A DNA stretch of 64,000 nt from Candidatus Omnitrophota bacterium (lineage in GTDB: Bacteria > Omnitrophota > Gorgyraeia > Duberdicusellales > 4484-171), in NCBI GenBank assembly GCA_003154195.1, contig PMCS01000025.1, forward strand, positions 16,662 through 80,661, read 5' to 3'. Of this stretch, positions 1-64,000 are shown in pieces. How positions within the stretch are numbered: the first letter of the stretch is position 1; every line of letters begins with the position of its first letter. The position numbers and the translations under genes are program-made. The notes under the pieces were generated by a model. That model saw nothing but the letters and a program-made list of their open reading frames with translations, was not told where the DNA came from and ran no database searches.

Positions 1-18
1 TTCAGACAACCGCGTTTT

Positions 19-2742
19 TTACCGATTGCGGCCTAATAACTTCAACCCCTCAAACCACCCCAGGCTGGCAATACCGGCGAAAAACGCGATTGCCAGCTCA
101 CCTAAGGAAAGCGGCGCGAAATGAAAAAGACCCCGTAGAAACGGCACATAAATAACCGCCAGCAGCGCGGCCAAGGTACCGGAACAAACCCACCAAAGCG
201 CTAAATTTCGGGAACGTAAAATGTGCCCCAGACTCTGCTTCCATGAAAGATTAGTAATGATCAACAAGATATTAGCAAAGGTTAACGCGGCGAAGCTAAG
301 CGTACGCGCCTCGATTTCGCCCATCCCCCGGCGCAATGCCAGCAAAAATACGATAAAAACTACCGCCAATACGCTTAACCCCTGAAGCAAGCTGAAAATA
401 AGAGTTTTGCGGCTGAACAACGGCTCACTTAAATTGCGCGGCGGCCGATTCATAATATCTTTTTCTTCCGGGACCGATTCAAAAACTGTGGAACACGCCG
501 GGTCAATAATCAACTCTAAAAAAGCAATATGCGCCGGTAACAGCACCAGGGGAAGATTAAATACCACCGGCAAAAACGACATTCCGGCGATAGGGATATG
601 CACGGAAAAAATATAGGCGATGGCTTTTTTTAAATTATCGAAGATGCGCCGGCCCAAACGTATCGCCTGGACAATCGAAGAGAAATCGTCGTTAAGCAAA
701 ACAATCGCCGAAGCTTCGCGTGCCACATCGGTGCCGCGCTCACCCATCGCTACTCCGATATGCGCCGCCTTCAAGGCCGGGGCATCGTTAACGCCGTCGC
801 CGGTCATCGCCACGACTTCGCCGTTGGCCTTAAGCGCGTTGACAATCGCCAACTTCTGCTCCGGCACCACCCGGGCAAAAATATTCGCCTCTTTGATTCT
901 TTCCCGCAAAGCGAGAAAATCCAACGCTTCCATTTCCGGGCCGGTAATATATTTTTCCGGATTACGTAAACCTATCTGCCTTGCTATATGCTGAGCCGTT
1001 CCGGGATAATCACCGGTAATCATAATCACGCGCACACCCGCGTTATAAGCCTCCTGTACCGAATTAGGAACAATCTTGCGTACCGGATCGACCATCCCGA
1101 TAAAACCAATAAATTCAAAATCGAAATCGTGCTGGTTTTTAGGAAGCTCGCCCTTAGCAAAGATTGCCTTAGCTACGCCCAAAACGCGCAACCCTTTATC
1201 CGCCATTAACGTGATTTTATCTCCCAGGGCAACCCTGGCCGCCGCGTCGATGTGGCATAAATCGATAATCGATTCCGGCGCGCCCTTCGCGGCGATGATG
1301 TAATTCTGCTTATCCGGCGATTCCCAGACATGGGAAAGCGCCAACAACTGTTTGGACAAAACATACTCGTGTACAAGTTGCCAGTTATTATGGATATGTT
1401 CCGTGCCCCTGAGGTATGTTTCGCCTACACGATGGATTTCTTTTTCGATGGGATCAAAAGGGTCGCGCTGGCTGGCAAGGATGCTGTATTCCACGATATT
1501 ATGAAATTCTTCCGGTAAATCATCCTGGTGAGTATCTAATTCCCAATACCGGCCGCGGGTAAACCCCGTTAGAGAACTATGTTCTTTTACCTCGTTATAA
1601 AATTCTTTTCTAACAGGGCGCGACGGCGGCATATCCGCCGAAGACGGAAGAACCCCAGGCTGAAAACCATCATCTTTGTCGGCAACTTTCTCTAACGGGG
1701 TAAACAACCCGGACAACTTCATGGAATTCAAGGTGAGAGTGCCGGTTTTATCGGTGCACAATACCGTCGCCGCGCCTAAAGTTTCTACCACGGCGGCGCG
1801 GCGAGTCAATACGCGATGGCGGGACATCCGCCACGCGCCCAGGGTAAGAAAAATAATCAAAACTACGGGAAACTCTTCCGGCAGCATTGCCATACTCAAA
1901 GTCAGCCCCGAAAGTACACCTTGTATCCAATTACCGCGCGTCAATCCGTAGATAACAACAATCAATAAACACAGGATCGCCCCGGCAATACTGAAATTAC
2001 GCACAATACGGCCGGTTTCTTTCTGCAGCAGTGTCCGCTCTTCGGTAATTTTCCCCAGCGTTTTACCGATTTTTCCCATCTCAGTCGCCGCGCCGATTGA
2101 AATGACTTTCGCCGCGCCACGGCCCTGCACGACAAGGGTGCCGGAAAAAACAAACGGCAGGTCATCGCCACCCGGCCGCTTCACCGCCTCCTTGCCGTCC
2201 CATACCGACTTGCGTACCGCTGCCGATTCACCGGTCAACAGCGATTCATCTACCGAAAGATTGGAACAAAATAATACCACCGCGTCAGCGGGAACGCGGT
2301 CTCCTTCTTTAAGGATAATAATATCTTCCCTGACTACTTCCCGGCCCGAAATACGCTTCTGTTCTCCGTCGCGTATCACCAGCGCCCGGGGACTGGATAA
2401 GTTCTTTAAAGCCTGCAAGGCACGCTCGGTTTTATTTTCCTGATAAAAAGTAATACCCACCACTACCACGACAAACGACAGCAGCATCGCCGCGTCGCTT
2501 ACTTCGCCCAGGAAAAAATAAATCGCGCCGCTGCCCAGCAAAAGAAGCAGCATCGGTTCGCTTAAAACATGCCCTAAAATAGCGAATACATTACGCTTCT
2601 TTTGCGATGGTAATTCGTTATAGCCTTCCGTCTCAAAACGACGGGAAACCACTTCTTCCGAAAGCCCCGATATGTTCTTAACGTCAAATTCAACGTTCAT
2701 GCTATCCCTACGGTATTGTTGGTTATCTTCCCTGAACGTCAA
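19..2742 (-). CDS. P-type cation-transporting ATPase (type IIA-like, Ca2+/Mg2+)
   Basis: 907 aa. Carries the DKTGTLT phosphorylation motif, MITGD and TGDGVNDAPAL hinge motifs, and about 10 TM segments. Confidence 0.9.
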   Translation of the reverse strand: MTFREDNQQYRRDSMNVEFDVKNISGLSEEVVSRRFETEGYNELPSQKKRNVFAILGHVLSEPMLLLLLGSGAIYFFLGEVSDAAMLLSFVVVVVGITFYQENKTERALQALKNLSSPRALVIRDGEQKRISGREVVREDIIILKEGDRVPADAVVLFCSNLSVDESLLTGESAAVRKSVWDGKEAVKRPGGDDLPFVFSGTLVVQGRGAAKVISIGAATEMGKIGKTLGKITEERTLLQKETGRIVRNFSIAGAILCLLIVVIYGLTRGNWIQGVLSGLTLSMAMLPEEFPVVLIIFLTLGAWRMSRHRVLTRRAAVVETLGAATVLCTDKTGTLTLNSMKLSGLFTPLEKVADKDDGFQPGVLPSSADMPPSRPVRKEFYNEVKEHSSLTGFTRGRYWELDTHQDDLPEEFHNIVEYSILASQRDPFDPIEKEIHRVGETYLRGTEHIHNNWQLVHEYVLSKQLLALSHVWESPDKQNYIIAAKGAPESIIDLCHIDAAARVALGDKITLMADKGLRVLGVAKAIFAKGELPKNQHDFDFEFIGFIGMVDPVRKIVPNSVQEAYNAGVRVIMITGDYPGTAQHIARQIGLRNPEKYITGPEMEALDFLALRERIKEANIFARVVPEQKLAIVNALKANGEVVAMTGDGVNDAPALKAAHIGVAMGERGTDVAREASAIVLLNDDFSSIVQAIRLGRRIFDNLKKAIAYIFSVHIPIAGMSFLPVVFNLPLVLLPAHIAFLELIIDPACSTVFESVPEEKDIMNRPPRNLSEPLFSRKTLIFSLLQGLSVLAVVFIVFLLALRRGMGEIEARTLSFAALTFANILLIITNLSWKQSLGHILRSRNLALWWVCSGTLAALLAVIYVPFLRGLFHFAPLSLGELAIAFFAGIASLGWFEGLKLLGRNR

Positions 2743-3469
2743 GAATCTTTGTGCGTTTTTTTAAAAACAGTAAAATAAAATATATCGTCAGCGAAACACT
2801 AAAAAAAATAACCCAGGCGGCATCGAGCACGATCTTTCTTACGGTGATAAAATCCGCCGCCGCGTCAAGGAAGAAAAAAAACGCGACGATGGCGATAAAG
2901 GTCGAAAATTCCCGGCGCAAAACTGTTTTTCCGGAGAACGGCAGATCCGGTTTCTGCCAATTCCCGAAACGGGGGAAAAAAATCGGCGTGCCCTGCGCCC
3001 AATTCAAAAAAACATCGCCGAATTTCGCGCGCAGGAATTCCTCCTCGACAAAAATTATTCTTTCGTAATACAAAAGAAAGCCCGCCGTGCTGACAAGGAC
3101 AAACCACCAAACTTGAACGAAGAAAAATATTCCCAGCATGATCACAAAATTTCCCAGGTATAAAGGGTTACGGACAATCGAATACATGCCTTTGGTATTA
3201 AGCGTTTCCGCCACCTGGTCTTTCGTATTCCTGCCGGAAGTACCCCGCGGCGCGTATCCGGCGACAAAACACCGGATTGCAAGGCCGGCGAAAGACACCG
3301 CGACACAAAATATTTCCCACGCGTTATCTACGGCGTCGCCAAATGTGCGCTTCAGATATTCCGAATCTCTTAACGCGATCGCGAAAACAGGCAGGGCCAG
3401 CAACGGGAGATAACTCCTCCAGCGAAAAAGGAACTCACCCTGTTTGCTCATTTCTTCCCGTAAAGCCAT
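2723..3469 (-). CDS. Isoprenylcysteine carboxyl methyltransferase / phospholipid methyltransferase family membrane protein
   Basis: 248 aa polytopic membrane protein. GMYSIVRNPLYLGNF matches the ICMT/PEMT signature GxYxxxRHPxYxG with H replaced by N. Confidence 0.55.
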   Translation of the reverse strand: MALREEMSKQGEFLFRWRSYLPLLALPVFAIALRDSEYLKRTFGDAVDNAWEIFCVAVSFAGLAIRCFVAGYAPRGTSGRNTKDQVAETLNTKGMYSIVRNPLYLGNFVIMLGIFFFVQVWWFVLVSTAGFLLYYERIIFVEEEFLRAKFGDVFLNWAQGTPIFFPRFGNWQKPDLPFSGKTVLRREFSTFIAIVAFFFFLDAAADFITVRKIVLDAAWVIFFSVSLTIYFILLFLKKRTKILDVQGR

Positions 3470-3675
3470 TGACGCACCTCCTTAAAAATCCAGAAAATTA
3501 TTTTCCTTAGATGAATACGAAAGGTATCCCGTGAGAAAAATAAAAGACTTTGTGGTGGAAACAAAAAAATCAATAAAATCTATTTTAACCCAAAAAACGC
3601 GATTTCCAAGAGCATTTTATAAAAAATTCCTCACCGGCATTTTTTGAATTGAAGAGGATAATTATGGCAAGACGA

Positions 3676-6600
3676 TTACGGCAGTTTGCTGTATTGTTTA
3701 AGCGGCGGCTCTTGACCGGAAATGCCTAAGGCGGTTTTAAGATCTTTTACTTCCTCCATCCCCATGATTTCTACCCGAAATCCGCCGAAGTTGTTGAAAT
3801 CAATAGATGGTAGATGATAGATAGCAGACGGTAGATTGGAAACCCCTGAAGACGCATTGATATTTTTAGTTTTTATCTGCTTATCTGACATCTGACTATC
3901 CACAGTTTTCACTTCCAGATTCAGCTTATCCGCTTTTAAATCGATACCGCCAGAGGGGCTATTCGTCGGACTTAAAGCAGAAGACGACGCTACACCATTT
4001 CGCACGGCGACCTTCGATGCTTCAAGATTTTTTTTAACTTTTTCTCTGCCCCAACTCAAATAGTTCATAACCGAACTTTTGGTAAGCTGCAAAATTTTAC
4101 CTATCTCTTTACACTTAAACCCATAAATATAATAAAGAACAAGGGACTCGCGCTCCTTGTCGGGTAATCCGCTCAGGCATCCTTCCAACTGTTCCCTTTG
4201 TATGATATTATGCTCTGTCCCCGGCGCTCGATCGATAACTTGGCGGGCAACGCCGGTCATCTGTTCGTCATCCAACGACAATACTCTATTATTGCGTTTT
4301 TTCCGCGTCCGCATTTCATCGATGCACGTGTAAATCGCTATCCTGCGCAGATACGGAAGGAATCTTCCCTTATCCTGATATGACCCTGAGCGCAGCAATT
4401 TAACTAATTTAGCAAAAATCTCTTGCACTGCGTCACTAGCTGCGTCGCTATCACCATTAAGTTGCTTAACACAGATGTTAAAAATAGCTTGCCAGTAAAG
4501 AGCATACAACTTATTAAAACACTTATCATCCCCGCTCAAAAACCCGGCAATAAGCTGCCCGGCAATCGCTTCTTGAGCATCGAAGCGCCTATACCTATCC
4601 GCCCGGCTTAACGGGCTGGATGTTTTCGGCTCAGCGCCGCCAACCGGAGCTTTGCCGCCTGATTTTTCTTTACTCCCATCTCCTTTCCCGCGTATTGCTT
4701 CTAAACCCGCCTCTGCCCGGTAATGGTCGATGTTTTCGAAAGCTTCGATTGCGGCGGCGCGGACCTGCGGGTGTTCATCATTAAGCGCGTCGCCGATTAC
4801 CCTGTTCACCTCATCAGCAACCGGCGATCGTAAATCATCTGGTTTTACTTTACCCAACGCTTCGATAACGGCAATGCGGACAACCGGGGCAGTGCCGTTG
4901 TCGTAAAATGCTTTTGCCAGGGACGGCAATGCTCTGGGATCGCGCTCTTCGCCGACACGCCACGCGGCAAGGGCGCGCTCTTGAGGGTCTCCCTCATTAT
5001 CCACAAACATCCTGCCGAGGAGTGAATCAAAAGAACCCGGTAATCCTGCGACAAGCTCTTCAAGGGATTGCCGCTTTTCGCCGGCACGACTGGGCTCCCT
5101 GCTTTGTCTTACCTGTTTTTCATCCCCTTCTCCCCTGCCGCCCCTTTTCTCCTTTTCCGAAATACTTTTCATTTCTTCTAATAATTGGCTTACCCGCCCA
5201 GGGCCTTCACTTGTATTTTCCAGTATATCCTTACTTGTTAATAGTCTTGCCCATAGCAAAAGTAAAGAATCAAGAACTTCCGGGCTATGTTCCCCGTCGC
5301 TGGTAAGCGTTACCGTAACCTCATGCTTAAATTCTACAACCAACGAAAGCAATAACCTAATATCTGTAGGTTGGTCACCCACAAGAGTAACGCTTACCCC
5401 ATTATTATTATTATTGGTAATGTGTACCGCAATATCGGAAAATGATTCTTTCATTTGGGAAGAAAATCTAGCCGCCACCGTCGAGGGCCACCCATGAATC
5501 CCCCTCGAATTCATCACCTTAATATCCAGCCAAGCTTCAACCGGGCTGGCGGCCAGCTTTACTCCTTCATACCATTTATCAACATTCGCCTGGCGCCGCG
5601 CTTTTTCTTTATCCCGGTCGATCCTGACGATGGGATAAATCCCTTCTTCTGTGCCATCAGGCCATTTTGCGATAAAGGCATTCTGGTTACCCGCGGGTAA
5701 AACTCCCTGGTAGCCGATGCCCTGCACCGGCTCATCCAGCTTGATATCACGAATATCCGTCCAGGTTCCATCGGGATGGATGACCCCGGCATGAATTTGA
5801 GCCGGCGCCTGCGCCTGAATCGTTACCGCCTCATTTTTAGGGGCCGCAAAATATATGCGAGCGGATTTATCGCTCCAAACCGGTTCCCGGGCCAACGAAG
5901 CCTCAATCGACGACCGGGCGGTCTTCTGGTACAACTTGGGAAAAAGCAAACTTAACGCGCGCAGGTTCTCAAAAATGCTCCAGGCTTGTTTATAGGCGCC
6001 GGTCTTATTGTATTCGGTTTCTAAATTATTATCTCCGCTGAATATCTCGGCAATGCCGTGAAGGTCCCTCAGCTGTTTGGCCAAACCGGAAAAATAACCT
6101 TTTTCCGCCAATAACCGAATTGTTTTTTCCCGGCCGTAAACGCGGATACAAGCCTGTATGCCGATGCCGCTTAAATGCGTCCAGACCAAACCCTGGTGAT
6201 AGGCCTCCTCCTTGTTACCGTCAGTCCGCAGAGGCTTGTATGCCGGATCATCGCGAGAAAGCGTCCGGAACCCATATACGGTAAAAAGTTCATCCATCAT
6301 TTTATCCATTATCCGTTTTGCCTGCTCGCCCTCAACCAATCCCAGAGCAACCGCCCACATCTGGTTGGGCCGAATCATCTCCGCTTCCTTGCTATCGCCG
6401 TCGATCGTATCGTAAAGGCATCCTTTTTTTTCATTCCAGTACTTGCCGAAACTTTCCTCAGCCAGTCTGGCTCGAGCCTCATAATTTTCGCGCTTTGAAC
6501 TATCGCCGGTTCTCCCGTAAATATCCGCCATCAATGACAACGCGTTCTTCCATAAAGCGTTCACCTCACCCGGTTTACCGTAACGCGGAGTGAAAATATG

Positions 6601-9600
6601 GCCGAAACCTTCTACCATCCCATCCATCCAGGTTAAATTGGTATTCTGATTTCCGCCCTTAAGCAATCCATCGGAGTCGACGGTGATATCGATATTCCTC
6701 TCTCCTTTATCGCTGTATACCAAATGGATTCCTTCTCGATGAGCGCGCATGATATCTTCTAATATTTCCAAGATTGTAGCTTTTTTTCTATCGCCGCTAA
6801 TGCCGAAAGCAAGGCTGATCGGCGTTTGTAAAAAAGCGTAGTCGCCGGTCGCCTTTAAATATTCGCCGATTGCCCAGAACATCAACATCGTCGAGTCAAT
6901 AGAACCGGGATTGACGTTTGTTCCGTCGCCGATAAAATTCGGCAATAATCCCTGTTTAACAAATCTTATGTAAGTGCACATAATATTTTTAAACGCCTCG
7001 ACATGCCCTGTAGCGAGCAACCCCGGTAAGCTGAGCATCGTATCCCGCGACCAATTACGCAAATAAGATGTGGGGCCAAAGCTGGGAAAACCGGCAACGA
7101 TTGACCAGCCGATAGCAGGATCATAGCGGTTACTGCCATCCGACAGACGGCTGACACTGAGGGTAGGGTCAAAATAAACCATATTTTCGCCGGCTTCCAT
7201 GAGCCCGGCAAAAACATTCTGCACCCGGCGGACAAACGGCAACGCGCTGTCAAACTCATTCATCCGCTCATAGGGCGGCAATACTTCGATACGGTAATCC
7301 CGGGGCTTGTGGCCATATCGCGCCTGCTCATCATGATCCCACTGCCCGGAACCAAGCCACTTAAAAGTCATCCAGTATTCACTGCCGGTTTCAAGGCCAG
7401 GCACGGCAGCGACGTATTCACCGCTCTGCGCATTGAACCGCGCTTCAATATCCCGCGCCGGTTCGCCGTGTTTTCGAATACGCAGCATAAAAGAATTTTT
7501 ATTTCTTACGACTAAAGTTTTTCCCGAAGGCATGACAAACGTATCGGTTTTATTCTTATCGGAAAATTCCCATACCGCTTCATCGGCGCCAATATTAACC
7601 GGTCCAGAGACGCTTACTTTCTTCCTTCCTCCTTCCTTCTTCACCCCTCGGTCCCCCCCGCCCTTTGACTTGGCCACCGGGCTCGACGAACTGACGCTAT
7701 AATCCGCCGCCGGATCAAGATAAAACGCGTGAACCTGAGCTGGTTCGAGGCTGAAATACAAACCTACATAATCACCGTCAACCTTTACCGTGTCGGTCCC
7801 CGGCGTAAATGTATACCTCGGGCAATCCTTCTGATCAACCGCCCGGCTCAAATCAACCAAGTCAAAAGGTTTCGTTATATCGATATTAAAATGTTTATGA
7901 TTGATCCAAAAATGACCTTGCGCCGGGTAACCGGAAAAATTTTCGACAAAGACCATCGCGCGCTTTCCATCGGGAGAATACCGCTCAACCTGTAACGCCA
8001 CCCCCCTGCCGTGTTCGCCAAGAACTTTTATGTCGGAATTCCTGGGGTTTAACATAAAAGGGAACCTCATGCGCAAATTATTGATTATCGCTAATTCCGG
8101 GACGAGGTCAACGCCGGTATCGCGCGGCGCGTACGCCCAGAGTACTTCTTCACCAGGCGCACGATTAAAATCACGGCCGTCGCCCTGTTCCCAGCCCGGC
8201 CCCGGGCTGTATGCCGCGGAAGTCGTCCCGGCAAACCACATCCCAATCCGGCAGGCAACCGCCGGCGGAACACGATAATCCAATAAGCCGAGGATTTTCG
8301 CCGCATTGCGCCAATCGTGACTGGCCATCATCATCAGATAACGGTCCTGGTCGTTGCGCCGGCCGGTCCCATCCGGCGGCCATTGATGATTGTCTAAAGC
8401 TCGGGGACCGCCTTCGCCGTCGATTAAAATATGCCGGCTTGCAATCGTGCCATCACCGCCCTCCCCCCACTTAGCCCCCCAGTTGGTGATAATCGGCATC
8501 CAGCCCCGCTGCAGCGCGTCGCGATAAAGCTTATGTATCTCCGGCGAACCTAAAAGTTCCGGCATCATCAGCCAATCGTGCTTTTTAAATTCACCGGTAA
8601 GACTATCCCAGTACCCGGGCTTATCCCTGACCTGCCAGAGCGCGTCGCCCCTCATACCGCTAAAACCAAAATATTCCAGATATGCTACGATTTCCCTTCT
8701 CACGTAATCATAATCGGAGTATATCGCTAAAGGATCCCATTTTTTGTCGCCTACCCCGGGATTTGCCCTGCCGTTATCGACCAGTACTCCGGGGTTATGG
8801 ACCGAATCCACGCCCACAATCGAAGGGGCAACCGGATAATCGATCAGCGCCCGGACATTGTGCGCCCGGGCATCATCGACTAAATCCCTGATAAATTTAT
8901 GGAGCCAGTATTGCTCAAATAAAACAAGGTTCATTAATTTCTTATAAATCGGCAGGGCGCGGATCTGTTCGTTTGAACTCTGTAATAAATCAGAAACACG
9001 GTATTGGGGAAATCTTTTTAGAATAAATTTAAGATACCCCGGCCAGCCGTCGCGCAAAATCCTTAAAACCAGCGCGTCAGCCCCTTTATTAACCCGGCCG
9101 TCAGCCAGCGTCCGCATCGGCTTTATAAAATTTTTAGCCAGCCTATCGCGATCCGTTCTTTCCCAATACTCATATTTGGCGACTAAATCATCACCCTCGC
9201 CTTCCACTTCAGCGATATCGTGATAACCGCGATTGATGATCCAGGGACTGATCGACGCGTAAGCCGAATCATCGACAATAAATTCAAAATCACCGAAACT
9301 TCCTGTAGTCTTGTATTGCGCAATCGCCACGTCGACATCACCGGCGTACTTAGCGACATTGGCTTGAGATTTACGCTTATCCCAGTGGGCGGACATGGAA
9401 ACCGGAGATAAAAGTATCGCCGTGGCTTTCGCCTCTGCCGCCGCTTTCACCAAAGCTCGACGGTTGACATGGCCTTCCCAGTTAGCCGCTTTGGGATCAG
9501 CATAACGCGACGGCCACATCTGCAAAATCGAACCAGAAGTAGGGTTCCCGGCCGAATCAAGAAGAAACCAATCCGGAACAGGAAAATCTTTGATAATATC

Positions 9601-12327
9601 TCGCGGATCGCCATATCGAACCGCCGGACTGCCGGAAACAGCTTTCTTTTTCCCGGCGGCTGATGACGCTCGGCCGGCCGGGCTGGCGGCGGCGGAAAGC
9701 GGACTGGAATTGGACTTATTTCTACCCGGCGCAATTTTAATAAAATATGCTTTCGTATAATGCCCCGCCGGAACCTTTACCGTTCCATCTGTGACTTGAC
9801 CCCATTCAGTCTGATAAAATGTCGGCTCCTCACGCATCCCATCGTCGACATGTATAGATTTTATAAAACGGAAATCAAATCCGCTTTCTTTCAATCTAAG
9901 CGCCTCCGGTAATGAATCGAAAAACCCCTCTTGCGCCTCTAATTCCGCACGCACTTCCTCTACAAATTTTCTTTTTTTTCCATTGATAGCAATGATAGCC
10001 TTATAAACCGTTTCCGGATCGGTATTCGTAAATGCTCGATAAACTGCGGCTTCCGTTGACTTATCGCCAATCTTACCGAGAGCGTTACAAGCATCTCTAC
10101 GAATCCTTGGATTATAATCCTCCAAATCTCTGAGATAACGTTTTATCTTTAATTCCTTGGTTAACGATCTCATCTCGTCAAGAGCATCGTAAGCTGCCTT
10201 ACGAACATCACTATTTTTATGCGTTAATTTCTTAGTAAAAATCGGGACAGCGCGCTTGCCAATTTTTGCCAGTTTTCTAGCTGCATCATAATCACTGCCT
10301 ATGCGCTCGCTGAAATAACTTATAGGTAAAAACAATCGCCAGCTAAAATATACTAAAGGGGGAGTGAAAAGCCCTCCCCAAAAAGCACCAGTAATATCTA
10401 ACTCCTGCACAAATTCATTCCACTGGCGTTGCCAAAACGCCTCTGAAGACTCCGACATAATATTACCAAGAGCCTTTAAGTCACGTAAGGGTTCTCCGGC
10501 AAGTATCATTTGCACAGCATGGCCACCTAAATAATGCCCGAGAATCCCGCCACCTATTATTCCCGCAATAATTGATCCCCCAATCACCCACTTTGTCACC
10601 GCCGAACTTGTTACGTTTCCCGTAAGCACCGGACCATCGCACCAACCGTCTAATTTTATCGCCTTTAAATCATAATGAACCATTGCGCCAATTTCGGCGT
10701 CAGTTAACGCAAATCTATTACGCGTAAGAGTTATACTTCTAAATAAAGAGGCGATTACAAGCGAGCCTTTTTGTTTATCATATTCTGCATTCTCTTCCGC
10801 AACATGCTTCTTCCGTCTTCCTTCTACATTCACCAGCCTTTGTCTTTCATCCCAGCGAAACGAAGGCCTCTCGCCCTTCGTTCTTTCCCCTTTCCCCTTC
10901 CATCTTTCCTCTTTCTTGCTCCGTCTCTCACCTATAGTCTGCGGGATGATTGTCCCGAGAGAAGCCTGAGAACTAACCATAGACTCACTTTCCGCATTCA
11001 TTATCCCCAACCGCGCGGTAACCACTGTAGCCTCATTATTTTTTATAGGCGAACTTGAATCCAGCGGGCTGCAGGCAACCGTAGCCTGATAATCAAAAAA
11101 CCGCGCCATACTGGCTCCGCCGCTAAAGTACCGGCGCCGGACCGGTTTCTTTGTGGACCGGTCTAAATCTTTCTTGATGTAATCATAGACGCCTTTCTTG
11201 TAGGCTTCTAAGTACTGGCTGTAGATCTTCTGCTTGATCGCCGGGTCGGAGGTTTCGATACCTTTGGTTTTATTTTTATCGAAGTACCGGCTAAAAACGT
11301 TTAGCCCGTTGGGCCTGTTTAGCCCGTTAGAAGATTTTAACCCTGCAACCGGCTCAACGGACTCAACTGACTCAACGATTTGCCGCAAGCGACGCTTAAA
11401 CCACGCCGCCAGGATCACCGCACTACATACCTGGCGCAGTTGGCTGAAATTCTTGCCGTGGTTGACGTCCTGCTCGATTAAAGGAACAACTACTTCTTTC
11501 ATGACTTGGCTGGTCAATTCGTTTAGCCCGTTGAGTCCGTTTTGCCCGTTGGGCCCGTTAGGTCTGTTAGGAGATTTTAACCCTGCAACCGGCTCAACCG
11601 GCCTAACCGTCTTAACGCTTTTTTCCATAGCAACATAATCAGCTTCCATCATGACTTTAAGCGAAGACTCTCCGATTATGGCTTTATCACTATCTTCATA
11701 GATTTGAGCTTTATTGGGGATGATCCAGATTTTGTTGAAAGTATCGAAGGGTAAATTGTTTGTGCCAAAAAGCTTACTCGCTTGCGCGTAAACTTTTTTC
11801 CAGAAATTCTTTCCGATTTCACTTTCCGGATAAGTAACGCTGGCGGATAGTTGCTTCAAAACGTAGTCCTGAGACAGTAAATCTTTCCCTAAATCAGTTT
11901 GTCCCAAAGAATCGGCAACGATTCTTTGGGACTCGTAGGGGGAAAGGTTTACCCATAATTCATCTTCGGGAATAGTCAAAGCGGCAAGAAAATAGTTTAT
12001 CAGTTTTGTCGATTCGGATTTCAGCTCGTCAGATGCCAGGTTAGAATCGCCGCGATTGATGATAAAGTCAAATTTTAAAGGGTCGCTGGGGTAGAATTTA
12101 ATGCCCAGAAGCTGGGCCGGGGTATATTCCGGGCTGAGCGAAACCAGCGATGCCGGAGCAGGCATGTAGGACAGGGCGGAGCCCGGGACGGAAGCGCGGG
12201 CGTAACCTACCCCCAGGCTTGTCCCCAGAAACGAGACCAGCAAAATCACGATGGCCAACTTGCGATAAATTATTGAATGTGGTTTAGATAGTTTAAGCAG
12301 CATTATAATCCGGCCTGCGCCAGGCAA
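3676..12327 (-). CDS. Giant multidomain protein (2883 aa): signal/TM, Asn-Gly repeats, HEAT repeats, GH13-like barrel, GDE_C amylo-alpha-1,6-glucosidase domain, HEAT repeats, C-terminal ECF sigma-70 domain
   Basis: An 8.65-kb ORF with no stop codon cannot arise by chance at this GC content. The N-terminus has a hydrophobic leader; a TM segment follows (VIGGSIIAGIIGGGILG). PBS-lyase/HEAT-like repeats are present (DVRKAAYDALDEM, NPRIRRDACNALGKIG). GH13-like regions are recognisable: VDSVHN (I), GMRGDALWQ (II), MMMASHDWRN (IV). GDE_C motifs are clear (RNWSRDTMLSLPGL, LTWMDGM). The C-terminus carries sigma-70 region 2 and region 4 (GDDKCFNKLYALYWQAIFNICVK ... LPDKERESLVLYYIYGFKCKEIGKILQLTKSSVMNYL). 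Confidence 0.8.
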   Translation of the reverse strand: MPGAGRIIMLLKLSKPHSIIYRKLAIVILLVSFLGTSLGVGYARASVPGSALSYMPAPASLVSLSPEYTPAQLLGIKFYPSDPLKFDFIINRGDSNLASDELKSESTKLINYFLAALTIPEDELWVNLSPYESQRIVADSLGQTDLGKDLLSQDYVLKQLSASVTYPESEIGKNFWKKVYAQASKLFGTNNLPFDTFNKIWIIPNKAQIYEDSDKAIIGESSLKVMMEADYVAMEKSVKTVRPVEPVAGLKSPNRPNGPNGQNGLNGLNELTSQVMKEVVVPLIEQDVNHGKNFSQLRQVCSAVILAAWFKRRLRQIVESVESVEPVAGLKSSNGLNRPNGLNVFSRYFDKNKTKGIETSDPAIKQKIYSQYLEAYKKGVYDYIKKDLDRSTKKPVRRRYFSGGASMARFFDYQATVACSPLDSSSPIKNNEATVVTARLGIMNAESESMVSSQASLGTIIPQTIGERRSKKEERWKGKGERTKGERPSFRWDERQRLVNVEGRRKKHVAEENAEYDKQKGSLVIASLFRSITLTRNRFALTDAEIGAMVHYDLKAIKLDGWCDGPVLTGNVTSSAVTKWVIGGSIIAGIIGGGILGHYLGGHAVQMILAGEPLRDLKALGNIMSESSEAFWQRQWNEFVQELDITGAFWGGLFTPPLVYFSWRLFLPISYFSERIGSDYDAARKLAKIGKRAVPIFTKKLTHKNSDVRKAAYDALDEMRSLTKELKIKRYLRDLEDYNPRIRRDACNALGKIGDKSTEAAVYRAFTNTDPETVYKAIIAINGKKRKFVEEVRAELEAQEGFFDSLPEALRLKESGFDFRFIKSIHVDDGMREEPTFYQTEWGQVTDGTVKVPAGHYTKAYFIKIAPGRNKSNSSPLSAAASPAGRASSAAGKKKAVSGSPAVRYGDPRDIIKDFPVPDWFLLDSAGNPTSGSILQMWPSRYADPKAANWEGHVNRRALVKAAAEAKATAILLSPVSMSAHWDKRKSQANVAKYAGDVDVAIAQYKTTGSFGDFEFIVDDSAYASISPWIINRGYHDIAEVEGEGDDLVAKYEYWERTDRDRLAKNFIKPMRTLADGRVNKGADALVLRILRDGWPGYLKFILKRFPQYRVSDLLQSSNEQIRALPIYKKLMNLVLFEQYWLHKFIRDLVDDARAHNVRALIDYPVAPSIVGVDSVHNPGVLVDNGRANPGVGDKKWDPLAIYSDYDYVRREIVAYLEYFGFSGMRGDALWQVRDKPGYWDSLTGEFKKHDWLMMPELLGSPEIHKLYRDALQRGWMPIITNWGAKWGEGGDGTIASRHILIDGEGGPRALDNHQWPPDGTGRRNDQDRYLMMMASHDWRNAAKILGLLDYRVPPAVACRIGMWFAGTTSAAYSPGPGWEQGDGRDFNRAPGEEVLWAYAPRDTGVDLVPELAIINNLRMRFPFMLNPRNSDIKVLGEHGRGVALQVERYSPDGKRAMVFVENFSGYPAQGHFWINHKHFNIDITKPFDLVDLSRAVDQKDCPRYTFTPGTDTVKVDGDYVGLYFSLEPAQVHAFYLDPAADYSVSSSSPVAKSKGGGDRGVKKEGGRKKVSVSGPVNIGADEAVWEFSDKNKTDTFVMPSGKTLVVRNKNSFMLRIRKHGEPARDIEARFNAQSGEYVAAVPGLETGSEYWMTFKWLGSGQWDHDEQARYGHKPRDYRIEVLPPYERMNEFDSALPFVRRVQNVFAGLMEAGENMVYFDPTLSVSRLSDGSNRYDPAIGWSIVAGFPSFGPTSYLRNWSRDTMLSLPGLLATGHVEAFKNIMCTYIRFVKQGLLPNFIGDGTNVNPGSIDSTMLMFWAIGEYLKATGDYAFLQTPISLAFGISGDRKKATILEILEDIMRAHREGIHLVYSDKGERNIDITVDSDGLLKGGNQNTNLTWMDGMVEGFGHIFTPRYGKPGEVNALWKNALSLMADIYGRTGDSSKRENYEARARLAEESFGKYWNEKKGCLYDTIDGDSKEAEMIRPNQMWAVALGLVEGEQAKRIMDKMMDELFTVYGFRTLSRDDPAYKPLRTDGNKEEAYHQGLVWTHLSGIGIQACIRVYGREKTIRLLAEKGYFSGLAKQLRDLHGIAEIFSGDNNLETEYNKTGAYKQAWSIFENLRALSLLFPKLYQKTARSSIEASLAREPVWSDKSARIYFAAPKNEAVTIQAQAPAQIHAGVIHPDGTWTDIRDIKLDEPVQGIGYQGVLPAGNQNAFIAKWPDGTEEGIYPIVRIDRDKEKARRQANVDKWYEGVKLAASPVEAWLDIKVMNSRGIHGWPSTVAARFSSQMKESFSDIAVHITNNNNNGVSVTLVGDQPTDIRLLLSLVVEFKHEVTVTLTSDGEHSPEVLDSLLLLWARLLTSKDILENTSEGPGRVSQLLEEMKSISEKEKRGGRGEGDEKQVRQSREPSRAGEKRQSLEELVAGLPGSFDSLLGRMFVDNEGDPQERALAAWRVGEERDPRALPSLAKAFYDNGTAPVVRIAVIEALGKVKPDDLRSPVADEVNRVIGDALNDEHPQVRAAAIEAFENIDHYRAEAGLEAIRGKGDGSKEKSGGKAPVGGAEPKTSSPLSRADRYRRFDAQEAIAGQLIAGFLSGDDKCFNKLYALYWQAIFNICVKQLNGDSDAASDAVQEIFAKLVKLLRSGSYQDKGRFLPYLRRIAIYTCIDEMRTRKKRNNRVLSLDDEQMTGVARQVIDRAPGTEHNIIQREQLEGCLSGLPDKERESLVLYYIYGFKCKEIGKILQLTKSSVMNYLSWGREKVKKNLEASKVAVRNGVASSSALSPTNSPSGGIDLKADKLNLEVKTVDSQMSDKQIKTKNINASSGVSNLPSAIYHLPSIDFNNFGGFRVEIMGMEEVKDLKTALGISGQEPPLKQYSKLP
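11300..11617 (-). repeat. Internal duplicated segment (two ~90-bp copies, 11300-11387 and 11521-11617) inside the giant gene, encoding (N-G-x)n repeats
   Basis: A 9-bp-periodic NNNNCCGTT run is followed by the shared core ttag(a/g)agattttaaccctgcaaccggctcaac(c)gg. It translates to VEPVAGLKS.N..NG.NGLN, which occurs twice. Confidence 0.8.
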
Positions 12328-12410
12328 AATTCTCCCTTATTTTATTATAAGTATTAGTATATAACATATTTATTATGGAAATGCCAATCACGCGGCAAAA
12401 TTTATCCAAG

Positions 12411-12456
12411 AAATAAAAAAGGCCTGCCCTTTTTATAAAGGGCAGGCCTTTTTTTG
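12411..12456. terminator. Bidirectional rho-independent terminator
   Basis: An A-run, then ggcctgccc / gggcaggcc (a perfect 9-bp stem), then T7. It lies immediately 3' of the minus-strand gene 12512..12874 and upstream of the giant gene. Confidence 0.8.
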
Positions 12457-12511
12457 CCGCTGCCTACAGCCTGTTTTCAGGCCACTCACTACAACGCGAT
12501 ACCGAAAACTG

Positions 12512-12874
12512 TTATTTTACTAACGCAATCGAAACCGCTTCGTTGGTTCCATTTTTTTTGGTAATATACTGCGTTTTGACTTTTTCTCCGGCAACAAGCT
12601 TATCGAAAGTAATCGGTTTGCCGTCGGCATCGGAGATAACCGTCGACGCCTTTACGGCCATGGTTAAATCTTTGTCCTTGGCTACGATGATTTTAATCGA
12701 AGCATCCGTAGCTTTTGCCGCATCGGCGGGAACAAGAGAATCGATGGTCCCGGAAACGGTCATCGCTACCGGCGCCTTGGCCTTTGCCTTTGCCGTTGCC
12801 GTTGTTTTCTGCTGAGCGAAACAAAGAGAACCGGCGGTCACCATCAAAACAAACAAAAATAATGCTTTCTTCAT
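12512..12874 (-). CDS. Small secreted protein (signal peptide, KAKAKAP low-complexity)
   Basis: 120 aa with N-terminal MKKALFLFVLMVTAGSLCFAQQ. A strong RBS is present. A terminator follows the gene. Confidence 0.5.
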   Translation of the reverse strand: MKKALFLFVLMVTAGSLCFAQQKTTATAKAKAKAPVAMTVSGTIDSLVPADAAKATDASIKIIVAKDKDLTMAVKASTVISDADGKPITFDKLVAGEKVKTQYITKKNGTNEAVSIALVK

Positions 12875-12970
12875 ATCCCCACCCCCCCTTTTTTTTGGTA
12901 AAAATGTTCCTTATTTCCATGTTTCTTAAAATCACACCGCGTCTTTTTATATTTCTTATTACTTCATTTC

Positions 12971-13252
12971 TTATTGTTTCATTTCTGCTTGTTTTGGCTC
13001 TACTTGTTTTTTAGGCTTGCTTGGCGCGGCGCGCTTCTTGCTGTTTTTTGGCGCAACTTTCGCGGCCTTAGCTTTTCCCTTTTTATGCGTCGCGGATGTT
13101 TTTTTGGCCGGCGTTACCGAACCTGCCGTAGCGTTCCCCGCATTATTCATGCCGGGTGTTTCTTCCCCGCTTTTAGCAAAACTCATCCCGCAAATGCTGC
13201 CGGAAAAAACCAATGCGATAAAAAAACATACCATCTTTCTCATAACAATCAC
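12971..13252 (-). CDS. Small secreted lysine-rich protein
   Basis: 93 aa. It has a signal peptide and a Lys/Ala/Pro-rich tail. Its start overlaps the stop of the upstream response regulator by 4 bp. Confidence 0.45.
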   Translation of the reverse strand: MIVMRKMVCFFIALVFSGSICGMSFAKSGEETPGMNNAGNATAGSVTPAKKTSATHKKGKAKAAKVAPKNSKKRAAPSKPKKQVEPKQAEMKQ

Positions 13253-13650
13253 CCCCTTTCCTTAATCGAAGCAATACCGCTACGGCATTCCTCCGATTGC
13301 GTTCCAAAGCTTTTATTGATTTTATCCATCAACTTACTAAAACCATCCGCTTTATCATGATAACCGAAAGCGCCGTCAATAAGGCGTTTCTGGTCTTCTA
13401 CCGAATAAACACTCGTAACGATTACCTTGACCTCCCGGTATACTAACGCGATGATACCAAAAAACTCATCGCCCCGTGCTTGCCCCATATTAATATCAAG
13501 CAAAACCAAATCGATAGGCTGTTCTTTCAATGCCGCGCCGGCCTCTACAGTATTAGCCGCCCCTAAGACCTTAAAACCGTAAGCCTCTAAATGGCGTCCG
13601 TAGATATTTCTTATCTTATCTTCATCGTCAACAATAAGAATTGTCTTCAT
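13249..13650 (-). CDS. Single-domain response regulator (CheY-like receiver)
   Basis: Carries the receiver motifs DDE...D (LVLLDINM) and a conserved T/K region. Confidence 0.8.
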   Translation of the reverse strand: MKTILIVDDEDKIRNIYGRHLEAYGFKVLGAANTVEAGAALKEQPIDLVLLDINMGQARGDEFFGIIALVYREVKVIVTSVYSVEDQKRLIDGAFGYHDKADGFSKLMDKINKSFGTQSEECRSGIASIKERG

Positions 13651-13724
13651 AAAAGATATTTATTATTGCAGAACAATGATAAAAGGACGGTTAAAAAAAG
13701 ATTAAAATTTTCTTATTTTGATGG

Positions 13725-15203
13725 TTAGCACAGCGGCAGGACAATCGTAAAGATACAGCCTTTCTCCGGTTTGTTATTCGCGGTAATATCCCCGTCGTGG
13801 GCAAGAGCGATAGACCGGGCGATGCTTAAGCCCAGGCCGATACCATGGGAATCGTTTTGTTTTTTACCGGGGACGCGGAAAAATTTATCAAAAATTTTAG
13901 TCAGATACTGCTCCGGTATACCCTCCCCGTTGTCGGAAATATTAATATGAATTTTACTGCCATTTACGGCGGCCAAGACATCAATATCGCCGAAGGGAGG
14001 GGTGAATTTAACGGCGTTATCCAGAATATTAAAAAATAACCGGCGCAGATGAACTTTATCGCCGTTGACGATAAAATGCCCCGCGGGAAGACCACAGCTA
14101 AAATTAATTTCCTTGGTCGATGACAGCACGCGAGCGTGTTCGCAGATTTCGGCGAGAAAAACTATAAAATCAAATTGTTCAAATTTAAATATATCCGTCC
14201 GGTAATCAAGCTGGGCCAAAAGAAACAAATCCTGGGTTGTCCTGATAATCTTATTAAGTTCATCGAGGCTTTCCCGTAAAACTCTTTTATATTCATCGGG
14301 CAAACGGTCTCTCTCTAAGGCCAGCTCGATTTCTCCTTTGACGATTGCCAACGGCGTCTTGAGCTCGTGGGCGACATGCGAGCTGAATTCATTAATATGG
14401 CCGAACGCTTTCTGCAAGCGGCTGATCATGGAATTAAAGGAATCGACGAGATATTTCATCTCCGTGTCGATTTGCCCGGCGGGGATACGCACGCCCAATT
14501 CATGATGGGATATATTATTGGCGATACGCGCTACTTCGGCTACGGGTTTTAAAATACTATAGGCAAGAAATTTACCGAGAAAGCTGGTCACGACAACGAT
14601 ACAGACGATACCCGCCAGGATGAATAAAAATAACCGGTTCAAGATGTGCTCGATATGCCCTGCCGGCGAGCCGATCAGGATAATACAACGAAGCGAGTTT
14701 TTGTATAAGAAAGGGCTCTCGATAAAACGAAAATAATTTTTTTTGATTTTAATGGTCTTATAGTTTTTCTTATTGTTGGCGCTGATGAACATTTTCCGCA
14801 GAAAATTACCGATTTCCTGAGGATAATTCGATGAAAATAAAAAAGACCGGCGGCCCACATCAAAAACATTAATATAATCTTCTTTCAGGCTGAGCGCCTC
14901 CACTTCCGCCCTCCAGAGATTATCGATGATTTTGCGGCTCTTACCCTCCAGGCCGACCGCCTCGATAAAAATACCGTTTTTCCGTGAAATAACGAAGGAA
15001 CCGGCGCGCGCCGGGCTGAGTTCTTCGGAAGCGTTTAGAAGAGAGGTGATTTCCGAAACTTTAATCCGCAGCTTTTCGTCAAAATCGGCGTAAAGGATAT
15101 GGCGAATCGATAAAAAAATAATCCCGCCGAAAATATCTAAAATAAAAAAAAGAATAATCGAATATAAAATGCTTGTTTTGAAACGGATGGAGTTGGCGCG
15201 CAT
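13725..15203 (-). CDS. Sensor histidine kinase
   Basis: Two N-terminal TM segments. H-box SHVAHELKTPLAIVKGEIELAL. HATPase N/G boxes (DNAVKFTPPFG, SDNGEGIP, GIGLGLSIA). Confidence 0.85.
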   Translation of the reverse strand: MRANSIRFKTSILYSIILFFILDIFGGIIFLSIRHILYADFDEKLRIKVSEITSLLNASEELSPARAGSFVISRKNGIFIEAVGLEGKSRKIIDNLWRAEVEALSLKEDYINVFDVGRRSFLFSSNYPQEIGNFLRKMFISANNKKNYKTIKIKKNYFRFIESPFLYKNSLRCIILIGSPAGHIEHILNRLFLFILAGIVCIVVVTSFLGKFLAYSILKPVAEVARIANNISHHELGVRIPAGQIDTEMKYLVDSFNSMISRLQKAFGHINEFSSHVAHELKTPLAIVKGEIELALERDRLPDEYKRVLRESLDELNKIIRTTQDLFLLAQLDYRTDIFKFEQFDFIVFLAEICEHARVLSSTKEINFSCGLPAGHFIVNGDKVHLRRLFFNILDNAVKFTPPFGDIDVLAAVNGSKIHINISDNGEGIPEQYLTKIFDKFFRVPGKKQNDSHGIGLGLSIARSIALAHDGDITANNKPEKGCIFTIVLPLC

Positions 15204-15206
15204 AGG

Positions 15207-15875
15207 CTAACCCTTCAACACGTAGCCCGTGCCCCGCAGGGAATGAATCAATTTTTGGGGATAGCCACCGTCGATTTTATTACGTAAATAGTTGATATAG
15301 ACATTGATGATATTAGAAAAACTATCGAAATCGTGGTGCCAGACATGTTCCGAGATCATCGTCCTGGTTACGATCTGGCCGGCGTTGAGCAGCAGATACT
15401 CCAGCAAGGCGTATTCGGTAGCGGTAAGTTTTATTTCTTTACCGGCGCGCACTACTTCATGAGTAAGCTGGTCAAGCTCTAAATCAGCGGCCTTAAGCCT
15501 GGTGGCCTTATCTTGCTGCCGACGCCGCAGGCAGGCGCGCACTCTCGCTAAGAATTCTTTGAAATCAAACGGCTTAGCTAAATAATCGTCGGCGCCGGCG
15601 TCAAGCCCTGACACCCTGTCTTCGATACCGCCCTTAGCGGTAAGCATCAGAACAGGGGTTGAATTTTTTTTAGCGCGCAGCTGGCGGCAGACATCCAGGC
15701 CGTCTTTACCCGGCAAAAGTACATCGAGGATTATCAAATCATACTGGTTGGTCTCCGCCTGGAACAAACCATCAATACCGTCATAAGCGTTATCGACGAT
15801 ATAATGCTGCTCCTTCAACCCGCGTTGGATAAAACTTGCCAACCGCTTTTCGTCTTCAATAACCAGTATCCGCAT
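15207..15875 (-). CDS. OmpR-family response regulator (CusR/CopR-like)
   Basis: A receiver domain plus a winged-helix domain with MISEHVWHHDFD...INVYINYLRNKID, typical of heavy-metal-type regulators. The histidine-kinase gene starts 4 bp downstream. Confidence 0.9.
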   Translation of the reverse strand: MRILVIEDEKRLASFIQRGLKEQHYIVDNAYDGIDGLFQAETNQYDLIILDVLLPGKDGLDVCRQLRAKKNSTPVLMLTAKGGIEDRVSGLDAGADDYLAKPFDFKEFLARVRACLRRRQQDKATRLKAADLELDQLTHEVVRAGKEIKLTATEYALLEYLLLNAGQIVTRTMISEHVWHHDFDSFSNIINVYINYLRNKIDGGYPQKLIHSLRGTGYVLKG

Positions 15876-15901
15876 AGGCTATATTTTTTCCCCCGCTTAT
15901 T

Positions 15902-17275
15902 TTATTCAAGCTCGACGATGCGCCAGGAAACCCGGTCTAAAGGGATATTGCCCAGATAAGTATTGGCGCTGGTGAAAATGCGCCGGGGGTTACCCAGCGC
16001 GTTAAGCGAAACAGAAACGGTTATCGCCTTGCCGCCCTTTCTTATCTGCAAATCGGACTTGCGCAATTTAACCCCCTGGCACACAACCCTGATCCACAGC
16101 ATACCAAGCCGAATATGTAATTTCGGCATATCGCGAAAATCTTTATCTTTACGATAGCCAAAAATATGCATCGAAATGCCGACCGTTTTGGCTAACGGCC
16201 GGGATAACTCGATTCTGATGATCAGCCTGTCTTTATTACGGCGCACAAAACGCTTCTCGATCCCGACAAAGGCAGCTTTTTCCTCGGCGGTTAATTCTTC
16301 CGGCCCGGAGCCGTCGTCGCCGGAAACATGCTGCGTTAAATCGTATTCGGCGGAGGCAGGTTCAAGCTTCACCACGGGAAAATCGCCGAATATCTCATTA
16401 GACCGGACAAAAGAAAGAAGGTTGCGCTTGCCGGAATCATATTGTGAACGATGCGCCCTTATTGCCGCATATTTATTTTCGACCGATTGACGGGAAAGAC
16501 TATGGCCGAACCATTTTATCTCCCGCTGGAAAAATTGCGGTATAGCCATTTCCCGGGAAGGGTAATAGCCTGAAGGCGACGGCCAATCCTTACAATGTAT
16601 CAGATAAGGAAAAATCATGGCCCGGCCTTCGTATCCTAAATCCCAGATTGCCACCTGCGTAAAAAGGTAAAAGGCGCGATGGTCGGGATTATTGTCCGAG
16701 GGATGAGAAAGAAAAATCTCGGTAGGTTTAAATTCTTCAATAATCGTCTTTAAATCTTTTACTATTTCTTCACCCTTGTAGGCGGCGCCGGAACGAAACG
16801 CGCTGGAGTAAGGCACCCGCGTTACCTCCATCAGCATCCCCTTGCCCGGCGGCCGGCGGCCCCAGTGATACAACCAGATATCCAAAGTTTTAAAATCGGG
16901 GTACCCTAAAAACACCAGTTGCGACGGCAATACGCCAAGGACTTTATCGGCGGCCAGCGCTTCGTCATGGCGAACCACCCCCATCGCCTCCGCCCCTTTG
17001 GGCATAACCACGGGATATTTGCGATAGAACAAAAATGACCACTGGTTATTATCCCCGTAGGTCAAAAAAACTATTTTCAACGGCAGTTTATTTTTAACCG
17101 CCTCCTGGATAATACCGCCGCAACCCAATACTTCGTCATCAGGATGAGGCGCAAGGACAAGAATACGCTCGCCCTTGCTGAAAGATATCCCATCCGCCGC
17201 CGCCTGGCCGAAGCTGTCGGCGGGAATAAGCAATATCGCGATAATTACAAAAAACAATAATAGTTTTTTTGACAT
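15902..17275 (-). CDS. PIG-L/LmbE family N-acetylglucosaminyl deacetylase with signal peptide and C-terminal extension
   Basis: LVLAPHPDDEVLGCGG is the HPDDE zinc motif of the PIG-L family. There is an N-terminal signal peptide. The protein is 457 aa. Confidence 0.7.
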   Translation of the reverse strand: MSKKLLLFFVIIAILLIPADSFGQAAADGISFSKGERILVLAPHPDDEVLGCGGIIQEAVKNKLPLKIVFLTYGDNNQWSFLFYRKYPVVMPKGAEAMGVVRHDEALAADKVLGVLPSQLVFLGYPDFKTLDIWLYHWGRRPPGKGMLMEVTRVPYSSAFRSGAAYKGEEIVKDLKTIIEEFKPTEIFLSHPSDNNPDHRAFYLFTQVAIWDLGYEGRAMIFPYLIHCKDWPSPSGYYPSREMAIPQFFQREIKWFGHSLSRQSVENKYAAIRAHRSQYDSGKRNLLSFVRSNEIFGDFPVVKLEPASAEYDLTQHVSGDDGSGPEELTAEEKAAFVGIEKRFVRRNKDRLIIRIELSRPLAKTVGISMHIFGYRKDKDFRDMPKLHIRLGMLWIRVVCQGVKLRKSDLQIRKGGKAITVSVSLNALGNPRRIFTSANTYLGNIPLDRVSWRIVELE

Positions 17276-17393
17276 TTATTGCCTGAAACTACGGGGATAT
17301 GCTACTTACTCACTTCGTTCCCTTTTTTATCTTTCGATAAGTATATTTTTATATCACAGCTTAGAAAAAAATCAATAGCCCTTTCGCTGACGG

Positions 17394-18251
17394 TCAATAT
17401 TTATTCAGAAAAGAAATTACTCTCTGCGCTACTTTTTCTCTTTCCTGGTCGGCGGTTATTATATGGTAAGAATCTTCGAGGAAGCAGATTTCCTTGTCGG
17501 ACGAACCAAGGCGTTGGTAAATATACTCGGAGTTGCGGGGGCTGGTCACATCGTCATCTTTGGCCTGGACCAATAACGCCGGATTCCGGATTGTACCCAG
17601 CAAGGAAGAAACATAGTTCGCTAATAAATGATTTTGATACATGCACGATACGGGGATAGCGGGATAACCATGCAAATGGATTTGTTCATAGTCGTCCAGC
17701 TTGGCCTTTTTGTAGTAGCTTTCGATTCGCGAACGCAGCCGTTCGTTCTTTATCCCGTAAGGAGACTCTTCTTTAAAGAAAATGTTGTACTTTAGGGGCG
17801 TCCGGTAAATTAGAGGAAGTAATACCCTCGACTTCGGCGTGCTCCACCCGTCGAAAAAAAGCGTCGGCGAGAGGCATATCAGCGCTTTGACCTTGCGGGG
17901 AAATTCATGGGCCAGACAAAGCCCCAGCAATGCCCCGAAGGATAAACCAGCCACAAATACGCTCTCGCAGCGCGCCGCCTGTTCCAGAAACTTTTCTTTC
18001 ATCGCGGCATAAAAATCCTGCCAGCGTATTTTCTTTAAAGTAGAAAGGGTCATATTATGCCCCTTCATCAGCGGCGCGGCCGCCGAATATCCCGCCCGAT
18101 GCAGGCGGTGGGCTAAAAATCCCATTTCCCGGGGCGTACCTGTAAGCCCATGAATAAGAAAACAGAGACGGTCATTGCCTTGTAGGAAAAAACTCTCGTC
18201 CGGAGCAACCGGATTTTTTTCCGCTTCTTCTTTAAAAGAAAAGATTACCAT
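17394..18251 (-). CDS. Alpha/beta-hydrolase (carboxylesterase/lipase)
   Basis: GLSFG nucleophile elbow (GxSxG). The alpha/beta-hydrolase layout has an HG oxyanion region (LIHGLTG). Confidence 0.7.
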   Translation of the reverse strand: MVIFSFKEEAEKNPVAPDESFFLQGNDRLCFLIHGLTGTPREMGFLAHRLHRAGYSAAAPLMKGHNMTLSTLKKIRWQDFYAAMKEKFLEQAARCESVFVAGLSFGALLGLCLAHEFPRKVKALICLSPTLFFDGWSTPKSRVLLPLIYRTPLKYNIFFKEESPYGIKNERLRSRIESYYKKAKLDDYEQIHLHGYPAIPVSCMYQNHLLANYVSSLLGTIRNPALLVQAKDDDVTSPRNSEYIYQRLGSSDKEICFLEDSYHIITADQEREKVAQRVISFLNKY

Positions 18252-18291
18252 AAGGGATAAATTGTATCACTAAAATAAAAAATACCCAAAC

Positions 18292-18320
18292 AAAAAATGC
18301 GTTGGGAAAGCGCATTTTTT
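18292..18320. promoter_or_regulatory. Hairpin with flanking A/T runs in the divergent promoter region
   Basis: aaaaaatgcg-ttgggaaag-cgcatttttt, followed by ttataat (-10-like) 5 bp before the ATG of 18338. Confidence 0.35.
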
Positions 18321-18337
18321 AGGTTATAATAACTGCC

Positions 18338-19885
18338 GTGAAAAGCCAGCCGCTTCTTACTACCGCCGTATATACGTCGGTCACCCAGATACCCCAAGCG
18401 CAGTGGGACGCATTGTTTTCCCCCGCCCCCGACGGTTACTATTTTTTTAAAACCATCGAAGAAACACTGAAAGACCAATTCCAGCCTTACTACCTTACGC
18501 TGTATAAAAACGGAGAAATCGCCTGCATTGCCCCCTGCTTTACGATGAATTATTCCCTGGCCACCACCGTTGACGGTCCGTTTAAAAAAGTACTCGACCG
18601 CCTGGGCAGTACCGTAACGAAATTCCTGACCTTGCGCGTCCTCATCTGCGGCTGCCCTACTGCCGAAGGAAGAATCGGCATCAAGGACCAACTCGACCGG
18701 GAAATCGTAGAATTACTGGCCGGCCGGATGTTTACCCTGGCAAAAGAAAAAAAAGCCGGCCTGGTAGCGTTCAAAGAGTTTTCGCCGCAATACGACCCGC
18801 TTTTCTCTCTTTTGCGTAAATCCGGGTTCCATAAAATGAGCAGCTACCCCGCGGCAATGCTGGAAATAAATTTCAATAATTTCGAAGATTATCTCTCCAG
18901 CCTCAGCAAGGTTACGCGCAAGAATCTCAGGAAAAAATTCCGGCAGGCAGGAGAACTGGCAAAAGTAGAGATGGAAACTGTCAATAGCCTCAACGAAAAC
19001 CTGGATGAAGTTTACACCCTCTATCTCAATACGCTCAATAAAAGCGGCGTCCAGTTTGAGATACTCACTAAAGATTTTTTTAAAAAAATATCGCAGAATA
19101 TGCCGGGGGAAACCAGATATTTTCTCTGGCGCATCAACGGAAAGCTTGCCGCCTTTGACCTTTGCCTGGTTTCCGGCGGGACTTTAATCGACGAATATAT
19201 CGGTATGGATTATACGCTAGCGTATCAATACCATCTGTATTACGTGACCTTTCGCGACGTATTCAACTGGTGCCTGCAAAATAACGTAAAGACAATCCAG
19301 GGCGGCAGTTTAAACTATGACCCTAAAAAACGTTTGGATTTCGTTTTCGTACCGCAAAGCATTTTCCTTAAACATAAGAATAGTTTCCTGAATTTTTTCT
19401 TCGGTATTCTTTGCAAAATTCTCCAGCCGGATAATTTTGATCCGGTTTTAAAAGCGGCGAAAAAAACAAAAAACGGCTTTTTCTGGAAAATTTTCACGTT
19501 GATATTTTTTGCCGACCTTGCGGAAGCGGCGGCCGATTTATTTTTTAAGAAAGGGACATCGGCGACCGGCATCACCAACGTCACCTTGCATAATCTTGCC
19601 CCGTTCACGGAACACCTGTTAACCAGCCCCCTTTTGTGGATTGGTATTGCCTTTTACTTTGTTAACTTTCTCTTCTGGATTACCGCGCTCTCGAAAGTCG
19701 ATTTAAGCGTCGCTTTCCCCATCGGGAGCACGACTTATGTCATCGTCCCGCTGTTGGCAATGATTTTCTTAGGCGAAAGAGTAATCTGGAGCCAATGGCT
19801 GGGTATTATCTTGATCATTGTCGGGATATTTTTTGTCTCGCAATCAAAAGAACAAGTTACGGCCAAGCAGGATATTGAAGAATGA
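18338..19885 (+). CDS. FemAB/GNAT-like (Acetyltransf_6-type) acyltransferase fused to a C-terminal EamA/ArnE-like 4-TM module
   Basis: The N-terminal ~380 aa resemble FemAB-like GNAT acyltransferases. The C-terminal ~130 aa form 4 TM helices in an SMR/EamA pattern (GIILIIVGIFFVSQ). The next gene, which overlaps by 4 bp, is a second EamA half. Confidence 0.6.
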   Translation: MKSQPLLTTAVYTSVTQIPQAQWDALFSPAPDGYYFFKTIEETLKDQFQPYYLTLYKNGEIACIAPCFTMNYSLATTVDGPFKKVLDRLGSTVTKFLTLRVLICGCPTAEGRIGIKDQLDREIVELLAGRMFTLAKEKKAGLVAFKEFSPQYDPLFSLLRKSGFHKMSSYPAAMLEINFNNFEDYLSSLSKVTRKNLRKKFRQAGELAKVEMETVNSLNENLDEVYTLYLNTLNKSGVQFEILTKDFFKKISQNMPGETRYFLWRINGKLAAFDLCLVSGGTLIDEYIGMDYTLAYQYHLYYVTFRDVFNWCLQNNVKTIQGGSLNYDPKKRLDFVFVPQSIFLKHKNSFLNFFFGILCKILQPDNFDPVLKAAKKTKNGFFWKIFTLIFFADLAEAAADLFFKKGTSATGITNVTLHNLAPFTEHLLTSPLLWIGIAFYFVNFLFWITALSKVDLSVAFPIGSTTYVIVPLLAMIFLGERVIWSQWLGIILIIVGIFFVSQSKEQVTAKQDIEE

Positions 19886-20256
19886 ACTTAAAAAATTTTT
19901 TATTAATCTTACTGCATGAAGTCGTCGGCGCCGCGGAGCAACTGTTTTTCAAAACCAGCGTCAACAACTTCCCCGAGGGAAAGCTGAGGGGCATCAAGGA
20001 CTACCTCATATTTTTAGGCAGAGTTTTCCGCTCACCGCTGATCTGGCTGGGATTTGTAATGACCGTTGCAATGTGGCTGGTATGGCTGGCGGTCCTGGCA
20101 AATCTTGACTTAAGCATTGCCGTCCCTTTAAGCAGTATCCACTATCTGGTAATATTCGCCGCGGCCTATTTCATCCTGAAAGAACGCATCGATAAAAAAC
20201 GCCTCTTCGGCGCCCTGCTCATCCTCATCGGAATAATCCTTGCGGCAGTGCGGTAA
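19882..20256 (+). CDS. EamA/SMR-like 4-TM protein (ArnE/ArnF-like flippase subunit)
   Basis: 124 aa with 4 TM helices. It pairs with the EamA module of the upstream gene. Confidence 0.6.
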   Translation: MNLKNFLLILLHEVVGAAEQLFFKTSVNNFPEGKLRGIKDYLIFLGRVFRSPLIWLGFVMTVAMWLVWLAVLANLDLSIAVPLSSIHYLVIFAAAYFILKERIDKKRLFGALLILIGIILAAVR

Positions 20257-20287
20257 TAGGAAGAATAACACATAACAGCAAAATATT

Positions 20288-20390
20288 TTCCCGCAAAGAC
20301 AGAGCGAAGCCTCCCCGAGAGGACAAAGCACGCAAAGATAATTAATCTCTTTATTATTTTCTTTACGCCCTTGGCGGGCTTTGCGGTAAA
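20288..20390. repeat. Inverted-repeat element, family E (TTCCCGCAAAG ... CTTTGCGG(G/T)AAA)
   Basis: Terminal inverted repeats ttcccgcaaag / ctttgcggtaaa. A related copy in inverted orientation lies at 34652-34750. Confidence 0.7.
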
Positions 20391-20467
20391 CTGATTTGTT
20401 TATATCAAGAAAAACATCTTGCATTTACCCTGCCGTCATTTAAAATATAATCCGCTGGAGGGTTTTT

Positions 20468-20767
20468 ATGAGTAAAAGAGATATAATTGCTAAATTACGC
20501 ACCGATTTACCTTACTTACGCCATAATTTCGGCGTCAAGCGGATTGCCCTGTTCGGCTCTTACGCAATCGGTAAAGCCACAAAGAAAAGCGATGTTGATT
20601 TAATGGTAGAATTCCAGCGGCCGATCGGCCTTAATTTTATCGACATGGCCGAGCATCTGGAAAAAATATTAGGGGTTAAAATCGATATCTTAACCGCCGC
20701 GGGAATAGAAGGGATAAGAGTTAAAAAAATAGCTCAGAGCATAAAAAGGAGCCTGCTATATGTCTGA
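20468..20767 (+). CDS. mntA: MntA nucleotidyltransferase antitoxin (type VII TA)
   Basis: GSYAIGKATKKSDVDLMV matches the minimal nucleotidyltransferase GSxxxGxxxxxSDxDL motif. Confidence 0.8.
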   Translation: MSKRDIIAKLRTDLPYLRHNFGVKRIALFGSYAIGKATKKSDVDLMVEFQRPIGLNFIDMAEHLEKILGVKIDILTAAGIEGIRVKKIAQSIKRSLLYV

Positions 20768-21101
20768 ACGTTCGGACAAAGAATTGCTCCAAGACATCAA
20801 AGAAGCGGCTTCGCGGATAAAATCATATACTGCCAAGATAAGCTATGAAACATTTTTATCCGACACTAAAACTCAAGACGCGGTAGTGCGCAATTTAGAG
20901 ATTATCGGCGAAGCGTCAAAAAAACTATCGACACAGTTTAAGAAAAAACACCCCGGAATCCCCTGGCAAAAAATTTCCGGCATGCGCGACAGGCTTATTC
21001 ACGATTATTCCGGCGTAAATCTCGACATCGTATGGACAGTGACCGACGAAGAACTGCCTTCCTTATCCGCAAAAATTACCAAAATACTCCAATCTATTTA
21101 A
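20760..21101 (+). CDS. hepT: HepT HEPN-domain toxin
   Basis: DUF86/HepT fold with the Rx4-6HxY motif (RDRLIHDY). It overlaps mntA by 8 bp. Confidence 0.8.
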   Translation: MSERSDKELLQDIKEAASRIKSYTAKISYETFLSDTKTQDAVVRNLEIIGEASKKLSTQFKKKHPGIPWQKISGMRDRLIHDYSGVNLDIVWTVTDEELPSLSAKITKILQSI

Positions 21102-21107
21102 AAAATA

Positions 21108-21245
21108 TTTCAAATCCGAGTAATCTGAGAAATCTGTGGACACATTTTTTGTTTCTCTTAGTATTCTTTGTGCCTTGGTAGTAGGTATCGGTTTTATCTT
21201 TAAAGTATCTATCGGTTTAATCCACGAAATCCGTGGACTAAAGTA
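21108..21245. repeat. Inverted-repeat element, family A copy 1 (rearranged)
   Basis: atccgagtaatctgagaaatctgtggac at 21114-21141 and atccacgaaatccgtggac at 21220-21238. It is related to the elements at 47779-47924 and 53808-53972. Confidence 0.6.
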
Positions 21246-21257
21246 TTTATTTCTGCA

Positions 21258-22244
21258 TTAAGCTTGCCCCAGCAATCCCAGAATCTCCAAATTCGTCGCT
21301 TCGTTAACCGAATTGATCTCCGCCTCAGCCCGGCCCTGAGCGCTGAAAATCTTTGGATGGTCGGTCTGGTATAAAAATTCCATGAACTTTCCGTTGATCT
21401 TAGGCAAAGAGTAATCGCCGGTGATATCCAGGCCGACGATATCGAGATGCTTTTTGATCAGCCCCAGCAGAAGAAGCACATCGTCCAGCTCAAAACAGCC
21501 TTCTTCCCAGTTAGTCAAAGAATAAGGCGCGCGCAGGCAATCTTTATCGACGCTGACGTAAACCTGCCGGGCATCGATTCTTTCTTTCAGGGCAAGAAAA
21601 AATTTCGTTAAATCGGCATTTCTCAATTCCTGCCAGTGTATTTTTTTATAAAACAATTTATCCTCGACCCTTATGGAAGCGCTGTGTCCGGGCACCTTTT
21701 TAAAAAATGTTGTCGTTGGACAATGGCGATAAGGATAAATCTCGACGCGGTTATCGGTAAGAGCGGCTAAATTTCCGGTTTGGATAGAAAAAGTCGAAAT
21801 GTCATGCGAAGAGACGCCCAGAAGGATGATTTTTTTGATGTTCGGATTTCGTAAGGCATAGGTAACCCACGAACCGTAGCCTAACCGGGGAGGAAGAATA
21901 TCCCAATCAGGATGATAATCAAAAACAATGATGGTGAGCGGCTCAGCGAATTGTTCAAGTAAAAGCCCGGAAATATGGTGGAAATCACCGGAACCCAGGA
22001 AGGTCACGCTGTTTTTTTCCTGAACGTTAAGGCTCTCTTTTATCACTTCGCTGTTTTTTTTATTTAGCCAGATACGGCAGGAAGGCCCAACATGGGTTAA
22101 GTCGATTACGGCAGGCGAATATTGTTCCCGGAGCCGCTTTTGCCGGGTAACGCTGTCGTCGAAATTCAAGACGCGGATTTTTCGCGATAACATCTTACGA
22201 AAGGCGATTGATGCCTTTCTGCAATGCCTCCTCGAAAAGGACAC
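21258..22244 (-). CDS. Arginase/ureohydrolase-fold family protein (degenerate metal motifs)
   Basis: GSGDFHH (GGDHS-like), FDYHPDWD (DAHxD-like), VSVDKDCL (SxDxDxxDP-like). The start is probably the internal Met at 22193, because the annotated start overlaps the upstream aminotransferase by 50 bp. Confidence 0.4.
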   Translation of the reverse strand: MSFSRRHCRKASIAFRKMLSRKIRVLNFDDSVTRQKRLREQYSPAVIDLTHVGPSCRIWLNKKNSEVIKESLNVQEKNSVTFLGSGDFHHISGLLLEQFAEPLTIIVFDYHPDWDILPPRLGYGSWVTYALRNPNIKKIILLGVSSHDISTFSIQTGNLAALTDNRVEIYPYRHCPTTTFFKKVPGHSASIRVEDKLFYKKIHWQELRNADLTKFFLALKERIDARQVYVSVDKDCLRAPYSLTNWEEGCFELDDVLLLLGLIKKHLDIVGLDITGDYSLPKINGKFMEFLYQTDHPKIFSAQGRAEAEINSVNEATNLEILGLLGQA

Positions 22245-23607
22245 AAGCTAAATCGATCTCTTTTTCGGTAATATAAAACGACGGGGCAATAGTAAAAACG
22301 TTCTTATAATACCCGCCCACATCGAGAATAAGGCCGCGTTTTTTTCCACCGGCGCTCAAGTTTCCGCTCAACCCCAAGTCGACCACGGTATCGGTCAATT
22401 CTTTATTCGGCGCATATCCGTCTTTATGGCATATTTCTACCCGCAATGCCAATCCCAAGCCGTCGACATCGCCGATTTGCGGGTACTTTTTCTGTAATTC
22501 CTTCAACTGGGCCAGAAAATAGCGTCCCTTTCGGGGAATTTCGATTTCGAAATTTGATTCCGCGATAAGGTTCATCACCTCCAAACCCACGGCCGTGCCC
22601 AGAGGATTGGAAGAAAAGGTAGAGTGGGTCGAACCGGGAGGAAATACGTCGGGCGAGATCAACTTTCCCTTCGCCCATACCCCGGAGAGAGGGTTTAAAC
22701 CGTTAGTCAAAGCTTTGCCGAAAACCACGATGTCCGGGACAACGTTAAAATGCTCGATGGCCAGGAATTTTCCCGTCCGGAAGAATCCCATCTGTATTTC
22801 GTCGTCAACCATCATGATGCCGTAACGATCAAGGGTTTGCTTAAGCTGGGAAAAATATTCAGGCGGCGGAACAACATAACCGCCCGTGCCCTGGATTGCC
22901 TCGACATAGAAGGCGGCAAATTCGCACTTGCCGGTCTTTTTATCGACTACCCCGTAGTATTCGGTCTCGAATAACCGCTCGAATTGCTTAATACAATAGA
23001 AATCGCAGGAATCCTTCTTTTTATCGTAAGGGCACCGGAAACAATAAGGATAAGGGACAAATAACGCCCGGTCGCCGAAATGGCCGAACCGTTCGCGGTA
23101 GCGATAACTCGAAGTGATTGCCGATGCGGCGAGCGTCCGGCCGTGATAACCGCCCATAAACGCGAACATAAGATTTTTGCCGGCATGGATACGCACTAAT
23201 TTAAGCGAATCTTCGATTGCCGCCGAACCGCCGACGTTAAAATGCACCCTTCCTTTCTCCGTAAAGGTTGCTTCCATGCGCCGGGCGATTTTTTCCGCCA
23301 GGAGTATTTTTTCCTCATGAAGATACTGGCAGGCCAGCTGGGGCAATTTATCGATTTGCCGCTTCAACGCGTTGTTTAACCGGGGGTTGGCATAGCCGAA
23401 GTTGACCGCCGAATACCACATCTGCAAATCCATATACTCAACGCCCCGGTGGTCATAGAGACAGCTTCCCTGGGCGCGGCTGAATATTTGAGGATGCGGC
23501 GCGTAATGAACCGTATCTCCCCAGGAACAGTATTTTTCTTCCAGCGCCAGCAGGTTATTCGCCGCGGCGGTAGACATTTTTCCCGTGGTTTTTCCTTTTT
23601 TCATCAT
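22195..23607 (-). CDS. Class-III (omega) PLP-dependent aminotransferase with Cys-rich insertion
   Basis: DDEIQMGFFRTGKFLAIEHF...FGKALTNG contains the PLP-binding lysine. There is an unusual insert CFRCPYDKKKDSCDFYC. Confidence 0.8.
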   Translation of the reverse strand: MMKKGKTTGKMSTAAANNLLALEEKYCSWGDTVHYAPHPQIFSRAQGSCLYDHRGVEYMDLQMWYSAVNFGYANPRLNNALKRQIDKLPQLACQYLHEEKILLAEKIARRMEATFTEKGRVHFNVGGSAAIEDSLKLVRIHAGKNLMFAFMGGYHGRTLAASAITSSYRYRERFGHFGDRALFVPYPYCFRCPYDKKKDSCDFYCIKQFERLFETEYYGVVDKKTGKCEFAAFYVEAIQGTGGYVVPPPEYFSQLKQTLDRYGIMMVDDEIQMGFFRTGKFLAIEHFNVVPDIVVFGKALTNGLNPLSGVWAKGKLISPDVFPPGSTHSTFSSNPLGTAVGLEVMNLIAESNFEIEIPRKGRYFLAQLKELQKKYPQIGDVDGLGLALRVEICHKDGYAPNKELTDTVVDLGLSGNLSAGGKKRGLILDVGGYYKNVFTIAPSFYITEKEIDLACVLFEEALQKGINRLS

Positions 23608-24314
23608 GGCAATGCCTTTTTAAAATAATGATACACATCCCTTAAGCTCTGTATCGGAATACACTGTTTTCTGGGCCCAGCCCATTTTTGCCAGAGATGT
23701 TCTTTGGCAAATACCAAGTCCGCGTGCCGCGAAGGGCAGATATCGGAACTTCCGTCTCCGATATAAACTCGGGTCTTGCCGTTGCTTACCCTCTGGAGCA
23801 AGGTATCCTTCTTACAATGGCCGCAATATCGCGAGCATGTCTCATTTTTGTAAGGGAAAAAAGGAATAAGACGGTTATTTACCAACCGCAGCCGGTTCGC
23901 ATAAATCTTCAATCCCTTAACTTTATTTGATTCCAGAATCGCCGCGATCAACGGCAAAAAACTGTCGCTTACAATCACCGACTGGATATTATTATCCTTA
24001 AACTCCCGCAGTAAAACAAGAAAATAAGGATCAATCTTGATATGGGAAAGATATTTCCTTAAATCATCTTTGCCTATTCTTACCGACTTAAACTGTTCCC
24101 GCAGGCATTTGTGCGAACCGATCTTGCCGGCTTGCCACTTCTTTTCCCATCCCTGCCATTCCTTATCGACCGAAAACCGCGCAATCAAATCATCCAAAAC
24201 GTCAAAAGAAGTGATGGTATTATCGAAATCAAAAAATACCTGGCACCCGGCTAAATCCATCGTTGGCTTGGAATCTCTATAGCGGCGTTGCTTACCATGT
24301 AAATCTCTTCCCAT
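23604..24314 (-). CDS. HAD-IB family hydrolase (MtnX/PSPase-like) with Cys-rich C-terminus
   Basis: FFDFDNTIT is HAD motif I. The C-terminus carries CSRYCGHCKKD. It overlaps the aminotransferase gene by 4 bp. Confidence 0.6.
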   Translation of the reverse strand: MGRDLHGKQRRYRDSKPTMDLAGCQVFFDFDNTITSFDVLDDLIARFSVDKEWQGWEKKWQAGKIGSHKCLREQFKSVRIGKDDLRKYLSHIKIDPYFLVLLREFKDNNIQSVIVSDSFLPLIAAILESNKVKGLKIYANRLRLVNNRLIPFFPYKNETCSRYCGHCKKDTLLQRVSNGKTRVYIGDGSSDICPSRHADLVFAKEHLWQKWAGPRKQCIPIQSLRDVYHYFKKALP

Positions 24315-24715
24315 AGCATTACCGATCTCCTCAGTCTTTTATTTCTTGCGGCGGAACCGGAGGAATGCTTCCCTGAATCTTTTGTACGATTATACTTTTA
24401 GATAACTCTTAAGGCAACAATATTTTTTGCGCTAAGCACATCCCTGACGCCTGCTTGCCATGCACAGGCAGCATCTTTACGGTGAAAAATGAGTATAGCC
24501 GGCATTTCGTTAGATTAACGTTAAAATAAAATTAATAATTTTTAATTTTTCCGGCGCAGAATCAGTCTCGTTAAGCTCTGGAACTTGCAAGCCCCCTCTA
24601 CAAAAATAAAATACCCCTTGCACCATTTCAATAGGGTGAGGGGTATTTTATGGCGGATCCGCCTCACCAGCTTCGCTGGCGGGCGAGATCTCGCCATTTT
24701 TCGCTTTGCGAAAAA

Positions 24716-24809
24716 TGGCGGAGAGGTGGGGATTTGAACCCCAGGTATAGGCTTTCACCCATACAGCGGTTTAGCAAACCGCCGCCTTAAACCACTCGGC
24801 CACCTCTCC
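24716..24809 (-). tRNA. tRNA-Ser (anticodon GCT)
   Basis: Read on the minus strand: GGAGAGG acceptor stem, anticodon loop TTGCTAA, long variable arm, T-loop GGTTCAAATCC, and an encoded CCA. Confidence 0.85.
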
Positions 24810-24994
24810 GAGAATTCGCGAAGCAAATTCGAGGATTTCGAGCCCCATTAAGGGCGAGAAATCTCAACAAGATTTCTCATATGCAGAAATTTCTTGGATC
24901 TCGAGTTCCGCTATGGCGAAACGAAAAATCTTAATAATATTTCTCGTGACGGCGTGTATTATAGCATTGCCTGAAGATTTTTAAAAGGCATTTT

Positions 24995-25510
24995 TCAATT
25001 TACCGTGCGGCGAATGGCGGTCGTTTGAGTCTTCTTCTCTTCCCTCTTCTTCCTGAAAAAATCGCTCATTAATTGTGAACATTCATCGGCCATGATTCCG
25101 CCTTTATATTTTATCTTATGATTAAGCTTTAAATCGTTAATGTTCATCTTTGAACCGAACGCGCCGGTTTTGGGGTCGACGGCGCCAAAAACAACCCGGC
25201 CGATGCGCGCCAGCACTAACGCTCCCGCGCACATGCTGCATGGCTCTACCGTAACGTATAGCACGCAATCTTGCAGCCACTTAGAGCGCAAAAAAGCCGC
25301 CGCGCCGGTGACGGCGAGGATTTCCGCGTGAGCCGTGGGATCAGACAAACGCTCTACCTGGTTATAAGCCTTGACGATTATTTTATCTTTTAAAACGACT
25401 ACCGCGCCGACAGGAGCCTCATCTTCCTGATAAGCGAGGCGCGCCTGGGCTATGGCGGTTTGCATATAGAATTTATCGGCCGGAAATAAACGCATGCGGG
25501 AATTAATCAA
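24995..25510 (-). CDS. tadA: tRNA-specific adenosine deaminase
   Basis: HAEILAV and VEPCSMCAGAL are the zinc-binding motifs of CDA-fold TadA. Confidence 0.85.
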   Translation of the reverse strand: MINSRMRLFPADKFYMQTAIAQARLAYQEDEAPVGAVVVLKDKIIVKAYNQVERLSDPTAHAEILAVTGAAAFLRSKWLQDCVLYVTVEPCSMCAGALVLARIGRVVFGAVDPKTGAFGSKMNINDLKLNHKIKYKGGIMADECSQLMSDFFRKKREEKKTQTTAIRRTVN

Positions 25511-25520
25511 AAAGGGATTC

Positions 25521-27065
25521 TTATTCTCTTGAATTATTTTTATTCATACCAACAATTTTCAGGAATACGTCCACAATCTTCGGATCAAAATGTTTTCCCG
25601 TTTGTTCCCGGATTATCTTAATCGCCGCTTGTTTATTAAACGCTTTTCGGTAGGGACGGTTGCTGATCAGCGCCTGATAAACATCGGCCACGGCGATAAT
25701 GCGCGCGCCTAAAGGAATTTCTTCGCCTTTTAATCCTAAAGGATAGCCCGAACCGTCAAAACGCTCATGATGATATAGAATCGCCGGAATCGTTCCCCTT
25801 AACGCGTGGATCTCCCGTAAAATCTCCGTGGCAATCCAGGGATGAGTCTTGACCACCTCTCTCTCTTCTTTATTCAAAGGCCCTTTTTTTGCCAGAATAC
25901 TCTCATCGATGCCGACCTTGCCTAAATCATGCAAAATGGCCGCGCGTTTTACATTTTCTATTTCATCGCTGGGCACGGACAACTCCCGGGCAATTTTTTC
26001 GGCGATTACCGCCGTTGACTCCGTATGTTTGGCGGTATACGCATCCTTTACCTCAATCGCTTTAGCAAAACCGTAAATCATCTCCAGCAGATCCCGCGTG
26101 AGCAAAGAATCCATTTTTTTGATTCTCTCCTGCAATTCATCAACGCTTGCCTCTTCTTTTTCGCGGCAAACAATATTATAGGCGACGGGAGAATAGGGAA
26201 TGATTACGTTGCCGCCCTTGCCCTTAGCGGTCGCCAGGCATTTGGTTAAAGCATTAACCACATCGGCAGTATTAACGACATTATCCTGCGGGAAGGAAAC
26301 AAAAGCAATGCTCGCGTGAATACTCAAACTTAATTTTTTATACTTAAATTTGTGGCCGGCGATTTTATTTTTTATTCTCCGGGCAACCCGATAAGCATTA
26401 TCGCTCGATATATAAGGCATGATAATAAAAAATTCATCGTCGCGCCAGCGGCTGACAATATCTTCTTTTCGCAAAATCTTTTTTATAATTTTCACCATAT
26501 CGGAGATCATGCTGTCGGCGACTTTAATCCCGTAGAGTTCGTTTACCTGGCGAAAATAATCGATATCCACGGCGATGAACGAAAGATTGTAAAAATGCCG
26601 CCGGGCGCGGCTTAATTCCTGTTGGGAACGATGGACAAAATAACGCCAATTATAACAATCGCAGGAAGGATCGACTAAGGTAATTTTTTCAAGTTTTTTA
26701 TCTTTACTCAGAATACCGCGCTCTAGATTAAGTATCTTCCGGCGGGAAGCCACAACCCCCCACGCGCGGTGTATCTTGAAAAGAACCTTTTCCTTAGAAT
26801 GCCCGTCGACCAGATAATCGAGAAAACCAAACTTCCCAGTTAATTCAAAGTTATTTTCTCCCTCCCGGGAAAAATTAATAAAACAAACCTTATCCTGCAA
26901 CAGCTGCAGATTGATTTGTTTATTTTTCACCGCATCTTCGCTGAAAATAACAAGGGGGTAATCTTTTTTATACACATCTTTTATCCGGCGGGTGACGACC
27001 AGAGGAAGGAAGGGGAAGGGTTTATTCTTTAACGGTTTATCAGCGCAGTATAAAATTTTTTGCAT
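25521..27065 (-). CDS. HD-GYP c-di-GMP phosphodiesterase with degenerate GGDEF domain
   Basis: The GGDEF-like domain has RWRDDEFF in place of GGDEF. The C-terminal HD-GYP domain carries ILHDLGK ... HHERFDGSGYPLGL. Confidence 0.8.
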   Translation of the reverse strand: MQKILYCADKPLKNKPFPFLPLVVTRRIKDVYKKDYPLVIFSEDAVKNKQINLQLLQDKVCFINFSREGENNFELTGKFGFLDYLVDGHSKEKVLFKIHRAWGVVASRRKILNLERGILSKDKKLEKITLVDPSCDCYNWRYFVHRSQQELSRARRHFYNLSFIAVDIDYFRQVNELYGIKVADSMISDMVKIIKKILRKEDIVSRWRDDEFFIIMPYISSDNAYRVARRIKNKIAGHKFKYKKLSLSIHASIAFVSFPQDNVVNTADVVNALTKCLATAKGKGGNVIIPYSPVAYNIVCREKEEASVDELQERIKKMDSLLTRDLLEMIYGFAKAIEVKDAYTAKHTESTAVIAEKIARELSVPSDEIENVKRAAILHDLGKVGIDESILAKKGPLNKEEREVVKTHPWIATEILREIHALRGTIPAILYHHERFDGSGYPLGLKGEEIPLGARIIAVADVYQALISNRPYRKAFNKQAAIKIIREQTGKHFDPKIVDVFLKIVGMNKNNSRE

Positions 27066-27136
27066 AGCTGAAATATTTTACCATAGCTATGCTTTTTTGC
27101 AAGCAGTCTTGCCGCTGAACACGGTCATCCCGGCTT

Positions 27137-27532
27137 TCAAATTTTAGTACCCGCGCCTTTCGCGCGAAGCAAATCCGTTAAGCGGGCATACTGCGCAGAA
27201 TCGCCGTCATAAAATTCCAGGCCGACACGATAGCGGGGGATCCAGAGGGAAGAAGCAGTTTCCTTGCACCACACAACCTTGCCGATAAGCTTTATGGGAT
27301 CGGCCATTCCGGAGGAATAAAGACAAAAATATAAATGGCTGGCCGGTTCTATCTTTTCATTGGAAAAAAAGCACAGCCCTATCGGCCCGAGATCTTTGAG
27401 AAACGAAATACGGGCAGTAGACTTTCTGATTAAAGAATATTCAAACAAAGAACTCTCCTCTACCCTCGAAAACTCGCGGCGCTCCGCCCCTGCATAATCG
27501 CACCTGGAAGGAGTCATGGTTAAGTATACCAC
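27137..27532 (-). CDS. PilZ-domain protein (c-di-GMP receptor)
   Basis: RREFSR matches RRxxxR, and DLGPIG matches a D.S..G-like motif. The protein is 131 aa. Confidence 0.5.
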   Translation of the reverse strand: MVYLTMTPSRCDYAGAERREFSRVEESSLFEYSLIRKSTARISFLKDLGPIGLCFFSNEKIEPASHLYFCLYSSGMADPIKLIGKVVWCKETASSLWIPRYRVGLEFYDGDSAQYARLTDLLRAKGAGTKI

Positions 27533-27984
27533 GCCTCAAAAATGAATACCAATGCCGAAACGCAAAAAAATACCACGCCGCCGGGCAGGGAGATAACTTT
27601 TCGCCCAGACCAGAAAATGCGCAGCTCATTAAATTACAACGGGTTAAGCCCGATTAACCTGCTAAAAAAACGGTTGCTGTAAGCGTTTTCCTGAATTTTA
27701 TTTTTTGATGCGAAAAAAAGGATGGTATTGCAGTATGGAAGTACCGGACAAGTTTCACAGCGCACGCTACACATGCGCTCGCGATGAAGCCTCACTCATT
27801 ACCTCCCTATCGGGATAATTCAACTATAACCGGGATACCGGTCAAGTTTCATTACAAAATCTGAAGTCGCGCTTCGCGCTCCAACGATTTTGGCAATGAA
27901 GCCTGCCCTATACTCAGGGCATAGCTGAATTGATTCGGCTACAGCCTCACCCCTTCGCTCCGCTCAGGGGTAATTCGACTACAT

Positions 27985-28017
27985 CCAGCACTAATTTCAT
28001 TTTGAAATCAGTGCTGG
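27985..28017. repeat. Palindromic element CCAGCACT(A/G)AT-N11-ATCAGTGCTGG, 3' of cNMP-binding gene copy 1
   Basis: An 11-bp inverted repeat. The same motif recurs 3' of the paralogous gene at 28578-28614. Confidence 0.8.
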
Positions 28018-28030
28018 ATAAGTCTCATTA

Positions 28031-28540
28031 TTAAAATATCAAACCGCCGCCGGGCATATTTTTACGCCGGAGCCGGTGGGACATCTCGCTCATCATCTGA
28101 TACAGGATTTTTGCCGCGATTTGCGGCTTCTGATTAAATAATTTATTGAACTCGTTACGGCTGATTTCTAAAACCGACACTTCCTCCACCGCCGTCGCAG
28201 TCGCAGTCCTTAAGGCGTATTCAAAAAGGGTAATCTCGCCGAAAAATTCGCCCGACGAAAACGTAATAATTTCTTTTTCCCGGCCGGCTTCCTGTATGCT
28301 TATCTTTACCGTACCGTTCTTGATTACATACATCGTTTCGCCTTTTTCTTTTTCGCTGAAGATTTTCATTCCTCCGGCATACATCTTTTCATGAAAAAAT
28401 TCGATTGCATCATCCAATTCCTCAACGGTTAATAATTGAAATAAAAATAATTCTTTCAATTCGTTTATTCTTTTCTGCTCCATATATCCTCCCTGCCTCA
28501 TTCCCCCCTTCGGAGCAATGAATCTTGGCCTGCCGTTCAC
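28031..28540 (-). CDS. Stand-alone cyclic-nucleotide-binding (CNB) domain protein
   Basis: cNMP-binding beta-barrel with GEITLF and the phosphate-binding-cassette RTATA. There is no HTH or effector domain. The true start is probably Met20 (28483). Confidence 0.75.
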   Translation of the reverse strand: MNGRPRFIAPKGGMRQGGYMEQKRINELKELFLFQLLTVEELDDAIEFFHEKMYAGGMKIFSEKEKGETMYVIKNGTVKISIQEAGREKEIITFSSGEFFGEITLFEYALRTATATAVEEVSVLEISRNEFNKLFNQKPQIAAKILYQMMSEMSHRLRRKNMPGGGLIF

Positions 28541-28577
28541 GGCAAGGCTTAATTACATTATCGACTGAGTCTCATTA

Positions 28578-28614
28578 CCCAGCACTAATTTTGCTACACA
28601 AAATTAGTGCTGGG
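28578..28614. repeat. Palindromic element CCCAGCACTAATTTT-N7-AAAATTAGTGCTGGG, 3' of cNMP-binding gene copy 2
   Basis: Perfect 15-bp arms. It is flanked by the same gtctcatta and gtaattcggttacagcctc modules as copy 1. Confidence 0.8.
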
Positions 28615-28670
28615 TAATTCGGTTACAGCCTCTTGCTGCGCCCTGCGGGCTTGCAATCGGCTAAACCTCA

Positions 28671-29126
28671 TTAAATAAAAGCTGCCTCTTCGGGATGCTT
28701 ATCAAGCCGGCGCAGCCGTTTAGCCATATTTTGTATCAGAAAAAAAAGTATCTTAACTCCAATCGCGGAATGCGAAGAAATAAAATCGACGAATTCATTG
28801 CGCCGGATTTCTAAAAGTGAAGCCTCTTCGACGGCAACGGCGGAAGCGGTGCGCAAAACATAGCCGAACAAGGCAATTTCTCCGAACGTACCTCCGGAAC
28901 TTAACACGACCATTTCTGTTGTTTCCCCCTCCCGCTGCTTAGTGATTTTTACCGAACCGCTTTTGATTACATACATCGTATCGCCCTCATCTTTTTCGGA
29001 AAAGATTTTATCACCGGAAGAAACTTTCTTTTCGTGTAGAATAGCCGCGATTTGTTCGACTTCCTCATTGGTTAAAGTTTGGAACAGAAATAGCCTTCGT
29101 ATTTCTTCGAGTTGCTTGCCTTCCAT
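28671..29126 (-). CDS. Stand-alone cyclic-nucleotide-binding (CNB) domain protein (paralog)
   Basis: 151 aa, carrying GEIALFGYVLRTASAVA. It is a tandem paralog of 28031..28540. Confidence 0.75.
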   Translation of the reverse strand: MEGKQLEEIRRLFLFQTLTNEEVEQIAAILHEKKVSSGDKIFSEKDEGDTMYVIKSGSVKITKQREGETTEMVVLSSGGTFGEIALFGYVLRTASAVAVEEASLLEIRRNEFVDFISSHSAIGVKILFFLIQNMAKRLRRLDKHPEEAAFI

Positions 29127-29344
29127 AATTATATTTTAGCTTAAAAAATATGTTTATCAACGCTTTATTTGCTGATGCCTGCCTTCCTATAAGTAATACT
29201 TATTTATGGAATAACATGGGGGATCCCCTGGTAGTAAATGGCAGCTGGCGGGATAAAGCTATAACTTGATTGATAATAAATGGTTAGCGATGCCGGCACG
29301 AATACCGGGGAGAAAAAACCGAAAAGGAAAAAATATCTAAAATT

Positions 29345-29809
29345 TTATAGATAATTTTCTCTTGCCGTATTGCTGTTAGCCCATATTTCTCCCGTCGTAG
29401 GATTATATGCCCACCCGCCTGAATTTCCAATAACAGCACCCTTATAACGGCCGGAAGCGTTTACCACATTAGTCACATTATTATTCTCCACAAACAAATT
29501 GTGCGGGAAAGGATCGTTGACAACCGGCGAAACATAAGCGCCCCCACCCCTGCTTACCAGATTATTGGTCATCTCGCTTAAAGTGGGGACATTGCCGGTT
29601 TGGTCATAGCCCTTGACATTGATAGTGCCGTATTGGACGTTTATCCCACTTCTTAACGCGGCAAGAGATCCCGCAATTGCAGCAAGTTTAGCTTGATCAC
29701 GCAAATTAATAAATCTAGGTATCGCTGTAGCCGCTAAAATACCGATAATAACTATAACCATGATCAATTCAATAAGTGTAAAACTTTTTTTAAAAACATT
29801 AAACTTCAT
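29345..29809 (-). CDS. Prepilin-type N-terminal cleavage/methylation domain protein (T2SS pseudopilin / type IV pilin-like)
   Basis: KKSFTLIELIMVIVIIGILAATAIP is a class III signal, with S in place of the usual G at the cleavage site. The protein is 154 aa. Confidence 0.7.
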   Translation of the reverse strand: MKFNVFKKSFTLIELIMVIVIIGILAATAIPRFINLRDQAKLAAIAGSLAALRSGINVQYGTINVKGYDQTGNVPTLSEMTNNLVSRGGGAYVSPVVNDPFPHNLFVENNNVTNVVNASGRYKGAVIGNSGGWAYNPTTGEIWANSNTARENYL

Positions 29810-29933
29810 ATACCCCCCCTTCCTTTAGCAAAGTTGAATAATCAACTGTCGGAGTTTTCGTCTCCGGCATGCGTACTATAATTTTAACCGAAAAAATAGG
29901 TTTCGCAAACAAAAAAATAGCAACGAATGTATA

Positions 29934-32117
29934 TTATCTCCGCGGCACAGCACTTAGCCTTGCAATATTTTTGAGAACAATCGGATCATCGGGGTTGGTT
30001 TTTAAAACTTCCGAAAATTCTTTTTCCGCCTTTTCGTATAATCCCTGCCGGGCATAAACAACCCCGAGATTGACTCTTGCGTTAATGTTCCAGGGCCGGA
30101 CGTTCAACAGCTTGAGGTACCATTTCTCCGCTTGTTCGTATTGGCCATACAGCAGGCATATCCCGGCCATATCGTAATACGCTCCGTTTAAGCCGCCGCC
30201 AAATTTAATCGCGTCGCGGTAGCATTTAACTGCCAGGCCGATATTGTTCCGGCGATAATAAAGCGCGCCAAGATTAAGGCTGGCTAAAACCGAATGCGGA
30301 TTTATCTTTAAAGCGTTTTTGTATGAATCACCAGCCGACAAAAAATCGTTTTCCCTTGAATGGATTATCCCCAGGTTAATATATATATTCTCATCAAAAG
30401 AATCATAGATAAGAGCCTTCGTATAATTTTGTTTAGCTTTCTCGAAAACGGCAAACCGGGCAAAAAAATTACCTCGCCGGGAATATATCCGGGATAATAA
30501 TTTTGGGGAAAGGCCCCCTAAACTGCCGATATCGCTAAAATCGGAAGAAGCAACATCGATTCGATAGTTTTTAATAATTTTTTTATTTTCCTCTGAATCT
30601 TTAACAAAAACCACGGCGACATCGTCAAAGTACACAAGTTTCCACCCGGAATCAGAATAGAGATAGGTTAATAATTTGTCCAGGCCTTCTTCCACGTGAG
30701 ATAACAAAACGTAATTTATATTGTATTTTTTAACTATTTTTGGCCAAAGCCCGGGATCCTCGAGCAGCCGCACGTATTCCGTATAAAATTCCTCGCTATG
30801 CACCTCCAGCCTGCCGTCTAAGAATACTTTACGTTCGGGATAAAAACGCCAGATAAGATAATTTCCGCTTTGGAGGTCATTAAAAATGTTGCCCTTCAGG
30901 GAAGCTTTTTCCACAAAAGAAACCGCGGCGTCCGGATACTTAAATGGCGCCATGCCAAGATAAAAGCTCTTTTCGGTATTGCCCCGAATACGCTCTCCTC
31001 CTCCGGAGAGGTCGATTATACCAAGCGCTGTGATAACAGCGATAATACACGAACCGGCAAAACGGATATCGCCGCGCGCCAGGAATTCCTTTACCCGTCC
31101 CCTTACCGCCTGGCACAGGTTCTCCGTTATAATCGGAACGCACACTAAGGCGAACGGCGGAATATTGCGCCGGGCTAAAAAAGAAAGGCCGAAAAAAAAT
31201 GAATAAGATATCAGGTGGGGCCAGGAAAGACGGCGCGAATTAATCAACATCGCCGCGAAGGACAACGCCAGGATAGATTTATAAAAAAGGATGGTGGTGT
31301 TCGGGCAAAAAGAAGAAAAAGGCGGCTGGATTTCTCCTACGGGCAATTCTCCGACCGCAGAAAATATTTTGATGCTGCCGTTGATCCTGTCCAAAAGCGT
31401 AAAAGGAAAAATAAAAGCACGGTAGGTGTAAGGGTTCAGAAAAGAGACGACAGTTATAAGCGCTGCGGCAACCAAAAGACGCCGGTAGTCTTCCCCTTCT
31501 ATACGGCAAGCCTTATCGTTTAAAACCGGTAATTTTACGCGCGAGCTTAAGGTTTCGCCTAAAACATACGAATAAACCAGCACGATTCCCAGGATAAACA
31601 ACGCATGGCTGTTAACCCAGAACAGTTGTACCAGGGGCAGAAGATAAATGTAATTTTTATTGTATCCGGAGCCGGCGTATTTATAACGGTGCAAAACGTA
31701 GACAAATATACTCAGGTAAAAATAGCTGAATACTTCCGGACGCAAAGAACCTCTTTCCCACAGGCATAGCGCGGCAAGAAAAACCGCTGCGGCGGTAAAA
31801 AAATATTCGCCAGGGCCGTATACAGCCTTGAAGATAATTAAAAAAATCGACAGGACAACCAGGGCATTAAACAAAATCAATCCGCTGCAGCCGGAATATT
31901 TGTATACCAGGAAAAGTATTGCCTGAAACAACCACTGCATATCCATCCAAGGTTTACCTACCGAGGTATAGGAATATAAATCGGTATGGGGAATTTTAAA
32001 ATTTTGGATAATATACTGGCCGGTCTTAAGGTGCCACCACAAGTCGAAAGACTGAATATCGTGGACGAACAGCAGGAAGATAAACAAGAAGAGTAAAAAT
32101 ATAGAAAAACGTTTCAT
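29934..32117 (-). CDS. Polytopic membrane protein with C-terminal TPR repeats (TMTC/PMT-like GT-C fold candidate)
   Basis: About 13 TM segments followed by 6 or more TPR units. It is a paralog of 32311..34461. Confidence 0.6.
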   Translation of the reverse strand: MKRFSIFLLFLFIFLLFVHDIQSFDLWWHLKTGQYIIQNFKIPHTDLYSYTSVGKPWMDMQWLFQAILFLVYKYSGCSGLILFNALVVLSIFLIIFKAVYGPGEYFFTAAAVFLAALCLWERGSLRPEVFSYFYLSIFVYVLHRYKYAGSGYNKNYIYLLPLVQLFWVNSHALFILGIVLVYSYVLGETLSSRVKLPVLNDKACRIEGEDYRRLLVAAALITVVSFLNPYTYRAFIFPFTLLDRINGSIKIFSAVGELPVGEIQPPFSSFCPNTTILFYKSILALSFAAMLINSRRLSWPHLISYSFFFGLSFLARRNIPPFALVCVPIITENLCQAVRGRVKEFLARGDIRFAGSCIIAVITALGIIDLSGGGERIRGNTEKSFYLGMAPFKYPDAAVSFVEKASLKGNIFNDLQSGNYLIWRFYPERKVFLDGRLEVHSEEFYTEYVRLLEDPGLWPKIVKKYNINYVLLSHVEEGLDKLLTYLYSDSGWKLVYFDDVAVVFVKDSEENKKIIKNYRIDVASSDFSDIGSLGGLSPKLLSRIYSRRGNFFARFAVFEKAKQNYTKALIYDSFDENIYINLGIIHSRENDFLSAGDSYKNALKINPHSVLASLNLGALYYRRNNIGLAVKCYRDAIKFGGGLNGAYYDMAGICLLYGQYEQAEKWYLKLLNVRPWNINARVNLGVVYARQGLYEKAEKEFSEVLKTNPDDPIVLKNIARLSAVPRR

Positions 32118-32240
32118 TGTAGATATTTTACAATAAAGCGCGTAAAATCCAATAGGATTATATATTCAGGGCGGTCAGACTCGCTTATCCCATTAGCCGT
32201 AATAAAATCTGGTCCACCATAAACGACGGGACTTGGTTTT

Positions 32241-32254
32241 ATTATACCCCCCCC
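32241..32254 (-). promoter_or_regulatory. Poly-G8 tract abutting a TATAAT -10 box upstream of 29934..32117
   Basis: The minus strand reads GGCGGGC-GGGGGGGG-TATAAT, about 125 bp upstream of the ATG. The homopolymer sits in the promoter spacer. Confidence 0.4.
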
Positions 32255-32310
32255 GCCCGCCTACCGGCGGGGACGAAAGCAAGACGGGACGTCGCCCCGC
32301 GGGGCTCCAG

Positions 32311-34461
32311 TCAAGGAGTTTTATCCAATAATCTTAAATTCTTTAACGCCGCTTTATTGCCGGGATCGGACGCCAGGATTTTTAAAAATTGCCGGCGCGC
32401 TTTATCCGGCCGGCCTTCTTTCGCATAGAGCACACCGAGGTTTATCATCGTATCGATATGCCATGGCCGTATTCTTAACGCTTGCAAATACAAACTTTCG
32501 GCACGCTCATATTGCCCGTAGGCCATGCCGATGCCTGCGGCGTTAAAATACGCTTCGGCAAAGGAATGATCCGCCATGGCGGCCCGCTGAAAATAGTTCA
32601 AAGCCATACCGGTTTCTCCCCGGCCATAATAAAGATTACCCAGATTAAACAGCGCGCGCGAAGAACGGGAAACTATACTTAAAGCTGTTTCGTACTCTTC
32701 GATCGCTTCTTCGTAACGCCAAGCATTTTGATACAGTATGCCCATGTTTATGTATACCGCGTTATCGTAAGGTTTGAATATCAGGGATTTTACATAATTG
32801 TCGCGCGCCTTGTCGTAAATACCCAGCCGGGCGAAAAGATTACCGCGGGAAAAATAGATAGAGGCTTTGTCCCCGTCATCGAATGCAATGGTATCGTCTG
32901 ATGAAAAATCGGCAAACACCGGGAAGATTTCGCAGCCCCTTATCGTCGCGCTATTTTCCGGAGAATCCTTTAAAAAAACTACGGATAGGTCGTCGCAAAA
33001 AACCAATTTCCACCGCGGGCTATGATAAAGATAAACCAGCAACTTATCCATGTCGGCGTCGCGATGAGAAAACAAAGCGTAATTTATGGAATATTTTTGC
33101 GAAAAACTTTCCCATAACAAAGGTTGTTCCAGAAGGCGCACGTATCCGGCATAAAAATCGGTGCCGTGAACTTCCAACCGGCCGTCAAAAAGTACCTTTC
33201 GTCCGGGGTAAAAACGCCATATAAGATAACCGCCGCTTTGCAGGTCGTTAAACATATTACCTTTCAATCCGTGCCTGAGTACAAAGGAAGCCGCTCCTTC
33301 GGGAAATTTAAAAGGCGCTATTCCCAAAGATAATTTTCTCTCGATATCATCGCGGATAATCCGGCCGTTATAAATAAGGTCGTTAATGCAAAAAAGCAAT
33401 ACCAGCGAAAATACAAAGAGCGATACCAGCTGAACCGTTTTATGGAAACGGAAAGCACTTTTGCGGTTTTCCAGAAATTGGCATAAATTCTCCGCGGTAA
33501 CCGGCAGGCATACCAGGGCAAAAAGGGCTATATTGCGCCTGGCCAGTAATGATAAGCATAAAAACACGCCGTAAAGTATAAGGTGCGAAAAAGAAAGGCG
33601 CTTCACATTAAGCGCAAAGCATAATGCCGAAACAAATATAAGTATTTTGTAAAAACCAATCGCTCCGCCACGGCAAAGATAAGAAAAAGAAGGGTTTAAC
33701 TCCCCTATCGTCAGCGCTAAAACCTTAAATTGGCCGCTCATATGCGTAAACAATGTATAAGGAAATAATGCGCCTTTGAAGCCGTAAGGATTAATAAAAA
33801 GAACAATTAAGCTTAAAGCCGCGGCAAGCGTAAGATGAAAATAACTGCGGCCGGTTATTATCCTGCCTTCCTTGAAAAACGGCAAACGGTTTTTGGCGGA
33901 TAAGAATTCCCCCAGTACAAATGACCACATTATCACCGCACCGAGCATAAATAGCCCGTGGCTGTTGACCCATAAAAGTTGTATCACAGGGATGAGATAA
34001 ATATATTTGCCGGCAGAAGAATATTTGTAGCGGTGCAAAATATACAAAAAAGCAGCTAAATATAGAAAGGTAAACATTTCCGGCCGGATGTAGGTACGTT
34101 CCCAGAAGGACAGAGCGCAAAGCAACGAAACAGAGATTACGGCAAAAACCCTTTCCGGCCGGTAAACCGATTTAAATAAGATGAAAAACGCCGCCAGAAG
34201 GACCAGCGTTTTAAATAATATAATCCCGGCAATATTGAAAAGTTTATAAACCCCGAAGATAGCCAGCTCGAACAGCCATTGCATATCGATCCAGGATTTC
34301 CCGCAAGAAGCCTGCGAATACATATCGGTATGCGGGACAGCGTGGTTACCGGCAATGTATTTACCGGTAGCGAGATGCCGCCATAGATCATGGGATCGGA
34401 TGTCGTGGGTAAATAATAAAGCAAAAAATAAAAACAGGAAGAATATGGCTAATCGTCGCAT
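32311..34461 (-). CDS. Polytopic membrane protein with C-terminal TPR repeats (paralog)
   Basis: Same architecture as 29934..32117, with similarity along the full length. Confidence 0.6.
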   Translation of the reverse strand: MRRLAIFFLFLFFALLFTHDIRSHDLWRHLATGKYIAGNHAVPHTDMYSQASCGKSWIDMQWLFELAIFGVYKLFNIAGIILFKTLVLLAAFFILFKSVYRPERVFAVISVSLLCALSFWERTYIRPEMFTFLYLAAFLYILHRYKYSSAGKYIYLIPVIQLLWVNSHGLFMLGAVIMWSFVLGEFLSAKNRLPFFKEGRIITGRSYFHLTLAAALSLIVLFINPYGFKGALFPYTLFTHMSGQFKVLALTIGELNPSFSYLCRGGAIGFYKILIFVSALCFALNVKRLSFSHLILYGVFLCLSLLARRNIALFALVCLPVTAENLCQFLENRKSAFRFHKTVQLVSLFVFSLVLLFCINDLIYNGRIIRDDIERKLSLGIAPFKFPEGAASFVLRHGLKGNMFNDLQSGGYLIWRFYPGRKVLFDGRLEVHGTDFYAGYVRLLEQPLLWESFSQKYSINYALFSHRDADMDKLLVYLYHSPRWKLVFCDDLSVVFLKDSPENSATIRGCEIFPVFADFSSDDTIAFDDGDKASIYFSRGNLFARLGIYDKARDNYVKSLIFKPYDNAVYINMGILYQNAWRYEEAIEEYETALSIVSRSSRALFNLGNLYYGRGETGMALNYFQRAAMADHSFAEAYFNAAGIGMAYGQYERAESLYLQALRIRPWHIDTMINLGVLYAKEGRPDKARRQFLKILASDPGNKAALKNLRLLDKTP

Positions 34462-34651
34462 GAATTCCTTTTTTATATATTTCGGTAATATTGTAATATT
34501 TTTCAGGAGGAATGTAAATTAGTTTAAATTTTTTACGTCGCGAAAACAATATAAATTCCTAAACATTCCTAAAATTTTCACGCTTTTTGATATAACCCCT
34601 TGGGATATAAAGAATTAAAAAATAAAAACCAAAAAAGCAACAAATAAAGAT

Positions 34652-34750
34652 TTCCCGCAAAGTTCGCCAAGCAAAGAAAATAATAAGAGAATCGACACCC
34701 TTTGCGAACTTTCTCTCTTCTGGAAGGCTTCGCTCGCCTTTGCGGGAAAA
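34652..34750. repeat. Inverted-repeat element, family E copy 2
   Basis: Perfect terminal inverted repeats tttcccgcaaag / ctttgcgggaaa. The internal segment gcgagcgaagcc is inverted relative to copy 1. Confidence 0.7.
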
Positions 34751-34857
34751 TTTTTGGTTGTTTTCAAAAATGGGTAAACTTCTGGCCTAAATTCCGCTTT
34801 ACTTCCGGTTGCGATACTGCTAAAATTCATTTTTAACTTAGCGCGAGGTTACACCAT

Positions 34858-36180
34858 ATGTATGTCGGCATAAAAAAATGGGGATATGACGAGTGGCTTT
34901 CATCTGCGGCAATTTCTCTCTTTTTGGCGCTGCATCTTGTTATTGCCGGCTACCCGATTATCCTTTGGGATTCGGCAAGATATTTAGGCAGTTCGCTTTT
35001 TTTGAATCCGGATTACGTTAGTTTGTCGCCGGTATCTTATCTGCTCAAACCGCTGATAACTTTAGCCGGGGCATGGGGATTTGCATTTTTTCAAATAGCT
35101 ATATTAACCTACGTTACAGTTTCAGTATTAAAATTTTTTAATAAAAATTTTACCGTAGGCGTCATCGCCATATTGGTATCTGCGGCGGGTTATTTTGCCG
35201 TTCAGGTGATGATGGATATCTACACTGCCGCGGGATTCCTGGCATTGTTTCTTGTACTGAATGAAGATAAGGATATTTTTCTCTATGCTATATTAAGCAT
35301 ATGCTATGTAGCTCATTATGAAAATATTTTCCTCTTCCCTCTCTGCGCCGGGATATATTGGGCAATATTTGATCGAAAAAAATTTAATTTAAAATTGCTT
35401 CCGATGACATTCCTCTTTCTCATTCTTGTTATCGGTGTTTTTTCGGCTAATTATCTGGCCGAAAATGATTTTCGCTTTTTTCCTAAGGTAAGATATTCCA
35501 TGTGCGCCGCGCGGATCATGGCCGATTCTCCTGAGATCGCAAGGTCATATATGGAAAAATACCCCGATTCCGGCTTCAGCAAGCGTAAAAAACTTTACGA
35601 ATATGCTAAAACTCAAGCCGACCCGTTTCACGTCTTGCTCTGGGATGCAAAAGAAGGAATCGGCCTCGGGGCAGGCTTTAACAATTTCGATAAGGAATCA
35701 AAAAAATTTACATCATACGCCTTGAAAAACTACAAGCTTACATTATTTAAAAATGCTTTAAAAAATACGTACCGGTTTCTCATAAAGCCGGGGCACAAGA
35801 TAGGAGGAGAATCCGGCAAGGAACCGATCGAGCAATTTATAGGAGAATTTATACCCGGGCAGCTCGCCGCCGCTAAAAATTCTTTACAATACAAAGGGAT
35901 ACTGTCGCTTATAAGTTTTGAACTGGTCTATGCAATGTGTTCCCGCATAACTTTTCCAATCATAATATTTTTTATATTCCTTTCCTTTATAAAAAGGGAA
36001 ATAAAAAATTTAAAATATTATCCCTTCGTTGTCTTAACCGCGATCTTTATATTGATCAATGCCTTTGCCATGTCTAACTTTATCAACATATATTTAAGAT
36101 ACCAATTAAGAGTCATGCTTCTGCCAAGCCTTGCCGCAAGCTTGATCGTCGCAGATTTTTTACGGCACAGGAAAGTATGA
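34858..36180 (+). CDS. Polytopic membrane protein (family 1 of a paralog pair; possible GT-C/polymerase-like)
   Basis: 440 aa with about 10 TM segments. Its N-terminal block ...GYPIILWDSARYLG... is conserved with 38439..39821. Confidence 0.5.
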   Translation: MYVGIKKWGYDEWLSSAAISLFLALHLVIAGYPIILWDSARYLGSSLFLNPDYVSLSPVSYLLKPLITLAGAWGFAFFQIAILTYVTVSVLKFFNKNFTVGVIAILVSAAGYFAVQVMMDIYTAAGFLALFLVLNEDKDIFLYAILSICYVAHYENIFLFPLCAGIYWAIFDRKKFNLKLLPMTFLFLILVIGVFSANYLAENDFRFFPKVRYSMCAARIMADSPEIARSYMEKYPDSGFSKRKKLYEYAKTQADPFHVLLWDAKEGIGLGAGFNNFDKESKKFTSYALKNYKLTLFKNALKNTYRFLIKPGHKIGGESGKEPIEQFIGEFIPGQLAAAKNSLQYKGILSLISFELVYAMCSRITFPIIIFFIFLSFIKREIKNLKYYPFVVLTAIFILINAFAMSNFINIYLRYQLRVMLLPSLAASLIVADFLRHRKV

Positions 36181-37631
36181 AGATAAACGATAAGTTAATC
36201 CGGCCGGTGGTATTTTTTTTATTTTTAATTTTATTGTTTTTTCTTAAAAGGCCGTGCCTGAATCTTCCTGCCTTTAATGATGAATGGAATTACATCACCA
36301 GTATTTTGGCAGTCTACGACAACCACCTTAACCCTTTCGTTACCTACTGGGCTTACCACCCGCCGGTTTTTTTTGTTTTCGTCGCTTTGCTTTTCAAATT
36401 ATTCGGTTGCTCGCTTGCCGTGGGGCGCCTGGCGATAATGTTTTTTTCCCTTTCCACCCTTTACTTTACCTTTCTGCTGGGAGAAAAGTTATATAACAAA
36501 AAAACCGGTTTTTTCGCCGGCCTGTTGCTTTTTTTCTCGCCGTTTTTTTTCGCGCAATGCGGCCTTTTGTATTGCGATATGCTGGTGACAGCGCTATCGA
36601 CCGCAGCTATCTATTATTTTGTCAGCGGTAAAAGGAGAGGGTATCTCATCGCCGCGACCCTGCTTGTTTTGACTAAAGAACCGGCGATATTGACGGTCAT
36701 CGCGATCGGAATATACCAGGTTATCCTGAATTTACCGGAATTTACCGGAAAATCCCGCCGGGAAGAAGTATCGTCAAAAACAAAGAAGTTAATTTTAGAA
36801 ACATTGTTTATTCTGTCGCCGCTTTTATTTTTTTTAGTATGGATGATTCTCAACAAGCTGCTTTTGGGCTGGTTTTTTTTCCCCTTATTCACTTCGCTTC
36901 TCGAAAGGTTTTCGCTATTTCCCGATTTAATGAAATGGATTCTAAGATGGACCTTCCGGGAAGATTTCAGGATTTTTTTTACCGGCGCGGTTATTTTAGC
37001 CGCTTTTCTTTCTTTATTCAAAAAAGATATCCGGAAAGGTTTTTTAAAGAATGAACTCCTGCTTTTTGCGATATTATCTTTGATTTCGATATTATTTTTT
37101 GCCGGCATACAAGGGAAGCACTACGGATTTTCAATGCGTTATCTATTATTCCTCCAGCCGTTGTTGTTTCTGGCCGGAACCGCCGCCGTGATCCAATTGA
37201 TTAAAAATAAAATCGCGCATACTTTAGTTTTCCTATTCTCTATTTTTATTTTCATTAATTGCTGGCATTCGAGAGGTTTGCCGCAAAAAGATGATTTAAA
37301 TTTGGATTATCTTAATATCGTAAAAATTCATAAAGAAGCTGCCGGGTTTTTAGCAAAAAAATTCTCCTCCCGTTTGATTGTCGCCGCATTGCCGGTAAAT
37401 AATAACCTGACCCTGCCGGTACGGGGGTATGTCAACCGGCCACTGGCCAATGTTGTGGATGTGCCGCCGGAAACCGCCAGCCAGGGAACGATCATCGTCG
37501 TTTCGAAGTATTACCGGATTTGGACCGACCAGGCAGAAGAAGTAATAAAATTTCAACAAAAAACGAACGCGGCGCTGGTAAAAAAATTCAGCCGGGGCGA
37601 CGAAGAGATTTCGATTTATGCTCTGCCGTAA
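36177..37631 (+). CDS. GT-C glycosyltransferase, family 39/83 (ArnT/PMT_2-like)
   Basis: YWAYHPPVFF...GRLAIMFFSLSTLYFTFLLG...LLVLTKEPAIL is a PMT_2/ArnT-type N-terminal domain. There are about 11 TM segments. Confidence 0.75.
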   Translation: MKINDKLIRPVVFFLFLILLFFLKRPCLNLPAFNDEWNYITSILAVYDNHLNPFVTYWAYHPPVFFVFVALLFKLFGCSLAVGRLAIMFFSLSTLYFTFLLGEKLYNKKTGFFAGLLLFFSPFFFAQCGLLYCDMLVTALSTAAIYYFVSGKRRGYLIAATLLVLTKEPAILTVIAIGIYQVILNLPEFTGKSRREEVSSKTKKLILETLFILSPLLFFLVWMILNKLLLGWFFFPLFTSLLERFSLFPDLMKWILRWTFREDFRIFFTGAVILAAFLSLFKKDIRKGFLKNELLLFAILSLISILFFAGIQGKHYGFSMRYLLFLQPLLFLAGTAAVIQLIKNKIAHTLVFLFSIFIFINCWHSRGLPQKDDLNLDYLNIVKIHKEAAGFLAKKFSSRLIVAALPVNNNLTLPVRGYVNRPLANVVDVPPETASQGTIIVVSKYYRIWTDQAEEVIKFQQKTNAALVKKFSRGDEEISIYALP

Positions 37632-37674
37632 GCAAACATAAGGAAGCTCAATCCCGGCGATAAACCCTAAACCT

Positions 37675-38406
37675 ATGCAGGAAGCAAACAAAAACCATAA
37701 GGTCTCTCTTTTTATCCCGATCTTTAACGAAAAAGACGTCATCGAGCGGTATATCAATACGCTCCGGCATATTTTAAAAAGAATACCCCTGGCTTACGAA
37801 ATATTTATCGTCAACGACTCTTCCCGCGACAACGTGCGGCATATTTTAGAAAAAATCCACGCCTCGAACCGGGAAGTTACGCTTCTCAATTATGAAATCG
37901 GCCCTACCCGCAGGGAGAACCTCGCGCAATCTTTCCGGAAGGCAAACGGCGATATTATAGTTTTTGTGGATGTCGATCTCGCCGCCAGCCTGCGTTTTTT
38001 GCAGGATTTAATCGACCAGATAATCCTTGGTTACGATATCGCGACGGGAAGCCGTTATGTTTGTGGCGCTAAAATAAAAAGAAAACCATTCCGGCTGGTA
38101 ATAAGCATCCTGTATAATGCTTTTGTGCGAATAGTTTTTAGAACAAAAATCCGCGACCACATGTGCGGATTCAAGGCTTTTAAAAAGGGGGTGATTCTGC
38201 GGCTGGTGGATGAGATGGGTTACGATAAGACGCTTAAGCGCGGCGTGTTCTGGGATACCGAGATGTTAGTAAGGGCGATAAGGCGCGGCTATCGGATAAA
38301 AGAGATACCTATCTGGTGGAACGAGCGGAATAAAAGCAAACTTTATTTTATCAGAGAAGTCAAAGCTTTCGGTTATATTTTAAATTTTATGGCGAAGCCT
38401 CATTAA
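37675..38406 (+). CDS. GT2 polyprenyl-phosphate glycosyltransferase (DPM1/ArnC-like)
   Basis: LFIPIFNE...IFIVNDSS.D...VFVDVDLA gives the GT-A DxD motif and a DPM1-like layout. Confidence 0.8.
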   Translation: MQEANKNHKVSLFIPIFNEKDVIERYINTLRHILKRIPLAYEIFIVNDSSRDNVRHILEKIHASNREVTLLNYEIGPTRRENLAQSFRKANGDIIVFVDVDLAASLRFLQDLIDQIILGYDIATGSRYVCGAKIKRKPFRLVISILYNAFVRIVFRTKIRDHMCGFKAFKKGVILRLVDEMGYDKTLKRGVFWDTEMLVRAIRRGYRIKEIPIWWNERNKSKLYFIREVKAFGYILNFMAKPH

Positions 38407-38438
38407 TAAATAAAACTTTCTTCATCTGCCGAAGAAAA

Positions 38439-39821
38439 TTGAACCGAGGAGTTGTTTCCATGCGTATCGGCGCCCAAAAATGGCAAAAAAACTATTGGCT
38501 TTCGTTTATGGTAATAAGTTTATTTTTAACAATATATCTTATTATTATCGGTTACCCGATTATAAATTGGGATTCGCAAAGGTATTTAAGAGGGGCGCTT
38601 TTTTTCCAAACCTGCCCCTTTGCCCTGACCTCAGTCTGTTACTTGTTTCATCCGCTGGTCGCCATCACGGGAGCCTGGGGATTTGCAATTATTCAGATAA
38701 TTTTATTAGCGTATGTTACAGTATCGTCTTCGCAATTCTTTCATAAAAGTTTTATCGTGGGGCTTATCGCGATAATAATGTCCGCGGCCGCCTATTATGC
38801 TATTTCCGTGATGATGGATATTTATACCGCCGCCGGCTTATTAGTATTATTCCTCATCTTGAACGGCAACAAAAATATTTTTCTTTATATTACCTTAAGT
38901 TTATGTTTCCTGGCTCACTATGAGAACATTCCGCTGTTCCTTCTTTCCGCCGTAGCATACTGGATAATATTTCACCGGAAGAAAATTAGCTCTGCCCTGA
39001 TTTCGATAATAATAACCTTTATTATTTCCATCATAAGCGTTGTCCTAACAGGTTATTTAAAGGGGGATGATTTTATATTTTTTTCGAAAGCGCGATATGC
39101 CATGACTGTGCCGCGCCTTATGGCCGATTACCCTGACGCCGCCCGTTCCTATATGAAAAAATACCCCGATTCCTATATTGGCAAGCACAAAGAATTTTAT
39201 GAATTTGCTCTCACCGCCGGAGAACCTTCTCACGCCTTGCTTTGGGGAGACTGGCAAGGTGAAAAAGGGCTGGGCTATCAGCCCGTCGACGATAACCTTT
39301 TTAAAGAAACCAGAAGTTTTATCGTGTATGTTTTGAGCAACTACAAGCGGGAATTGCTAAAGAATACCCTGAAGAATACCTGCAGGTTTTTGCTATGGCC
39401 GGGGTACGAGCCGGGGCTGAATACCCATCGCGCAGCAATCAAACAGTGCGTAGGGGATTTACTTCCCGGCCAACTTAAAAGCGCGTTAAATTCTCTACCC
39501 TATAAATCCAACGAAGAACAATTCCCCATCCGTTTAAAAGCGCTCTATGGACTATGTTATTATGCAAGTTTCCCGGTTATTCTGCTCTTTATTTTCCTTT
39601 CTTTCATCAATCGCAAAATAAAAAATTTAGAATATTATCCATTTGTGGTTTTTGCGGCCATCGTTATACTGGTGAATGCCCTATTAATGTCTAACGTTAT
39701 CGAGACATCACTGAGATATCAACTACGGATCATGCTCCTGCCCTGCCTTGCCATGAATTTAATCGTCGCGGATTTGCTTAAACGCCATTTTGCCAATAAA
39801 GGATTTTTAAATAATGGATAA
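38439..39821 (+). CDS. Polytopic membrane protein (paralog of 34858..36180)
   Basis: 460 aa with a conserved N-terminal block and hydropathy profile. Confidence 0.5.
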   Translation: MNRGVVSMRIGAQKWQKNYWLSFMVISLFLTIYLIIIGYPIINWDSQRYLRGALFFQTCPFALTSVCYLFHPLVAITGAWGFAIIQIILLAYVTVSSSQFFHKSFIVGLIAIIMSAAAYYAISVMMDIYTAAGLLVLFLILNGNKNIFLYITLSLCFLAHYENIPLFLLSAVAYWIIFHRKKISSALISIIITFIISIISVVLTGYLKGDDFIFFSKARYAMTVPRLMADYPDAARSYMKKYPDSYIGKHKEFYEFALTAGEPSHALLWGDWQGEKGLGYQPVDDNLFKETRSFIVYVLSNYKRELLKNTLKNTCRFLLWPGYEPGLNTHRAAIKQCVGDLLPGQLKSALNSLPYKSNEEQFPIRLKALYGLCYYASFPVILLFIFLSFINRKIKNLEYYPFVVFAAIVILVNALLMSNVIETSLRYQLRIMLLPCLAMNLIVADLLKRHFANKGFLNNG

Positions 39822-40569
39822 AAAACTTATTGTTATTATTCCCGCCTTTAACGAAGAAAATTTTATCACTTCGGCGATAAAGGAAATCCCCAGAAAGATC
39901 AACGGTATCGGCAGTATCGAGGTTGTTGTCGTAAATGACGGGAGCAGTGATGGCACGGTTAAAGCGGCGCGCAACGCCGAAGCCGGTAAAATCATCGATT
40001 TGGGCGGCCATCGCGGTTTAGGCGCGGCCATTCGGGCCGGATTAAGCTATGGCGTGGATAACGACGCGGATATCATCGTTATCTTCGACGCCGATTGCCA
40101 ATATTACGGGAAGGATATCGAAAAAATAGTTGCGCCGGTTTTAGCAGGAACTGGCCAGGTTGTAATCGGCCAAAGAAATTTCAGGAAAATAAAAACTTAC
40201 CCTTTTTATATGAGATTATCGCAGCGAATCGGCAACGGGCTCACCGGATTTATTTTCGGGGCAGATGTCCAGGATATCGCTTCCAGCCTCCGCGCCTACC
40301 GCAAAGAAACCGCGAAGCTATTGCTTGAAAACCTCCACAATCCCTATGAGGAAGCAATCGAATCGGTGTGTTTTATGGCCGAAAAAAATATTCCTATCGC
40401 CTGGATACCGGTTAATATCCGCTACCCTACCCGCCCATCTCGGTTGATTACCAGCAAGTTTTATTTTGTGAAATATTTTTTTACGACCCTGGCTGATTAT
40501 TTTTTTGCTTCGCGAAAAAATAATCAGTCGGCCGCTTGCGCGGAAAGGAACAGAAAGGTTTTTCGATAG
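39814..40569 (+). CDS. GT2 polyprenyl-phosphate glycosyltransferase (DPM1/ArnC-like)
   Basis: IIPAFNEE...VVVVNDGSSDGT...IVIFDADCQY. Confidence 0.8.
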   Translation: MDKKLIVIIPAFNEENFITSAIKEIPRKINGIGSIEVVVVNDGSSDGTVKAARNAEAGKIIDLGGHRGLGAAIRAGLSYGVDNDADIIVIFDADCQYYGKDIEKIVAPVLAGTGQVVIGQRNFRKIKTYPFYMRLSQRIGNGLTGFIFGADVQDIASSLRAYRKETAKLLLENLHNPYEEAIESVCFMAEKNIPIAWIPVNIRYPTRPSRLITSKFYFVKYFFTTLADYFFASRKNNQSAACAERNRKVFR

Positions 40570-40588
40570 TTGTCCTGAATAAACCCGA

Positions 40589-41275
40589 TTATTTATCCTG
40601 GCTGTTGTATGCGCACGCCAGAAACGTCAGCGTCCGGTTTTTTGTCGCGTCACGCCGGTGCGAAGGGAAACCGCGCCGGTCACAAAAGCTGCATAAGCCA
40701 ATATCGCAAAAATTGCCTCCTTTCACCCCCCGGCGCATTAACCGGGAACGGGCAAAACCGATGGGATCAAAATAGATACAATCGTTTTCTTTCGTAAGAA
40801 AATCATCAAAACCGCGATAGGTAAGAAATTCTTCCCCCACGCGATAGCAACACTTGCGCAGCCCCACCCCGGCAACAACCTTAAATGCCGCCAAGTCGTA
40901 AGGTATATTATCCAGAATACCTTCCCTGGCCGAGCGCCATCCCATGTGTACCACCCCGGCAACTCCGGCTTTCTCGCTTACAAAAATAAGCGGCAGGCAA
41001 TCGGCGGTTTTAACAATAAGCGGATGGTTTTTATCTTTCGTAAAAAGCGCGTCTCCTTCGTAAATGCCGGGCTTTGACACCTCATAGACAATCGAAGAAT
41101 GGATTTGTTTCATATAGCTTGCTTCGCCGCCGCATCGCAAGACGGATAATACTTTCGCGATATCATCGGGAAGTTTACCTTTTATCTTTTTACCGGTAAA
41201 GCCGGCGATAAACGCGCCGGCAAAAAAATCTTCCAAAAAAAAGCAATCTTTTTTCTTAAATACCTTCAATTTCAA
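40589..41275 (-). CDS. pgeF: YfiH/PgeF family (purine nucleoside phosphorylase / peptidoglycan editing factor)
   Basis: TADCLPLIF and VHMGWRSAREGI (the HxGWRG motif) identify DUF152. Confidence 0.8.
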   Translation of the reverse strand: MKLKVFKKKDCFFLEDFFAGAFIAGFTGKKIKGKLPDDIAKVLSVLRCGGEASYMKQIHSSIVYEVSKPGIYEGDALFTKDKNHPLIVKTADCLPLIFVSEKAGVAGVVHMGWRSAREGILDNIPYDLAAFKVVAGVGLRKCCYRVGEEFLTYRGFDDFLTKENDCIYFDPIGFARSRLMRRGVKGGNFCDIGLCSFCDRRGFPSHRRDATKNRTLTFLACAYNSQDK

Positions 41276-41477
41276 CCACCTTATCCCGGTTCGTTTCTCC
41301 CCGGACTATCGTGACAGCGCTCTTTTTTACCGCAAAATAATCGGCAAGGACTTCACAAAGTTTTTTATTGGCTCTTCCCTCGATGGCGGGTTCGTTGAGA
41401 TAAACCTTTAAGTTATCGGGCAGTTTCTCGATACGTTCCTTCTTCGCGCGGGGAACTACTCTTACCTTGATACGCAT
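41256..41477 (-). CDS. YggU family protein (DUF167)
   Basis: 73 aa. VRVVPRAKKERI...NEPAIEGRANKKL...VTIVRGETNRDKVVEI matches the DUF167 pattern. Confidence 0.7.
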   Translation of the reverse strand: MRIKVRVVPRAKKERIEKLPDNLKVYLNEPAIEGRANKKLCEVLADYFAVKKSAVTIVRGETNRDKVVEIEGI

Positions 41478-41627
41478 GATATATCGTTTGGGTGGATTAC
41501 CGCCGACTTCATCGGCAGCTTCTCCTAAATGATCCCGCCAAACTGCGGCGGCCCGCCTTGATGAGCCATAAGGCCCACGGCTTCGCCGTGAGGCGAGCGA
41601 GGCAGGGATTATTTGCCCCGCATCAAT

Positions 41628-41653
41628 CCGCCGAATAAATTCGGCGGTTTTCT
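41628..41653. terminator. Hairpin plus T-tract (putative terminator)
   Basis: ccgccgaat-aa-attcggcgg followed by ttttct. It lies 30 bp 3' of the TPR gene stop. Confidence 0.4.
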
Positions 41654-41680
41654 GCGGTTCAAATAAAAATCACCGGCCGG

Positions 41681-42556
41681 TTATTTATTTAGTTTCGCCA
41701 ATATTTTCTTAGCGCGGTCTTCTAACTTTTTCGCCCGGCCTTCGTCTTCGCAATTTCGTACCACCTTTGCCGTCTTTTCCAAAACTTCGGCAACCGGTGC
41801 GCTATCTTTACCGTAAACCTTTTCGGCTATCTCCAGTATTTTTTTATAAATAAACAAAGCTTCGGAATTTTTCCCCTGCTCCGCGTATAGCCCGGCCAGG
41901 TTATGAAGGCTTAAAATCGTCTCGGAATGATTTGGGCCGAAAATTTTCTCTTTTATCTCCAGGACGCGCTTGCAATATATATCCGCTTCCATAAACCGGC
42001 GCTCAATCCGATAAAGCCCGGCTAAGCTATCAATGGTAGCGACGGTATCGGGGTGGTGAGAGCCTAACGTAGCTTCTCTTATCGTCAGGGTTTGTTTATA
42101 AAAATTCTCCGCGCTTTGGTATTCTTTCTTCGCGTCGTATAGTTTAGCTAAATTATCCAGAGGGCAAGCGGTAAAAGGGTGGATTTTACCGGCGGCACCC
42201 TCCAAGATCCCCAGCGAACGCTGGTAAAACGATTCCGCCTCGGTAAAACGGCCCTCGAAATCGTAAAGGGCGCCGAAGTTGTTAAGGATGCAGCCTTCAT
42301 CCAGCTTCCCGCTCCCGAAGCAGTTCTGCAATATAACCAGTGTTTTATTATAAAGAGTTTCGGCCTCGGAGTATACTTCCTGCGCCTCATAGAGCAAAGC
42401 GAAATTATTAAAAACCGGTACCGATTCATAACTATCCGGCCCGTATATTTTTCCGATTATCGCCAGGGATTCATTATAATACTTAGTTGCCTCATCCAGG
42501 CGCCCCTGTAGATAACAATGAATACCGAAATTGTTCAACGTCATCGTCTCGTCCAC
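41681..42556 (-). CDS. TPR-repeat protein (C-terminal 291 aa of a gene interrupted by the IS insertion; GTG start created at the junction)
   Basis: TPR_12-type repeats. Joining the flanks after removal of 42594-45102 gives a continuous reading frame with the fragment 45086..45370. Confidence 0.75.
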   Translation of the reverse strand: MDETMTLNNFGIHCYLQGRLDEATKYYNESLAIIGKIYGPDSYESVPVFNNFALLYEAQEVYSEAETLYNKTLVILQNCFGSGKLDEGCILNNFGALYDFEGRFTEAESFYQRSLGILEGAAGKIHPFTACPLDNLAKLYDAKKEYQSAENFYKQTLTIREATLGSHHPDTVATIDSLAGLYRIERRFMEADIYCKRVLEIKEKIFGPNHSETILSLHNLAGLYAEQGKNSEALFIYKKILEIAEKVYGKDSAPVAEVLEKTAKVVRNCEDEGRAKKLEDRAKKILAKLNK

Positions 42557-42611
42557 TTGGCTATACCGCTCTTCGCTGTCCGGCCTTTCTTTAGGGAATT
42601 ATATACTTAGC

Positions 42612-43310
42612 TCAACCAATGCGGTCTTTTTTGGAGTAAAGGCGGCCTATATCGTAAGGGGATACTCTAAACTTAGTGCCATGATTACGTAGCCCTTTGC
42701 TTTCTGGCTTAGCTTCTCTTACGTCAAAATCTATCTTAACCGTTCCGCGGACAACTTCATCAATGAAAGAGCTTAATTCAAGGTTTTCGTAAGAATCAGC
42801 GCGATTGTAAACAATTTTTTGCCCTGTTCTTACACCTTTTACTAAAATCAAGCGGCGTAATTTGGCTCCCGCCGAGCTCATAATATCATCATCAGTCCAA
42901 TAAGGAACCGCGCCGTTTCCGTCAAGTCGGCGAATTATTATCTGGTGAGAATCTGCTTCTACTTTGAACCTATCTGATTTGCCCGCTATGGTATGTCTAA
43001 AGCTAAGACGTCCCATATCGTCTTTCCATCCCCATTTACTAACCATAAGCCTAATAACATTATCGGGGCGTGGCTCTTTGTGGAATAGAGTAATAAGGTT
43101 TGTTTTTTCTGTATAAAATTTTAATTCCCATCCAAGAGTATCAGGAATATCTTTATTACCTGTTCTTAATCCAAGAAGGTCTTCGAGGTAAAGTCCAGGG
43201 GCCCCTGTTCCGATATATCGCTTATCGGGCATTATGTATTCTTTATGCTGAATAATTTCGGAAATTCGTGCAAACAGCTCTTTTTTTGTTGTTGGAGCTA
43301 TGATACTCAT
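42612..43310 (-). CDS. Putative type II restriction endonuclease (cargo of IS)
   Basis: 232 aa with no recognisable conserved domain. It overlaps the upstream DNA methyltransferase by 4 bp and lies inside the mobile cassette. The assignment rests on position only. Confidence 0.45.
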   Translation of the reverse strand: MSIIAPTTKKELFARISEIIQHKEYIMPDKRYIGTGAPGLYLEDLLGLRTGNKDIPDTLGWELKFYTEKTNLITLFHKEPRPDNVIRLMVSKWGWKDDMGRLSFRHTIAGKSDRFKVEADSHQIIIRRLDGNGAVPYWTDDDIMSSAGAKLRRLILVKGVRTGQKIVYNRADSYENLELSSFIDEVVRGTVKIDFDVREAKPESKGLRNHGTKFRVSPYDIGRLYSKKDRIG

Positions 43311-44122
43311 TTTTTAAGTAACCTCCCCTGGGCTTCAATGCGTTCCCTTGCTAATTTGCAATAATCTTTTGATAGTTCAAGACCTACCCAATCTCTTCCA
43401 CATACTTCGGCGGCAATAGCCGTAGTGCCCGAACCCATAAAGGGATCGAGAACAATTTTTCCCGTAGTAGACTGAATACATCTTTGCGCCAATTCAACAG
43501 GAAAGGGCGCAGGGTGAGGATTATTATTTTCTTGAGGAATAATCCACACGTCCCCCACGGCATTAGCCTTTGGCGCAAGTTTAAAATTAGGCTTGCATAT
43601 AAGATAGATAACTTCATAAGTGGGAAGAAAATACCCAGAATTAAAATTTATGCCGCCGTTACGTTTCCAAATAATGATTTGCCGAATCGGAAATCCCTGA
43701 ACAATATCATGCCGGTCTTGCATTACGCCGCCTTGAACCCGCCATTTATGATTGTAGAATATCGCTCCATCCTCCCGTAAAACTCTCATCATCGCAGTAA
43801 GGCAATTTCTTTGCCATTCAACATATTCATCGTGGGGCATATCGTCATTATGATTTTCATAACCATTTACAAGCTGAGCATTTTTCCATTTACCGCCTCG
43901 CGGGTCTTTCATTCCATTGCCGGTGCTATTCCGAAGATTATAGGGGGGGGAGGTAACAATTAAGTCTATTGACCCTGTAGGCATTTTGTTCATCAACGCA
44001 AGGCTGTCCCCACAATGAACTTTATTAAGCCATTGCTTCAAAACATTGGGAGAAATCGTCTTGGTGGCGGCTTTTAAAAGTTGGCTAAAAGTAGCAGCAA
44101 CAGAGAAAGGTTTTGTAATCAT
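43307..44122 (-). CDS. DNA methyltransferase, beta-class (N4-cytosine/N6-adenine; SPPY catalytic motif)
   Basis: DLIVTSPPYNL (motif IV) precedes DPFMGSGTTAIAA (motif I), which is the beta-class order. A poly-C8 tract encodes the S-P-P residues. Confidence 0.85.
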   Translation of the reverse strand: MITKPFSVAATFSQLLKAATKTISPNVLKQWLNKVHCGDSLALMNKMPTGSIDLIVTSPPYNLRNSTGNGMKDPRGGKWKNAQLVNGYENHNDDMPHDEYVEWQRNCLTAMMRVLREDGAIFYNHKWRVQGGVMQDRHDIVQGFPIRQIIIWKRNGGINFNSGYFLPTYEVIYLICKPNFKLAPKANAVGDVWIIPQENNNPHPAPFPVELAQRCIQSTTGKIVLDPFMGSGTTAIAAEVCGRDWVGLELSKDYCKLARERIEAQGRLLKK

Positions 44123-45030
44123 GCGATTAACCCTTTATACGATAGGCGTCTTCCTGCTACTGATTCTAACAGATAATTTAATCGTTCGCAACCTTTCATT
44201 TCGGCCATGCCAAAACGCGTTTCAAACTCTGATAAATAACGGTGCAGATGTTTCCAGCTTAAATGATGGAATGTTCCGTAATAACCACGTTTTAACAATG
44301 CCCAAAAAGATTCCATACCGTTCGTATGAGCTTGCCCGCGGACATACTCACCCATAGAATGATTAACGCTGTAATGGTTATAGTCTTTAATTCCGAGGTA
44401 AGAACGATGGTCATCTGTGTAAAGAGTTGTTCCTGTTGCAACATTTTCTTGTATAAAATTATGCAATTCATTCTTTTCAGTATTCGGAACCATCTTAATT
44501 TTAACCCTGCCAGACCTTTCACGTATTCCAGCTACAGCCTGTTTCCCTGCTGGCCCACGGCCCAAATCAGACTTTTTATTAAAATGTTTATTTTTCTCTT
44601 TACCTCCAAGATAAGTTTCGTCAGCTTCGACAGTTCCACTTAACGGGCCACCAGTTGCACCCATTCCCTCGGCTACATCACGAAGACGACCTAACATGAA
44701 CCATGCTGTTTTTTGCGTTACGCCTATTTCCCGCGCTAATTGGCAACTGCTGATACCTTTACGATTGCTGGTGATGAGCCATGCGGCAGAAAACCATTTG
44801 CGAAGCGGTAAACGGCTTTCTTCAAAAATAGTTCCCTTGCGAACGGAAAATGTCTTATTACAATCGGCGCATTTATAGACATAACACCGTTTGATATGAT
44901 GTATCTTTCGGCTGCTTCCGCAACAAGGACACACTATCCCGGTGGGCCAACGTAAACTTTCGAGGTGTTTGATGCAAGATTCTTCGGTAGGAAATTTCTT
45001 CATTAAATCGTAAAGACTATTCGCTTCCAT
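44119..45030 (-). CDS. IS1595-family (ISXO2-like) transposase
   Basis: N-terminal zinc ribbon CPCCGS...CADCNKTFS and a DDE domain. The protein is 303 aa. Its stop overlaps the methyltransferase start (ATGA). Confidence 0.85.
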   Translation of the reverse strand: MEANSLYDLMKKFPTEESCIKHLESLRWPTGIVCPCCGSSRKIHHIKRCYVYKCADCNKTFSVRKGTIFEESRLPLRKWFSAAWLITSNRKGISSCQLAREIGVTQKTAWFMLGRLRDVAEGMGATGGPLSGTVEADETYLGGKEKNKHFNKKSDLGRGPAGKQAVAGIRERSGRVKIKMVPNTEKNELHNFIQENVATGTTLYTDDHRSYLGIKDYNHYSVNHSMGEYVRGQAHTNGMESFWALLKRGYYGTFHHLSWKHLHRYLSEFETRFGMAEMKGCERLNYLLESVAGRRLSYKGLIA

Positions 45031-45085
45031 AATGGGCCTCCTTATTTACCTTACACACCCATTATACCATACCTTTATGGTTGTG

Positions 45086-45370
45086 TCAAGTATATAAGTC
45101 CCTTTCTTTAAGTATCTTTATAATTTTCATCGCTTTATCGAAAAGAGTTTCCGCCTCGGCAAACTTAGCTTGCAAATCGAAAAGAACCGCCAGATTACTG
45201 ACATAGGGCACCAACGATTGATGCATCGTGCCGTAAGTCTGTTCGGCGCCGATTAGTATTTTTTCCGCCCCTTCCAGAGCCCGGCTGTAAAAACCTTTCT
45301 GATAAAGTTCAAAAACCTTTTCATTGATACTGGTAACCGAAGGAATTAATATTTTTGAAAGTCGGGCCAT
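45086..45370 (-). pseudogene. N-terminal fragment (94 aa) of the IS-interrupted TPR gene
   Basis: TPR-like sequence that runs into the IS right end and stops. In the reconstructed pre-insertion sequence it is in frame with 41681..42556. Confidence 0.7.
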
Positions 45371-45458
45371 ATTTTTTTAATAACCAAAAAACTAAAAAAC
45401 CTAAGAACCTAAAAACAAAAAATTGGATGGCGAAAAATATTTACCGGTTTCAGGTTCT

Positions 45459-46019
45459 TCAGTTCTTTAGTTTTTCGGTTATCTTCTCAAAAATCTCTTC
45501 CGGTTCAGGCATCCGGCCGTCGCCGCACGCACCGCAGGCAAGCTCACCCTTTTCCGGCGGCATAATCATATACTTTCCTAACCGCCTTAATTTATCGGCG
45601 TTATCCTGAATAATTTTATTCTGCCACATCTTTTCATTCATCGCCGGAACCAGCAAAACATTGACCTTATCCGAGAAAGCGCAAACAACCGTCGTCAGCA
45701 GATTATCGCAGATTCCTCCGGCAATTTTAGAAAGGGTATTAGCCGTCAGCGGCGCGATAACACATAAATCCGGCCAGTCGGCAAGAGAAATATGCTCGAC
45801 GCCTTCCCGGCGGTCAAGCGAAAACATATCCGTATACACTGGATTATTTGACAATGCCTGAAAAACAAGAGGCGAAACAAATTTTGCCGCCGCTTCAGTC
45901 ATAACCACCTTCACGCTATATCCGCCTTTAACCAATAACCTTACCAATTCGCAGGTTTTATAACTGGCGATCCCGGCACACACTCCGACTAATATATTTT
46001 TTCCTTTTTTCATATACAT
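45459..46019 (-). CDS. coaC: Phosphopantothenoylcysteine decarboxylase (stand-alone CoaC flavoprotein)
   Basis: Flavoprotein domain with KNILVGVCAGIASYKTCELVRLL, corresponding to the Dfp N-terminal half. Confidence 0.8.
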   Translation of the reverse strand: MYMKKGKNILVGVCAGIASYKTCELVRLLVKGGYSVKVVMTEAAAKFVSPLVFQALSNNPVYTDMFSLDRREGVEHISLADWPDLCVIAPLTANTLSKIAGGICDNLLTTVVCAFSDKVNVLLVPAMNEKMWQNKIIQDNADKLRRLGKYMIMPPEKGELACGACGDGRMPEPEEIFEKITEKLKN

Positions 46020-46124
46020 CTCCTTCTCCCATTACTGTCGATTGATCCACAGAACATTCTTTTATTCTTTATAATAGACGCTCCGTTTATTCGTTTAATG
46101 CAAGTTTTATTAAGCCGACTAGAT

Positions 46125-47126
46125 TTAACGCGATTCCATTCGGATATCGAAAACACCGTTGATTAAGGAAATTCTCTTCTTTCGCACAATCTGATTATTT
46201 TCTTTATCCATAGTTTGGATTAATTTAATAATATCTTGATTGCCCGCCGCTTGCGCGATGTCCCGCGCATTCTTGCCATCTTTATTTTTTCGCTCCACAT
46301 CGGCTCCATTTTTTATCAAAATATCGGCAATCTCTTTTTGATTATTATGGCAAGCATACATCAGGGCTGTCCAACCGCTACTGTTTGACTCATCAAGATA
46401 TACGTGCTGATCGCTAAGAAGTAATTTCACAATATCCTCATGGCCTTCGCGAACGGCTAATGCCAACGGAGCGTTGCCGGTCATCGGATCGCCTCCCCCC
46501 TTACCTGTGCTATTGGCGCTGGCTTTATTCGCCATAAGAATTTTCACTATTTCTGTATACCCATTCTGTGCGGCAATTTGCAATGGGGTTAAAGCCGGTA
46601 TGTCTCTTCCATAAAATAAGCTCGGGTTTATGTCCGGCTTTACGCCGTTTTTCAATAGCCGTTTAACTTTTTCTAAATTATTTTGTTCTACGGCGGCTAC
46701 TAAACTACTATATAATTTTTTCGCAATATCCAATTTTGCCCTTATTAATTTTATCGCCTCATTAGGGCCGGTATTATCGGCGCCAATTGAATAATAAACA
46801 AAAGGATCACCAGCCTGGACATCGGCGCCTTTATCTAATAAATAATTAACTATATCAAGGTGCCCCGCGAAAGCGGCAGCCACTAAGGCTGTCTGGCCTT
46901 TAGAAGTAGCATAATTTACATCGGTGCCTTGCTCAACTAAAGATTTGACTTCGGCTAATTGGCCTTTTTCAGCGGGTAGTACCAGGTTATGGCGTGGCGC
47001 CTTGTCAAATAACTCGGCGTTATTTTTTTTACCATACCCCGCAGAAGGCCCACTAAGGCTAACCAAAATTATTAAGCCAAATAATTGCAAAATCTTTTTC
47101 ATTATTTTTTCCCCATCTTGCCACAA
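46125..47126 (-). CDS. Secreted ankyrin-repeat protein
   Basis: A signal peptide (probable start Met9 at 47102) and at least 5 ANK repeats (GQTALVAAAFAGHLDIVNYLLDKGADV, TPLQIAAQNGYTEIVKILM, WTALMYACHNNQKEIADILIKNGADV). Confidence 0.85.
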   Translation of the reverse strand: MWQDGEKIMKKILQLFGLIILVSLSGPSAGYGKKNNAELFDKAPRHNLVLPAEKGQLAEVKSLVEQGTDVNYATSKGQTALVAAAFAGHLDIVNYLLDKGADVQAGDPFVYYSIGADNTGPNEAIKLIRAKLDIAKKLYSSLVAAVEQNNLEKVKRLLKNGVKPDINPSLFYGRDIPALTPLQIAAQNGYTEIVKILMANKASANSTGKGGGDPMTGNAPLALAVREGHEDIVKLLLSDQHVYLDESNSSGWTALMYACHNNQKEIADILIKNGADVERKNKDGKNARDIAQAAGNQDIIKLIQTMDKENNQIVRKKRISLINGVFDIRMESR

Positions 47127-47740
47127 AATAAAATACTACGAATCTTATCCGCCAAGTCTTCCTTCGAATTTGACTCAACTATCTTCTTATACTTATCGAT
47201 CAAAAATGCCTTATATCCTTTTTTTAAATCTTCATAAGCGTTCGCCACGACCAAATCGCTTTTATTGCGCAAAAGGCTATCGTATGCTTTATCGATTAAA
47301 CCCTCGCGCCCTATCTCCAGTTTAAATTGCACAAGCTTTGCCGCCGGAACGGCCTTTCTTATTATTTTAATGATTTTTTCGGCGGGCATAAGATTTAAAC
47401 TCAAACTTTTCTTCCCCGAAGAAATCTTGCCGCCAAATGCTCTTGCCAATTTATAATCGCTTACTGCCGCGCTATGAATAACTGCGTCGTATTTTTTTCC
47501 GGCCAGCTCGCACTTCACTACCTGCTTCAGTTCGTCAAAGTAACGGAACGGAACAACTCTTATCCCCTTTTCTTTGATTTCGCCTAAAGCATGGTTATTG
47601 ACCACCAGCGTAACATCACACCCCTTATCGCGCAGCCGGCGCGCGATAAACAAACCGGTAGCGCCGGTAAAGACGGTAGTCAAAATCCTTACCTCATCGA
47701 TTTTTATCCAGGTCGGCCCGGCCGTCACTAACATTTTCAT
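47102..47740 (-). CDS. coaB: Phosphopantothenate-cysteine ligase (stand-alone CoaB)
   Basis: DFP domain with LVTAGPTWIKIDEVRILTTVFTGATGLFIA and HSAAVSDYK. Confidence 0.8.
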   Translation of the reverse strand: MKMLVTAGPTWIKIDEVRILTTVFTGATGLFIARRLRDKGCDVTLVVNNHALGEIKEKGIRVVPFRYFDELKQVVKCELAGKKYDAVIHSAAVSDYKLARAFGGKISSGKKSLSLNLMPAEKIIKIIRKAVPAAKLVQFKLEIGREGLIDKAYDSLLRNKSDLVVANAYEDLKKGYKAFLIDKYKKIVESNSKEDLADKIRSILFCGKMGKK

Positions 47741-47778
47741 AAATTATTCATTCTATGATTGAATAAAAAAATAATGTG

Positions 47779-47924
47779 GTCCACAGATTTCTCAGATTAC
47801 TCGGATTAAAAAATTATAAATAGAAAATCAAACCGTAGGACAGAATAAAGTATCGATGTTTTTTCCAACCCATTAGTTCATATTCTTTCCGCAAAATCTG
47901 TGAAAATCTGAGTAATCTGTGGAC
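47779..47924. repeat. Inverted-repeat element, family A copy 2 (MITE-like, 146 bp)
   Basis: gtccacagatttctcagattactcggatt (47779-47807) is inverted relative to aaatctgtgaaaatctgagtaatctgtggac (47894-47924). Confidence 0.75.
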
Positions 47925-47958
47925 AAAAAATCTTTTGTTTTTAACAATTTCCCCTTTC

Positions 47959-48711
47959 CTAAGGCAAGTAGTCGGTTTTAATTTTTTTCAACGCCTTGAA
48001 GATATTCCCCTTGATGTTAACTGCCGGGTTTATTTCTTCGAGTTGAGCGATGATGTCTTTCATTGTTTTACGCTTCGACTGCTTGCCGAACGGGCATTCA
48101 TAGCCGGTAACCGGCAGGTTCAATTTCGAAGCGAAATTAGCGATTGTTTTTTTCGGTACATAGCACAGCGGCCGGATTATGGTAAGCCTCCCATCGAATA
48201 AATCAATCTTCGGTTTCATCGTGCTAATCTCGCCGTGAAAACACATATTCATCAGCGTCGTTTCCACCGTATCGTCGAGATTATGCCCCAGGGCGACTTT
48301 GTTACACCCTAAATCCCGCGCCGTTTCAAAAATAATTTTCCGGCGGTTCCAGGAACACCAGAAACAGTCTATTTCCTTGTCAGACAAAGTAAGCGTTTTA
48401 ACTACGCACTCTATACCGGTATCTTTAATATAATCCAATAATGGCTTAGGGTCAATCCTGATAAAATTAGCGTCAACAAAACAAACTACAAACTGAAAAC
48501 TCTTCATGGGGATGCGCTCTTTACGCATCAGAAATAACTTTAACAACGAAAGGCTGTCCGAGCCGCCGGAAACCCCGATAAGAATCTTATCATTCTCCGC
48601 CAGCATCTGGTAATCAAAGATAGCCTTACCCATAAACTTATAGGTGTCCTTAACGACACCGCGCAAATCGATTTTATGAGTCCGGGAATAGGCGATTTCG
48701 GTTGAGTTCAT
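47959..48711 (-). CDS. ttcA: PP-loop ATPase, TtcA-like tRNA thiolation enzyme
   Basis: SGGSDS PP-loop, the ALGHNLDDTVETTLMN block, and Cys motifs (CFWCSW). Confidence 0.7.
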   Translation of the reverse strand: MNSTEIAYSRTHKIDLRGVVKDTYKFMGKAIFDYQMLAENDKILIGVSGGSDSLSLLKLFLMRKERIPMKSFQFVVCFVDANFIRIDPKPLLDYIKDTGIECVVKTLTLSDKEIDCFWCSWNRRKIIFETARDLGCNKVALGHNLDDTVETTLMNMCFHGEISTMKPKIDLFDGRLTIIRPLCYVPKKTIANFASKLNLPVTGYECPFGKQSKRKTMKDIIAQLEEINPAVNIKGNIFKALKKIKTDYLP

Positions 48712-48932
48712 AATCTTATGGTATTATAGGCAAAATACGCTATATTGCAACGAATATAAGCTTTTGCCGGAGCAGGCAACTTGGAGTATAATTTAGGCGG
48801 ATAAATTCAACAAAAAAGTGCTATTTTTTGTATGAAAACGGTTTATTTTTGTTAAAATATTTAAGGGTCACACAGAAAATACGGAGTCTGCATATTAATT
48901 GTTAGAAATAATAATAAAATTAATTAAAGATC

Positions 48933-48975
48933 TTGACAATACGTACGTTATATGGTACGTTTTATATGGAGGTGA
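48933..48975 (+). promoter_or_regulatory. Putative yefM-yoeB promoter with repeated ACGTAC operator half-sites
   Basis: TTGACA is followed by acgtacgttatatggtacgt and then the RBS GGAGGTGA 5 bp before the ATG. Confidence 0.4.
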
Positions 48976-48980
48976 TTTAA

Positions 48981-49223
48981 ATGACCACGTTAAGCGCCAC
49001 CCAAGCAAGAGGCCGACTGTATAAATTGTTAGATGCTGCCGCAATTTCCCACGAGCCTATCCAAATTACCGGCAAACGCCATAATGCTGTTTTGATTGCC
49101 GAAGACGATTGGCGTTCAATCAAAGAAACATTATATTTGCTGTCAATCCCGGGGATGAGAAGGTCTATTCAAAAAGGCCTAAAAACTCCGGTTTCAAAAT
49201 GCGCTAAGATTATCAAATGGTAA
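48981..49223 (+). CDS. yefM: YefM/Phd-family antitoxin
   Basis: 80 aa. The N-terminal ATQARGRLYKLLD...PIQIT matches the Phd/YefM fold signature. Confidence 0.85.
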   Translation: MTTLSATQARGRLYKLLDAAAISHEPIQITGKRHNAVLIAEDDWRSIKETLYLLSIPGMRRSIQKGLKTPVSKCAKIIKW

Positions 49224-49483
49224 ATTGGCAATTAGTTTATACCAAGCAAGCCCAAAAAGACGCCAAAAAGCTCTCCACTGCCGGTTTACGGCCAAAAGCG
49301 GAAGAACTTCTTTTAATCTTGCAAAAAAATCCTTTCCCAGCCCCTCCTCCGTTTGAAAAATTAGTAGGCGATTTAGCGGGAGCTTACTCGCGTAGAATAA
49401 ATATCCAGCACCGTCTTGTTTATCAGATTATCAAAGAAACACACACCATAAAAATCATAAGAATGTGGACGCATTATGAATAG
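49217..49483 (+). CDS. yoeB: YoeB/Txe-family toxin
   Basis: 88 aa carrying ...RINIQHRLVYQI...IKIIRMWTHYE, which is the YoeB C-terminus. It overlaps yefM by 7 bp. Confidence 0.85.
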   Translation: MVNWQLVYTKQAQKDAKKLSTAGLRPKAEELLLILQKNPFPAPPPFEKLVGDLAGAYSRRINIQHRLVYQIIKETHTIKIIRMWTHYE

Positions 49484-49513
49484 ATTTTCTAACCAACAAA
49501 TCCAGCCGACCTT

Positions 49514-49556
49514 GCCCGCCGCCTAATGGCGGCGAGGCGGGCGGCTGATTTTTGTG
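49514..49556 (+). terminator. Rho-independent terminator of yefM-yoeB
   Basis: gcccgccgcc-taat-ggcggcgaggcgggc followed by ggctgattttt. Confidence 0.7.
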
Positions 49557-49568
49557 TTAAAATAACTT

Positions 49569-50114
49569 ATGCCTAAAAAAATAACGAGACAACTGCTGAT
49601 ATCCGTTGTCATCGCCGTTGGCTGCGCCGGCGTAAGTTTCGCTAAAGAACCACAAATAATAAAAAAACGCCAGGCCATTGAAATACTACGTGGCAGGAGC
49701 CTGAAGCTCTGTTACCAATCCGAAGAACAAGTGCTGATTACCAACGGGATAATGCTTAACATCTATGACGAAATAGAAAGATTAAAAAACGCGGCCGGGA
49801 TATTCAATAGTTTTAGATTGGACTCCTGTATCGATAAAGACGCCGGAATACCTAAATATTGCATCTATTATACCGGTAAAGATTTTGAACTATATCTTGC
49901 GTTCGACCACTGCGGGTCCTGCTGTCACACCTTCCGTAAACCCGAATCATTATCTAACAGCTCAGGGATTACGCGCCGATACATCATTAAAAAAATTGAT
50001 TCGTGGTTAATCGTATGGGGGGATTCAAGAGATGAATCGGTAGAAAATGCTATCGCCGGGATTGCTGAAAATATCCTGCGCGAATTTAAAACAAAAATCA
50101 ATGACCCGCAATAA
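49569..50114 (+). CDS. Hypothetical secreted Cys-rich protein
   Basis: 181 aa with a signal peptide and 8 Cys. No recognisable domain. Confidence 0.4.
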   Translation: MPKKITRQLLISVVIAVGCAGVSFAKEPQIIKKRQAIEILRGRSLKLCYQSEEQVLITNGIMLNIYDEIERLKNAAGIFNSFRLDSCIDKDAGIPKYCIYYTGKDFELYLAFDHCGSCCHTFRKPESLSNSSGITRRYIIKKIDSWLIVWGDSRDESVENAIAGIAENILREFKTKINDPQ

Positions 50115-50117
50115 AAC

Positions 50118-50286
50118 GGCTAGGGTAAGGGTAAAGATGCCCGTATGGGCCATGGTTATGGTCAAGGCTTTAAATTAGTATCAGCCTTAACCTTTGCCTT
50201 AACCCAAACTGGCTTTCCGCCTTCGCTATTGCTTCGGCGAGACTTCTCCGAAGCTCGAAGAGTGAAGGAGAGCCTATCCCTAGCCC
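50118..50286. repeat. Complex inverted-repeat element, family D copy 1 (GGCTAGGGT ... ACCCTAGCC termini)
   Basis: It shares an ~85-bp block, in reverse complement, and the ggctagggtaagggtaaagatgcc module with 61848-62062. Confidence 0.75.
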
Positions 50287-50294
50287 TCACCCAA

Positions 50295-51050
50295 TTATAT
50301 TATCTCCAGCTCTTCCTTCCTGATCCACCCCAGTTTTCCGTCCAATCGCTTGACCTTAAGCCACTGGCCTTTATCTTCGACTAAAATAACTTTTTCGCCG
50401 CCGTAAATCGTAAAATGGGTGACGGCGGCGTTACCAGGCTCAAATTTAACGTTAGCCTTCTCCGCGATAATAACCGCTTCTTTGCCGAACAGTTGGGAAC
50501 GCGAAAATAAATCATAAATACCCAGGCCCATCAAAAGAAAAAGCGCGGCGGCGAGGTAAAAAAACTGTTTTTTAAAAGCCGGTAAAAATAACCGCCCGGC
50601 CAGCAACGAAAACAATAAAATATTAAGTATGGCGATAAAAATCGCCAAACCATCCGGCGCGAATGAAGCGTATAGCCAGTCGATAAACTTTTCGAGGTTA
50701 TTCTTCTCGCCGGTTTTATAGCTTTGGGTAAGCTGGCTGATAACCAATTCATGATTAGAATTCAAATCGGCGTCGGACGGCGCAAGCCGCCGGGCGCGTT
50801 CGTAAAAAAGCGCGGCCCGCGGAAAATCGCTTTTTTTATAAAAGCAATTTCCTATATTGTAATAAAGATTAGCGCTCTCATACCCTTTGCCCGCGATGTC
50901 GGAATACAACTTCAGGGCATTATCATATTTACCTTCCTCATAATAAAGATTGGCGCGATAAAACCCTGTTTTGTCTATACCGGATTGGGCATGGGCCGAC
51001 GCACATAATAAAAATACTGCGATAATTGCTGTCGGGATAAACGTCTTCAC
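50295..51050 (-). CDS. batE: BatE-like protein (TPR + TM + bacterial SH3 domain)
   Basis: TPR repeats, a TM segment, and a C-terminal SH3b domain (GQWLKVKRLDGKLGWIRKEEL). It is the last gene of the Bat operon. Confidence 0.7.
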   Translation of the reverse strand: MKTFIPTAIIAVFLLCASAHAQSGIDKTGFYRANLYYEEGKYDNALKLYSDIAGKGYESANLYYNIGNCFYKKSDFPRAALFYERARRLAPSDADLNSNHELVISQLTQSYKTGEKNNLEKFIDWLYASFAPDGLAIFIAILNILLFSLLAGRLFLPAFKKQFFYLAAALFLLMGLGIYDLFSRSQLFGKEAVIIAEKANVKFEPGNAAVTHFTIYGGEKVILVEDKGQWLKVKRLDGKLGWIRKEELEII

Positions 51051-52879
51051 TTTAATCTCCTCTCGCTGTAATCAATAATCTTTTTTACCGTTTTTAAATC
51101 TTCTTTCATCGAGGCTGGCTCAAACTGCTGCGACGAAAAACGCGCCATATCGCATTGCCCGAAGATATGTTTTAACGAATCGATAATTTCCTTATCCCAT
51201 CCTTTACTTTCCAACAGGCCGGCGATATCGACGGTGATACCGCGCCAGGGAAGGCGCAGTTTATAACCGAGATATTGCTGCAGGGTCTTAAACAATGTCT
51301 CGTAGAATTCCCTGGATTTACTGTCGGATAAAAATGCTGCCGCCGTTTTAAGGCCCTTGGCGGCAACGGACGGCGCTTTAAGTTTTTTCGCGTAAGCGTC
51401 GTCTACCATCAACCGCCGGTAATGCTTGTTGATCAGGGAAACGATAACAAAGCACAGCAGGGGCAGAAATTGCAAAAGCCAGAAAATCCTGTTTTTAAAA
51501 AGATAATGCCCTTTTTTTCTTAACGCCCCGGCTAAATCCTTAATATAAATGATGTCCCGGCCCAAAACCTGGGTAACGGTTGTTTTTTGCGTTGCGGGAT
51601 TTTGTTCGACGATTTTTTGTGTTTCCGCTCTTCCCTTACTTACAGTAATAGGAAACGGCCCTTTTTCGATGGTCGAATAACGGCCGTCGGCGGTATTAAA
51701 AAAACTAAACGATATCCCGGGGATGGCGGTAACTTTTTCGGTTTTAGGCATCACGACATATTCAAAAATCTTAGAATTTTCGCCGTTGGTTATCCTCGGC
51801 TCATAAACCTTAAAATCATTTTCGCTTAAACCCAAACCGGGGGTGGTTACGGTATCAAAATTACCCTTGCCGCTTACAGCAAGTCTTAATGTTATCGGAT
51901 CGCCCACGCTTACCTCGGGGGGGCCGGCCTGCGCGTCCAGGTTAAATCCGCCGATTGCGCCGTTAAAATTTGCCGGTTTATTTTCTTCCGGCAAGGGGGA
52001 AACGACCACGCCGACGCCGGCGGCATCCAGGTTTAACGGCTGTGTCCTGGCCGCGCCGAAAAAATCCTCAAAAAGGCTGTCGTCAATAAGACCGTCAAAA
52101 GCGCCGAACGAAGGCAGCCTTCTTTGCCTCTCCGGTTTCACCATAAGATAGCATTCAAAATTAGCCGGGCCAAGCGACAACTCGCCTGATTTGACGGCAA
52201 AAGTTTCCACGCTAAAATCTACCACATCATAGTAAACCCCGTTGAGCATGTCTTTATATTGCCGGGGCTGGCTGAACTGCGCCAGAGAAAAACCATCATG
52301 GCTAATCTGCGGCACCCCGCCGCGGGACAATCTGATATCTAAATCCTTCACGTATAATTTTATCGAAAGGTTAAACTTTTCATTAATATACACCTTACGT
52401 TTTTCCGGCTGGATCACTAAAAATATCTTATCGCCGATGTTCTTAGCCTCGGCCCGGCTCTCCTCTCCTTCGCGGTTATTAACATTAGCGGGCGAAGCGG
52501 GTTTATCAACCACTTCGATAGTTATCGCGTTGGAAGTATATTGTTTATCTTTGTAGTCGACGGTAAACGGCCCGATGTTAAAAGTGCCGGTTTTAACCGC
52601 CGCGAGCAGATAGGCATGGCTTACGGAAGCAGAAGATTTGCCGTTGATAATGGTTAAATTTGACGACGGGCCGAGATAGCGGCTGCTGCTGAAACCGTCA
52701 ACCGTTCCCAAATCTGGCGCCGGAAGGTCCTGCGCCCCCTCAAAATTTAAACTGAGATAAATCCCGTCGCCCAACACGACCTTTTCCTTATCCACAGAAA
52801 GGGTCAAGCTCTCCGCCGGCGCCGTACCGCACAACAATCCCGAAATAAACAACAAGGTAATTACTTTCTTCATATTCAC
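51047..52879 (-). CDS. batD: BatD-like oxygen-tolerance protein
   Basis: 610 aa. It has a signal peptide, a large periplasmic domain and a TM segment near residue 460. It follows batC in the operon. Confidence 0.6.
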   Translation of the reverse strand: MNMKKVITLLFISGLLCGTAPAESLTLSVDKEKVVLGDGIYLSLNFEGAQDLPAPDLGTVDGFSSSRYLGPSSNLTIINGKSSASVSHAYLLAAVKTGTFNIGPFTVDYKDKQYTSNAITIEVVDKPASPANVNNREGEESRAEAKNIGDKIFLVIQPEKRKVYINEKFNLSIKLYVKDLDIRLSRGGVPQISHDGFSLAQFSQPRQYKDMLNGVYYDVVDFSVETFAVKSGELSLGPANFECYLMVKPERQRRLPSFGAFDGLIDDSLFEDFFGAARTQPLNLDAAGVGVVVSPLPEENKPANFNGAIGGFNLDAQAGPPEVSVGDPITLRLAVSGKGNFDTVTTPGLGLSENDFKVYEPRITNGENSKIFEYVVMPKTEKVTAIPGISFSFFNTADGRYSTIEKGPFPITVSKGRAETQKIVEQNPATQKTTVTQVLGRDIIYIKDLAGALRKKGHYLFKNRIFWLLQFLPLLCFVIVSLINKHYRRLMVDDAYAKKLKAPSVAAKGLKTAAAFLSDSKSREFYETLFKTLQQYLGYKLRLPWRGITVDIAGLLESKGWDKEIIDSLKHIFGQCDMARFSSQQFEPASMKEDLKTVKKIIDYSERRLK

Positions 52880-52957
52880 TTTTTCGTATTTTCTTACAAC
52901 ATAAAAATTTTAGCCTTTTTTCGCGATACAAGTTTTTAAAAGGGGTAAAATTTTTAT

Positions 52958-53965
52958 TCACCAATCCTTCTGCGGCTCCGGGTATTCTCCTGTTTCCCGG
53001 GTACGGTTATCCACCGTGCCCCAATATTCTTCGTTGTCGCGATAGCCGTCTAAAAGCATACGGGCCTCCTGCTTCGACATCTCCTTGGCCGTTTCCTCAG
53101 CCGCCGGCTTTTCGGAAGTTTTATTTCCCGCGTCTTTCGTTTCTTTATTATCTTGTGCTGTCTGCTTTTTATCGGTTTCGTTATTTTTATCCTCTTCCTC
53201 GGCCTGATTTTTCTGCTCCATCGACTGACCTTTATTTTTTTGTGTTTCCTCCGGATTTTGTTTATCCGCCTTGCCGTTATTTTTTTTATCGGCCAGGTTA
53301 GGGCTTTGCTTTGGCGGCTGCCGTTTTAATCTCTTGATGAGTAATTTTAACTTTTTATCGGTTAGTTCATAATTATACCTCGCGTCTTTATCTTTAGGCG
53401 ATAATTCTATCGTTTTAGCATAATGGTTAAGCGAATCCTTCAAAAGATTAATCGCGCCGTTTATATCGGTTTTTTCTTTAGCGACGGCTGATTTAAATTT
53501 ACTGTCGGCAAGATTAAAAGCGGCTTTCGCCTCCAAACCTTTTTTATCCGTAGCCAGCACCCTGGTAAAAAACTGGGCGGCTTTTTCGTAATCGCCTTTT
53601 TTATACCATGCCGCGCCGGTATTGAAATTAACGATATCGGAAACCCCGGAATCATCACCGGCTTTCTGATATTGCCCCAGGGCATCGTCAAACTTTCCTC
53701 GCCGGTAAAATTCATTACCCTTAGCGATCGCGCCGGCCGGCGACGCGGCAAAACAATCCGCCGCGCTCAACAATATAAAGAAAAAAAATAAAGACAAAAA
53801 ATACTTTGTCCACAGATTTCGCAGATTGCTCGGATTATAGCCCGAAAAGAATAAAGAATAAATTATCCCTGCGTTGAAACGCGAAATATTTAAGTTATAG
53901 CTTTTCATAAAAGCAAGATATTTTTGGTTCATGTTTTTCCAAAAAATCTGTGACAATCTGAGCAA
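52958..53965 (-). CDS. batC: BatC-like TPR protein with Lys/Glu-rich tail
   Basis: TPR repeats plus an acidic/basic low-complexity C-terminus. The annotated N-terminus runs through repeat element A3; the true start is probably the TTG near 53804 (..SLFFFFILLSAADCFAAS signal). Confidence 0.6.
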   Translation of the reverse strand: MLRLSQIFWKNMNQKYLAFMKSYNLNISRFNAGIIYSLFFSGYNPSNLRNLWTKYFLSLFFFFILLSAADCFAASPAGAIAKGNEFYRRGKFDDALGQYQKAGDDSGVSDIVNFNTGAAWYKKGDYEKAAQFFTRVLATDKKGLEAKAAFNLADSKFKSAVAKEKTDINGAINLLKDSLNHYAKTIELSPKDKDARYNYELTDKKLKLLIKRLKRQPPKQSPNLADKKNNGKADKQNPEETQKNKGQSMEQKNQAEEEDKNNETDKKQTAQDNKETKDAGNKTSEKPAAEETAKEMSKQEARMLLDGYRDNEEYWGTVDNRTRETGEYPEPQKDW

Positions 53966-53972
53966 TCTGTCC
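53808..53972. repeat. Inverted-repeat element, family A copy 3 (165 bp) in the batB-batC spacer
   Basis: gtccacagatttcgcagattgctcggatt is inverted relative to aaatctgtgacaatctgagcaatctgtcc. Confidence 0.75.
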
Positions 53973-54069
53973 CGGTACCCTTTATAACAATATTAAGGTG
54001 CGGGACGCCCCGAACATTAATAGATTATTCAGGGTAACGGGGCTGTGGACAATATTCTTTGTTTTTTAT

Positions 54070-55089
54070 TTATTGCCTCTTATCTTTTTCTTCCCTCCGC
54101 TCGGAGATAAACGGTTCCGCCAGCAACAGCAAAAATGCCAATGCCAAAGGCACCTGGAACCTCTCGCGGTAATGTTTTATGGTTTTACTCTCTAATTCTC
54201 TTTTTTCCATCCGGGATATTTTTTCCTTATAAATAAAATCGAGGCCAAAATCCGCGGGCGTCGCTTTCACGTAAACACCATTGGTAGCTAAAGCTATTTT
54301 TTGCAGGATTTCCTCGTTAAGCCTTGATTTTATAACGTTGCCCTCCCGGTCTTTTAAAAACTCGGAACTGCCGCGATCGTCGGCAACCTGGATAAGCTCG
54401 CCTTCTTTCGTGCCCACGCCCACCGTAAATATCCTGACACCTTCTTTGGCCGCTTCCCCGGCCAAAGCCAGGGCGTCGCCCTCATGGTCCTCGCCGTCGG
54501 TAATAATCACCATGGCTTTATATTTTTTAGAATCTTTAGGATAACTCTTTATCGCTTCTTTTATCGCCGTCGATATTGACGTACCGCCCTGAGGTATGGA
54601 ATCACCGGATAAACTGTCCAGCGCCAGGACAAAACCCGGATAGTCTACCGTCAGGGGACATTGCACAAAAGCCGTCCCGGCAAAAGCAATCAAGCCCACG
54701 CGGTCGCCGGAAAGCCTGCCGGCCAAATCTTTCACCGCAAGCTTAGCGCGCTCCAACCGGCTGGGTTTGATATCCTTAGTCAGCATGCTCTTCGATGTAT
54801 CGACGGCAATAAAAACATCCACGCCCTGCCGCTTTACTTCCTCCCAGCTGAATCCCCACTGTGGCCGCGCCAGAGCGATAACGCTAAAAAATAACGCCAG
54901 TATAAACAATAGCGCCCGGACTTTCCGCGCTTTTTGATTCAACGAACTGAATAATTCTTCAAGAAGATGGCGTTGGGCAAATTCCTCCCAAGCGCGGCGC
55001 CGTTTCTTAAACGACCAAACCAAAAACGCGGCAGCCGCGGCCACAATCAAAAAACCATAGGCTAAAAAAGTATAATTCGCGAATTGCAT
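54070..55089 (-). CDS. batB: BatB (vWA-domain protein)
   Basis: An N-terminal TM segment and a vWA MIDAS motif (DVFIAVDTSKSM). Confidence 0.8.
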   Translation of the reverse strand: MQFANYTFLAYGFLIVAAAAAFLVWSFKKRRRAWEEFAQRHLLEELFSSLNQKARKVRALLFILALFFSVIALARPQWGFSWEEVKRQGVDVFIAVDTSKSMLTKDIKPSRLERAKLAVKDLAGRLSGDRVGLIAFAGTAFVQCPLTVDYPGFVLALDSLSGDSIPQGGTSISTAIKEAIKSYPKDSKKYKAMVIITDGEDHEGDALALAGEAAKEGVRIFTVGVGTKEGELIQVADDRGSSEFLKDREGNVIKSRLNEEILQKIALATNGVYVKATPADFGLDFIYKEKISRMEKRELESKTIKHYRERFQVPLALAFLLLLAEPFISERREEKDKRQ

Positions 55090-55106
55090 ATAGTTCTGTT
55101 ATGCGC

Positions 55107-56099
55107 TTAGGGTATTTTCCTTAAAACCGTATTCACCAAAATCATCTCCAGCAACACCAGGATTAAAGCCGGAATCAGAAACAACACAAATAACTCCCGG
55201 TACTGACGGTATCCCTTTTCCTCGATTTTTGTTTTTTCCAGCCGGTTTATCTCCTGGTAAATATTTTTTAAAGACGGCGTGTCGGTAGCGCGAAAATATT
55301 TCGCGCCGGTAAGGGTAGCGATTTTCGCGAGAGTATCCTCATCGATTTCTATTTTCACGTATTGATAAGCCAACCCGCCGAAGACATCCTGAACCGGATA
55401 GGGAACAACGTCTTTAGTCCCCGCGCCGATCGTGTATACCTTTACGCCCAACGCCCTTGCCGCCTCTGCCGCGGTAAGGGGAGAAATTTTCCCGGCGTTG
55501 TTAACACCATCAGTAAGAAGGATTATGATTTTGCTCTTTGCCTTGGTATTCTTCAACCGGTTAAGGCTGGTCGCGATACCCAAACCGATAGCGGTACCGT
55601 CTTCGATCATCCCGGTTTTGATCCGCGCCAGATTATCCAGCAGCCAGCCATAATCCGTAGTCAAGGGACAAACCGTATAGGCCCGGGCGGAAAACGCCAC
55701 GATACCGACCCGGTCGCCCTGCCGGGATTTTATAAAATCCTCGATGACTTTCTTTATTACCTCTAAACGGTCGAAGCGTTTCCCGGCAATGGTAAAATCC
55801 TGAGCGCGCATACTCGTCGAACAATCGACCGCCAGGACAATATCGATACCTTCCGTATCTATCCTTGAATCCTCTAAAACCGCCTGGGGACGCGTCAAGG
55901 CGAAAATAATAAGCGCCAGGGAAATTACCCGCAAAATAACTAAATTGCGGCTCCCGGTTATCCTCCAGGAACCCTCTCTACCCTTTAAAAAAACAGCATA
56001 GGGATATCTTGCCCCCGGCTCTTTTTTTATTTTCGCGTAAATCGCCGGTAATACCGCCAAAGGCAACAAGAATAGAATCCAGGGGTTATGAAAAAACAT
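55107..56099 (-). CDS. batA: BatA (vWA-domain protein)
   Basis: N-terminal TM helices and a vWA MIDAS motif (DIVLAVDCSTSM). Confidence 0.8.
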   Translation of the reverse strand: MFFHNPWILFLLPLAVLPAIYAKIKKEPGARYPYAVFLKGREGSWRITGSRNLVILRVISLALIIFALTRPQAVLEDSRIDTEGIDIVLAVDCSTSMRAQDFTIAGKRFDRLEVIKKVIEDFIKSRQGDRVGIVAFSARAYTVCPLTTDYGWLLDNLARIKTGMIEDGTAIGLGIATSLNRLKNTKAKSKIIILLTDGVNNAGKISPLTAAEAARALGVKVYTIGAGTKDVVPYPVQDVFGGLAYQYVKIEIDEDTLAKIATLTGAKYFRATDTPSLKNIYQEINRLEKTKIEEKGYRQYRELFVLFLIPALILVLLEMILVNTVLRKIP

Positions 56100-56114
56100 A
56101 GTATGATTTTTTGA

Positions 56115-56244
56115 CCACGAAAATCACGAAATACACGAAAAATTTAACCAATCAGAAAAGTTAAATGCAAAATGTGAAGCAATCTTTAGTTCAAAATCTA
56201 ATAGTAATCTCTTCTCGTTTTCGTGTGTTTCGCATTTTTCGTGG
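56115..56244. repeat. Inverted-repeat element, family B (CCACGAAAATCACGAAATACACGAAAAAT termini)
   Basis: Left arm 56115-56143 and right arm 56214-56244 are inverted. Internal AATCT motifs are present. Confidence 0.7.
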
Positions 56245-56291
56245 TAGAAAATATTTTTGTTTTTTTATCTATTTTTTATAAAAAATGACTC

Positions 56292-57350
56292 TTAAGTTTT
56301 ACCGCTGCTACCCACCTCAATGTCCAGCGAAGTTATCACTTCTTTAGTCTGATTGATAAATTTTTTCGCCAACACGAAACTGGCTTCAATCTCTTCGGGC
56401 GACGGGCCATATTTGGCAAATTTTACCAAATCGCAATGTGATAGAAATTCCTTCAAAATGCTTCGATGTTCATAGGAAACAGAGTTTTCTTCTTTTACTT
56501 TAATAAAAAATTCTTCTGTAGTCATTTCCGGCGCGTGGATGTTAAAGCGATCTTCGAGATAACGGCGCAAAATCAAAGAAAGCTGAGTGTAGAATTCTTT
56601 AATTAATCCCGCCCGGACAAGAGCTTTACCGCGCAGCTCATCTAAAGCTTCATAGGCAATTTCATGTGCCGGCCTCCTGGTTTCAATAGTTGCCGTTTGC
56701 GCCCTACCCTTTTTCCCGAAATTCAACCAGATAAAACCGGCGATAACGGCTAAAATAATAATTAATAAAATTAAGACGGGAATTTTATTAAAAAGACCGA
56801 TTGGCCCTTTAATATCTTTTATCTCGGCGTTTTCCGCATCTTTCCCCAAAACGCTTTTGACTTCTATCGGGATAAGCTCAGTTTCTGCTTCGCCGGAAAC
56901 GCCTGCTTTATCTTTATATTTTAAAATCACTTTTGGAACAACTACTTTCCCCGGCGTAAACGACTGCAAACTATAGCGGCGCTCAATATTTTTCCGGCCG
57001 AATATTTCATTTTGCGAATCGCGGTGATCCTTAACAAAGAAATCGCCTAACTTTTCTTTAACCGCGGGGAACTCCACTTCGATTCCGCTTTTCGTTTTAA
57101 CCGCGATAACGTAATTTATTTTATCGCCGACCACAACCGTTTTATTATTAACTTTAGCCGTTACGGCAACCGGCTTATCGGCAGCAGCGTAACAATGATT
57201 CGGACATAAAAGTACAGACCAAAAACCAAAGATCAGAAAACACGCATGAAGGATGAAGGATGAAGGATGAAGGATGGAAATACTAAATAGGTTTTTATCT
57301 TTTATCTTTTTTCTTCCTCCCTCCCTCATCACTCTTCCCTCATCCATCAT
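56292..57350 (-). CDS. Bat-operon membrane protein (hypothetical; one TM, signal peptide)
   Basis: 352 aa, lying between the DUF58 gene and batA. Its 5' coding region contains an (ATCCTTC)4 heptamer repeat. Confidence 0.5.
   Translation of the reverse strand: MMDEGRVMREGGRKKIKDKNLFSISILHPSSFILHACFLIFGFWSVLLCPNHCYAAADKPVAVTAKVNNKTVVVGDKINYVIAVKTKSGIEVEFPAVKEKLGDFFVKDHRDSQNEIFGRKNIERRYSLQSFTPGKVVVPKVILKYKDKAGVSGEAETELIPIEVKSVLGKDAENAEIKDIKGPIGLFNKIPVLILLIIILAVIAGFIWLNFGKKGRAQTATIETRRPAHEIAYEALDELRGKALVRAGLIKEFYTQLSLILRRYLEDRFNIHAPEMTTEEFFIKVKEENSVSYEHRSILKEFLSHCDLVKFAKYGPSPEEIEASFVLAKKFINQTKEVITSLDIEVGSSGKT
57246..57277. repeat. Heptanucleotide microsatellite (ATGAAGG)x4 on plus = (ATCCTTC)4 on the coding strand
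   Basis: Four perfect 7-bp units within the first ~30 codons of the gene 56292..57350. It is followed at 57300-57410 by a degenerate GATGAGG/GAGAGAA purine-rich tract. Confidence 0.85.
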
Positions 57351-57390
57351 CTCTCATCCCTCATCCTTCTATTTTTCTCTTCTCTCTCGC

Positions 57391-58269
57391 TCATCTCATC
57401 CTCTTCTCTCTGGCCCTGAAAAACCTTACCAAACTCTGAGAATAAGGGATATCCGTACGGATATCGATATGGTCGATATGCAATGATGAAAGCAGCTTTC
57501 CCCGTTCCTCCAACTTAGCGGAAGAATTATCATGATAGCTCCGGCGCAACGCGGCGTTAGCGGTATCGATGAAAAAGCTTTCTCCTGTTTCCGCATCATC
57601 AAATTTTATGACACCGATGTCCGGCAAAGCCAGCTCCCGGGGATCGGTTATTGTCAAAGCGATAATATCGTGATGTTTAGCCGCAATCGCCAGCGCCTTT
57701 TTGTAGCCCTCGTCATAAAAATCAGAGATGATAAAGGTTACTGTTTTGCGCTTGGCAACTTTATTTAAATATTCGATTGCCGCGGCCAAGTCAGTCTTTA
57801 CGCCGATGGGCTTAGCGTATAAAGCTTCCCTGATTACGCGCAGCACATGGCGCAAGCCTTTACGGGGAGGGACAAATTTTTCAATCCGGTCGCTAAACGC
57901 GATAAATCCCACTCTATCGTTATTTTTGACCGCGGAAAAGGCCAGAACCGAACAGAGTTCCGCCGCCAGTTGTTTTTTAAGCTTGTTGACTGTGCCGAAG
58001 CTGAAAGACTGGGAAACATCGAGAATGATGATTACCGTAAGCTCTCTTTCTTCCACGAATTTTTTAACATACACCTGCCCCATGCGAGCGGTTACGTTCC
58101 AATCGATGGAACGTATCTCATCGCCGGGCTGGTATTGGCGCACTTCTTCGAATTCTATGCCCCGGCCCTTAAAAACACTGTGGTATTGCCCGGCAAAAAC
58201 ATCGGAAACCAACCGCGAAGTGGTAATCTGAATCCGGCGGATTTGTTTAAAGATTTCTCGTGGGATCAT
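57391..58269 (-). CDS. DUF58 (vWA-like) protein of MoxR operons
   Basis: DVFAGQYHSVFKGRGIEFEEVRQYQPGDEIRSIDW is the DUF58 signature. The start is moved to the internal ATG at 58269 (MIPREIF...), because the ORF-track start lies inside repeat C1. Confidence 0.8.
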   Translation of the reverse strand: MIPREIFKQIRRIQITTSRLVSDVFAGQYHSVFKGRGIEFEEVRQYQPGDEIRSIDWNVTARMGQVYVKKFVEERELTVIIILDVSQSFSFGTVNKLKKQLAAELCSVLAFSAVKNNDRVGFIAFSDRIEKFVPPRKGLRHVLRVIREALYAKPIGVKTDLAAAIEYLNKVAKRKTVTFIISDFYDEGYKKALAIAAKHHDIIALTITDPRELALPDIGVIKFDDAETGESFFIDTANAALRRSYHDNSSAKLEERGKLLSSLHIDHIDIRTDIPYSQSLVRFFRAREKRMR

Positions 58270-58280
58270 ATTTTTATACG

Positions 58281-58482
58281 CAGATGACCGCTGATTTAAA
58301 ATCAACAGATAATCACAGATAATTAAAAATTCCCGTTTTATAAATAAAAACCGGGAAAATACCAATTATCAAAATCCTGGCTGCCCAAATATTAATAATT
58401 GTGGACATTATGATTTATTTAATATTTTGGGATTTTATCATTTATCAGCGATCATCCGCTGCATCTAATCAGCGGTCATCTG
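58281..58482. repeat. MITE-like element, family C (16-bp perfect TIR CAGATGACCGCTGATT)
   Basis: cagatgaccgctgatt (58281-58296) is inverted relative to aatcagcggtcatctg (58467-58482). The 202-bp element fills the moxR-DUF58 spacer. Confidence 0.8.
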
Positions 58483-58486
58483 TGCT

Positions 58487-59482
58487 TTACGGAACCTCTA
58501 TCTCCTCAAATATCCTCTTTATAATATCGTCGGAGGTCTTGTCTTCGGCTTCCGCCTCATAGCTGGGAATAACCCTGTGGCGCAATACATCTGGGCCGAT
58601 TGATTTAACGTCCTGGGGCGTGACATATCCCCTTTGCTGGATAAAAGCGTAAGCCTTGGCGGCCAGCGCCAGATAAAGCGTCGCCCGCGGCGAGGCGCCG
58701 TATTGGATAAAATCCCTGAGCTCTTTTAAATTAAAATTCTGGGGCTCTCGCGTGGCAAAAACAATATCAATAATGTATTTTTCAATCTTTTCATCCATAT
58801 AAATTTCATCCACTACCGCTCTTACCCGAATAATATCTTCCGGCCCGATAACAGGCTTAACTTCAATACCGAAAGAAGTATGCGCCATACGCTTAAGAAT
58901 ATTAGTTTCCTCGACGCGGTTGGGATAGACGATATTGACCTTGAGCATAAACCGGTCGCGCTGCGCTTCCGGCAAAGGATAAGTCCCCTCCTGTTCGATG
59001 GGGTTTTGGGTTGCCAGGACCATAAACGGCTCATCAAGCTTAAAGGTATTTTCGCCGATAGTAACCTGGCGCTCCTGCATAGCCTCAAGCAAGGCACTCT
59101 GGACTTTAGCGGGAGCGCGGTTTATTTCATCCGCCAAAATTATATTGGCGAAAATCGGGCCTTTTTTGACCATAAAACTTGTATCTCTGGGGTTATAGAT
59201 TAAAGTGCCGATCAAATCAGCGGGCAGAAGATCAGGGGTAAATTGTATTCTTTGGAACTTCGCGTTTATCGCGCCGGCTAAGGTTTTGACGGAAAGAGTT
59301 TTCGCCAGGCCCGGCACGCCTTCAATGAGAATATGCCCGTTGGCAAGCAACCCCACCATAAGGCGTTCGATCAAATAGTCCTGGCCGACGATAACCTTGC
59401 GCATTTCTGAAACCAGAGTGCTGACGAATGAACTTTCTTTCTTGACCTTGTCGTTTATCGCGGTGATACCGGTATAGCTCAT
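58487..59482 (-). CDS. moxR: MoxR-family AAA+ ATPase
   Basis: Walker A GVPGLAKT and Walker B ILADEINRA, with MoxR-type conservation over 331 aa. Confidence 0.9.
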   Translation of the reverse strand: MSYTGITAINDKVKKESSFVSTLVSEMRKVIVGQDYLIERLMVGLLANGHILIEGVPGLAKTLSVKTLAGAINAKFQRIQFTPDLLPADLIGTLIYNPRDTSFMVKKGPIFANIILADEINRAPAKVQSALLEAMQERQVTIGENTFKLDEPFMVLATQNPIEQEGTYPLPEAQRDRFMLKVNIVYPNRVEETNILKRMAHTSFGIEVKPVIGPEDIIRVRAVVDEIYMDEKIEKYIIDIVFATREPQNFNLKELRDFIQYGASPRATLYLALAAKAYAFIQQRGYVTPQDVKSIGPDVLRHRVIPSYEAEAEDKTSDDIIKRIFEEIEVP

Positions 59483-61185
59483 AAATTACCTCCTTGTAGT
59501 TTTAAAGGAAGAAAAACAAAAAAAGATGTTCCCCCGCCGGATTTGCTTCCTACTACGATTTTACCGCCGTGGGCGTCGACAATAGACTTGCTTATACTTA
59601 AGCCCAGGCCAAAACCTGAGCTGGAACGTGATTTATCGGCGCGGTAGAACCGGTCGAAAATATGCGGCAAATCAAAAGAAGAAACACCCATCCCGTTATC
59701 GCTTACTGTAATTTTAGCAAAACCGCCCTCTTTATTCACAAAAACATTTACGCTGCCGGCTTCGGGAGTATACTTAAAGGCGTTGTCCAGTAGATTAAGA
59801 ATTACTCGGGAAATCTGATTCTCGTCTGCTTCAACGACAACATTTTCGTCGCCTGATATTCCGATGGATATATTTTTTTGACCGGCGATCACCGCGATAT
59901 CGCCGGAAACTTTGCGCGCCAGATTCAAAACATTAAACGGCAGAAATTCTAGATTCACCTCTTTGTTGTCAAACTTTACCAATACCAGGAGATTTTCCAC
60001 CATCCGGATTATTTTATTAACTTCTTCCAGATTGCTGGTTAAAACCGATTCGTACTCCCGGGGAGAACGAATCCGGTGAAGGGCTACCTCAAGCTCGCCG
60101 CGCAATATCGTCAAAGGCGTTTTAAGCTCGTGGGAGATATCTTGCATGAACTGCCGCTGCGAAGTAAAGGCACTATCCAAACGGGCCAGCATATCGTTGA
60201 AGGTATCGGCAAGCCTTTTTATCTCATCTTTGGTATCCGGTATCAAAACCCTCATTTTTAAATTTTCCGCGGTGATCTGGCGGATTGTACGAATCATGCT
60301 GTCCACAGGATTGAGCGCCAACCTCGCCAGGAATTCTCCCACGGCAGCGGTAACCAACACCGTCAACGGCAGCATCAAAAACAATATTGCCCGCAAGCGG
60401 CTAAGCGCTGAATCTACGGATTTCAAAGGGCTGGATACCTGCACAGCATACGTCACGATGCCCTTTTCGATAACCGGCAGGGTAAAGGTGCGCAATAATA
60501 CCGGCTGCGCCTCGGGAAGACGGATGGTCACAACATCAAACCGGCGATTATCGTTCAGGATAAAAGCGCTTATCTTCTGGGGAAGCTTAGATCTTCCTTG
60601 TATATTTTTAGAAGAAGCGATTTGCCGGCCGCCGGCGCTGAAGATCCGGACGATTACATTAACAAAGGACGGGTCTTTAGCTTTTTCGTCAACCCAGCGC
60701 TGGGCTAAGTCGGCAAAATGACTGTTGTTCGCTTTATCTAAAGGATCACCGCCCAAAAATCCTTCCCCATTCTGTGACAGGTAAGCCTGCCAGTAGACGT
60801 CAATGGCGTCGGCAATGCTTTCCGCTTTTGTTTTCAGGGCAGCGTCCATATCGTCATAGAGGCTGCGGCGCATGCTCCGGTAGAGGGTTACGCTGAAAAC
60901 AAACAGGGTAACCGCCAGAATCAGCATGTACCAGATTGTGATCTTAAAACGGATTGATTTAAAGAATGTTAACCGGAAAAATGCCTCACGCTTGCCTGAC
61001 AACCCGCTTCGACTCGCGTCGAGCGAGGCGAGCAGACGGGCATTTTCCCGGTTGTGGGGAAAAATGCCGCCCATTTGTTTTAAAAATTTTTTAAGCCAAT
61101 AATATAAAAATATTATTTTGTAACTCATTATTTCTCTGGGATTACAAAAACAATTTTTTGCTATTTTTTGAGGGTGTACCCACAA
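59479..61185 (-). CDS. Sensor histidine kinase (paralog of 13725..15203)
   Basis: H-box ISHELKTPLTILRGELEVAL, and HATPase motifs DNAFKYTPEAG and GFGLGLSISKSIV. The annotated N-terminus is probably over-extended; the true start is likely near ..KSIRFKITIWYM (compare MRANSIRFKTSILYS in the paralog). Confidence 0.85.
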   Translation of the reverse strand: MWVHPQKIAKNCFCNPREIMSYKIIFLYYWLKKFLKQMGGIFPHNRENARLLASLDASRSGLSGKREAFFRLTFFKSIRFKITIWYMLILAVTLFVFSVTLYRSMRRSLYDDMDAALKTKAESIADAIDVYWQAYLSQNGEGFLGGDPLDKANNSHFADLAQRWVDEKAKDPSFVNVIVRIFSAGGRQIASSKNIQGRSKLPQKISAFILNDNRRFDVVTIRLPEAQPVLLRTFTLPVIEKGIVTYAVQVSSPLKSVDSALSRLRAILFLMLPLTVLVTAAVGEFLARLALNPVDSMIRTIRQITAENLKMRVLIPDTKDEIKRLADTFNDMLARLDSAFTSQRQFMQDISHELKTPLTILRGELEVALHRIRSPREYESVLTSNLEEVNKIIRMVENLLVLVKFDNKEVNLEFLPFNVLNLARKVSGDIAVIAGQKNISIGISGDENVVVEADENQISRVILNLLDNAFKYTPEAGSVNVFVNKEGGFAKITVSDNGMGVSSFDLPHIFDRFYRADKSRSSSGFGLGLSISKSIVDAHGGKIVVGSKSGGGTSFFVFLPLKLQGGNL

Positions 61186-61829
61186 CCGCGAACGGTGTGG
61201 ATAAGCTTAGTCTTGTGGCCGGCGTCGATTTTTCGGCGAAGATAGTTGACATAGACATCTATCACGTTGGTATCGGTATCAAAATTAATATCCCAGACAT
61301 GCTCGCTGATCATGGTACGGGTGACGATCCTGCCGGCGTTACGGATAAAATATTCCATAAGCGCGAACTCTTTTGAAGTAAGGACTATTTCTTTTCCGGC
61401 GCGCGTTACTTTATGGCTCAATAAATCCATGCGTAAATCCGCCACCGTCAACTCATGGGATAAATGCGCCGAAGCTTTGCGCAAACCGGCGCGCAGCCTG
61501 GCTAAAAGCTCCTCAAAAGCGAACGGTTTCGTTAAATAGTCATCCGCCCCCGCGTCGAGGCCGATTACTTTATCTTTCAGGGAATCTTTAGCGGTAAGGA
61601 TAATAATCGGCGTAGTGATTTTATCGGCACGCAATTTTTTGCATAAACTCACGCCGTCGAGTTTGGGAAGCATCAAGTCCAGAATAATAGCGTCATATTC
61701 GTTGCTCGAACCTAAAAAATAGCCTTCTTCGCCGTCGCCGGCGATATCGACGGCATACCCCTCTTCCTTCAGGCCGCGCTTGATGAAATCCGCGATTTTG
61801 CGTTCGTCTTCGACAAATAGAATGCGCAT
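61161..61829 (-). CDS. OmpR-family response regulator (CusR/CopR-like; paralog of 15207..15875)
   Basis: A receiver domain plus a winged-helix domain carrying MISEHVWDINFD...VYVNYLRRKID. Confidence 0.9.
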   Translation of the reverse strand: MRILFVEDERKIADFIKRGLKEEGYAVDIAGDGEEGYFLGSSNEYDAIILDLMLPKLDGVSLCKKLRADKITTPIIILTAKDSLKDKVIGLDAGADDYLTKPFAFEELLARLRAGLRKASAHLSHELTVADLRMDLLSHKVTRAGKEIVLTSKEFALMEYFIRNAGRIVTRTMISEHVWDINFDTDTNVIDVYVNYLRRKIDAGHKTKLIHTVRGCGYTLKK

Positions 61830-61847
61830 ATTTTTAAACCGGGTAAA

Positions 61848-62062
61848 GGCTAGGGTCAGGCTCTCCTTCGCTCTTCGAGCTTCGGAGAAGTCTCACCGAG
61901 GCAATAGCGAAGGCGGAAAGCCGGTTTGGGCTAAAAACTCGGTTAGGGCAAGGGTAAAGATGCCAGTATGGGCTAGGGTTAAGGTAAAGGCTTAAGAAAT
62001 AATTGTTTTAAGCCCTGACCTTTGCCTTAGCCCATACGGGCTTCATAACCCTAACCTTAGCC
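61848..62062. repeat. Complex inverted-repeat element, family D copy 2
   Basis: ggctagggtcagg...ccctaaccttagcc. It contains the reverse complement of the D1 block and the ggttagggcaagggtaaagatgcc module. It lies in the promoter region of the response-regulator/histidine-kinase operon. Confidence 0.75.
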
Positions 62063-62389
62063 TTTTCTGCCCAGCTTCAACGTAATATTCTCTTTATCCT
62101 GCCACGGCCAGAGCATAGCAAATACAGGACTGCCGTTATTATCGGAAAAATAAAGCGTCTGGCCTTTCATTATACCGCCGAATTTACCTATAACCGCCTC
62201 GGCCTGGGAAGGAATTCCCTTAGGGGAGGGGTACGCGCAAGAACCGAAAAGAGCATCAAGCTTAGCCAATAATGACGGTACCTTCTCTTTTACCAGCACA
62301 GCTTCGAAATAATCATCCTTCTCGCAGCGAATTTCCTTGTAGCTTACCGACATGACCTCTTCCTTGATTTTTGAAAATTCCATGATCAT
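62057..62389 (-). CDS. Hypothetical protein
   Basis: 110-aa ORF that is translationally coupled (1-bp overlap) to the upstream TPR gene. No recognisable domain. Confidence 0.35.
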   Translation of the reverse strand: MIMEFSKIKEEVMSVSYKEIRCEKDDYFEAVLVKEKVPSLLAKLDALFGSCAYPSPKGIPSQAEAVIGKFGGIMKGQTLYFSDNNGSPVFAMLWPWQDKENITLKLGRKG

Positions 62390-63930
62390 TATCTCCTTTC
62401 CAACCCCAAGAGTTTTTCCTTCGCTACCCCTGATTCAACGGTATTTAATTTAATTATATCGCGATACATCTTTTTTGCCAACTCAATATTTCCCTGCTCC
62501 TCATAAATACGCGCCGCCCGAAAAAAAGCCTTGACCGCGTAATCTTTATCCCCGGAAGACGCGGCTATCGCGTAATGCGTTAACGCGCCGCTTATGTCGC
62601 CGGTTTTCTCCAGACACATTCCCAAAAAAAATCGGGCCGATGCCGCGTCAACACCCATTACCATCGCTCTTTTATAAGCCGCTGCCGCCTGTTTATAATC
62701 CTGGGAGCCTTTTAAAAAAAAAGCTTTTTCCATCGCCGCTTCCCTGCTGGTTCCGGTTCCGTAACCGATGAGTTCGTCAAAAACCGCCAGGGCTTCGGCG
62801 GTCTTTCCTTCGTTAGCGTAAGCCTTAGCAAGAGAAAATTTTGCTTTTGAAAAAAGGTTACCATCCAGAGTTTTGAGCTTTTGGAAATAATCTTTTGCCT
62901 TATCGAAATCGGCCCTCGCCAAACAGATGCTGCCTAAAGAAAAAAAGGCGGCCCCCGCTAAATCTTTATCTTTTAACGCCGCTACCCGGTAATACTTTTC
63001 GGCGGCGGCATAATTGCTCTCTTTTTCGTAGGCCCCGGCCAAAAGCAAAGCTACCGAACCGGCGTAGGAAGAATGGCCGAATTTTTGCAAAAATATTTTC
63101 CACGCCTCCTTTGCCTTATCCGCTAAGGATAAGCCCGCGTAAGCATCACCCATTTCGATAAGAAATAATCCTTCCTCCGGAGAATCTTTAAATTTTCCCG
63201 ATAAATTCTTAAGCGTCTCCAAAGCTCGTTCGTATTTTCTACCGGCCAGCAAACATTTAACATAAAGATAAGCCGCTTTGGGGGTAAGCTCATCCTGCGC
63301 CCTGCCGTCGATAAACGAACTTAATAACTTCCCGGCTTTTATAAAAATATTCTGGGAAAAATAGCCGGCTGCCAAATTATATTTTGCTTTGGATAAAATC
63401 TTTGAATCCGGGTAATCTTTGCCGATACGGTCAAGGCAACTCTGGGCGTCCTCCAATTTTGAAGTCTTTAAAAAGATATTCTCCTTCTGGAACAATATAT
63501 AATCCCCGTATTCGTTTTTGCTGTTGTTCTTTAAAATATTATTATAAACGGCGAGCGCTTCAGCAAAATTTTCTGAATTATAAAAATTGTCGGCAACCTG
63601 GATTTGCGAACTCAATTTTACCAACTGGTCATGCGTGTACTTTATGACCAGCTTGAATTCCTTGACCGCGCTCGTAAAATCGCCGCCGCGCAAGTAACAG
63701 CGCGCCAGGCCGTAGTGCGCCCGGTCATAAATATCTTCGTAATCATCGCCACTAAAGGTCAGGATGTGACGGTAAAGAAACATCGCGTCGTTGATCCTGC
63801 CCATTTCATACAGAATACCGGCTTTATTCAGGTAAATATTGTTAAAAAACTTTCCTTGGGGAAAATCCTTCAGCAGCCCATCCAAAACCTCAAGGGCTTT
63901 CACGTATTCTTTTATCTTCCAGTAAGCCAT
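62389..63930 (-). CDS. TPR-repeat protein
   Basis: 513 aa of consecutive TPR units (for example AMFLYRHILTFSGDDYEDIYDRAHYGLARCYL). Confidence 0.7.
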   Translation of the reverse strand: MAYWKIKEYVKALEVLDGLLKDFPQGKFFNNIYLNKAGILYEMGRINDAMFLYRHILTFSGDDYEDIYDRAHYGLARCYLRGGDFTSAVKEFKLVIKYTHDQLVKLSSQIQVADNFYNSENFAEALAVYNNILKNNSKNEYGDYILFQKENIFLKTSKLEDAQSCLDRIGKDYPDSKILSKAKYNLAAGYFSQNIFIKAGKLLSSFIDGRAQDELTPKAAYLYVKCLLAGRKYERALETLKNLSGKFKDSPEEGLFLIEMGDAYAGLSLADKAKEAWKIFLQKFGHSSYAGSVALLLAGAYEKESNYAAAEKYYRVAALKDKDLAGAAFFSLGSICLARADFDKAKDYFQKLKTLDGNLFSKAKFSLAKAYANEGKTAEALAVFDELIGYGTGTSREAAMEKAFFLKGSQDYKQAAAAYKRAMVMGVDAASARFFLGMCLEKTGDISGALTHYAIAASSGDKDYAVKAFFRAARIYEEQGNIELAKKMYRDIIKLNTVESGVAKEKLLGLERR

Positions 63931-64000
63931 GCCCAGCGAATATAAACGAAATTCGTCGTTGCGGATATTGTCGAGATTGTTTTTCGCCTCCAGATACTGG

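Follow-up and report, generated by a model that had tools for sequence, protein, structure and literature searches.

A glycogen-debranching domain and an ECF sigma domain as cargo of one long protein from a family of modular proteins in Omnitrophota

The closest described counterparts of the gene analyzed here are the giant proteins of the Omnitrophota, a phylum whose members are thought to be predators or parasites (PMC10066038). These giants are HEAT-scaffolded multi-enzyme proteins of at least 10,000 aa that carry signal peptides and transmembrane (TM) helices (bioRxiv 10.1101/2023.11.21.568195; bioRxiv 10.64898/2026.06.07.730766). Post-translational cleavage has been proposed for them (West-Roberts et al. 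2023, bioRxiv 10.1101/2023.11.21.568195), and 'extracellular effector' is one published hypothesis on their role. We analyzed a window of 64,000 nucleotides from a Candidatus Omnitrophota bacterium (GCA_003154195.1, PMCS01000025.1:16662-80661), to which all coordinates below refer, and found a protein that shares several features with the Archaeovorin and 'multi-enzyme metabolic cluster' proteins, namely the phylum, a signal peptide or membrane association, HEAT spacers between sugar-metabolism and other normally cytoplasmic domains, and the topology paradox. However, whereas those studies treat giants from 10,000 or from 30,000 aa upwards, with tens to hundreds of TM helices, this protein consists of 2,875 aa and has at most one, doubtful, TM helix. 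It thus falls outside the definition of an Archaeovorin (at least 30,000 aa and numerous TM helices), and it is devoid of the Archaeovorin domain set of glycosyltransferase, methyltransferase, peptidase and NUDIX. A complete ECF sigma encoded in one gene with a GH133 debranching domain, a combination that the preliminary description of the locus called non-standard, is indeed not described in the papers on long Omnitrophota proteins: sigma factors and debranching enzymes are absent from both West-Roberts et al. 2023 and Nielsen & Lui 2026 (bioRxiv 10.1101/2023.11.21.568195; 10.64898/2026.06.07.730766), and a conserved N-terminal module combined with a conserved C-terminal block is likewise undescribed there.

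The protein is encoded by an uninterrupted ORF of 8,652 nt at positions 3676-12327 of the minus strand, the strand on which all features discussed below are located. The preliminary description had identified this ORF correctly; the 2,883 aa that it gave hold for the ORF, which is open back to TTG 12327, but the product is likely to be the 2,875-aa protein that starts at ATG 12303 (M9; coding sequence 3676..12303, stop codon 3676-3678), judging from the public gene calls and from homologues, one of which (P0002) starts at the equivalent Met. An SD-like AAGGGAGA is located at 12338-12331. By simple arithmetic, the probability of 2,883 consecutive sense codons arising by chance is about e^-138. 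Chance, a non-standard genetic code and long repeats inside the ORF were each dismissed as the cause of its length. As read from the sequence, then, the long ORF is one genuine Omnitrophota gene. The preceding gene is closed by a strong intrinsic-terminator-like hairpin (12415..12454, minus strand) with an 18-bp stem and a T run, and the long gene is predicted to open its own transcription unit. A two-component system lies directly upstream.

Near the C-terminus, residues 2590-2773 (4009..4560, minus strand) comprise a complete ECF-type sigma-70 domain, in agreement with the preliminary description. Three curated thresholds are exceeded, by Sigma70_r2 with 32.0 bits (cutoff 24), by Sigma70_r4_2 with 36.9 bits (cutoff 25.7) and by TIGR02937 with 83.6 bits (cutoff 42.9; E 1e-23), the last covering residues 2603-2768 and profile positions 2-165 of 165. 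With sigma2 and sigma4 in about 180 aa, and neither region 1.1 nor region 3, the domain has the composition that defines the ECF (group 4) sigmas, and its best solved match is SigW of B. subtilis (5WUQ, E 1.6e-9). It is conserved as well as ordinary ECF sigmas are: 31 of the 44 ECF consensus columns are kept compared to a mean of 33 for 150 ECF sigmas; atypical residues (N2666Y, K2754M, S2755N and R2759W) occupy a conserved Asn of region 2 and the recognition helix of sigma4. A search of 1.84 billion representatives gave no close relative; the best matches are ordinary ECF sigmas that stand alone, with identity of at most 37%, and the 150 nearest ones range from 179 to 548 aa, most of them being about 180-250 aa long. 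Whereas a typical ECF sigma is a free-standing subunit of ~20-25 kDa that can bind RNAP core, the domain considered here is residues 2590-2773 of a 2,875-aa protein. Because it sits behind ~2,580 residues, it would have to be cut free before it could work as a sigma factor. In that respect it would resemble pro-sigmaE and pro-sigmaK of Bacillus, which are activated by proteolysis; however, their pro-sequences are tens of residues long, whereas this sigma has ~2,580 residues in front and 110 behind, and no partner anti-sigma was found. Proteolytic release is possible, and Ser/Pro linkers, at residues 2569 and ~2785, lie on both sides of the domain. A co-encoded anti-sigma is frequent, though not universal, for ECF sigmas. 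Among the neighbors with Pfam matches (the flanking genes and 20 further ORFs of the window) there is no gene for an anti-sigma or a site-1/site-2 protease, the upstream ORFs of 90 aa and 120 aa having no Pfam match on record, and Pfam detects no protease domain in the long protein.

The enzymatic part of the protein precedes the sigma domain. Residues 1738-2120 (5968..7116, minus strand) match GDE_C with an E value of 1.3e-70 in Pfam (238.6 bits, cutoff 21), and a TWMD motif aligns with 'GTWMDKM' of the eukaryotic glycogen debranching enzyme, which identifies a GH133 amylo-alpha-1,6-glucosidase domain with a conserved active-site motif and a predicted activity, as the preliminary description had claimed. 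Its best solved relatives are eukaryotic debranching enzymes (5D06/7EIM, E 4e-16), compared to E 5.5e-6 for the archaeal-type 7VMA. A GH13-like barrel, also part of that description, fared less well. Within an orphan region of 630 aa (residues ~905-1535; 7723..9615, minus strand), three catalytic-type motifs, GMRGD at 1228, PELLG at 1257 and SHD at 1338, are spaced by 29 and 81 residues, colinear with those of protein P0091 (albeit with a Smith-Waterman z of only 1.4), which itself has a sub-threshold GH77 match (E 5e-4). This spacing is GH13-like, and the motifs mark the region as a putative glucanotransferase-like domain of clan GH-H (GH13/GH77), whose catalytic (beta/alpha)8 barrel carries an Asp/Glu/Asp triad in the conserved regions II, III and IV. 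The region has no match in Pfam, NCBIfam or PDB sequences, local jackhmmer searches detected no homologues, and none of the amylase-type HMMs (hDGE_amylase, alpha-amylase, GH77) hit the protein in searches that covered residues 791-1560. Between this region and GDE_C lies a small domain (residues ~1580-1700; 7228..7590, minus strand) with no Pfam match and a weak similarity to its equivalent in P0091 (BLASTP E 0.004). The same order of GH13-like catalytic motifs upstream of GH133 is seen in the eukaryotic AGL/Gdb1 enzymes (GH13_25 transferase plus GH133 glucosidase; 5D06, 7EIM, 8ZEQ), which also provide the best solved match of the GH133 domain; unlike in AGL/Gdb1, however, the enzyme domains here form only a portion of a far longer protein, which also has a signal peptide, HEAT repeats and a sigma domain. 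The eukaryote-type debranching architecture proposed before is borne out for the GH133 domain, is putative for the region with the motifs upstream of it, and does not extend to a full-length match: TIGR01531, the model of the eukaryote-type bifunctional enzyme, reaches 70.9 bits against a cutoff of 1399.55, with only its C-terminal part matched, and there is no hit of an amylase-type HMM.

These domains are separated by spacers and linkers. The two HEAT blocks that had been reported are both present, one at residues 694-781 (9985..10248, minus strand; HEAT_2 E 8.5e-13 and HEAT E 1e-5 in a sub-sequence search) and the other at residues 2444-2533 (4729..4998, minus strand; Pfam). Between GDE_C and the second block, an HPr-like domain was detected below threshold at residues ~2269-2342 (5302..5523, minus strand; TIGR01003 E 0.0095, 15.9 bits compared to a cutoff of 47.9). 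Its 'GIHGWPS' occupies the His15 position and keeps the His but not the Arg17 of the motif of PTS HPr; family member P0093 has PF00381 on record. Linkers of the form [AGST]SSP[VLIMA] or AASP[VA] occur at residues 424, 880, 1547, 2259 and 2569, all of them between mapped domains. In the family, the strict SSP motif is ~33-fold enriched over shuffled sequences, and it is common in only part of the members (0.13 per 1,000 aa in the GTDB sample); it may be a plain linker.

The N-terminus starts with a signal-peptide-like leader (residues 9-45; 12193..12303, minus strand) that consists of a basic n-region, a hydrophobic core and, by reading of the sequence, an 'ARA|S' signal-peptidase-type site, the family consensus at the cleavage site being '...SYA|Q'. 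The hydrophobic leader claimed before is borne out by a KD19 hydropathy maximum of 2.13, and the AF2 model places a helix at model residues 11-36; the look of this leader suggests that the long protein may be exported. A mid-protein TM helix, in contrast, shrinks to one borderline hydrophobic Gly-rich segment with a KD19 maximum of 1.53 (residues 578-600, within a Gly-rich stretch of about residues 572-605; WVIGGSIIAGIIGGGILGHYLGG; 10528..10596, minus strand), a possible TM helix at best. A second internal candidate stays below KD19 1.2, and most family members contain no internal hydrophobic segment above KD19 1.6. If residues 578-600 were a true TM helix, the two ends of the protein would lie on opposite sides of the membrane, which counts against the N-terminal and C-terminal modules working together.

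These two modules define a family. The N-module follows the leader (residues ~46-410; 11098..12192, minus strand), spans ~360 aa and contains ~37 residues that are invariant across 86 sequences, in the motifs WVNLSP, DY.LKQ, NK.W, RQ and Y.SGG; a local HMM built from the alignment matches residues 17-410 of the protein with E 2e-158. In all 105 of 105 GTDB ORFs, the N-module begins at most 63 residues from the ORF start. It has no relative in Pfam, NCBIfam or PDB, and a fold search returned no structural relative. The C-module (residues 2791-2883; 3679..3957, minus strand; GGIDL...F.GF.V.I...YSKLP; local HMM E 3.6e-11 over residues 2791-2884) corresponds to a C-terminal block of ~70-90 aa in the family, GGIDLN ... 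GF.P.I..I ... LS.., of which the GG[IVL][DNSK] element occurs in the last 160 aa of 81 of the 85 homologues, compared to an estimated ~3% expected by chance. AF2 gives no autonomous fold for this module (pTM 0.23). Of the 83 complete N-module ORFs among the GTDB loci, 70 carry the C-module at their end, at most 44 residues from the stop, and 4 of the 13 ORFs that lack it are accompanied by a separate C-module ORF in another frame of the same locus. The present protein conforms to this plan, with the N-module after a hydrophobic leader, the C-module at the extreme C-terminus and variable cargo in between.

The family is large. A whole-protein search yielded 856 matches at E<=1e-10. They lie in proteins of 1,600-5,000 aa, and most align to no more than 12-19% of the query. 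The GTDB species representatives contain at least 580 family loci, with several paralogues per genome and tandem arrays. In the best 80 loci, 79 are labelled Omnitrophota/Omnitrophica, 'uncultured Planctomycetales' or 'bacterium', and one is labelled Candidatus Elulimicrobium. The family derives almost entirely from Omnitrophota MAGs and combines constant ends with an exchanged central cargo. Here the cargo is HEAT, GDE_C and sigma, and other members carry many different Pfam families, which, by our reading of the precomputed accessions, include the metabolic enzymes PGK, PGI, PGM, TIM, GAPDH, aldolase, PPDK, hexokinase and starch synthase. Further cargo, which we take from the same reading, comprises protein kinases, SNF2/DEAD helicases, response regulators, HTH, GNAT, radical SAM and HD domains. 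The occurrence of a signal peptide ahead of ATP-, NAD-, SAM- or DNA-dependent cargo is paradoxical. An ECF sigma is present in none of the other members sampled, that is, 85 homologues and 105 GTDB ORFs, and the pairing of GDE_C with sigma is kept in no orthologue among these ~190 members. This orthologue evidence rests on the whole-protein search and on an exhaustive search of 1.84e9 representatives; word-indexed searches, in which the candidate list was saturated, gave no match or the query alone for the C-terminal 633 aa and for residues 891-2250. The neighborhoods of the 80 loci contain no conserved protease, sortase or secretion component, the neighbor clusters being generic (PAS/histidine kinases at 11 loci, ABC-type ATPase, AAA_14/DUF4143 and epimerase).

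The integrity of the gene deserves attention because the ENA scaffold WOOD18-1...scaffold_29 carries two gene calls at this locus, one of 2,244 aa for the debranching part and one of 600 aa for the HEAT-sigma part, which raises the question of whether a wrong gap closure has fused two neighboring genes. Indeed, the scaffold has a gap and a stop exactly at the junction: the interval between the two genes consists of 72 nt with no match to the window, followed by 10 N. The window bridges this gap with 26 nt (5552..5577, minus strand; residues 2251-2259, KWYEGVKLA), which belong to an inter-domain linker just before 'AASPV'. However, the ENA stop (…ANVDDV*) falls within the 72 nt of non-matching contig-end sequence beside the 10 N, and it is to this scaffold gap that we attribute the two-gene call. 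The same in-frame join is present in the JGI contig Ga0436660_0001754, which contains no N and is 100% identical over 9,230 nt, junction included, and in four other records, the 2,875-aa product being recorded in NCBI, JGI/IMG, Logan, ENA and GEM (five sources, 4 contigs). Moreover, the 600-aa call takes the Met of 'VMNSRGIH' as its start and, by our reading, cuts off the first strand of the HPr-like domain, and only the fused ORF satisfies the family plan, with the N-module first and the C-module last. A repeat scan revealed no repeat at the junction that could cause a misjoin, and no internal promoter or terminator was seen there, the scan results being at chance level. An artefact of assembly or annotation is therefore already largely refuted, and we regard it as exceedingly improbable.

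Taken together, these results favor a reading to which we assign a probability of roughly 0.6: the gene belongs to a large modular family of Omnitrophota, and the pairing of debranching enzyme and sigma is a lineage-specific shuffle of cargo. The single ORF, its domains, the shared ends, the variety of the cargo and the uniqueness of the sigma are observations. Each member has a Sec-type signal peptide, as judged from the leader, and the ~360-residue N-module, and nearly every complete one ends in the C-module, each paralogue holding between these ends a different string of normally cytoplasmic domains, which in the present protein and in some clades are parted by HEAT spacers and Ser-Ser-Pro linkers. 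The string in this case reads HEAT, the orphan region with GH13-like motifs, the small domain, GH133, the HPr-like domain, HEAT and ECF sigma. As to function, the two conserved ends would be handles shared by the family, by which its proteins are exported, anchored or assembled at the cell envelope, and the cargo would work either tethered or after a cut at the linkers, the sigma acting only in the latter case. Since the C-module has no autonomous fold and the N-module no structural relative, it is the position and conservation of the ends, not homology, that suggest a role as handles. The debranching-sigma pairing itself would be a product of cargo shuffling and not a conserved sensor-regulator device. 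Because the family ends flank arbitrary cytoplasm-type cargo, finding two cargo domains in one protein is little reason to suppose that they are functionally linked.

The preliminary description had offered a different explanation, namely that a membrane-anchored glucan enzyme or sensor tethers a pro-sigma, which is freed by regulated proteolysis and thereby connects glucan metabolism to transcription. The sigma domain is complete and well conserved, Ser/Pro linkers flank it, a two-component system is located directly upstream, and the possible TM segment at 578-600, if real, would leave the entire cargo on the cytoplasmic side, with the N-module exported, all of which is compatible with such a device. 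However, that segment is borderline and most members have none, no anti-sigma or RIP protease is found among the neighbors with Pfam matches, and the sigma carries the four atypical residues listed above. Furthermore, cargo is freely shuffled in the family; given that no orthologue has the pairing and that the sigma is unique among about 190 members, a dedicated glucan-to-transcription switch is not supported, and we consider this explanation distinctly unlikely.

The linkers bring to mind another possibility, a polyprotein precursor, from which cleavage at the Ser-Ser-Pro linkers would release separate enzymes and a free ECF sigma for use in the cytoplasm of the producer. The position of SSP-type motifs at five inter-domain sites, their strong enrichment in the family, the need of the cargo types for cytoplasmic cofactors and the cleavage already proposed for the giant proteins (bioRxiv 10.1101/2023.11.21.568195) are in line with processing, but the motif is rare in many members, neither the protein nor the neighbors with Pfam matches include a protease domain, and the N-terminus resembles a cleavable Sec signal. 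We deem such a precursor unlikely, and to the same degree the corollary that the conserved ends serve processing or quality control instead of export. By analogy, the family could also be a carrier of secreted effectors, with the ends serving to secrete the cargo and to deliver it to a host or prey, in whose cells enzymes of cytoplasmic type and a sigma factor could work. Both MARTX toxins and polymorphic toxin systems have conserved N- and C-terminal regions around variable cargo that is shuffled among many paralogues. The present family likewise displays constant ends, shuffled and hypervariable central cargo, and many paralogues in tandem arrays, to which a Sec-type leader, a cargo that needs a cytoplasm, the presumed predatory or parasitic lifestyle (PMC10066038) and the effector hypothesis published for the giants can be added. 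The likeness is one of analogy only: unlike those toxins, with which there is no similarity of sequence or fold, the family carries metabolic enzymes instead of toxins, among which glycolytic enzymes would be odd effectors, and the analysis turned up neither a translocation domain nor an autoprocessing protease nor a secretion-system gene. Delivery by Sec export into prey or host is thus a long shot, as is its milder variant, a polyprotein inside the producer from which the sigma would be freed at Ser-Ser-Pro.

The stakes of these alternatives are considerable. If the cargo were delivered to prey, the family would constitute an effector system of a new kind. With this paralogue, ultra-small Omnitrophota living as predators or parasites would debranch the glycogen of the victim, and the foreign ECF sigma would redirect the victim's RNA polymerase. 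If the proteins were instead processed internally, they would represent a strategy by which bacteria use polyproteins for core metabolism and regulation. Since the only known task of a sigma factor depends on RNA polymerase and DNA, its presence as cargo provides an unusually clear-cut test of the destination of the cargo, be it the cytoplasm of the producer after cleavage, the envelope, where it would be an inert passenger, or a different cell. Whereas long multi-enzyme proteins are already known in Omnitrophota, the family described here forms a compact and numerous sub-family (about 800-5,000 aa) that is far more tractable than proteins of 30,000-150,000 aa for work on topology, processing and localization.

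An additional observation concerns the N-module. The (NGx)n repeats of the preliminary description are real: they are encoded by 9-nt tandem repeats (11353-11377 and 11520-11559) carried by an 84-nt direct repeat that is present in two copies, 11298-11381 and 11538-11621 (11298..11621, minus strand). The 84-nt repeats encode 'VEPVAGLKS..N(G/R)xN' low-complexity inserts in two loops of the N-module, which coincide with two stretches of low pLDDT in the AF2 model, 233-254 and 329-353.

The long open reading frame at 3676-12327 on the minus strand is unbroken and holds 2,883 codons when counted from a TTG, the origin of the residue numbers used here. The preliminary description had equated this frame of 8,652 nt with a protein of 2,883 aa; the open frame stands, and the protein is probably slightly shorter. 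Gene calls in public records, together with the points at which homologues begin, place the start at the candidate ATG 12303, which would yield a product of 2,875 aa. An SD-like sequence, AAGGGAGA, lies ahead of the frame, and a strong terminator hairpin (12454-12415, minus) ends the gene upstream of it.

In a public version of the same genome (ENA ERZ28653714, WOOD18-1...scaffold_29), two genes are called at this locus, one of 2,244 aa ending in '...ANVDDV*' and one of 600 aa with HEAT and sigma domains. In the alignment, positions 16727-16808 of the scaffold_29 locus (L001) consist of 72 nt without a match in the window and, after them, 10 N; the window spans the gap by 26 nt (5552-5577, residues KWYEGVKLA), and the rest of the alignment is identical. 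The non-matching sequence, which stands directly before the N gap, introduces a false stop and divides the gene in two. The scaffold contains four more N gaps in the 26.7 kb examined, and the window is gap-free there. The 600-aa call opens at the Met of 'VMNSRGIH', a start that, by our reading, would cost a putative HPr-like domain its first strand. A JGI contig without N, Ga0436660_0001754 from metagenome 3300038473, agrees with window 676-9905 at 100% identity, junction included, and its gene was annotated as a single product that contains both GDE_C and sigma. The exact 2,875-aa product is on record in NCBI, JGI/IMG, Logan, ENA and GEM (4 contigs); the single ORF is therefore reproduced across several assembly pipelines, and no misjoin-prone repeat was found at the junction 5552-5577. 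These checks for an assembly chimera uphold the single ORF. Independent support comes from the family plan described below, with conserved N-terminal and C-terminal modules, which only the fused ORF meets. Taken together, the assemblies and the family plan show what is in all appearance a single gene.

Several of the domains proposed for the product were upheld by HMM searches, namely GDE_C (residues 1738-2120, E 1.3e-70), two HEAT blocks (694-781 and 2444-2533) and a complete ECF sigma domain (TIGR02937 span 2603-2768, 83.6 bits vs a cutoff of 42.9), all encoded on the minus strand; Sigma70_r2 and Sigma70_r4_2 both score above the Pfam thresholds. The solved structures nearest to GDE_C are the eukaryotic debranching enzymes 5D06 and 7EIM (E 4e-16), with the TWMD motif aligned, and the archaeal-type 7VMA is farther away (E 5.5e-6). 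The sigma part is closest to Bacillus subtilis SigW (5WUQ, E 1.6e-9). The proposed GH13-like barrel did not fare as well: residues ~905-1535 match nothing in Pfam, NCBIfam or the PDB sequences and have no jackhmmer homologue. Three catalytic-type motifs occur there (GMRGD 1228, PELLG 1257 and SHD 1338, spacing 29 + 81), colinear with motifs of the family member P0091, the GH77 match of which is itself sub-threshold (E 5e-4); the pairwise score of the two proteins over this region is not significant (z 1.4). The mid-protein transmembrane helix is likewise doubtful, the best candidate being a borderline Gly-rich segment (578-600) with a KD19 maximum of 1.53 and a second candidate remaining below 1.2. 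The (NGx)n repeats are genuine and consist of 9-nt tandem units within an 84-nt direct repeat (11298-11381 and 11538-11621, minus; 82% identical, 240 nt apart). The two copies encode 'VEPVAGLKS..N.xN' inserts, both located in low-confidence N-module loops of the predicted model. A near-identical peptide, VEPVMPVAGLKSSNGLNRPNS, is present in an unrelated family member, P0009.

The whole-protein search retrieved 856 proteins at E<=1e-10. Among the 120 matches listed, the query itself aside, lengths range from 1,600 to 5,000 aa, and 12-19% of the query is covered; those named by source are all Omnitrophota or Omnitrophica, and a few carry function-only names. The common part is the N-terminus, that is, a hydrophobic leader followed by a module of ~360 aa (N-module) with ~37 invariant residues in 85 aligned homologues, including WVNLSP, DY.LKQ, NK.W, RQ and Y.SGG. 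A second block (C-module) lies at the extreme C-terminus, after the sigma domain in the query, and reads GGID(L/F)N..L.L, then (I/F).GF.P.I..I, then a terminal 'LS...'. The motif GG[IVL][DNSK] occurs within the last 160 residues of 81 of the 85 homologues, with a chance estimate of ~3%. When the N-module alignment was scanned against one genome per GTDB species, at least 580 loci were found. In the best 80 of these, local HMMs identified 105 N-module ORFs, with the module at the ORF start every time, and the C-module terminates 70 of the 83 ORFs that are complete at the 3' end. In four of the 13 exceptions (L027, L037, L059 and L078), a separate C-module ORF is found in another frame at the same locus, which looks like a frameshift or assembly break of the kind seen in the ENA scaffold; together, these cases imply that wrong calls of long family genes are probably common in MAGs. 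Complete family ORFs in the best 80 loci span 404-3,602 aa (median 1,453). The query matches both modules (residues 17-410, E 2e-158; residues 2791-2884, E 3.6e-11), and no other ORF in the window matches either. These profile matches show that the long protein is a member of the family.

The family is highly paralogous, with up to five loci per MAG (OFTM38, Ki2-D4_bin-0675) and several loci with two or three family genes; at L074, L063, L026 and others, the two or three genes share a strand inside a single 20-kb locus. Seventy-nine of the best 80 of the at least 580 loci are labelled Omnitrophota/Omnitrophica, 'uncultured Planctomycetales' or 'bacterium'. The remaining one, L012 (DYOU01000064.1), bears the label Candidatus Elulimicrobium, a taxon assigned by NCBI to the Patescibacteria group, and has one family gene of 1,617 aa with both modules; either the bin is mislabelled or the family extends past Omnitrophota.

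The domains between the conserved ends (cargo) differ widely among family members, as judged from precomputed Pfam accessions. From our reading of these accessions, the cargo includes enzymes of central carbon metabolism (PGK, PGI, phosphoglucomutase, TIM, GAPDH, aldolase, PPDK, hexokinase, starch synthase and phosphoglycerate mutases), signalling and nucleic-acid proteins (protein kinases, SNF2/DEAD helicases, response regulators and XRE-type HTH) as well as GNAT, radical SAM, HD and acyl-CoA dehydrogenases. In the query, the matches show a predicted debranching enzyme, possibly with a transferase partner, a putative HPr-like domain and the ECF sigma. P0091 carries GDE_N and GDE_C, and is not an orthologue because its GDE_C is only 27% identical to that of the query. 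An ECF HMM built on the 150 best sigma matches detected no second ECF sigma in the 85 homologues or in ORFs of at least 300 aa from the best 80 loci. An exhaustive HMMER search of residues 2560-2883 against 1.84 billion representatives gave 25,663 matches at E<=0.001 and none at E<=1e-30; the best 150 of these cover the sigma part only (<=37% identity, <=75.7 bits) and are 179-548 aa long, mostly ~180-250 aa. The debranching, HPr-like and sigma set is shown by these searches to be an apparently lineage-specific one. The sigma domain itself is not decayed: 31 of 44 ECF consensus columns are kept, where the 150 ECF sigmas keep 33 on average and at least 22; atypical residues (N2666Y, W2659Y, K2754M, S2755N and R2759W) affect the conserved region-2 Asn and the sigma4 recognition helix. 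One other member, P0007 (2,634 aa), has sub-threshold Sigma70_r3 (22.3 bits) and Sigma70_r4_2 (23.7 bits) matches at residues 1061-1174, adjoining HATPase_c. It is the sole member with such matches, is missed by the ECF HMM and may represent a second, non-ECF sigma-like cargo.

The leader resembles a cleavable Sec signal: its n-region is basic, its core is hydrophobic, and it has 'ARA|S' (family consensus 'SYA|Q'). The conserved ends would then serve as common handles for export, anchoring or assembly, and the cargo would work tethered or once cut at linkers. A Ser-Ser-Pro type motif ([AGST]SSP[VLIMA] or AASP[VA]) occurs at residues 424, 880, 1547, 2259 and 2569 (~nt 11056, 9688, 7687, 5551 and 4621, minus), all inter-domain, and a related Ser/Pro stretch (2785-2792, ~3975) precedes the C-module. 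The strict motif is found 0.94 times per protein in 86 family proteins vs 0.029 in shuffles (~33-fold), and within the same loci its density in N-module ORFs is ~11 times that in the other ORFs; the motif may mark processing sites or simply serve as a linker. Proteolytic release of the sigma is conceivable, and the sigma could be active only after such release.

Cargo of these types depends on ATP, NAD, SAM, Fe-S clusters or DNA and so fits poorly with an extracytoplasmic site, a location paradox that has also been discussed for far larger Omnitrophota proteins (West-Roberts et al. 2023, bioRxiv 10.1101/2023.11.21.568195; Nielsen & Lui 2026, bioRxiv 10.64898/2026.06.07.730766). Three ways out are conceivable: a membrane topology that escapes detection and keeps the cargo inside, which in the query hangs on the borderline 578-600 segment; a polyprotein processed within the producer; and delivery into a host or prey cell. 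In the best 80 of the at least 580 loci, no conserved neighbour encodes a protease, sortase or secretion component, so the neighbourhoods do not decide among them. The union of GDE_C and ECF sigma in one protein is, as first proposed, non-standard. The dedicated link between glucan metabolism and transcription read into it is unsupported, given that cargo is shuffled family-wide, the pairing recurs in no orthologue, neighbours with Pfam matches include neither an anti-sigma nor a RIP protease, and the membrane anchor is itself doubtful.

Closest among described phenomena are the giant Omnitrophota proteins termed 'Archaeovorin' or 'multi-enzyme metabolic cluster', which are HEAT-scaffolded and have signal peptides or TM helices and sugar-metabolism domains (10.1101/2023.11.21.568195; 10.64898/2026.06.07.730766). 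The query differs from the Archaeovorin-type giants in size, TM content and domains, and neither West-Roberts et al. nor Nielsen & Lui mention sigma factors, debranching enzymes or conserved terminal modules. Judged by its domain matches, the query genuinely carries GH133 and ECF-sigma domains. It does not qualify as an equivalog of either the eukaryotic or the archaeal debranching enzyme (TIGR01531 70.9 vs a cutoff of 1399.55; TIGR01561 138.4 vs 364.15) and, unlike ECF sigma factors, is not free-standing as encoded. The interest lies in a sigma held as cargo and in the compact, well-delimited family thereby revealed.

The remainder of the window is unremarkable, with the standard code, a gene density and one tRNA-Ser ordinary for a bacterium. 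A two-component system (response regulator, histidine kinase and OmpR-type regulator; 13249-15875, minus) lies directly upstream of the long gene, and a PEMT-family methyltransferase and a P-type ATPase lie downstream. Of the neighbours of family genes, histidine-kinase clusters recur most often (11 + 6 loci, 17 of the best 80), which may reflect the mere commonness of such kinases. The window further contains a HepT/nucleotidyltransferase (MNT) toxin-antitoxin pair (~20468-21101, mapped from L001 1215-1848), a GGDEF + HD-domain protein, TPR and ankyrin proteins, an IS1595-family transposase (44119-45030, minus) and a complete Bat/MoxR-type operon (51047-59482, minus) that comprises an AAA_3 MoxR ATPase, DUF58, an ORF without a Pfam match, two BatA/VWA proteins (BatA/B), a TPR protein and BatD.

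What the first reader, a model, noticed from the sequence alone, without database searches (positions are those of the whole stretch)
3900..4620. ECF sigma-70 domain at the C-terminus has no independent start codon
The region has a canonical ECF sigma N-terminus pattern (E..LI.....GD..AF..LY..Y). It is in frame with the upstream 2600 codons. In the ~150 nt before region 2 I see no in-frame ATG, GTG or TTG, except a TTG inside region 2.1. The sigma domain therefore appears to be a true fusion, not an overlapping separate gene. A sigma domain fused behind more than 2500 residues is rare; ECF extensions are usually C-terminal and short.
Basis: seen in the sequence. Interest (0 to 1): 0.75.

Follow-up and report, generated by a model that had tools for sequence, protein, structure and literature searches.

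The report
Sigma factor domain inside giant protein
A complete ECF-type sigma factor domain is encoded as an internal part of a 2,883-residue protein of an uncultured Omnitrophota bacterium rather than as its own gene, an arrangement of a transcription factor that was not found anywhere else.

Summary
One stop-free ORF runs on the minus strand from 12327 to 3676 (2,883 codons). Residues 2575-2776 (window 4605-4000) form a complete ECF sigma-2/sigma-4 domain. TIGR02937 scores 83.6 bits against a cutoff of 42.9, and a profile built from 133 free-standing ECFs scores 174.5 bits. The AF2 model has pLDDT above 90 and superposes on E. coli sigmaE regions 2 and 4 at 1.1-1.5 A. No in-frame ATG, GTG or TTG lies between 4809 and 4539, and the TTG at 4539 would remove the first sigma-2 helix.

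The strongest evidence is comparative. The ORF belongs to an Omnitrophota-specific family, in which 857 proteins share its N-terminal domain. Of the top 120, 105 also end with a conserved "GGIDL..." module. Here that module lies after the sigma domain (residues 2790-2878). The family's start and end signatures therefore bracket the sigma domain, which is internal cargo.

Caveats:
- It is a singleton. No relative exceeds 32% identity among 1.84 billion representatives, and none of 119 paralogues carries a sigma domain.
- One 26-nt gap fill (5552-5577) lies upstream.
- Membrane topology is ambiguous.
- There are no expression data.

The likely mechanism, a tethered pro-sigma released by proteolysis, is inferred. 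I rate it a new variant of a known kind.

The parts
3676..12327 (-). Single 2,883-codon ORF (stop included). Start is TTG at 12327, preceded by AAGGGAG at 12338-12332, or alternatively ATG at 12303.
   Evidence: The ENA copy of the same scaffold calls the ATG at 12303.
12415..12454 (-). Strong terminator-like hairpin (18 pairs followed by a T run) upstream of the ORF. It separates the ORF from the small secreted-protein genes.
12193..12327 (-). N-terminal signal-peptide-like segment: basic n-region, hydrophobic core at aa 24-42, then ARA|S.
   Evidence: Hydropathy analysis. An N-terminal hydrophobic segment is present in 112 of 119 paralogues.
11110..12306 (-). Conserved Omnitrophota family N-terminal domain (aa 8-406). 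No Pfam or NCBIfam model matches it.
10528..10593 (-). Borderline, glycine-rich transmembrane segment (aa 579-600). A weaker aromatic hydrophobic segment follows at aa 645-668.
9985..10257 (-). First HEAT repeat block (aa ~691-781).
5968..7116 (-). GDE_C amylo-alpha-1,6-glucosidase domain (aa 1738-2120).
   Evidence: 238.6 bits
5552..5577 (-). 26 nt that replace a 10-N scaffold gap, plus 72 nt of non-matching G+C-rich sequence, in the ENA copy of this scaffold. The stretch is in frame and has no stop.
4687..4986 (-). Second HEAT repeat block (aa ~2448-2547), directly upstream of the sigma domain.
4606..4683 (-). Disordered, low-complexity linker (aa 2549-2574) between the HEAT block and the sigma domain. 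It contains no start or stop codon and is a candidate cleavage site.
4285..4605 (-). ECF sigma-2 domain (aa 2575-2681).
4000..4218 (-). ECF sigma-4 domain (aa 2704-2776).
4537..4539 (-). The only nearby in-frame TTG (aa 2597). It has no Shine-Dalgarno motif and lies after the first sigma-2 helix.
3694..3960 (-). Family C-terminal 'GGIDL...GF.xEI' module (aa 2790-2878), downstream of the sigma domain.

Best explanation
**What it is.** The sigma domain is a genuine, intact ECF sigma-2/sigma-4 module translated as an internal 'cargo' domain of one 2,883-residue protein.

**The family.** The protein belongs to a large Omnitrophota-specific family. Members have a signal-peptide-like N-terminus, a conserved ~400-residue N-terminal domain and a conserved ~60-90-residue C-terminal 'GGIDL' module. 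Variable domains are strung between these on disordered low-complexity linkers.

**Domain order here.**
- N-terminal domain, borderline TM segment and a HEAT block
- an unassigned ~630-residue region
- a glycogen-debranching (GDE_C) domain
- an unassigned ~120-residue region
- a second HEAT block
- the ECF sigma domain
- the C-terminal module

**How it most likely works (inferred, not shown).** The sigma domain is made as a tethered pro-sigma. While it is part of the anchored 2.9-kaa protein it is kept away from, or poorly able to engage, RNA polymerase. Cleavage in the flanking disordered linkers (aa 2549-2574 and ~2777-2789) would release a ~200-residue ECF sigma factor that redirects RNA polymerase. 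This couples transcription to the state or turnover of the giant protein.

**Likely specificity.** The core-binding positions are conserved while several promoter-contacting positions are substituted. Its promoter specificity is therefore probably unusual.
For: **Shown**
- The ORF is continuous.
- It is an ECF domain by several tests. TIGR02937 scores 83.6 bits against a cutoff of 42.9. It aligns end to end with SigW, AlgU and RpoE. A profile of 133 free-standing ECFs scores 174.5 bits over profile positions 10-187 of 197.
- In the AF2 model, sigma-2 and sigma-4 have pLDDT above 90. They superpose on sigmaE region 2 (rmsd 1.1-1.4 A over ~90 residues) and region 4 (1.4-1.5 A over 64 residues).
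- No canonical in-frame start lies between 4809 and 4539, and the TTG at 4539 falls after helix 1.
- The N-terminal family domain is present (857 hits; 46% identity to P0010).
- 105 of the top 120 N-domain matches have the C-terminal module within their last ~55-135 residues. In this ORF it lies after the sigma domain, at 27.8 bits against at most 3.6 bits for shuffles.
- The truncated ENA gene call P0001 lacks the C-terminal module, as expected if the split in that copy is an artefact.
- Paralogues carry other transcription or signalling domains deep inside. P0052 has an HTH at aa 2348-2407 of 2,520 plus a receiver domain, and P0045 has HTHs at aa ~1101-1160 of 3,701.
- Hydrophilic linkers delimit the modules. 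The HEAT-sigma linker and the tail are disordered in the model.
- 33 of 47 well-conserved ECF columns are retained, including the D/Q/E/F positions of region 2.1-2.2.

**From the literature**
- BldN is an ECF made with an N-terminal extension that is removed by proteolysis (PMC7826278).
- Proteolytic release has been proposed for the membrane-tethered ECF52 sigma factors (PMC5826349).
- Cleavage of giant Omnitrophota proteins into smaller polypeptides has been suggested (bioRxiv 10.1101/2023.11.21.568195).
Against: - It is a singleton. No protein above 32% identity to the sigma domain plus tail exists among 1.84 billion representatives. No relative of the C-terminal 631 residues was found in genome or metagenome scans. 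None of 119 paralogues has a sigma domain. Conservation of the fusion therefore cannot be shown.
- Both available sequences come from the same scaffold. One 26-nt gap fill (5552-5577) joins the GDE part to the rest.
- Topology is ambiguous. The TM segment is borderline (KD 1.49) and a second weak hydrophobic segment follows. Most paralogues have only the N-terminal hydrophobic segment, and published work predicts much of such proteins to be extracytoplasmic. An extracytoplasmic sigma domain could not act on the cell's own RNA polymerase.
- Promoter-contacting positions deviate from the consensus: W2659Y and N2666Y in region 2.3/2.4, and K2754M, R2756Y and R2759W in region 4.2.
- No protease site, anti-sigma domain (no HxxxCxxC motif) or ECF-type target promoter was identified.
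- The AF2 model shows no defined HEAT-sigma packing (pTM 0.41).
- There are no expression data.
Confidence: 0.6

Rival explanations
1. The sigma domain is exported or displayed cargo, or a moonlighting module, and does not act on the cell's own RNA polymerase. On this reading the N-terminal signal and the C-terminal module mark a family-wide sorting or export route. The sigma domain would then act outside the cytoplasm, for example in a host or prey cell, or serve only as a binding module.
For: - 112 of 119 paralogues have an N-terminal hydrophobic signal, but only 30 have a further hydrophobic segment at residues 350-900.
- A conserved C-terminal module combined with an N-terminal signal is the layout of several secretion substrates. 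This comparison rests on my own background knowledge.
- Preprints predict envelope or extracellular localisation for most long Omnitrophota proteins and their HEAT repeats.
- Promoter-contacting residues of this domain are atypical.
Against: - This protein, unlike most paralogues, has a hydrophobic segment after the N-terminal domain (aa 579-600) followed by a basic stretch (8 K/R against 3 D/E). That fits a cytoplasmic C-terminal part.
- The cargo domains of the family are classic cytoplasmic, nucleotide-dependent enzymes.
- The core-binding residues of the sigma domain are conserved.
- No secretion machinery has been linked to the module.
Confidence: 0.18
2. A separate sigma polypeptide is made from an internal start, using TTG 4539, a near-cognate ATT or ATA codon, or an upstream ATG or GTG that yields a HEAT-plus-sigma product. 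The long ORF would then be only one of two products.
For: - Only about 14 of 36 genes in the window have a Shine-Dalgarno-like motif. The lack of one before an internal start is therefore weak evidence.
- In-frame candidates exist: ATG 5010 (aa 2440), GTG 4809 (aa 2507) and TTG 4539 (aa 2597).
- Alternative-start isoforms are known for ECF12 sigma factors (PMC7826278).
Against: - No canonical start occurs in the 89 codons before TTG 4539, and that TTG would delete the confidently modelled first helix.
- Promoter-like hits across 3400-13800 are at chance level (16 found against 14.7 +/- 3.8 expected), and none lies just upstream of the sigma region on the minus strand.
- The family C-terminal module after the sigma domain shows that it belongs to the long product.
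Confidence: 0.08
3. The fusion is an assembly or curation artefact. Either the 26-nt gap fill wrongly joins two genes, or an undetected indel removed a stop and start between the HEAT block and the sigma domain.
For: - The public ENA copy of the scaffold has a 10-N gap and foreign sequence exactly at 5552-5577. Gene callers there split the locus into 2,244 aa and 600 aa.
- Both versions derive from the same scaffold, so they are not independent.
Against: - The two versions are identical over window 1-5551, which includes the HEAT-sigma junction.
- The gap fill is in frame and free of stops. No start codon lies between it and the next conserved stretch.
- The ORF carries the family N-terminal domain at one end and the family C-terminal module at the other. 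The truncated 2,244-aa call lacks the C-terminal module.
- Even on the ENA gene call, the sigma domain has an N-terminal extension of about 300 residues.
Confidence: 0.07
4. The domain is a recently captured, decaying relic with no function.
For: - It is a singleton with no close relatives.
- Substitutions occur at conserved DNA-contact positions.
- The domain contains 5 of the protein's 14 cysteines, which could point to a different origin.
Against: - There are no stops or frameshifts.
- It matches the ECF profile over its full length (174.5 bits).
- Both subdomains are modelled with pLDDT above 90.
- 33 of 47 conserved columns are retained, including the core-binding motif.
Confidence: 0.07

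Closest known systems
ECF sigma factors with fused regulatory extensions (ECF41, ECF42, ECF44; membrane-tethered ECF52 such as SCO4117)
   Same: An ECF sigma-2/sigma-4 core is joined in one polypeptide to non-sigma domains. In ECF52 these include a membrane segment and a carbohydrate-related module. No separate anti-sigma gene lies nearby. Proteolytic release has been proposed for ECF52 (PMC5826349).
   Different: In those groups the sigma core is N-terminal and the extension is C-terminal and far shorter. Here about 2,575 residues precede the core, including a glycogen-debranching domain and HEAT blocks, and 107 residues follow it. There is no zinc-finger anti-sigma motif. No NCBIfam ECF subfamily cutoff is reached; the best score is 73.5 bits against a cutoff of 206.
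Pro-sigma factors: BldN (ECF121), and pro-sigmaE / pro-sigmaK of Bacillus
   Same: The sigma factor is synthesised with an N-terminal extension that must be removed to give the mature factor (BldN: PMC7826278; the Bacillus cases are from my own background knowledge).
   Different: Known pro-sequences are tens of residues long and have no enzymatic domains. No processing protease or cleavage site has been identified here. Processing is inferred, not shown.
Long multi-enzyme proteins of Omnitrophota ('Archaeovorins' and related)
   Same: The phylum is the same. The proteins share a signal or TM segment at the N-terminus, HEAT repeats used as spacers, and many unrelated enzyme and signalling domains on one chain (bioRxiv 10.1101/2023.11.21.568195 and 10.64898/2026.06.07.730766).
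   Different: The proteins described there are at least 10,000 aa long; this one is 2,883 aa. Neither paper mentions a sigma domain ('sigma' occurs 0 times in either main text). Neither describes the paired N-terminal domain and C-terminal 'GGIDL' module found here. There is no dockerin.
Membrane-tethered transcription regulators (ToxR/CadC type; SREBP-type regulated release)
   Same: A DNA- or polymerase-directed domain sits on a membrane-anchored protein. Its activity is set by location or by proteolytic release. This is an analogy drawn from my own background knowledge.
   Different: Those are DNA-binding activators, not RNA polymerase subunits, and they are not fused to metabolic enzymes.

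Membership tests
ECF (group 4) sigma-70 family | Sigma-2 domain (regions 2.1-2.4) | tested here: met
   PF04542 scores 32 bits against a cutoff of 24. The modelled domain superposes on sigmaE region 2 at 1.1-1.4 A.
ECF (group 4) sigma-70 family | Sigma-4 domain (regions 4.1-4.2) | tested here: met
   PF08281 scores 36.9 bits against a cutoff of 25.7. The modelled domain superposes on sigmaE region 4 at 1.4-1.5 A.
ECF (group 4) sigma-70 family | No region 1.1 or region 3; a short sigma-2 to sigma-4 linker | tested here: met
   No Sigma70_r3 or r1 hit at E <= 0.01. The linker is ~22 residues, partly disordered in the model.
ECF (group 4) sigma-70 family | Family profile score above the curated cutoff | tested here: met
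   TIGR02937 scores 83.6 bits against 42.9. My own ECF profile scores 174.5 bits.
ECF (group 4) sigma-70 family | Binds RNA polymerase core and directs promoter-specific initiation | not testable with these tools
   Only indirect evidence is available. Core-binding columns are conserved, while several DNA-contact columns are substituted.
A named ECF subgroup (SigW, SigM, SigE, BldN-type and others) | Score above the subgroup's curated cutoff | tested here: not met
   The best subgroup scores are 73.5 bits (cutoff 206) and 72.6 bits (cutoff 209). The closest sequence in 1.84 billion representatives is 32% identical.
Omnitrophota N-domain / C-module 'bracketed cargo' family (unnamed; defined here) | Conserved ~400-residue N-terminal domain after a hydrophobic N-terminus | tested here: met
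   857 hits, each covering 12-19% of the query. 46% identity to P0010 over aa 8-406. Hydrophobic core at aa 24-42.
Omnitrophota N-domain / C-module 'bracketed cargo' family (unnamed; defined here) | Conserved C-terminal 'GGI[DN][LFM]...GF' module within the last ~55-135 residues | tested here: met
   105 of the top 120 N-domain matches have it. A profile built without this protein hits aa 2790-2878 at 27.8 bits, against at most 3.6 bits for 200 shuffles.
Giant Omnitrophota proteins as published (Archaeovorin or Dockerin type, >= 10 kaa) | Length of at least 10,000 aa; dockerin or TSP3 repeats for the Dockerin type | tested here: not met
   The protein is 2,883 aa and has no dockerin hit.
Pro-sigma factors (BldN type) | Proteolytic removal of the N-terminal extension to give the active sigma factor | not testable with these tools
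   The only support is disordered linkers flanking the domain.

The most novel reading that the evidence does not exclude
The paired N-terminal domain and C-terminal 'GGIDL' module may define a phylum-specific sorting or export route that carries normally cytoplasmic domains out of the Omnitrophota cell. On that reading, this protein delivers a sigma factor, together with a glycogen-debranching enzyme, to a host or prey cell. There the sigma factor would redirect a foreign RNA polymerase.
Probability: 0.07. Interest if true: 0.95.

Novelty: new variant of a known kind. Interest (0 to 1): 0.6.

Why it matters
- **Sigma factor biology.** ECF sigma factors are normally ~200-residue free proteins controlled in trans by anti-sigma factors, or in cis by modest C-terminal extensions. 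One built into a 2.9-kaa signal-bearing multi-enzyme protein would be a new way to control, or re-use, a polymerase subunit. It would link transcription physically to a glycogen-metabolising scaffold in a reduced-genome, probably host-dependent bacterium.
- **The protein family.** The N-terminal domain and C-terminal module found here bracket hundreds of Omnitrophota proteins that carry glycolytic, kinase, helicase, receiver and HTH domains. This gives a concrete handle on what these puzzling long proteins are for.
- **Annotation.** The end module provides a test for whether a long ORF is complete. The ENA copy of this gene was split in two at a scaffold gap.

Tried and rejected
- **Homologue search with the C-terminal 631 aa:** nothing returned, because the 8,000 word-sharing candidates were uninformative. 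HEAT plus sigma as query gave 3 weak ordinary ECFs.
- **Pattern scans of genome contigs and metagenome contigs with the C-terminal 631 aa:** no relatives.
- **Synteny through the neighbouring P-type ATPase:** the best hits are at most 60% identical and come from unrelated phyla, so no syntenic relative was found.
- **The paralogue that also has GDE_C (P0091):** different neighbourhood, no sigma.
- **Generic ECF promoter consensus:** GAAC-N15-18-CGT gives 23 matches against 21 +/- 5 expected. GGAAC-N15-17-CGT gives 4 against 4.1. Both are at chance level.
- **Internal sigma-70-type promoter or terminator scan of 3400-13800:** counts are at shuffle level.
- **My impression that aa ~2260-2380 is HPr-like:** not supported.
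  - No Pfam hit at E <= 1.
  - No PDB sequence hit.
  - No similarity to the HPr-bearing paralogue P0093.
  - The single-sequence AF2 model is unusable, at pLDDT 38.7.
- **Zinc anti-sigma motif HxxxCxxC:** absent.
- **Pfam and NCBIfam models for the family N-terminal domain and C-terminal module:** none.
- **Literature:**
  - No paper in the library contains 'GGIDL' or 'GGIDF'.
  - A further search for a description of the family found nothing.
  - The supplement of the 2026 preprint has no sigma Pfam entries, and no supplement is held for the 2023 preprint.
- **HEAT block as a fused anti-sigma:** the model shows no confident packing against sigma (pTM 0.41), so the idea is neither supported nor excluded.
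Full report
**1. What is in the sequence**

The reported interval lies on the minus strand, inside a single stop-free ORF at window 12327..3676 (2,883 codons). The ORF has its own expression signals. An 18-bp terminator-like hairpin (12454-12415) closes the upstream small-protein gene. AAGGGAG lies 4 nt before the TTG at 12327, and an ATG follows at 12303.

Pfam and NCBIfam place the following domains:
- HEAT repeats at aa ~691-781
- GDE_C (amylo-alpha-1,6-glucosidase, 238.6 bits) at aa 1738-2120
- a second HEAT block at aa ~2480-2535
- an ECF sigma factor at aa ~2588-2772: Sigma70_r2 32 bits, Sigma70_r4_2 36.9 bits, and TIGR02937 83.6 bits against a cutoff of 42.9

**2. The observation**

Between GTG 4809 (aa 2507, inside the HEAT block) and TTG 4539 (aa 2597) there is no in-frame ATG, GTG or TTG. 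That is 89 codons. The TTG has no Shine-Dalgarno motif.

It needs three corrections:
- The N-terminal motif matches only approximately.
- 107 residues follow the sigma domain.
- A start-free run of 89 codons is not unusual in this ORF. Runs of 103 and 92 codons also occur, and about 1.6 runs of this length are expected.

Shine-Dalgarno motifs precede only about 14 of 36 genes in the window. The missing motif alone therefore says little.

**3. Is it a real, intact sigma domain?**

Yes, on all available tests.
- It aligns end to end with SigW (residues 12-184 of 187), AlgU and RpoE.
- A profile I built from 133 free-standing ECFs scores 174.5 bits over profile positions 10-187 of 197.
- An AF2 model of aa 2440-2883 gives pLDDT above 90 for sigma-2 (aa 2575-2681) and sigma-4 (aa 2704-2776).
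- In the same model the HEAT helices score ~80-90. The HEAT-sigma linker (aa 2549-2574) and the tail are disordered, and there is no fixed HEAT/sigma packing (pTM 0.41).
- Foldseek superposes the two halves on E. coli sigmaE region 2 (1.1-1.4 A over ~90 residues) and region 4 (1.4-1.5 A over 64 residues).
- The first sigma-2 helix (aa 2575-2597) lies upstream of the TTG at 4539, so starting there would delete it.
- Of 47 columns conserved at 60% or more among 60 ECFs, 33 are retained, including the region 2.1-2.2 D/Q/E/F positions.
- The differences cluster at promoter-contact positions:
  - region 2.3/2.4: W2659Y and N2666Y;
  - the 4.2 recognition helix: K2754M, R2756Y and R2759W.
- No named ECF subgroup cutoff is reached.

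**4. Whose gene is it, and is the assembly sound?**

The full-length query finds 857 proteins, nearly all from Omnitrophota MAGs. They match only the first 12-19% of the query.

The exact genome is also in ENA as scaffold WOOD18-1_SAMN07125062_METAG-scaffold_29.
- In the ENA copy the locus is called as two genes, of 2,244 aa and 600 aa. The 600-aa product contains the HEAT block and the sigma domain.
- The two sequences differ only at three 10-N scaffold gaps.
- One gap, with 72 nt of non-matching G+C-rich sequence before it, sits where the window has 26 in-frame nucleotides (5552-5577).
- The window is therefore a gap-closed version of the same scaffold, not an independent assembly.
- From 5551 down to position 1, which includes the HEAT-sigma junction, the two are identical.

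**5. The decisive comparative evidence**

The shared N-terminal region is a defined domain (aa 8-406, 46% identical to P0010).

While reading that alignment I noticed that the tails also resemble each other. A systematic check confirmed it.
- 105 of the 120 best N-domain matches carry a 'GGI[DN][LFM]' module within their last ~55-135 residues.
- Two examples:
  - GGIDLNPALLDLQIKRDGNGVPLP...IEGFxPVIINITPVTNLPLLLGL
  - GGIDLTNNHLDIEVKGEG...FEGFSFKIIKIERL
- This ORF has GGIDLKADKLNLEVK...FGGFRVEIMGMEEVKDLKTALGISG at aa 2793 of 2,883, which is after the sigma domain.
- A profile built from the other 104 tails hits aa 2790-2878 at 27.8 bits (E = 2e-8). The best of 200 shuffled copies of the protein scores 3.6 bits.
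- P0001, the ENA gene call truncated at the gap, lacks the module.

The family's start and end signatures therefore bracket the whole ORF. This argues that the 2,883 residues are one protein, including across the gap fill, and that the sigma domain is an internal cargo domain.

Neither signature has a Pfam or NCBIfam model. I found no description of them in the searchable literature.

**6. How unusual is it?**

- In an exhaustive search of 1.84 billion representatives, the sigma domain plus tail has 25,724 matches. The best is only 75.8 bits and 32% identity.
- All top 150 carry the domain within 102 residues of their N-terminus.
- None of the 119 paralogues (290,095 residues) has a sigma domain. 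Some do carry HTH and receiver domains deep inside.
- No relative of the C-terminal 631 residues turned up in the genome or metagenome scans. No syntenic relative was found through the neighbouring ATPase.
- The ECF classification paper states that N-terminal extensions are less frequent and generally shorter than C-terminal ones. BldN is its one well-described case, and it is processed by proteolysis (PMC7826278).
- The two preprints on long Omnitrophota proteins never mention sigma domains.

**7. Mechanism**

What is shown: one ORF, an intact ECF fold, flanking disordered linkers, and family brackets.

What is inferred: the domain is a tethered pro-sigma. It would be held on a signal-bearing, possibly membrane-anchored scaffold and released by cleavage in the linkers. 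Analogies are BldN and the release proposed for the membrane-tethered ECF52 proteins. Published work also suggests that giant Omnitrophota proteins may be cut into pieces.

The main uncertainty is topology.
- The protein has a signal-like N-terminus, one borderline TM segment (aa 579-600, KD 1.49) and a weaker aromatic segment (aa 645-668, KD at most 0.97). A basic stretch follows, which favours a cytoplasmic C-terminal part.
- Most paralogues, however, have only the N-terminal hydrophobic segment.
- If the cargo is extracytoplasmic, the sigma domain cannot serve the cell's own polymerase. The exported-cargo rival then gains weight.

No ECF-type promoter signal rose above chance. No anti-sigma motif was found.

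**8. Verdict**

It is now backed by the family brackets rather than by the absence of a start codon.

It is a new variant of known kinds: an ECF sigma factor with a fused extension, and an Omnitrophota multi-domain long protein. It is currently a singleton from one metagenome scaffold, with no expression evidence. I score interest at 0.6.

Noticed in passing
window 11110-12306 (-) and 3694-3960 (-); proteins P0002-P0120: A large Omnitrophota-specific family (857 hits) pairs a conserved ~400-residue N-terminal domain with a conserved C-terminal 'GGIDL...GFxPVIINI' module. Between the two lie highly variable, normally cytoplasmic domains such as PGK, GAPDH, TPI, PGM, PPDK, kinases, helicases, receivers and HTHs. 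Neither signature has a Pfam or NCBIfam model, and I found no description in the searchable literature.
   Followed up: partly
window 11298-11381 and 11538-11621: Two copies of an 84-nt element, 82% identical and 240 nt apart, each with 9-nt tandem repeats. They encode 'VEPVAGLKS-N-(G/P)xN...' insertions in the conserved N-terminal domain. Both are absent from paralogue P0010, which shows gaps at these positions in the alignment.
   Followed up: partly
window 5552-5577, 17503-17511, 20313-20335; L001 16727-16808, 4792-4801, 1981-1990: The window differs from the public ENA scaffold only at three 10-N gaps, so it is a gap-closed version. At the gap inside the giant gene, the ENA copy also carries 72 nt of non-matching G+C-rich sequence. 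This made gene callers split the gene into 2,244 aa and 600 aa.
   Followed up: yes
window 13282-13305 (-): A GGAAC-N16-CGT match (GGAACGCAATCGGAGGAATGCCGT) lies ~40 nt upstream of the ATG (13242) of a small, lysine/alanine-rich secreted-protein gene. The motif count across the window is at chance level (4 found against 4.1 expected).
   Followed up: partly
window 4000-4605 (-): Five of the 14 cysteines in the 2,883-residue protein lie inside the ~200-residue sigma domain (aa 2603, 2619, 2668, 2717, 2739). One of them, C2668, sits at a column where Cys is the majority residue in ECFs. This could reflect a different origin or redox sensitivity. It is a post-hoc observation.
   Followed up: no
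window 7708-9600 (-) and ~5190-5550 (-): Two sizeable stretches of the protein (aa ~910-1540 and aa ~2260-2380) have no Pfam match. The second looked HPr-like to me ('NSRGIHGWPS'), but no sequence search supported that and the single-sequence AF2 model was unusable.
   Followed up: partly
window 12512-12874 (-), 12971-13252 (-), 13249-13650 (-), 13725-15203 (-), 15207-15875 (-): Directly upstream of the giant gene lie two small signal-peptide proteins, each with a strong G-rich Shine-Dalgarno motif. Further upstream are a stand-alone receiver protein, a histidine kinase and an OmpR-type response regulator. Downstream are a PEMT-family methyltransferase and a P-type ATPase whose closest relatives (up to 60% identity) are in unrelated phyla.
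   Followed up: partly

Follow-up and report, generated by a model that had tools for sequence, protein, structure and literature searches.

A divergent GH77-like barrel ahead of a prokaryote-type GDE_C domain in a bacterial giant protein: a candidate convergent analogue of the indirect debranching enzyme

Introduction

The eukaryotic debranching enzyme (GDE, AGL, or Gdb1) carries a clan GH-H barrel of family GH13_25 ahead of a GH133 domain in one chain (PMC4837477, PMC7965971). The protein described here, encoded in a 64,000-nucleotide stretch of DNA that we refer to as the window, shares that order and retains the catalytic Asp and Glu of the GC part, but its barrel belongs to another GH-H family, it lacks M1/M2 (hGDE_central), and the pair forms a cassette in a 2.9-kaa protein with HEAT repeats and a sigma factor. 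Prokaryotic "archaeal-type" enzymes join GDE_N to GDE_C (TIGR01561; PDB 7vma); bacterial GDE_N+GDE_C proteins of ~660 aa are the nearest relatives of the window GDE_C domain (30 to 36% identity, with four key acidic residues invariant), but the window protein has no GDE_N, and its GDE_C domain stands behind a transferase-like barrel.

GH77 enzymes (MalQ, plant DPE1; PF02446) have the same clan GH-H (beta/alpha)8 barrel as the window family, from which they differ in that family members have a domain C and are always found inside megaproteins. GlgE (GH13_3) resembles the family in overall structure, in alpha8 and domain C, and in a region II of the form R-x-D-x-x-H. The Archaeovorins (bioRxiv 10.1101/2023.11.21.568195) are comparable in a different sense: they are Omnitrophota proteins (the probable host group of the window) with HEAT repeats, a transmembrane anchor, and unrelated enzyme domains strung together, among them PPDK_N and glycogen-related ones. 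At 2.9 kaa, however, the window protein is much smaller than these proteins of >30 kaa, and the main text of that report makes no mention of GH77-like, GDE_C, or sigma-factor modules.

Results

Both domains lie in a single minus-strand ORF (3676..12327; 2,883 codons counted from a TTG, by ORF inspection), the translation of which likely starts at the ATG at 12303 (Table 1); residues are numbered from the upstream TTG at 12327, with the ATG start as residue 9. An assembly or annotation artifact fusing genes that are separate in the organism might be suspected, as in one ENA assembly the protein is represented by P0001 (2,244 aa) and P0012 (600 aa), with a break near residue 2250, but that break is downstream of both the barrel and GDE_C, an identical 2,875-aa product (P0011; residues 9 to 2883) is present on four contigs from independent sources (NCBI, JGI, Logan, ENA, and GEM records), and the barrel precedes GDE_C in one frame in four other proteins from different samples; such an artifact is highly improbable. 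The protein also contains HEAT repeats and has a complete ECF sigma factor at its C terminus (TIGR02937, 83.6 versus 42.9 bits). Its N terminus has a signal-like helix, and one or two further hydrophobic segments occur elsewhere. We infer a cytoplasmic location; an extracellular substrate is conceivable, as this topology is ambiguous. No glycogen synthesis or phosphorylase genes were present among the neighbors of the gene that were scanned.

Table 1. Features of the giant gene and its product (window positions)
Feature	Residues	Position	Strand	Basis
Gene for 2,875-aa multi-domain protein		3676..12303	-	Single ORF
Junction motif SSPL, upstream of barrel module	874-877	9697..9708	-	Motif count
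Divergent GH77-like/clan GH-H catalytic domain	906-1545	7693..9612	-	Profiles, AF2 model
beta3 Asp in I-D-Y-P (GH77 D213/GH13 region I Asp equivalent)	D1163	8839..8841	-	Alignment, model
Predicted nucleophile Asp at end of beta4 (GMRGDALWQ)	R1226-G-D1228	8644..8652	-	Alignment, model
Predicted general acid/base at end of beta5 (MMPELLG)	E1257	8557..8559	-	Alignment, model
Predicted transition-state stabilizer pair after beta7 (ASHD)	H1337-D1338	8314..8319	-	Alignment
beta-Sandwich domain C	1431-1537	7717..8037	-	AF2 model, profile
Ser/Gly/Lys-rich linker, starting with junction motif SSSSPV	1546-1577	7597..7692	-	Sequence read directly
Spacer (~160 residues), no family detected	1578-1737	7117..7596	-	Profile search, model
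GDE_C/GH133 amylo-alpha-1,6-glucosidase (alpha/alpha)6 domain	1738-2120	5968..7116	-	PF06202, model
Equivalent of CgGDE catalytic D1241 (LTWMD)	D1902	6622..6624	-	Alignments
Equivalent of CgGDE catalytic E1492 (GIAEIFSGD)	E2094	6046..6048	-	Alignment

An earlier note, made from the sequence alone, had proposed a GH13-like glucanotransferase barrel followed by GDE_C at 5700 to 9100. Its order, that of eukaryotic GDE within one polypeptide, was borne out, and the motifs it quoted share one minus-strand frame (VDSVHN at residue 1173, 8794-8811; GMRGDALWQ at 1224, 8632-8658; ASHDWRN at 1335, 8305-8325); the barrel starts at about residue 906 (9612), 500 bases past the upper bound of the span given in the note.

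The AF2 model of residues 906 to 1545 (pLDDT 76.9, pTM 0.82) shows a (beta/alpha)8 barrel of clan GH-H with a C-terminal beta-sandwich domain C. The family is tiny, with 8 clusters among 1.84 billion representatives. The window barrel falls below the threshold of PF02446 (GH77, 4-alpha-glucanotransferase) and goes undetected by every Pfam and PDB sequence model, although PF02446 matches 7/8 family members (best E value, 9e-17), four of which (P0003, P0005, P0006, and P0008; 27.6 to 49.3 bits) pass its gathering cutoff of 25; P0004 and P0008 carry the NCBI product name "4-alpha-glucanotransferase." Pfam Alpha-amylase and hDGE_amylase each match one of the eight (E values of 0.017 and 0.27). PDB matches of the barrel profile (A1) were confined to clan GH-H (GH13 AmyB, 1e-8; GlgE, 2e-8; GH77, 2e-7), hhalign against E. 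coli MalQ gave a probability of 91.8% (E value, 7e-7), and Foldseek with the barrel model returned 299 matches at an E value of <=1e-3, led by GlgE, GH13 amylases, and GH77. Judged by profiles and model, the match is far beyond chance. The proposed GH13-like barrel is supported as to clan but not as to family: on sequence evidence, the barrel is GH77-like and distinct from GH13_25, the corresponding domain of eukaryotic GDE, an enzyme that is absent from the best 60 PDB profile matches and the best 50 Foldseek matches of the barrel. Within the barrel family, an insertion of ~30 aa after beta2 is found in the subgroup comprising the window copy, P0002, and P0003.

In the AF2 model, strands beta3, beta4, beta5, and beta7 carry the predicted catalytic residues at their C-terminal ends. 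At D1163 (model strand 254-260), the D-x-P motif is invariant in all eight members and pairs in profile alignments with DMVLNH of a GH13 structure (4gkl) and GDMPI of a GH77 structure (6m6t); these alignments put region I here and not at VDSVHN, a motif that corresponds to the GH77 "DSAEVW" stretch. R1226 and D1228 (strand 319-323), E1257 (strand 348-352), and H1337-D1338 are likewise invariant (8/8) and are paired by hhalign with the RID of MalQ D448, with MalQ E496 in GEDLG, and with the ATHD of MalQ D548, respectively; R1226-G-D1228 is also paired with GFRCD of 4gkl and RIDH of 6m6t, and E1257 with LFLSEA of GlgE in a profile alignment. The surroundings of H1337-D1338 are poorly modeled (pLDDT of about 46 to 57), and several active-site loops fall below 50. 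With the GH77 active-site list of PMC8465469 as a reference, the equivalents of S-x-Y (Y1023), D1163, and W1197 are invariant in the eight members, and the family has equivalents of T. thermophilus S57/Y59, D213, W258, R291/D293, E340/L342/G343, and H394/D395, whereas conservation does not extend to H294 and D341.

The residues after the nucleophile are noncanonical, as the earlier note had observed: the window copy has DALWQ where most relatives have DAWHF, and the His three residues past the nucleophile in 6/8 relatives is Trp in the window copy and Pro in P0002. The change of DAWHF to DALWQ and that of SPY to SAY are second-shell departures that the window copy shares only with P0002. A noncatalytic barrel that binds or senses alpha-glucan, as the earlier note had suggested, and reports glucan status to regulatory modules of the same protein, such as the C-terminal ECF sigma factor, would fit these substitutions, the lack of any family HMM match for the window barrel, the completeness of the sigma factor, and the occurrence of a GerE HTH in L085. 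Against this, the window copy retains every family-conserved residue, including Arg-x-Asp, Glu, and His-Asp, the counterparts of the MalQ triad, whereas pseudo-enzymes usually lack at least one such catalytic position, and the catalytic residues of the partner GDE_C are intact too. Lost catalysis is not indicated, and we consider a sensing role quite unlikely.

Domain C is modeled with eight strands (pLDDT 81 to 93); its profile matches the C-terminal part of GlgE (5cgm 519-667), and Pfam GLGE_C matches 2/8 family members weakly. Canonical GH77 enzymes are not known to have a domain C. Both domains might act on alpha-glucans with a barrel that does not disproportionate but has a different GH-H specificity, such as that of an amylase or of a GlgE-like maltosyltransferase, and the pair would then not be a classical indirect debranching system. 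GlgE is the best Foldseek match (E value, 3e-13; TM about 0.5), the likeness extends over the C-terminal third (alpha8 and domain C), the family motif R-x-D-A-W-H pairs with R-V-D-N-P-H of GlgE, and the lack of conservation of GH77 H294 and D341 points the same way. The family nevertheless lacks the N-terminal and S domains of GlgE, SPY, D-x-P-I, Q-x-W, E-x-L-G, and T/S-H-D, all hallmarks of GH77, occur in its N-terminal two thirds, GH77 is the only Pfam model passed above threshold, and no maltose-1-phosphate pathway genes were seen in the nearby genes scanned. We regard a nondisproportionating barrel as conceivable but rather improbable.

Contrary to the earlier note, GDE_C does not follow the barrel immediately. 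The Gly/Lys-rich linker that had been described does exist (SSSSPVAKSKGGGDRGVKKEGGRKKVSVSGPV), and it is followed by the spacer, the first ~115 residues of which are predicted to be beta-rich, with strands at a pLDDT of <50. A search of the spacer against Pfam at an E value of <=10 gave nothing beyond a chance-level match to HTH_68 (0.092), and the spacer did not align with the GDE_N domains of 28 GDE_N+GDE_C proteins; it is not a recognizable GDE_N. The motif SSP[VIL] occurs four times in the giant protein versus 0.16 expected (0/2,000 shuffles reach four) and once in the remaining ORFs of the window, which total 15,345 aa; this enriched motif is found at module borders.

The GDE_C domain was identified by PF06202 (E value, 1.3e-70; 238.6 bits versus a cutoff of 21), and its profile matches CgGDE at 6e-48. 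D1902 and E2094 keep the catalytic Asp and Glu the conservation of which the earlier note had proposed to check; E2094 aligns within GLAELTNKDG of CgGDE, and the roles of D1241 and E1492 are described in PMC4837477. Equivalents of CgGDE D1078, D1241, and E1492 and of ScGDE D1147 are invariant in 30 sequences. The domain scores 138 bits with TIGR01561 (cutoff, 364) versus 70.9 bits with the eukaryotic TIGR01531 (cutoff, 1399), the latter match being confined to the GC part; PF02446 is absent from all of the 120 best relatives of the domain. By sequence, this is a GDE_C of prokaryotic type.

A layout inherited from eukaryotic GDE, or transferred to or from it, would imply homology across the whole GH13_25-GH133 unit. 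The domain order is the same, and Foldseek ranks C. glabrata and human GDE first (E value, 3e-18; TM 0.62) for the GDE_C model (pLDDT 80 to 97), a weak pointer given the few prokaryotic GH133 structures. Neither hGDE_N nor hGDE_central matches anywhere in the protein at an E value of <=1, however, and the single hDGE_amylase match, the partial TIGR01531 score, the missing GDE among the best barrel matches, and the bacterial GDE_N+GDE_C relatives of the GDE_C domain all speak against common descent, which we judge barely credible. The earlier description as a eukaryote-type enzyme does not hold beyond layout: because the barrel is GH77-like and GDE_C is prokaryotic, the likeness to AGL would reflect convergence, not descent.

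The barrel-then-GDE_C order recurs in 5/9 family members (the window protein, P0006, P0007, P0008, and L085), always within multi-domain megaproteins. The two domains abut in P0006, P0007, and L085, whereas the junction-motif linker and spacer separate them in the window protein. P0002, P0003, and P0005 have the barrel without GDE_C, so the barrel may be able to work alone.

Discussion

Given the folds and families, conserved catalytic residues, and recurring domain order documented here, we suggest, with a probability of roughly 0.55, that the pair was assembled in bacteria and is a convergent analogue of the indirect debranching enzyme, a reading in which activity, substrate, and domain cooperation are predicted. 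Both domains of such an analogue are probably active, to judge from sequence and model. Residues from about 906 to 2120 would then comprise two glycoside hydrolase-type domains that jointly debranch glycogen-like alpha-glucans by the indirect route: a divergent GH77-type 4-alpha-glucanotransferase would transfer the alpha-1,4 chain away from a short branch by the retaining mechanism of clan GH-H, with D1228 as the nucleophile, E1257 as the acid/base, and D1338 as the stabilizer, and the GH133 domain (GDE_C) would hydrolyze the leftover alpha-1,6-linked glucose stub via D1902 and E2094. A GH77-like barrel may have been joined to a prokaryote-type GDE_C that had lost its GDE_N, and an origin from such prokaryotic parts would make the pair an analogue of the GH13_25-GH133 enzyme rather than a homologue. 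The barrel and GDE_C may constitute one cassette of the modular megaproteins found in Omnitrophota and in uncultured bacteria related to them.

RESULTS

A rare GH77-like barrel of clan GH-H

Taken alone, the barrel of the giant protein (residues 906 to 1545) drew no Pfam match even at an E value of ≤10 and no sequence match in the PDB, and a word-indexed protein search with the barrel or the family alignment as the query returned nothing. When 1.84 billion cluster representatives were scanned exhaustively with HMMER, eight proteins were recovered, the giant protein itself included; its relatives were P0002 (37% identity), P0003 (31%), and five weaker matches, P0004 to P0008. A metagenome scan yielded the contig of P0006 itself and one new member, the metagenome locus L085, which becomes the ninth, and a scan of genome contigs with a three-sequence barrel alignment found no relative. 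All proteins of the family are multidomain and range in length from 1,000 aa to over 5,700 aa, and two of the relatives, from Candidatus Omnitrophota and Endomicrobiales, carry the NCBI label "MAG: 4-alpha-glucanotransferase, partial."

When the eight barrel domains were compared singly with Pfam, Glyco_hydro_77 (PF02446) was matched by seven (best E value, 9e-17), GLGE_C by two (0.006), and Alpha-amylase (PF00128; 0.017, not in the window copy) and hDGE_amylase (PF14701; 0.27) by one each. The PF02446 gathering cutoff of 25 bits was passed by full-length P0003, P0005, P0006, P0008, and L085 (27.6 to 49.3 bits) and was not reached by the window barrel itself; the matches of the relatives span only model positions ~10 to 280 of 465. 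A PDB search with the eight-domain profile returned clan GH-H enzymes exclusively, including GH13 AmyB (4gkl, 1e-8), GlgE through its C-terminal part (5cgm, 2e-8), and a GH77 enzyme through the SPY, QYF, DxPI, and RID regions (6m6t, 2e-7). The AlphaFold2 model built from the eight-sequence alignment (pLDDT, 76.9; pTM, 0.82) has a (beta/alpha)8 barrel and, C-terminal to it, an eight-strand beta-sandwich, or domain C, which is confidently modeled at residues 1431 to 1537 and matches the GlgE C-terminal region. Foldseek returned 299 PDB matches at an E value of ≤1e-3, headed by GlgE (3e-13; TM, ~0.5) and followed by GH13 amylases and CGTases and then by GH77 amylomaltases and DPE1 (~1e-8 to 1e-7); the model has the clan GH-H fold with domain C, with E values of 1e-13 to 1e-8 against GlgE and the GH13 amylases. 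No eukaryotic glycogen-debranching enzyme (GDE) appeared among the best 60 profile matches or the best 50 fold matches. The earlier note had proposed a GH13-like barrel; structure prediction and PDB profile both place it in clan GH-H.

The barrel is a clan GH-H domain of which the N-terminal two-thirds is GH77-like and the C-terminal third (alpha8 and domain C) is GH13/GlgE-like. To our knowledge, canonical GH77 enzymes lack domain C, whereas the window barrel is predicted to have one. Subdomains B1 to B3 of GH77 are listed elsewhere (PMC8465469). Region I of GH13 reads D-x-x-x-N-H, in contrast to the equivalent I-D-Y-P-V-A of the barrel, from which Asn-His is absent. The barrel represents a new lineage intermediate between GH77 and GH13.

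Catalytic residues of the barrel

Residues that are invariant in the eight-way alignment include S1021, Y1023, D1163, P1165, W1197, R1226, D1228, E1257, G1260, H1337, and D1338. E. coli MalQ, the GH77 amylomaltase, was taken from NC_000913 as the hhalign partner of the family (probability, 91.8%; E value, 7e-7; 436 columns), and RID448 was paired with RGD1228, GE496DLG with PE1257LLG, and ATHD548 with SHD1338; we take MalQ D448, E496, and D548 to be the catalytic triad. Ten residues described for Thermus thermophilus GH77 (D293, E340, D395, Y59, D213, R291, H394, W258, L342, and G343; PMC8465469) each have an invariant counterpart in the barrel family, in contrast to GH77 H294 and D341, which are not kept. 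In the model, the catalytic positions lie at the C-terminal ends of beta3 (254 to 260), beta4 (319 to 323), beta5 (348 to 352), and beta7 (426 to 428), a predicted placement that is canonical for GH-H geometry; model confidence is low around H1337-D1338.

The three motifs from which the barrel had been recognized all lie in frame, VDSVHN at residue 1173, GMRGDALWQ at 1224, and ASHDWRN at 1335, but VDSVHN had been misassigned to region I, the Asp of which is equivalent to D1163. Region II had been called noncanonical, and the deviation after the nucleophile is genuine: the pattern is R-x-D-A-[WFL]-H-[FY] in six relatives, DALWQ in the window protein, and DAWPE in P0002, and the Pro of S-P-Y is lost in the latter two proteins. 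The deviation is nevertheless second shell, and the Asp/Glu/Asp triad is invariant. On sequence, the DALWQ variant and the loss of Pro argue for altered subsite binding, not lost catalytic machinery.

A prokaryotic-type GDE_C domain

Residues 1738 to 2120 match GDE_C (PF06202; 238.6 bits; cutoff, 21; E value, 1.3e-70; model positions 13 to 364 of 367), and by phmmer and a four-sequence profile the domain aligns with Candida glabrata GDE (CgGDE; E value, 6e-48). Counting along the alignments equates CgGDE D1241 with D1902 (LTWMD) and CgGDE E1492 with E2094 (GIAEIFSGD), the catalytic roles of the two yeast residues having been established by mutagenesis (PMC4837477); the auxiliary Asp residues CgGDE D1078 and ScGDE D1147 correspond to D1762 and D1811. 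All four positions of the giant protein are invariant across 30 sequences, bacterial homologues included. The model of this domain is an (alpha/alpha)6 barrel with a pLDDT of 80 to 97 over residues ~1759 to 2140, and its best Foldseek matches are the GC domains of yeast and human GDE (E value, 3e-18; TM, 0.62).

The domain scored 138 bits against TIGR01561 (cutoff, 364) versus 70.9 bits against TIGR01531 (cutoff, 1399.55; GC part only), and its best 120 relatives are nearly all GDE_N+GDE_C proteins of ~660 aa, none with PF02446. By these sequence comparisons, GDE_C is of the prokaryotic type. Prokaryotic GDE_N+GDE_C enzymes carry a GDE_N beta-sandwich before GDE_C, whereas GDE_N (PF12439) has no match in the giant protein. 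Eukaryotic bifunctional GDE combines PF14701 with central domains, whereas neither an N-terminal nor a central domain of that enzyme was matched here.

Between the two enzymatic domains lie the Gly/Lys-rich linker of the earlier note, which is present at residues 1546 to 1577, and a segment (residues 1578 to 1737) modeled as low-confidence beta strands with a pLDDT of <50. This segment was tried as GDE_N and rejected, as it did not align with the GDE_N of 28 GDE_N+GDE_C proteins; read by eye, it may be CBM48-like, in a region where the pLDDT is <50.

Recurrence of the barrel-GDE_C order

A barrel followed in the same frame by GDE_C occurs in five proteins, namely, the window protein, P0006, P0007, P0008, and L085. 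The spacer measures ~190 aa in the window protein and ~200 aa in P0008, the GDE_C of which is 40% identical to that of the window protein, and the two domains abut in P0006, P0007, and L085. In P0002, P0003, and P0005 the barrel is present but GDE_C is not, and P0004 is truncated by a contig end. Two relatives with GDE_C only, P0013 and P0014, have no adjoining barrel gene, their upstream gene giving no match to the barrel profile; by eye, that gene is RNA methyltransferase-like. That the order is fixed in proteins with hardly anything else in common argues that the barrel and GDE_C are functionally coupled.

L085 (ORJL011200954.1, 1-13698) is a single stop-free frame over its whole 13.7-kb locus, encoding more than 4,566 aa, with PPDK_N and PEP-utilizers domains, the GH77-like barrel abutting GDE_C, several methyltransferases, and a GerE helix-turn-helix. 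The dikinase-type module beside glucan enzymes recalls, speculatively, glucan-water dikinases.

Architecture of the giant protein and its surroundings

The 2,875-aa product is identical to its database copy, P0011, and four contigs are on record (NCBI, JGI/IMG, Logan, ENA, and GEM; longest, 118 kb). In a single ENA assembly, of the same organism, the frame is broken near residue 2250 (window ~5560-5600) into P0001 (2,244 aa) and P0012 (600 aa), which reflects a misassembly or else a frameshift at the strain level; the break lies downstream of the barrel and GDE_C, and the four other contigs are intact.

Features of the giant protein and of the surrounding window (residues are counted from the upstream TTG at window position 12327; the ATG at 12303 is residue 9)
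Feature	Residues	Window positions	Strand	Remarks
Gene of the giant protein		3676..12327	-	2883 codons from TTG; likely start, ATG 12303, giving 2,875 aa
N-terminal module	23-426	11050-12261	-	~400 aa, behind signal-like helix
HEAT repeats	~735-781 and 2480-2533			Pfam, whole giant protein
SSP[VIL] copies	425, 874, 1548, 2570	11044-11055, 9697-9708, 7675-7686, 4609-4620
HPr-like stretch (by eye)	2262-2360	5248-5544	-	NSRGIHGWPSTVAARF
ECF-type sigma-70 domain	2590-2770	4018-4560	-	Complete, regions 2 and 4; TIGR02937, 83.6 bits versus cutoff of 42.9
C-terminal tail	Last ~100	3676-3990		GGI[DG]LK … NF-GF
IS1595-family transposase adjoining N6/N4 DNA methylase		43307-45030	-
Ankyrin-repeat protein		46125-47126	-
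Bat/MoxR operon		50295-59482	-	Aerotolerance type; BatD, VWA, AAA_3 MoxR

The N-terminal module is common to the giant protein, P0002 (41% identity), and P0003 (35%); searches of Pfam, NCBIfam, and the PDB returned no match for it. Within the module, the string VEPVAGLKS-N-(R)PNG is repeated (residues 244 and 324). The C-terminal tail shows weak similarity among the same three proteins. With these shared termini, the three proteins seem to have conserved ends that enclose a changing cargo of enzyme modules. The hydrophobic segments of the giant protein are the signal-like helix (residues 24 to 42), a Gly-rich segment (580 to 598), and a third, recognized by eye, at ~640 to 665; this third segment is followed by a strongly basic flank, which, together with the sigma factor of the protein, favors a cytoplasmic location of the residues beyond 666. 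The sigma domain lies close to the C terminus of the protein, which is predicted to be membrane anchored, and is preceded by HEAT repeats and a Lys/Gly-rich linker, and an N-terminal extension of ~2,580 aa on a sigma factor is very unusual. In the HPr-like stretch, a His aligns with HPr His15, and P0007 has a similar stretch; neither Pfam nor the PDB supported the resemblance, and hhalign against E. coli HPr gave a probability of only 27%.

The motif SSP[VIL] occurs 4 times in the giant protein and 11 times in the 4,566-aa frame of L085, a protein of otherwise unrelated appearance, against an expectation of ~0.16 in each, and none of 2,000 shuffles reached either count; the other 43 open reading frames of the window hold a single copy in 15,345 aa, a density ~20-fold lower. 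Nearly all copies in the two proteins fall at module borders, in the form [ST]SSP[VIL]. The border between the barrel and GDE_C has one copy in the window protein and none in L085. This distribution suggests possible processing or modification sites, or recombination scars. Other strings are repeated at junctions in P0005 (SSILRPR, twice) and P0007 (SPQGTSPEA, twice).

With 76 to 79% identity, the MoxR gene from the window matches Candidatus Omnitrophota MAGs, and a neighboring aminotransferase occurs in JGI samples 3300038473 and 3300014490, both from peat, and 3300038628. The scanned neighbors comprise a P-type ATPase, two-component systems, TPR and ankyrin proteins, the Bat/MoxR operon, and the IS1595 transposase, with no glycogen genes among them. 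The genes of the window are almost all encoded on the minus strand, with a consistently negative GC skew.

DISCUSSION

We are highly confident of the domain identities of the barrel and GDE_C, and both domains look catalytically competent, since the GH-H triad and the Asp/Glu pair of GDE_C are kept; the suggestion of the earlier note that the barrel may have altered or lost its activity finds no counterpart in a loss of these residues. We propose that the pair would constitute a convergently assembled bacterial cassette in which a GH77-like barrel and a GH133 domain carry out the indirect debranching of a glycogen-like glucan, the most likely function, to which we assign a probability of about 0.55. 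The comparison with eukaryotic AGL in the earlier note holds in that a transferase-type GH-H barrel precedes GH133, as in the eukaryotic enzyme, but not in the identity of the parts, the barrel being a new GH77/GH13 intermediate and GDE_C prokaryotic.

Indirect debranching on one polypeptide (iDBE, GH13_25-GH133) has been described as eukaryotic (PMC7965971), and bacterial debranching as either direct, of the GlgX type, or dependent on stand-alone GH133, with bacterial GDEs having alpha-1,6-glucosidase activity only (PMC11046441). No account of a GH77-GH133 fusion turned up in our literature searches. Giant multienzyme proteins of Omnitrophota contain HEAT repeats, glycogen-synthase-like GT5, glycolytic enzymes, and PPDK_N (bioRxiv 10.1101/2023.11.21.568195), the last of which L085 likewise carries; GH77-like and GDE_C domains are absent from the main text of the papers on Omnitrophota giant genes.

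A broader reading, which we consider improbable, is that the protein belongs to a class of modular enzyme trains, found in Omnitrophota and related bacteria, in which a conserved [ST]SSP[VIL] motif borders the modules and may be a site of polyprotein cleavage or modification. The GH77-like and GH133 domains would then form a self-contained cassette for indirect debranching, evolved independently, with a membrane anchor, a phosphocarrier-like module, and an ECF sigma factor physically coupled to it. If this were true, the turnover of alpha-glucan would be linked straight to transcription, or modules would be set free when needed.

The barrel, were it inactive, would be a rare documented GH-H pseudoenzyme tied to a sigma factor. 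As a recurrent bacterial fusion of GH133 with a GH-H transferase family other than the eukaryotic one, the cassette would instead represent a second, convergent invention of the two-step logic of debranching, and the barrel family would be a new and very rare GH77/GH13-intermediate family, barely seen by current HMMs. The barrel-GH133 cassette would also give a biochemical handle on the otherwise opaque multienzyme megaproteins of the Omnitrophota.
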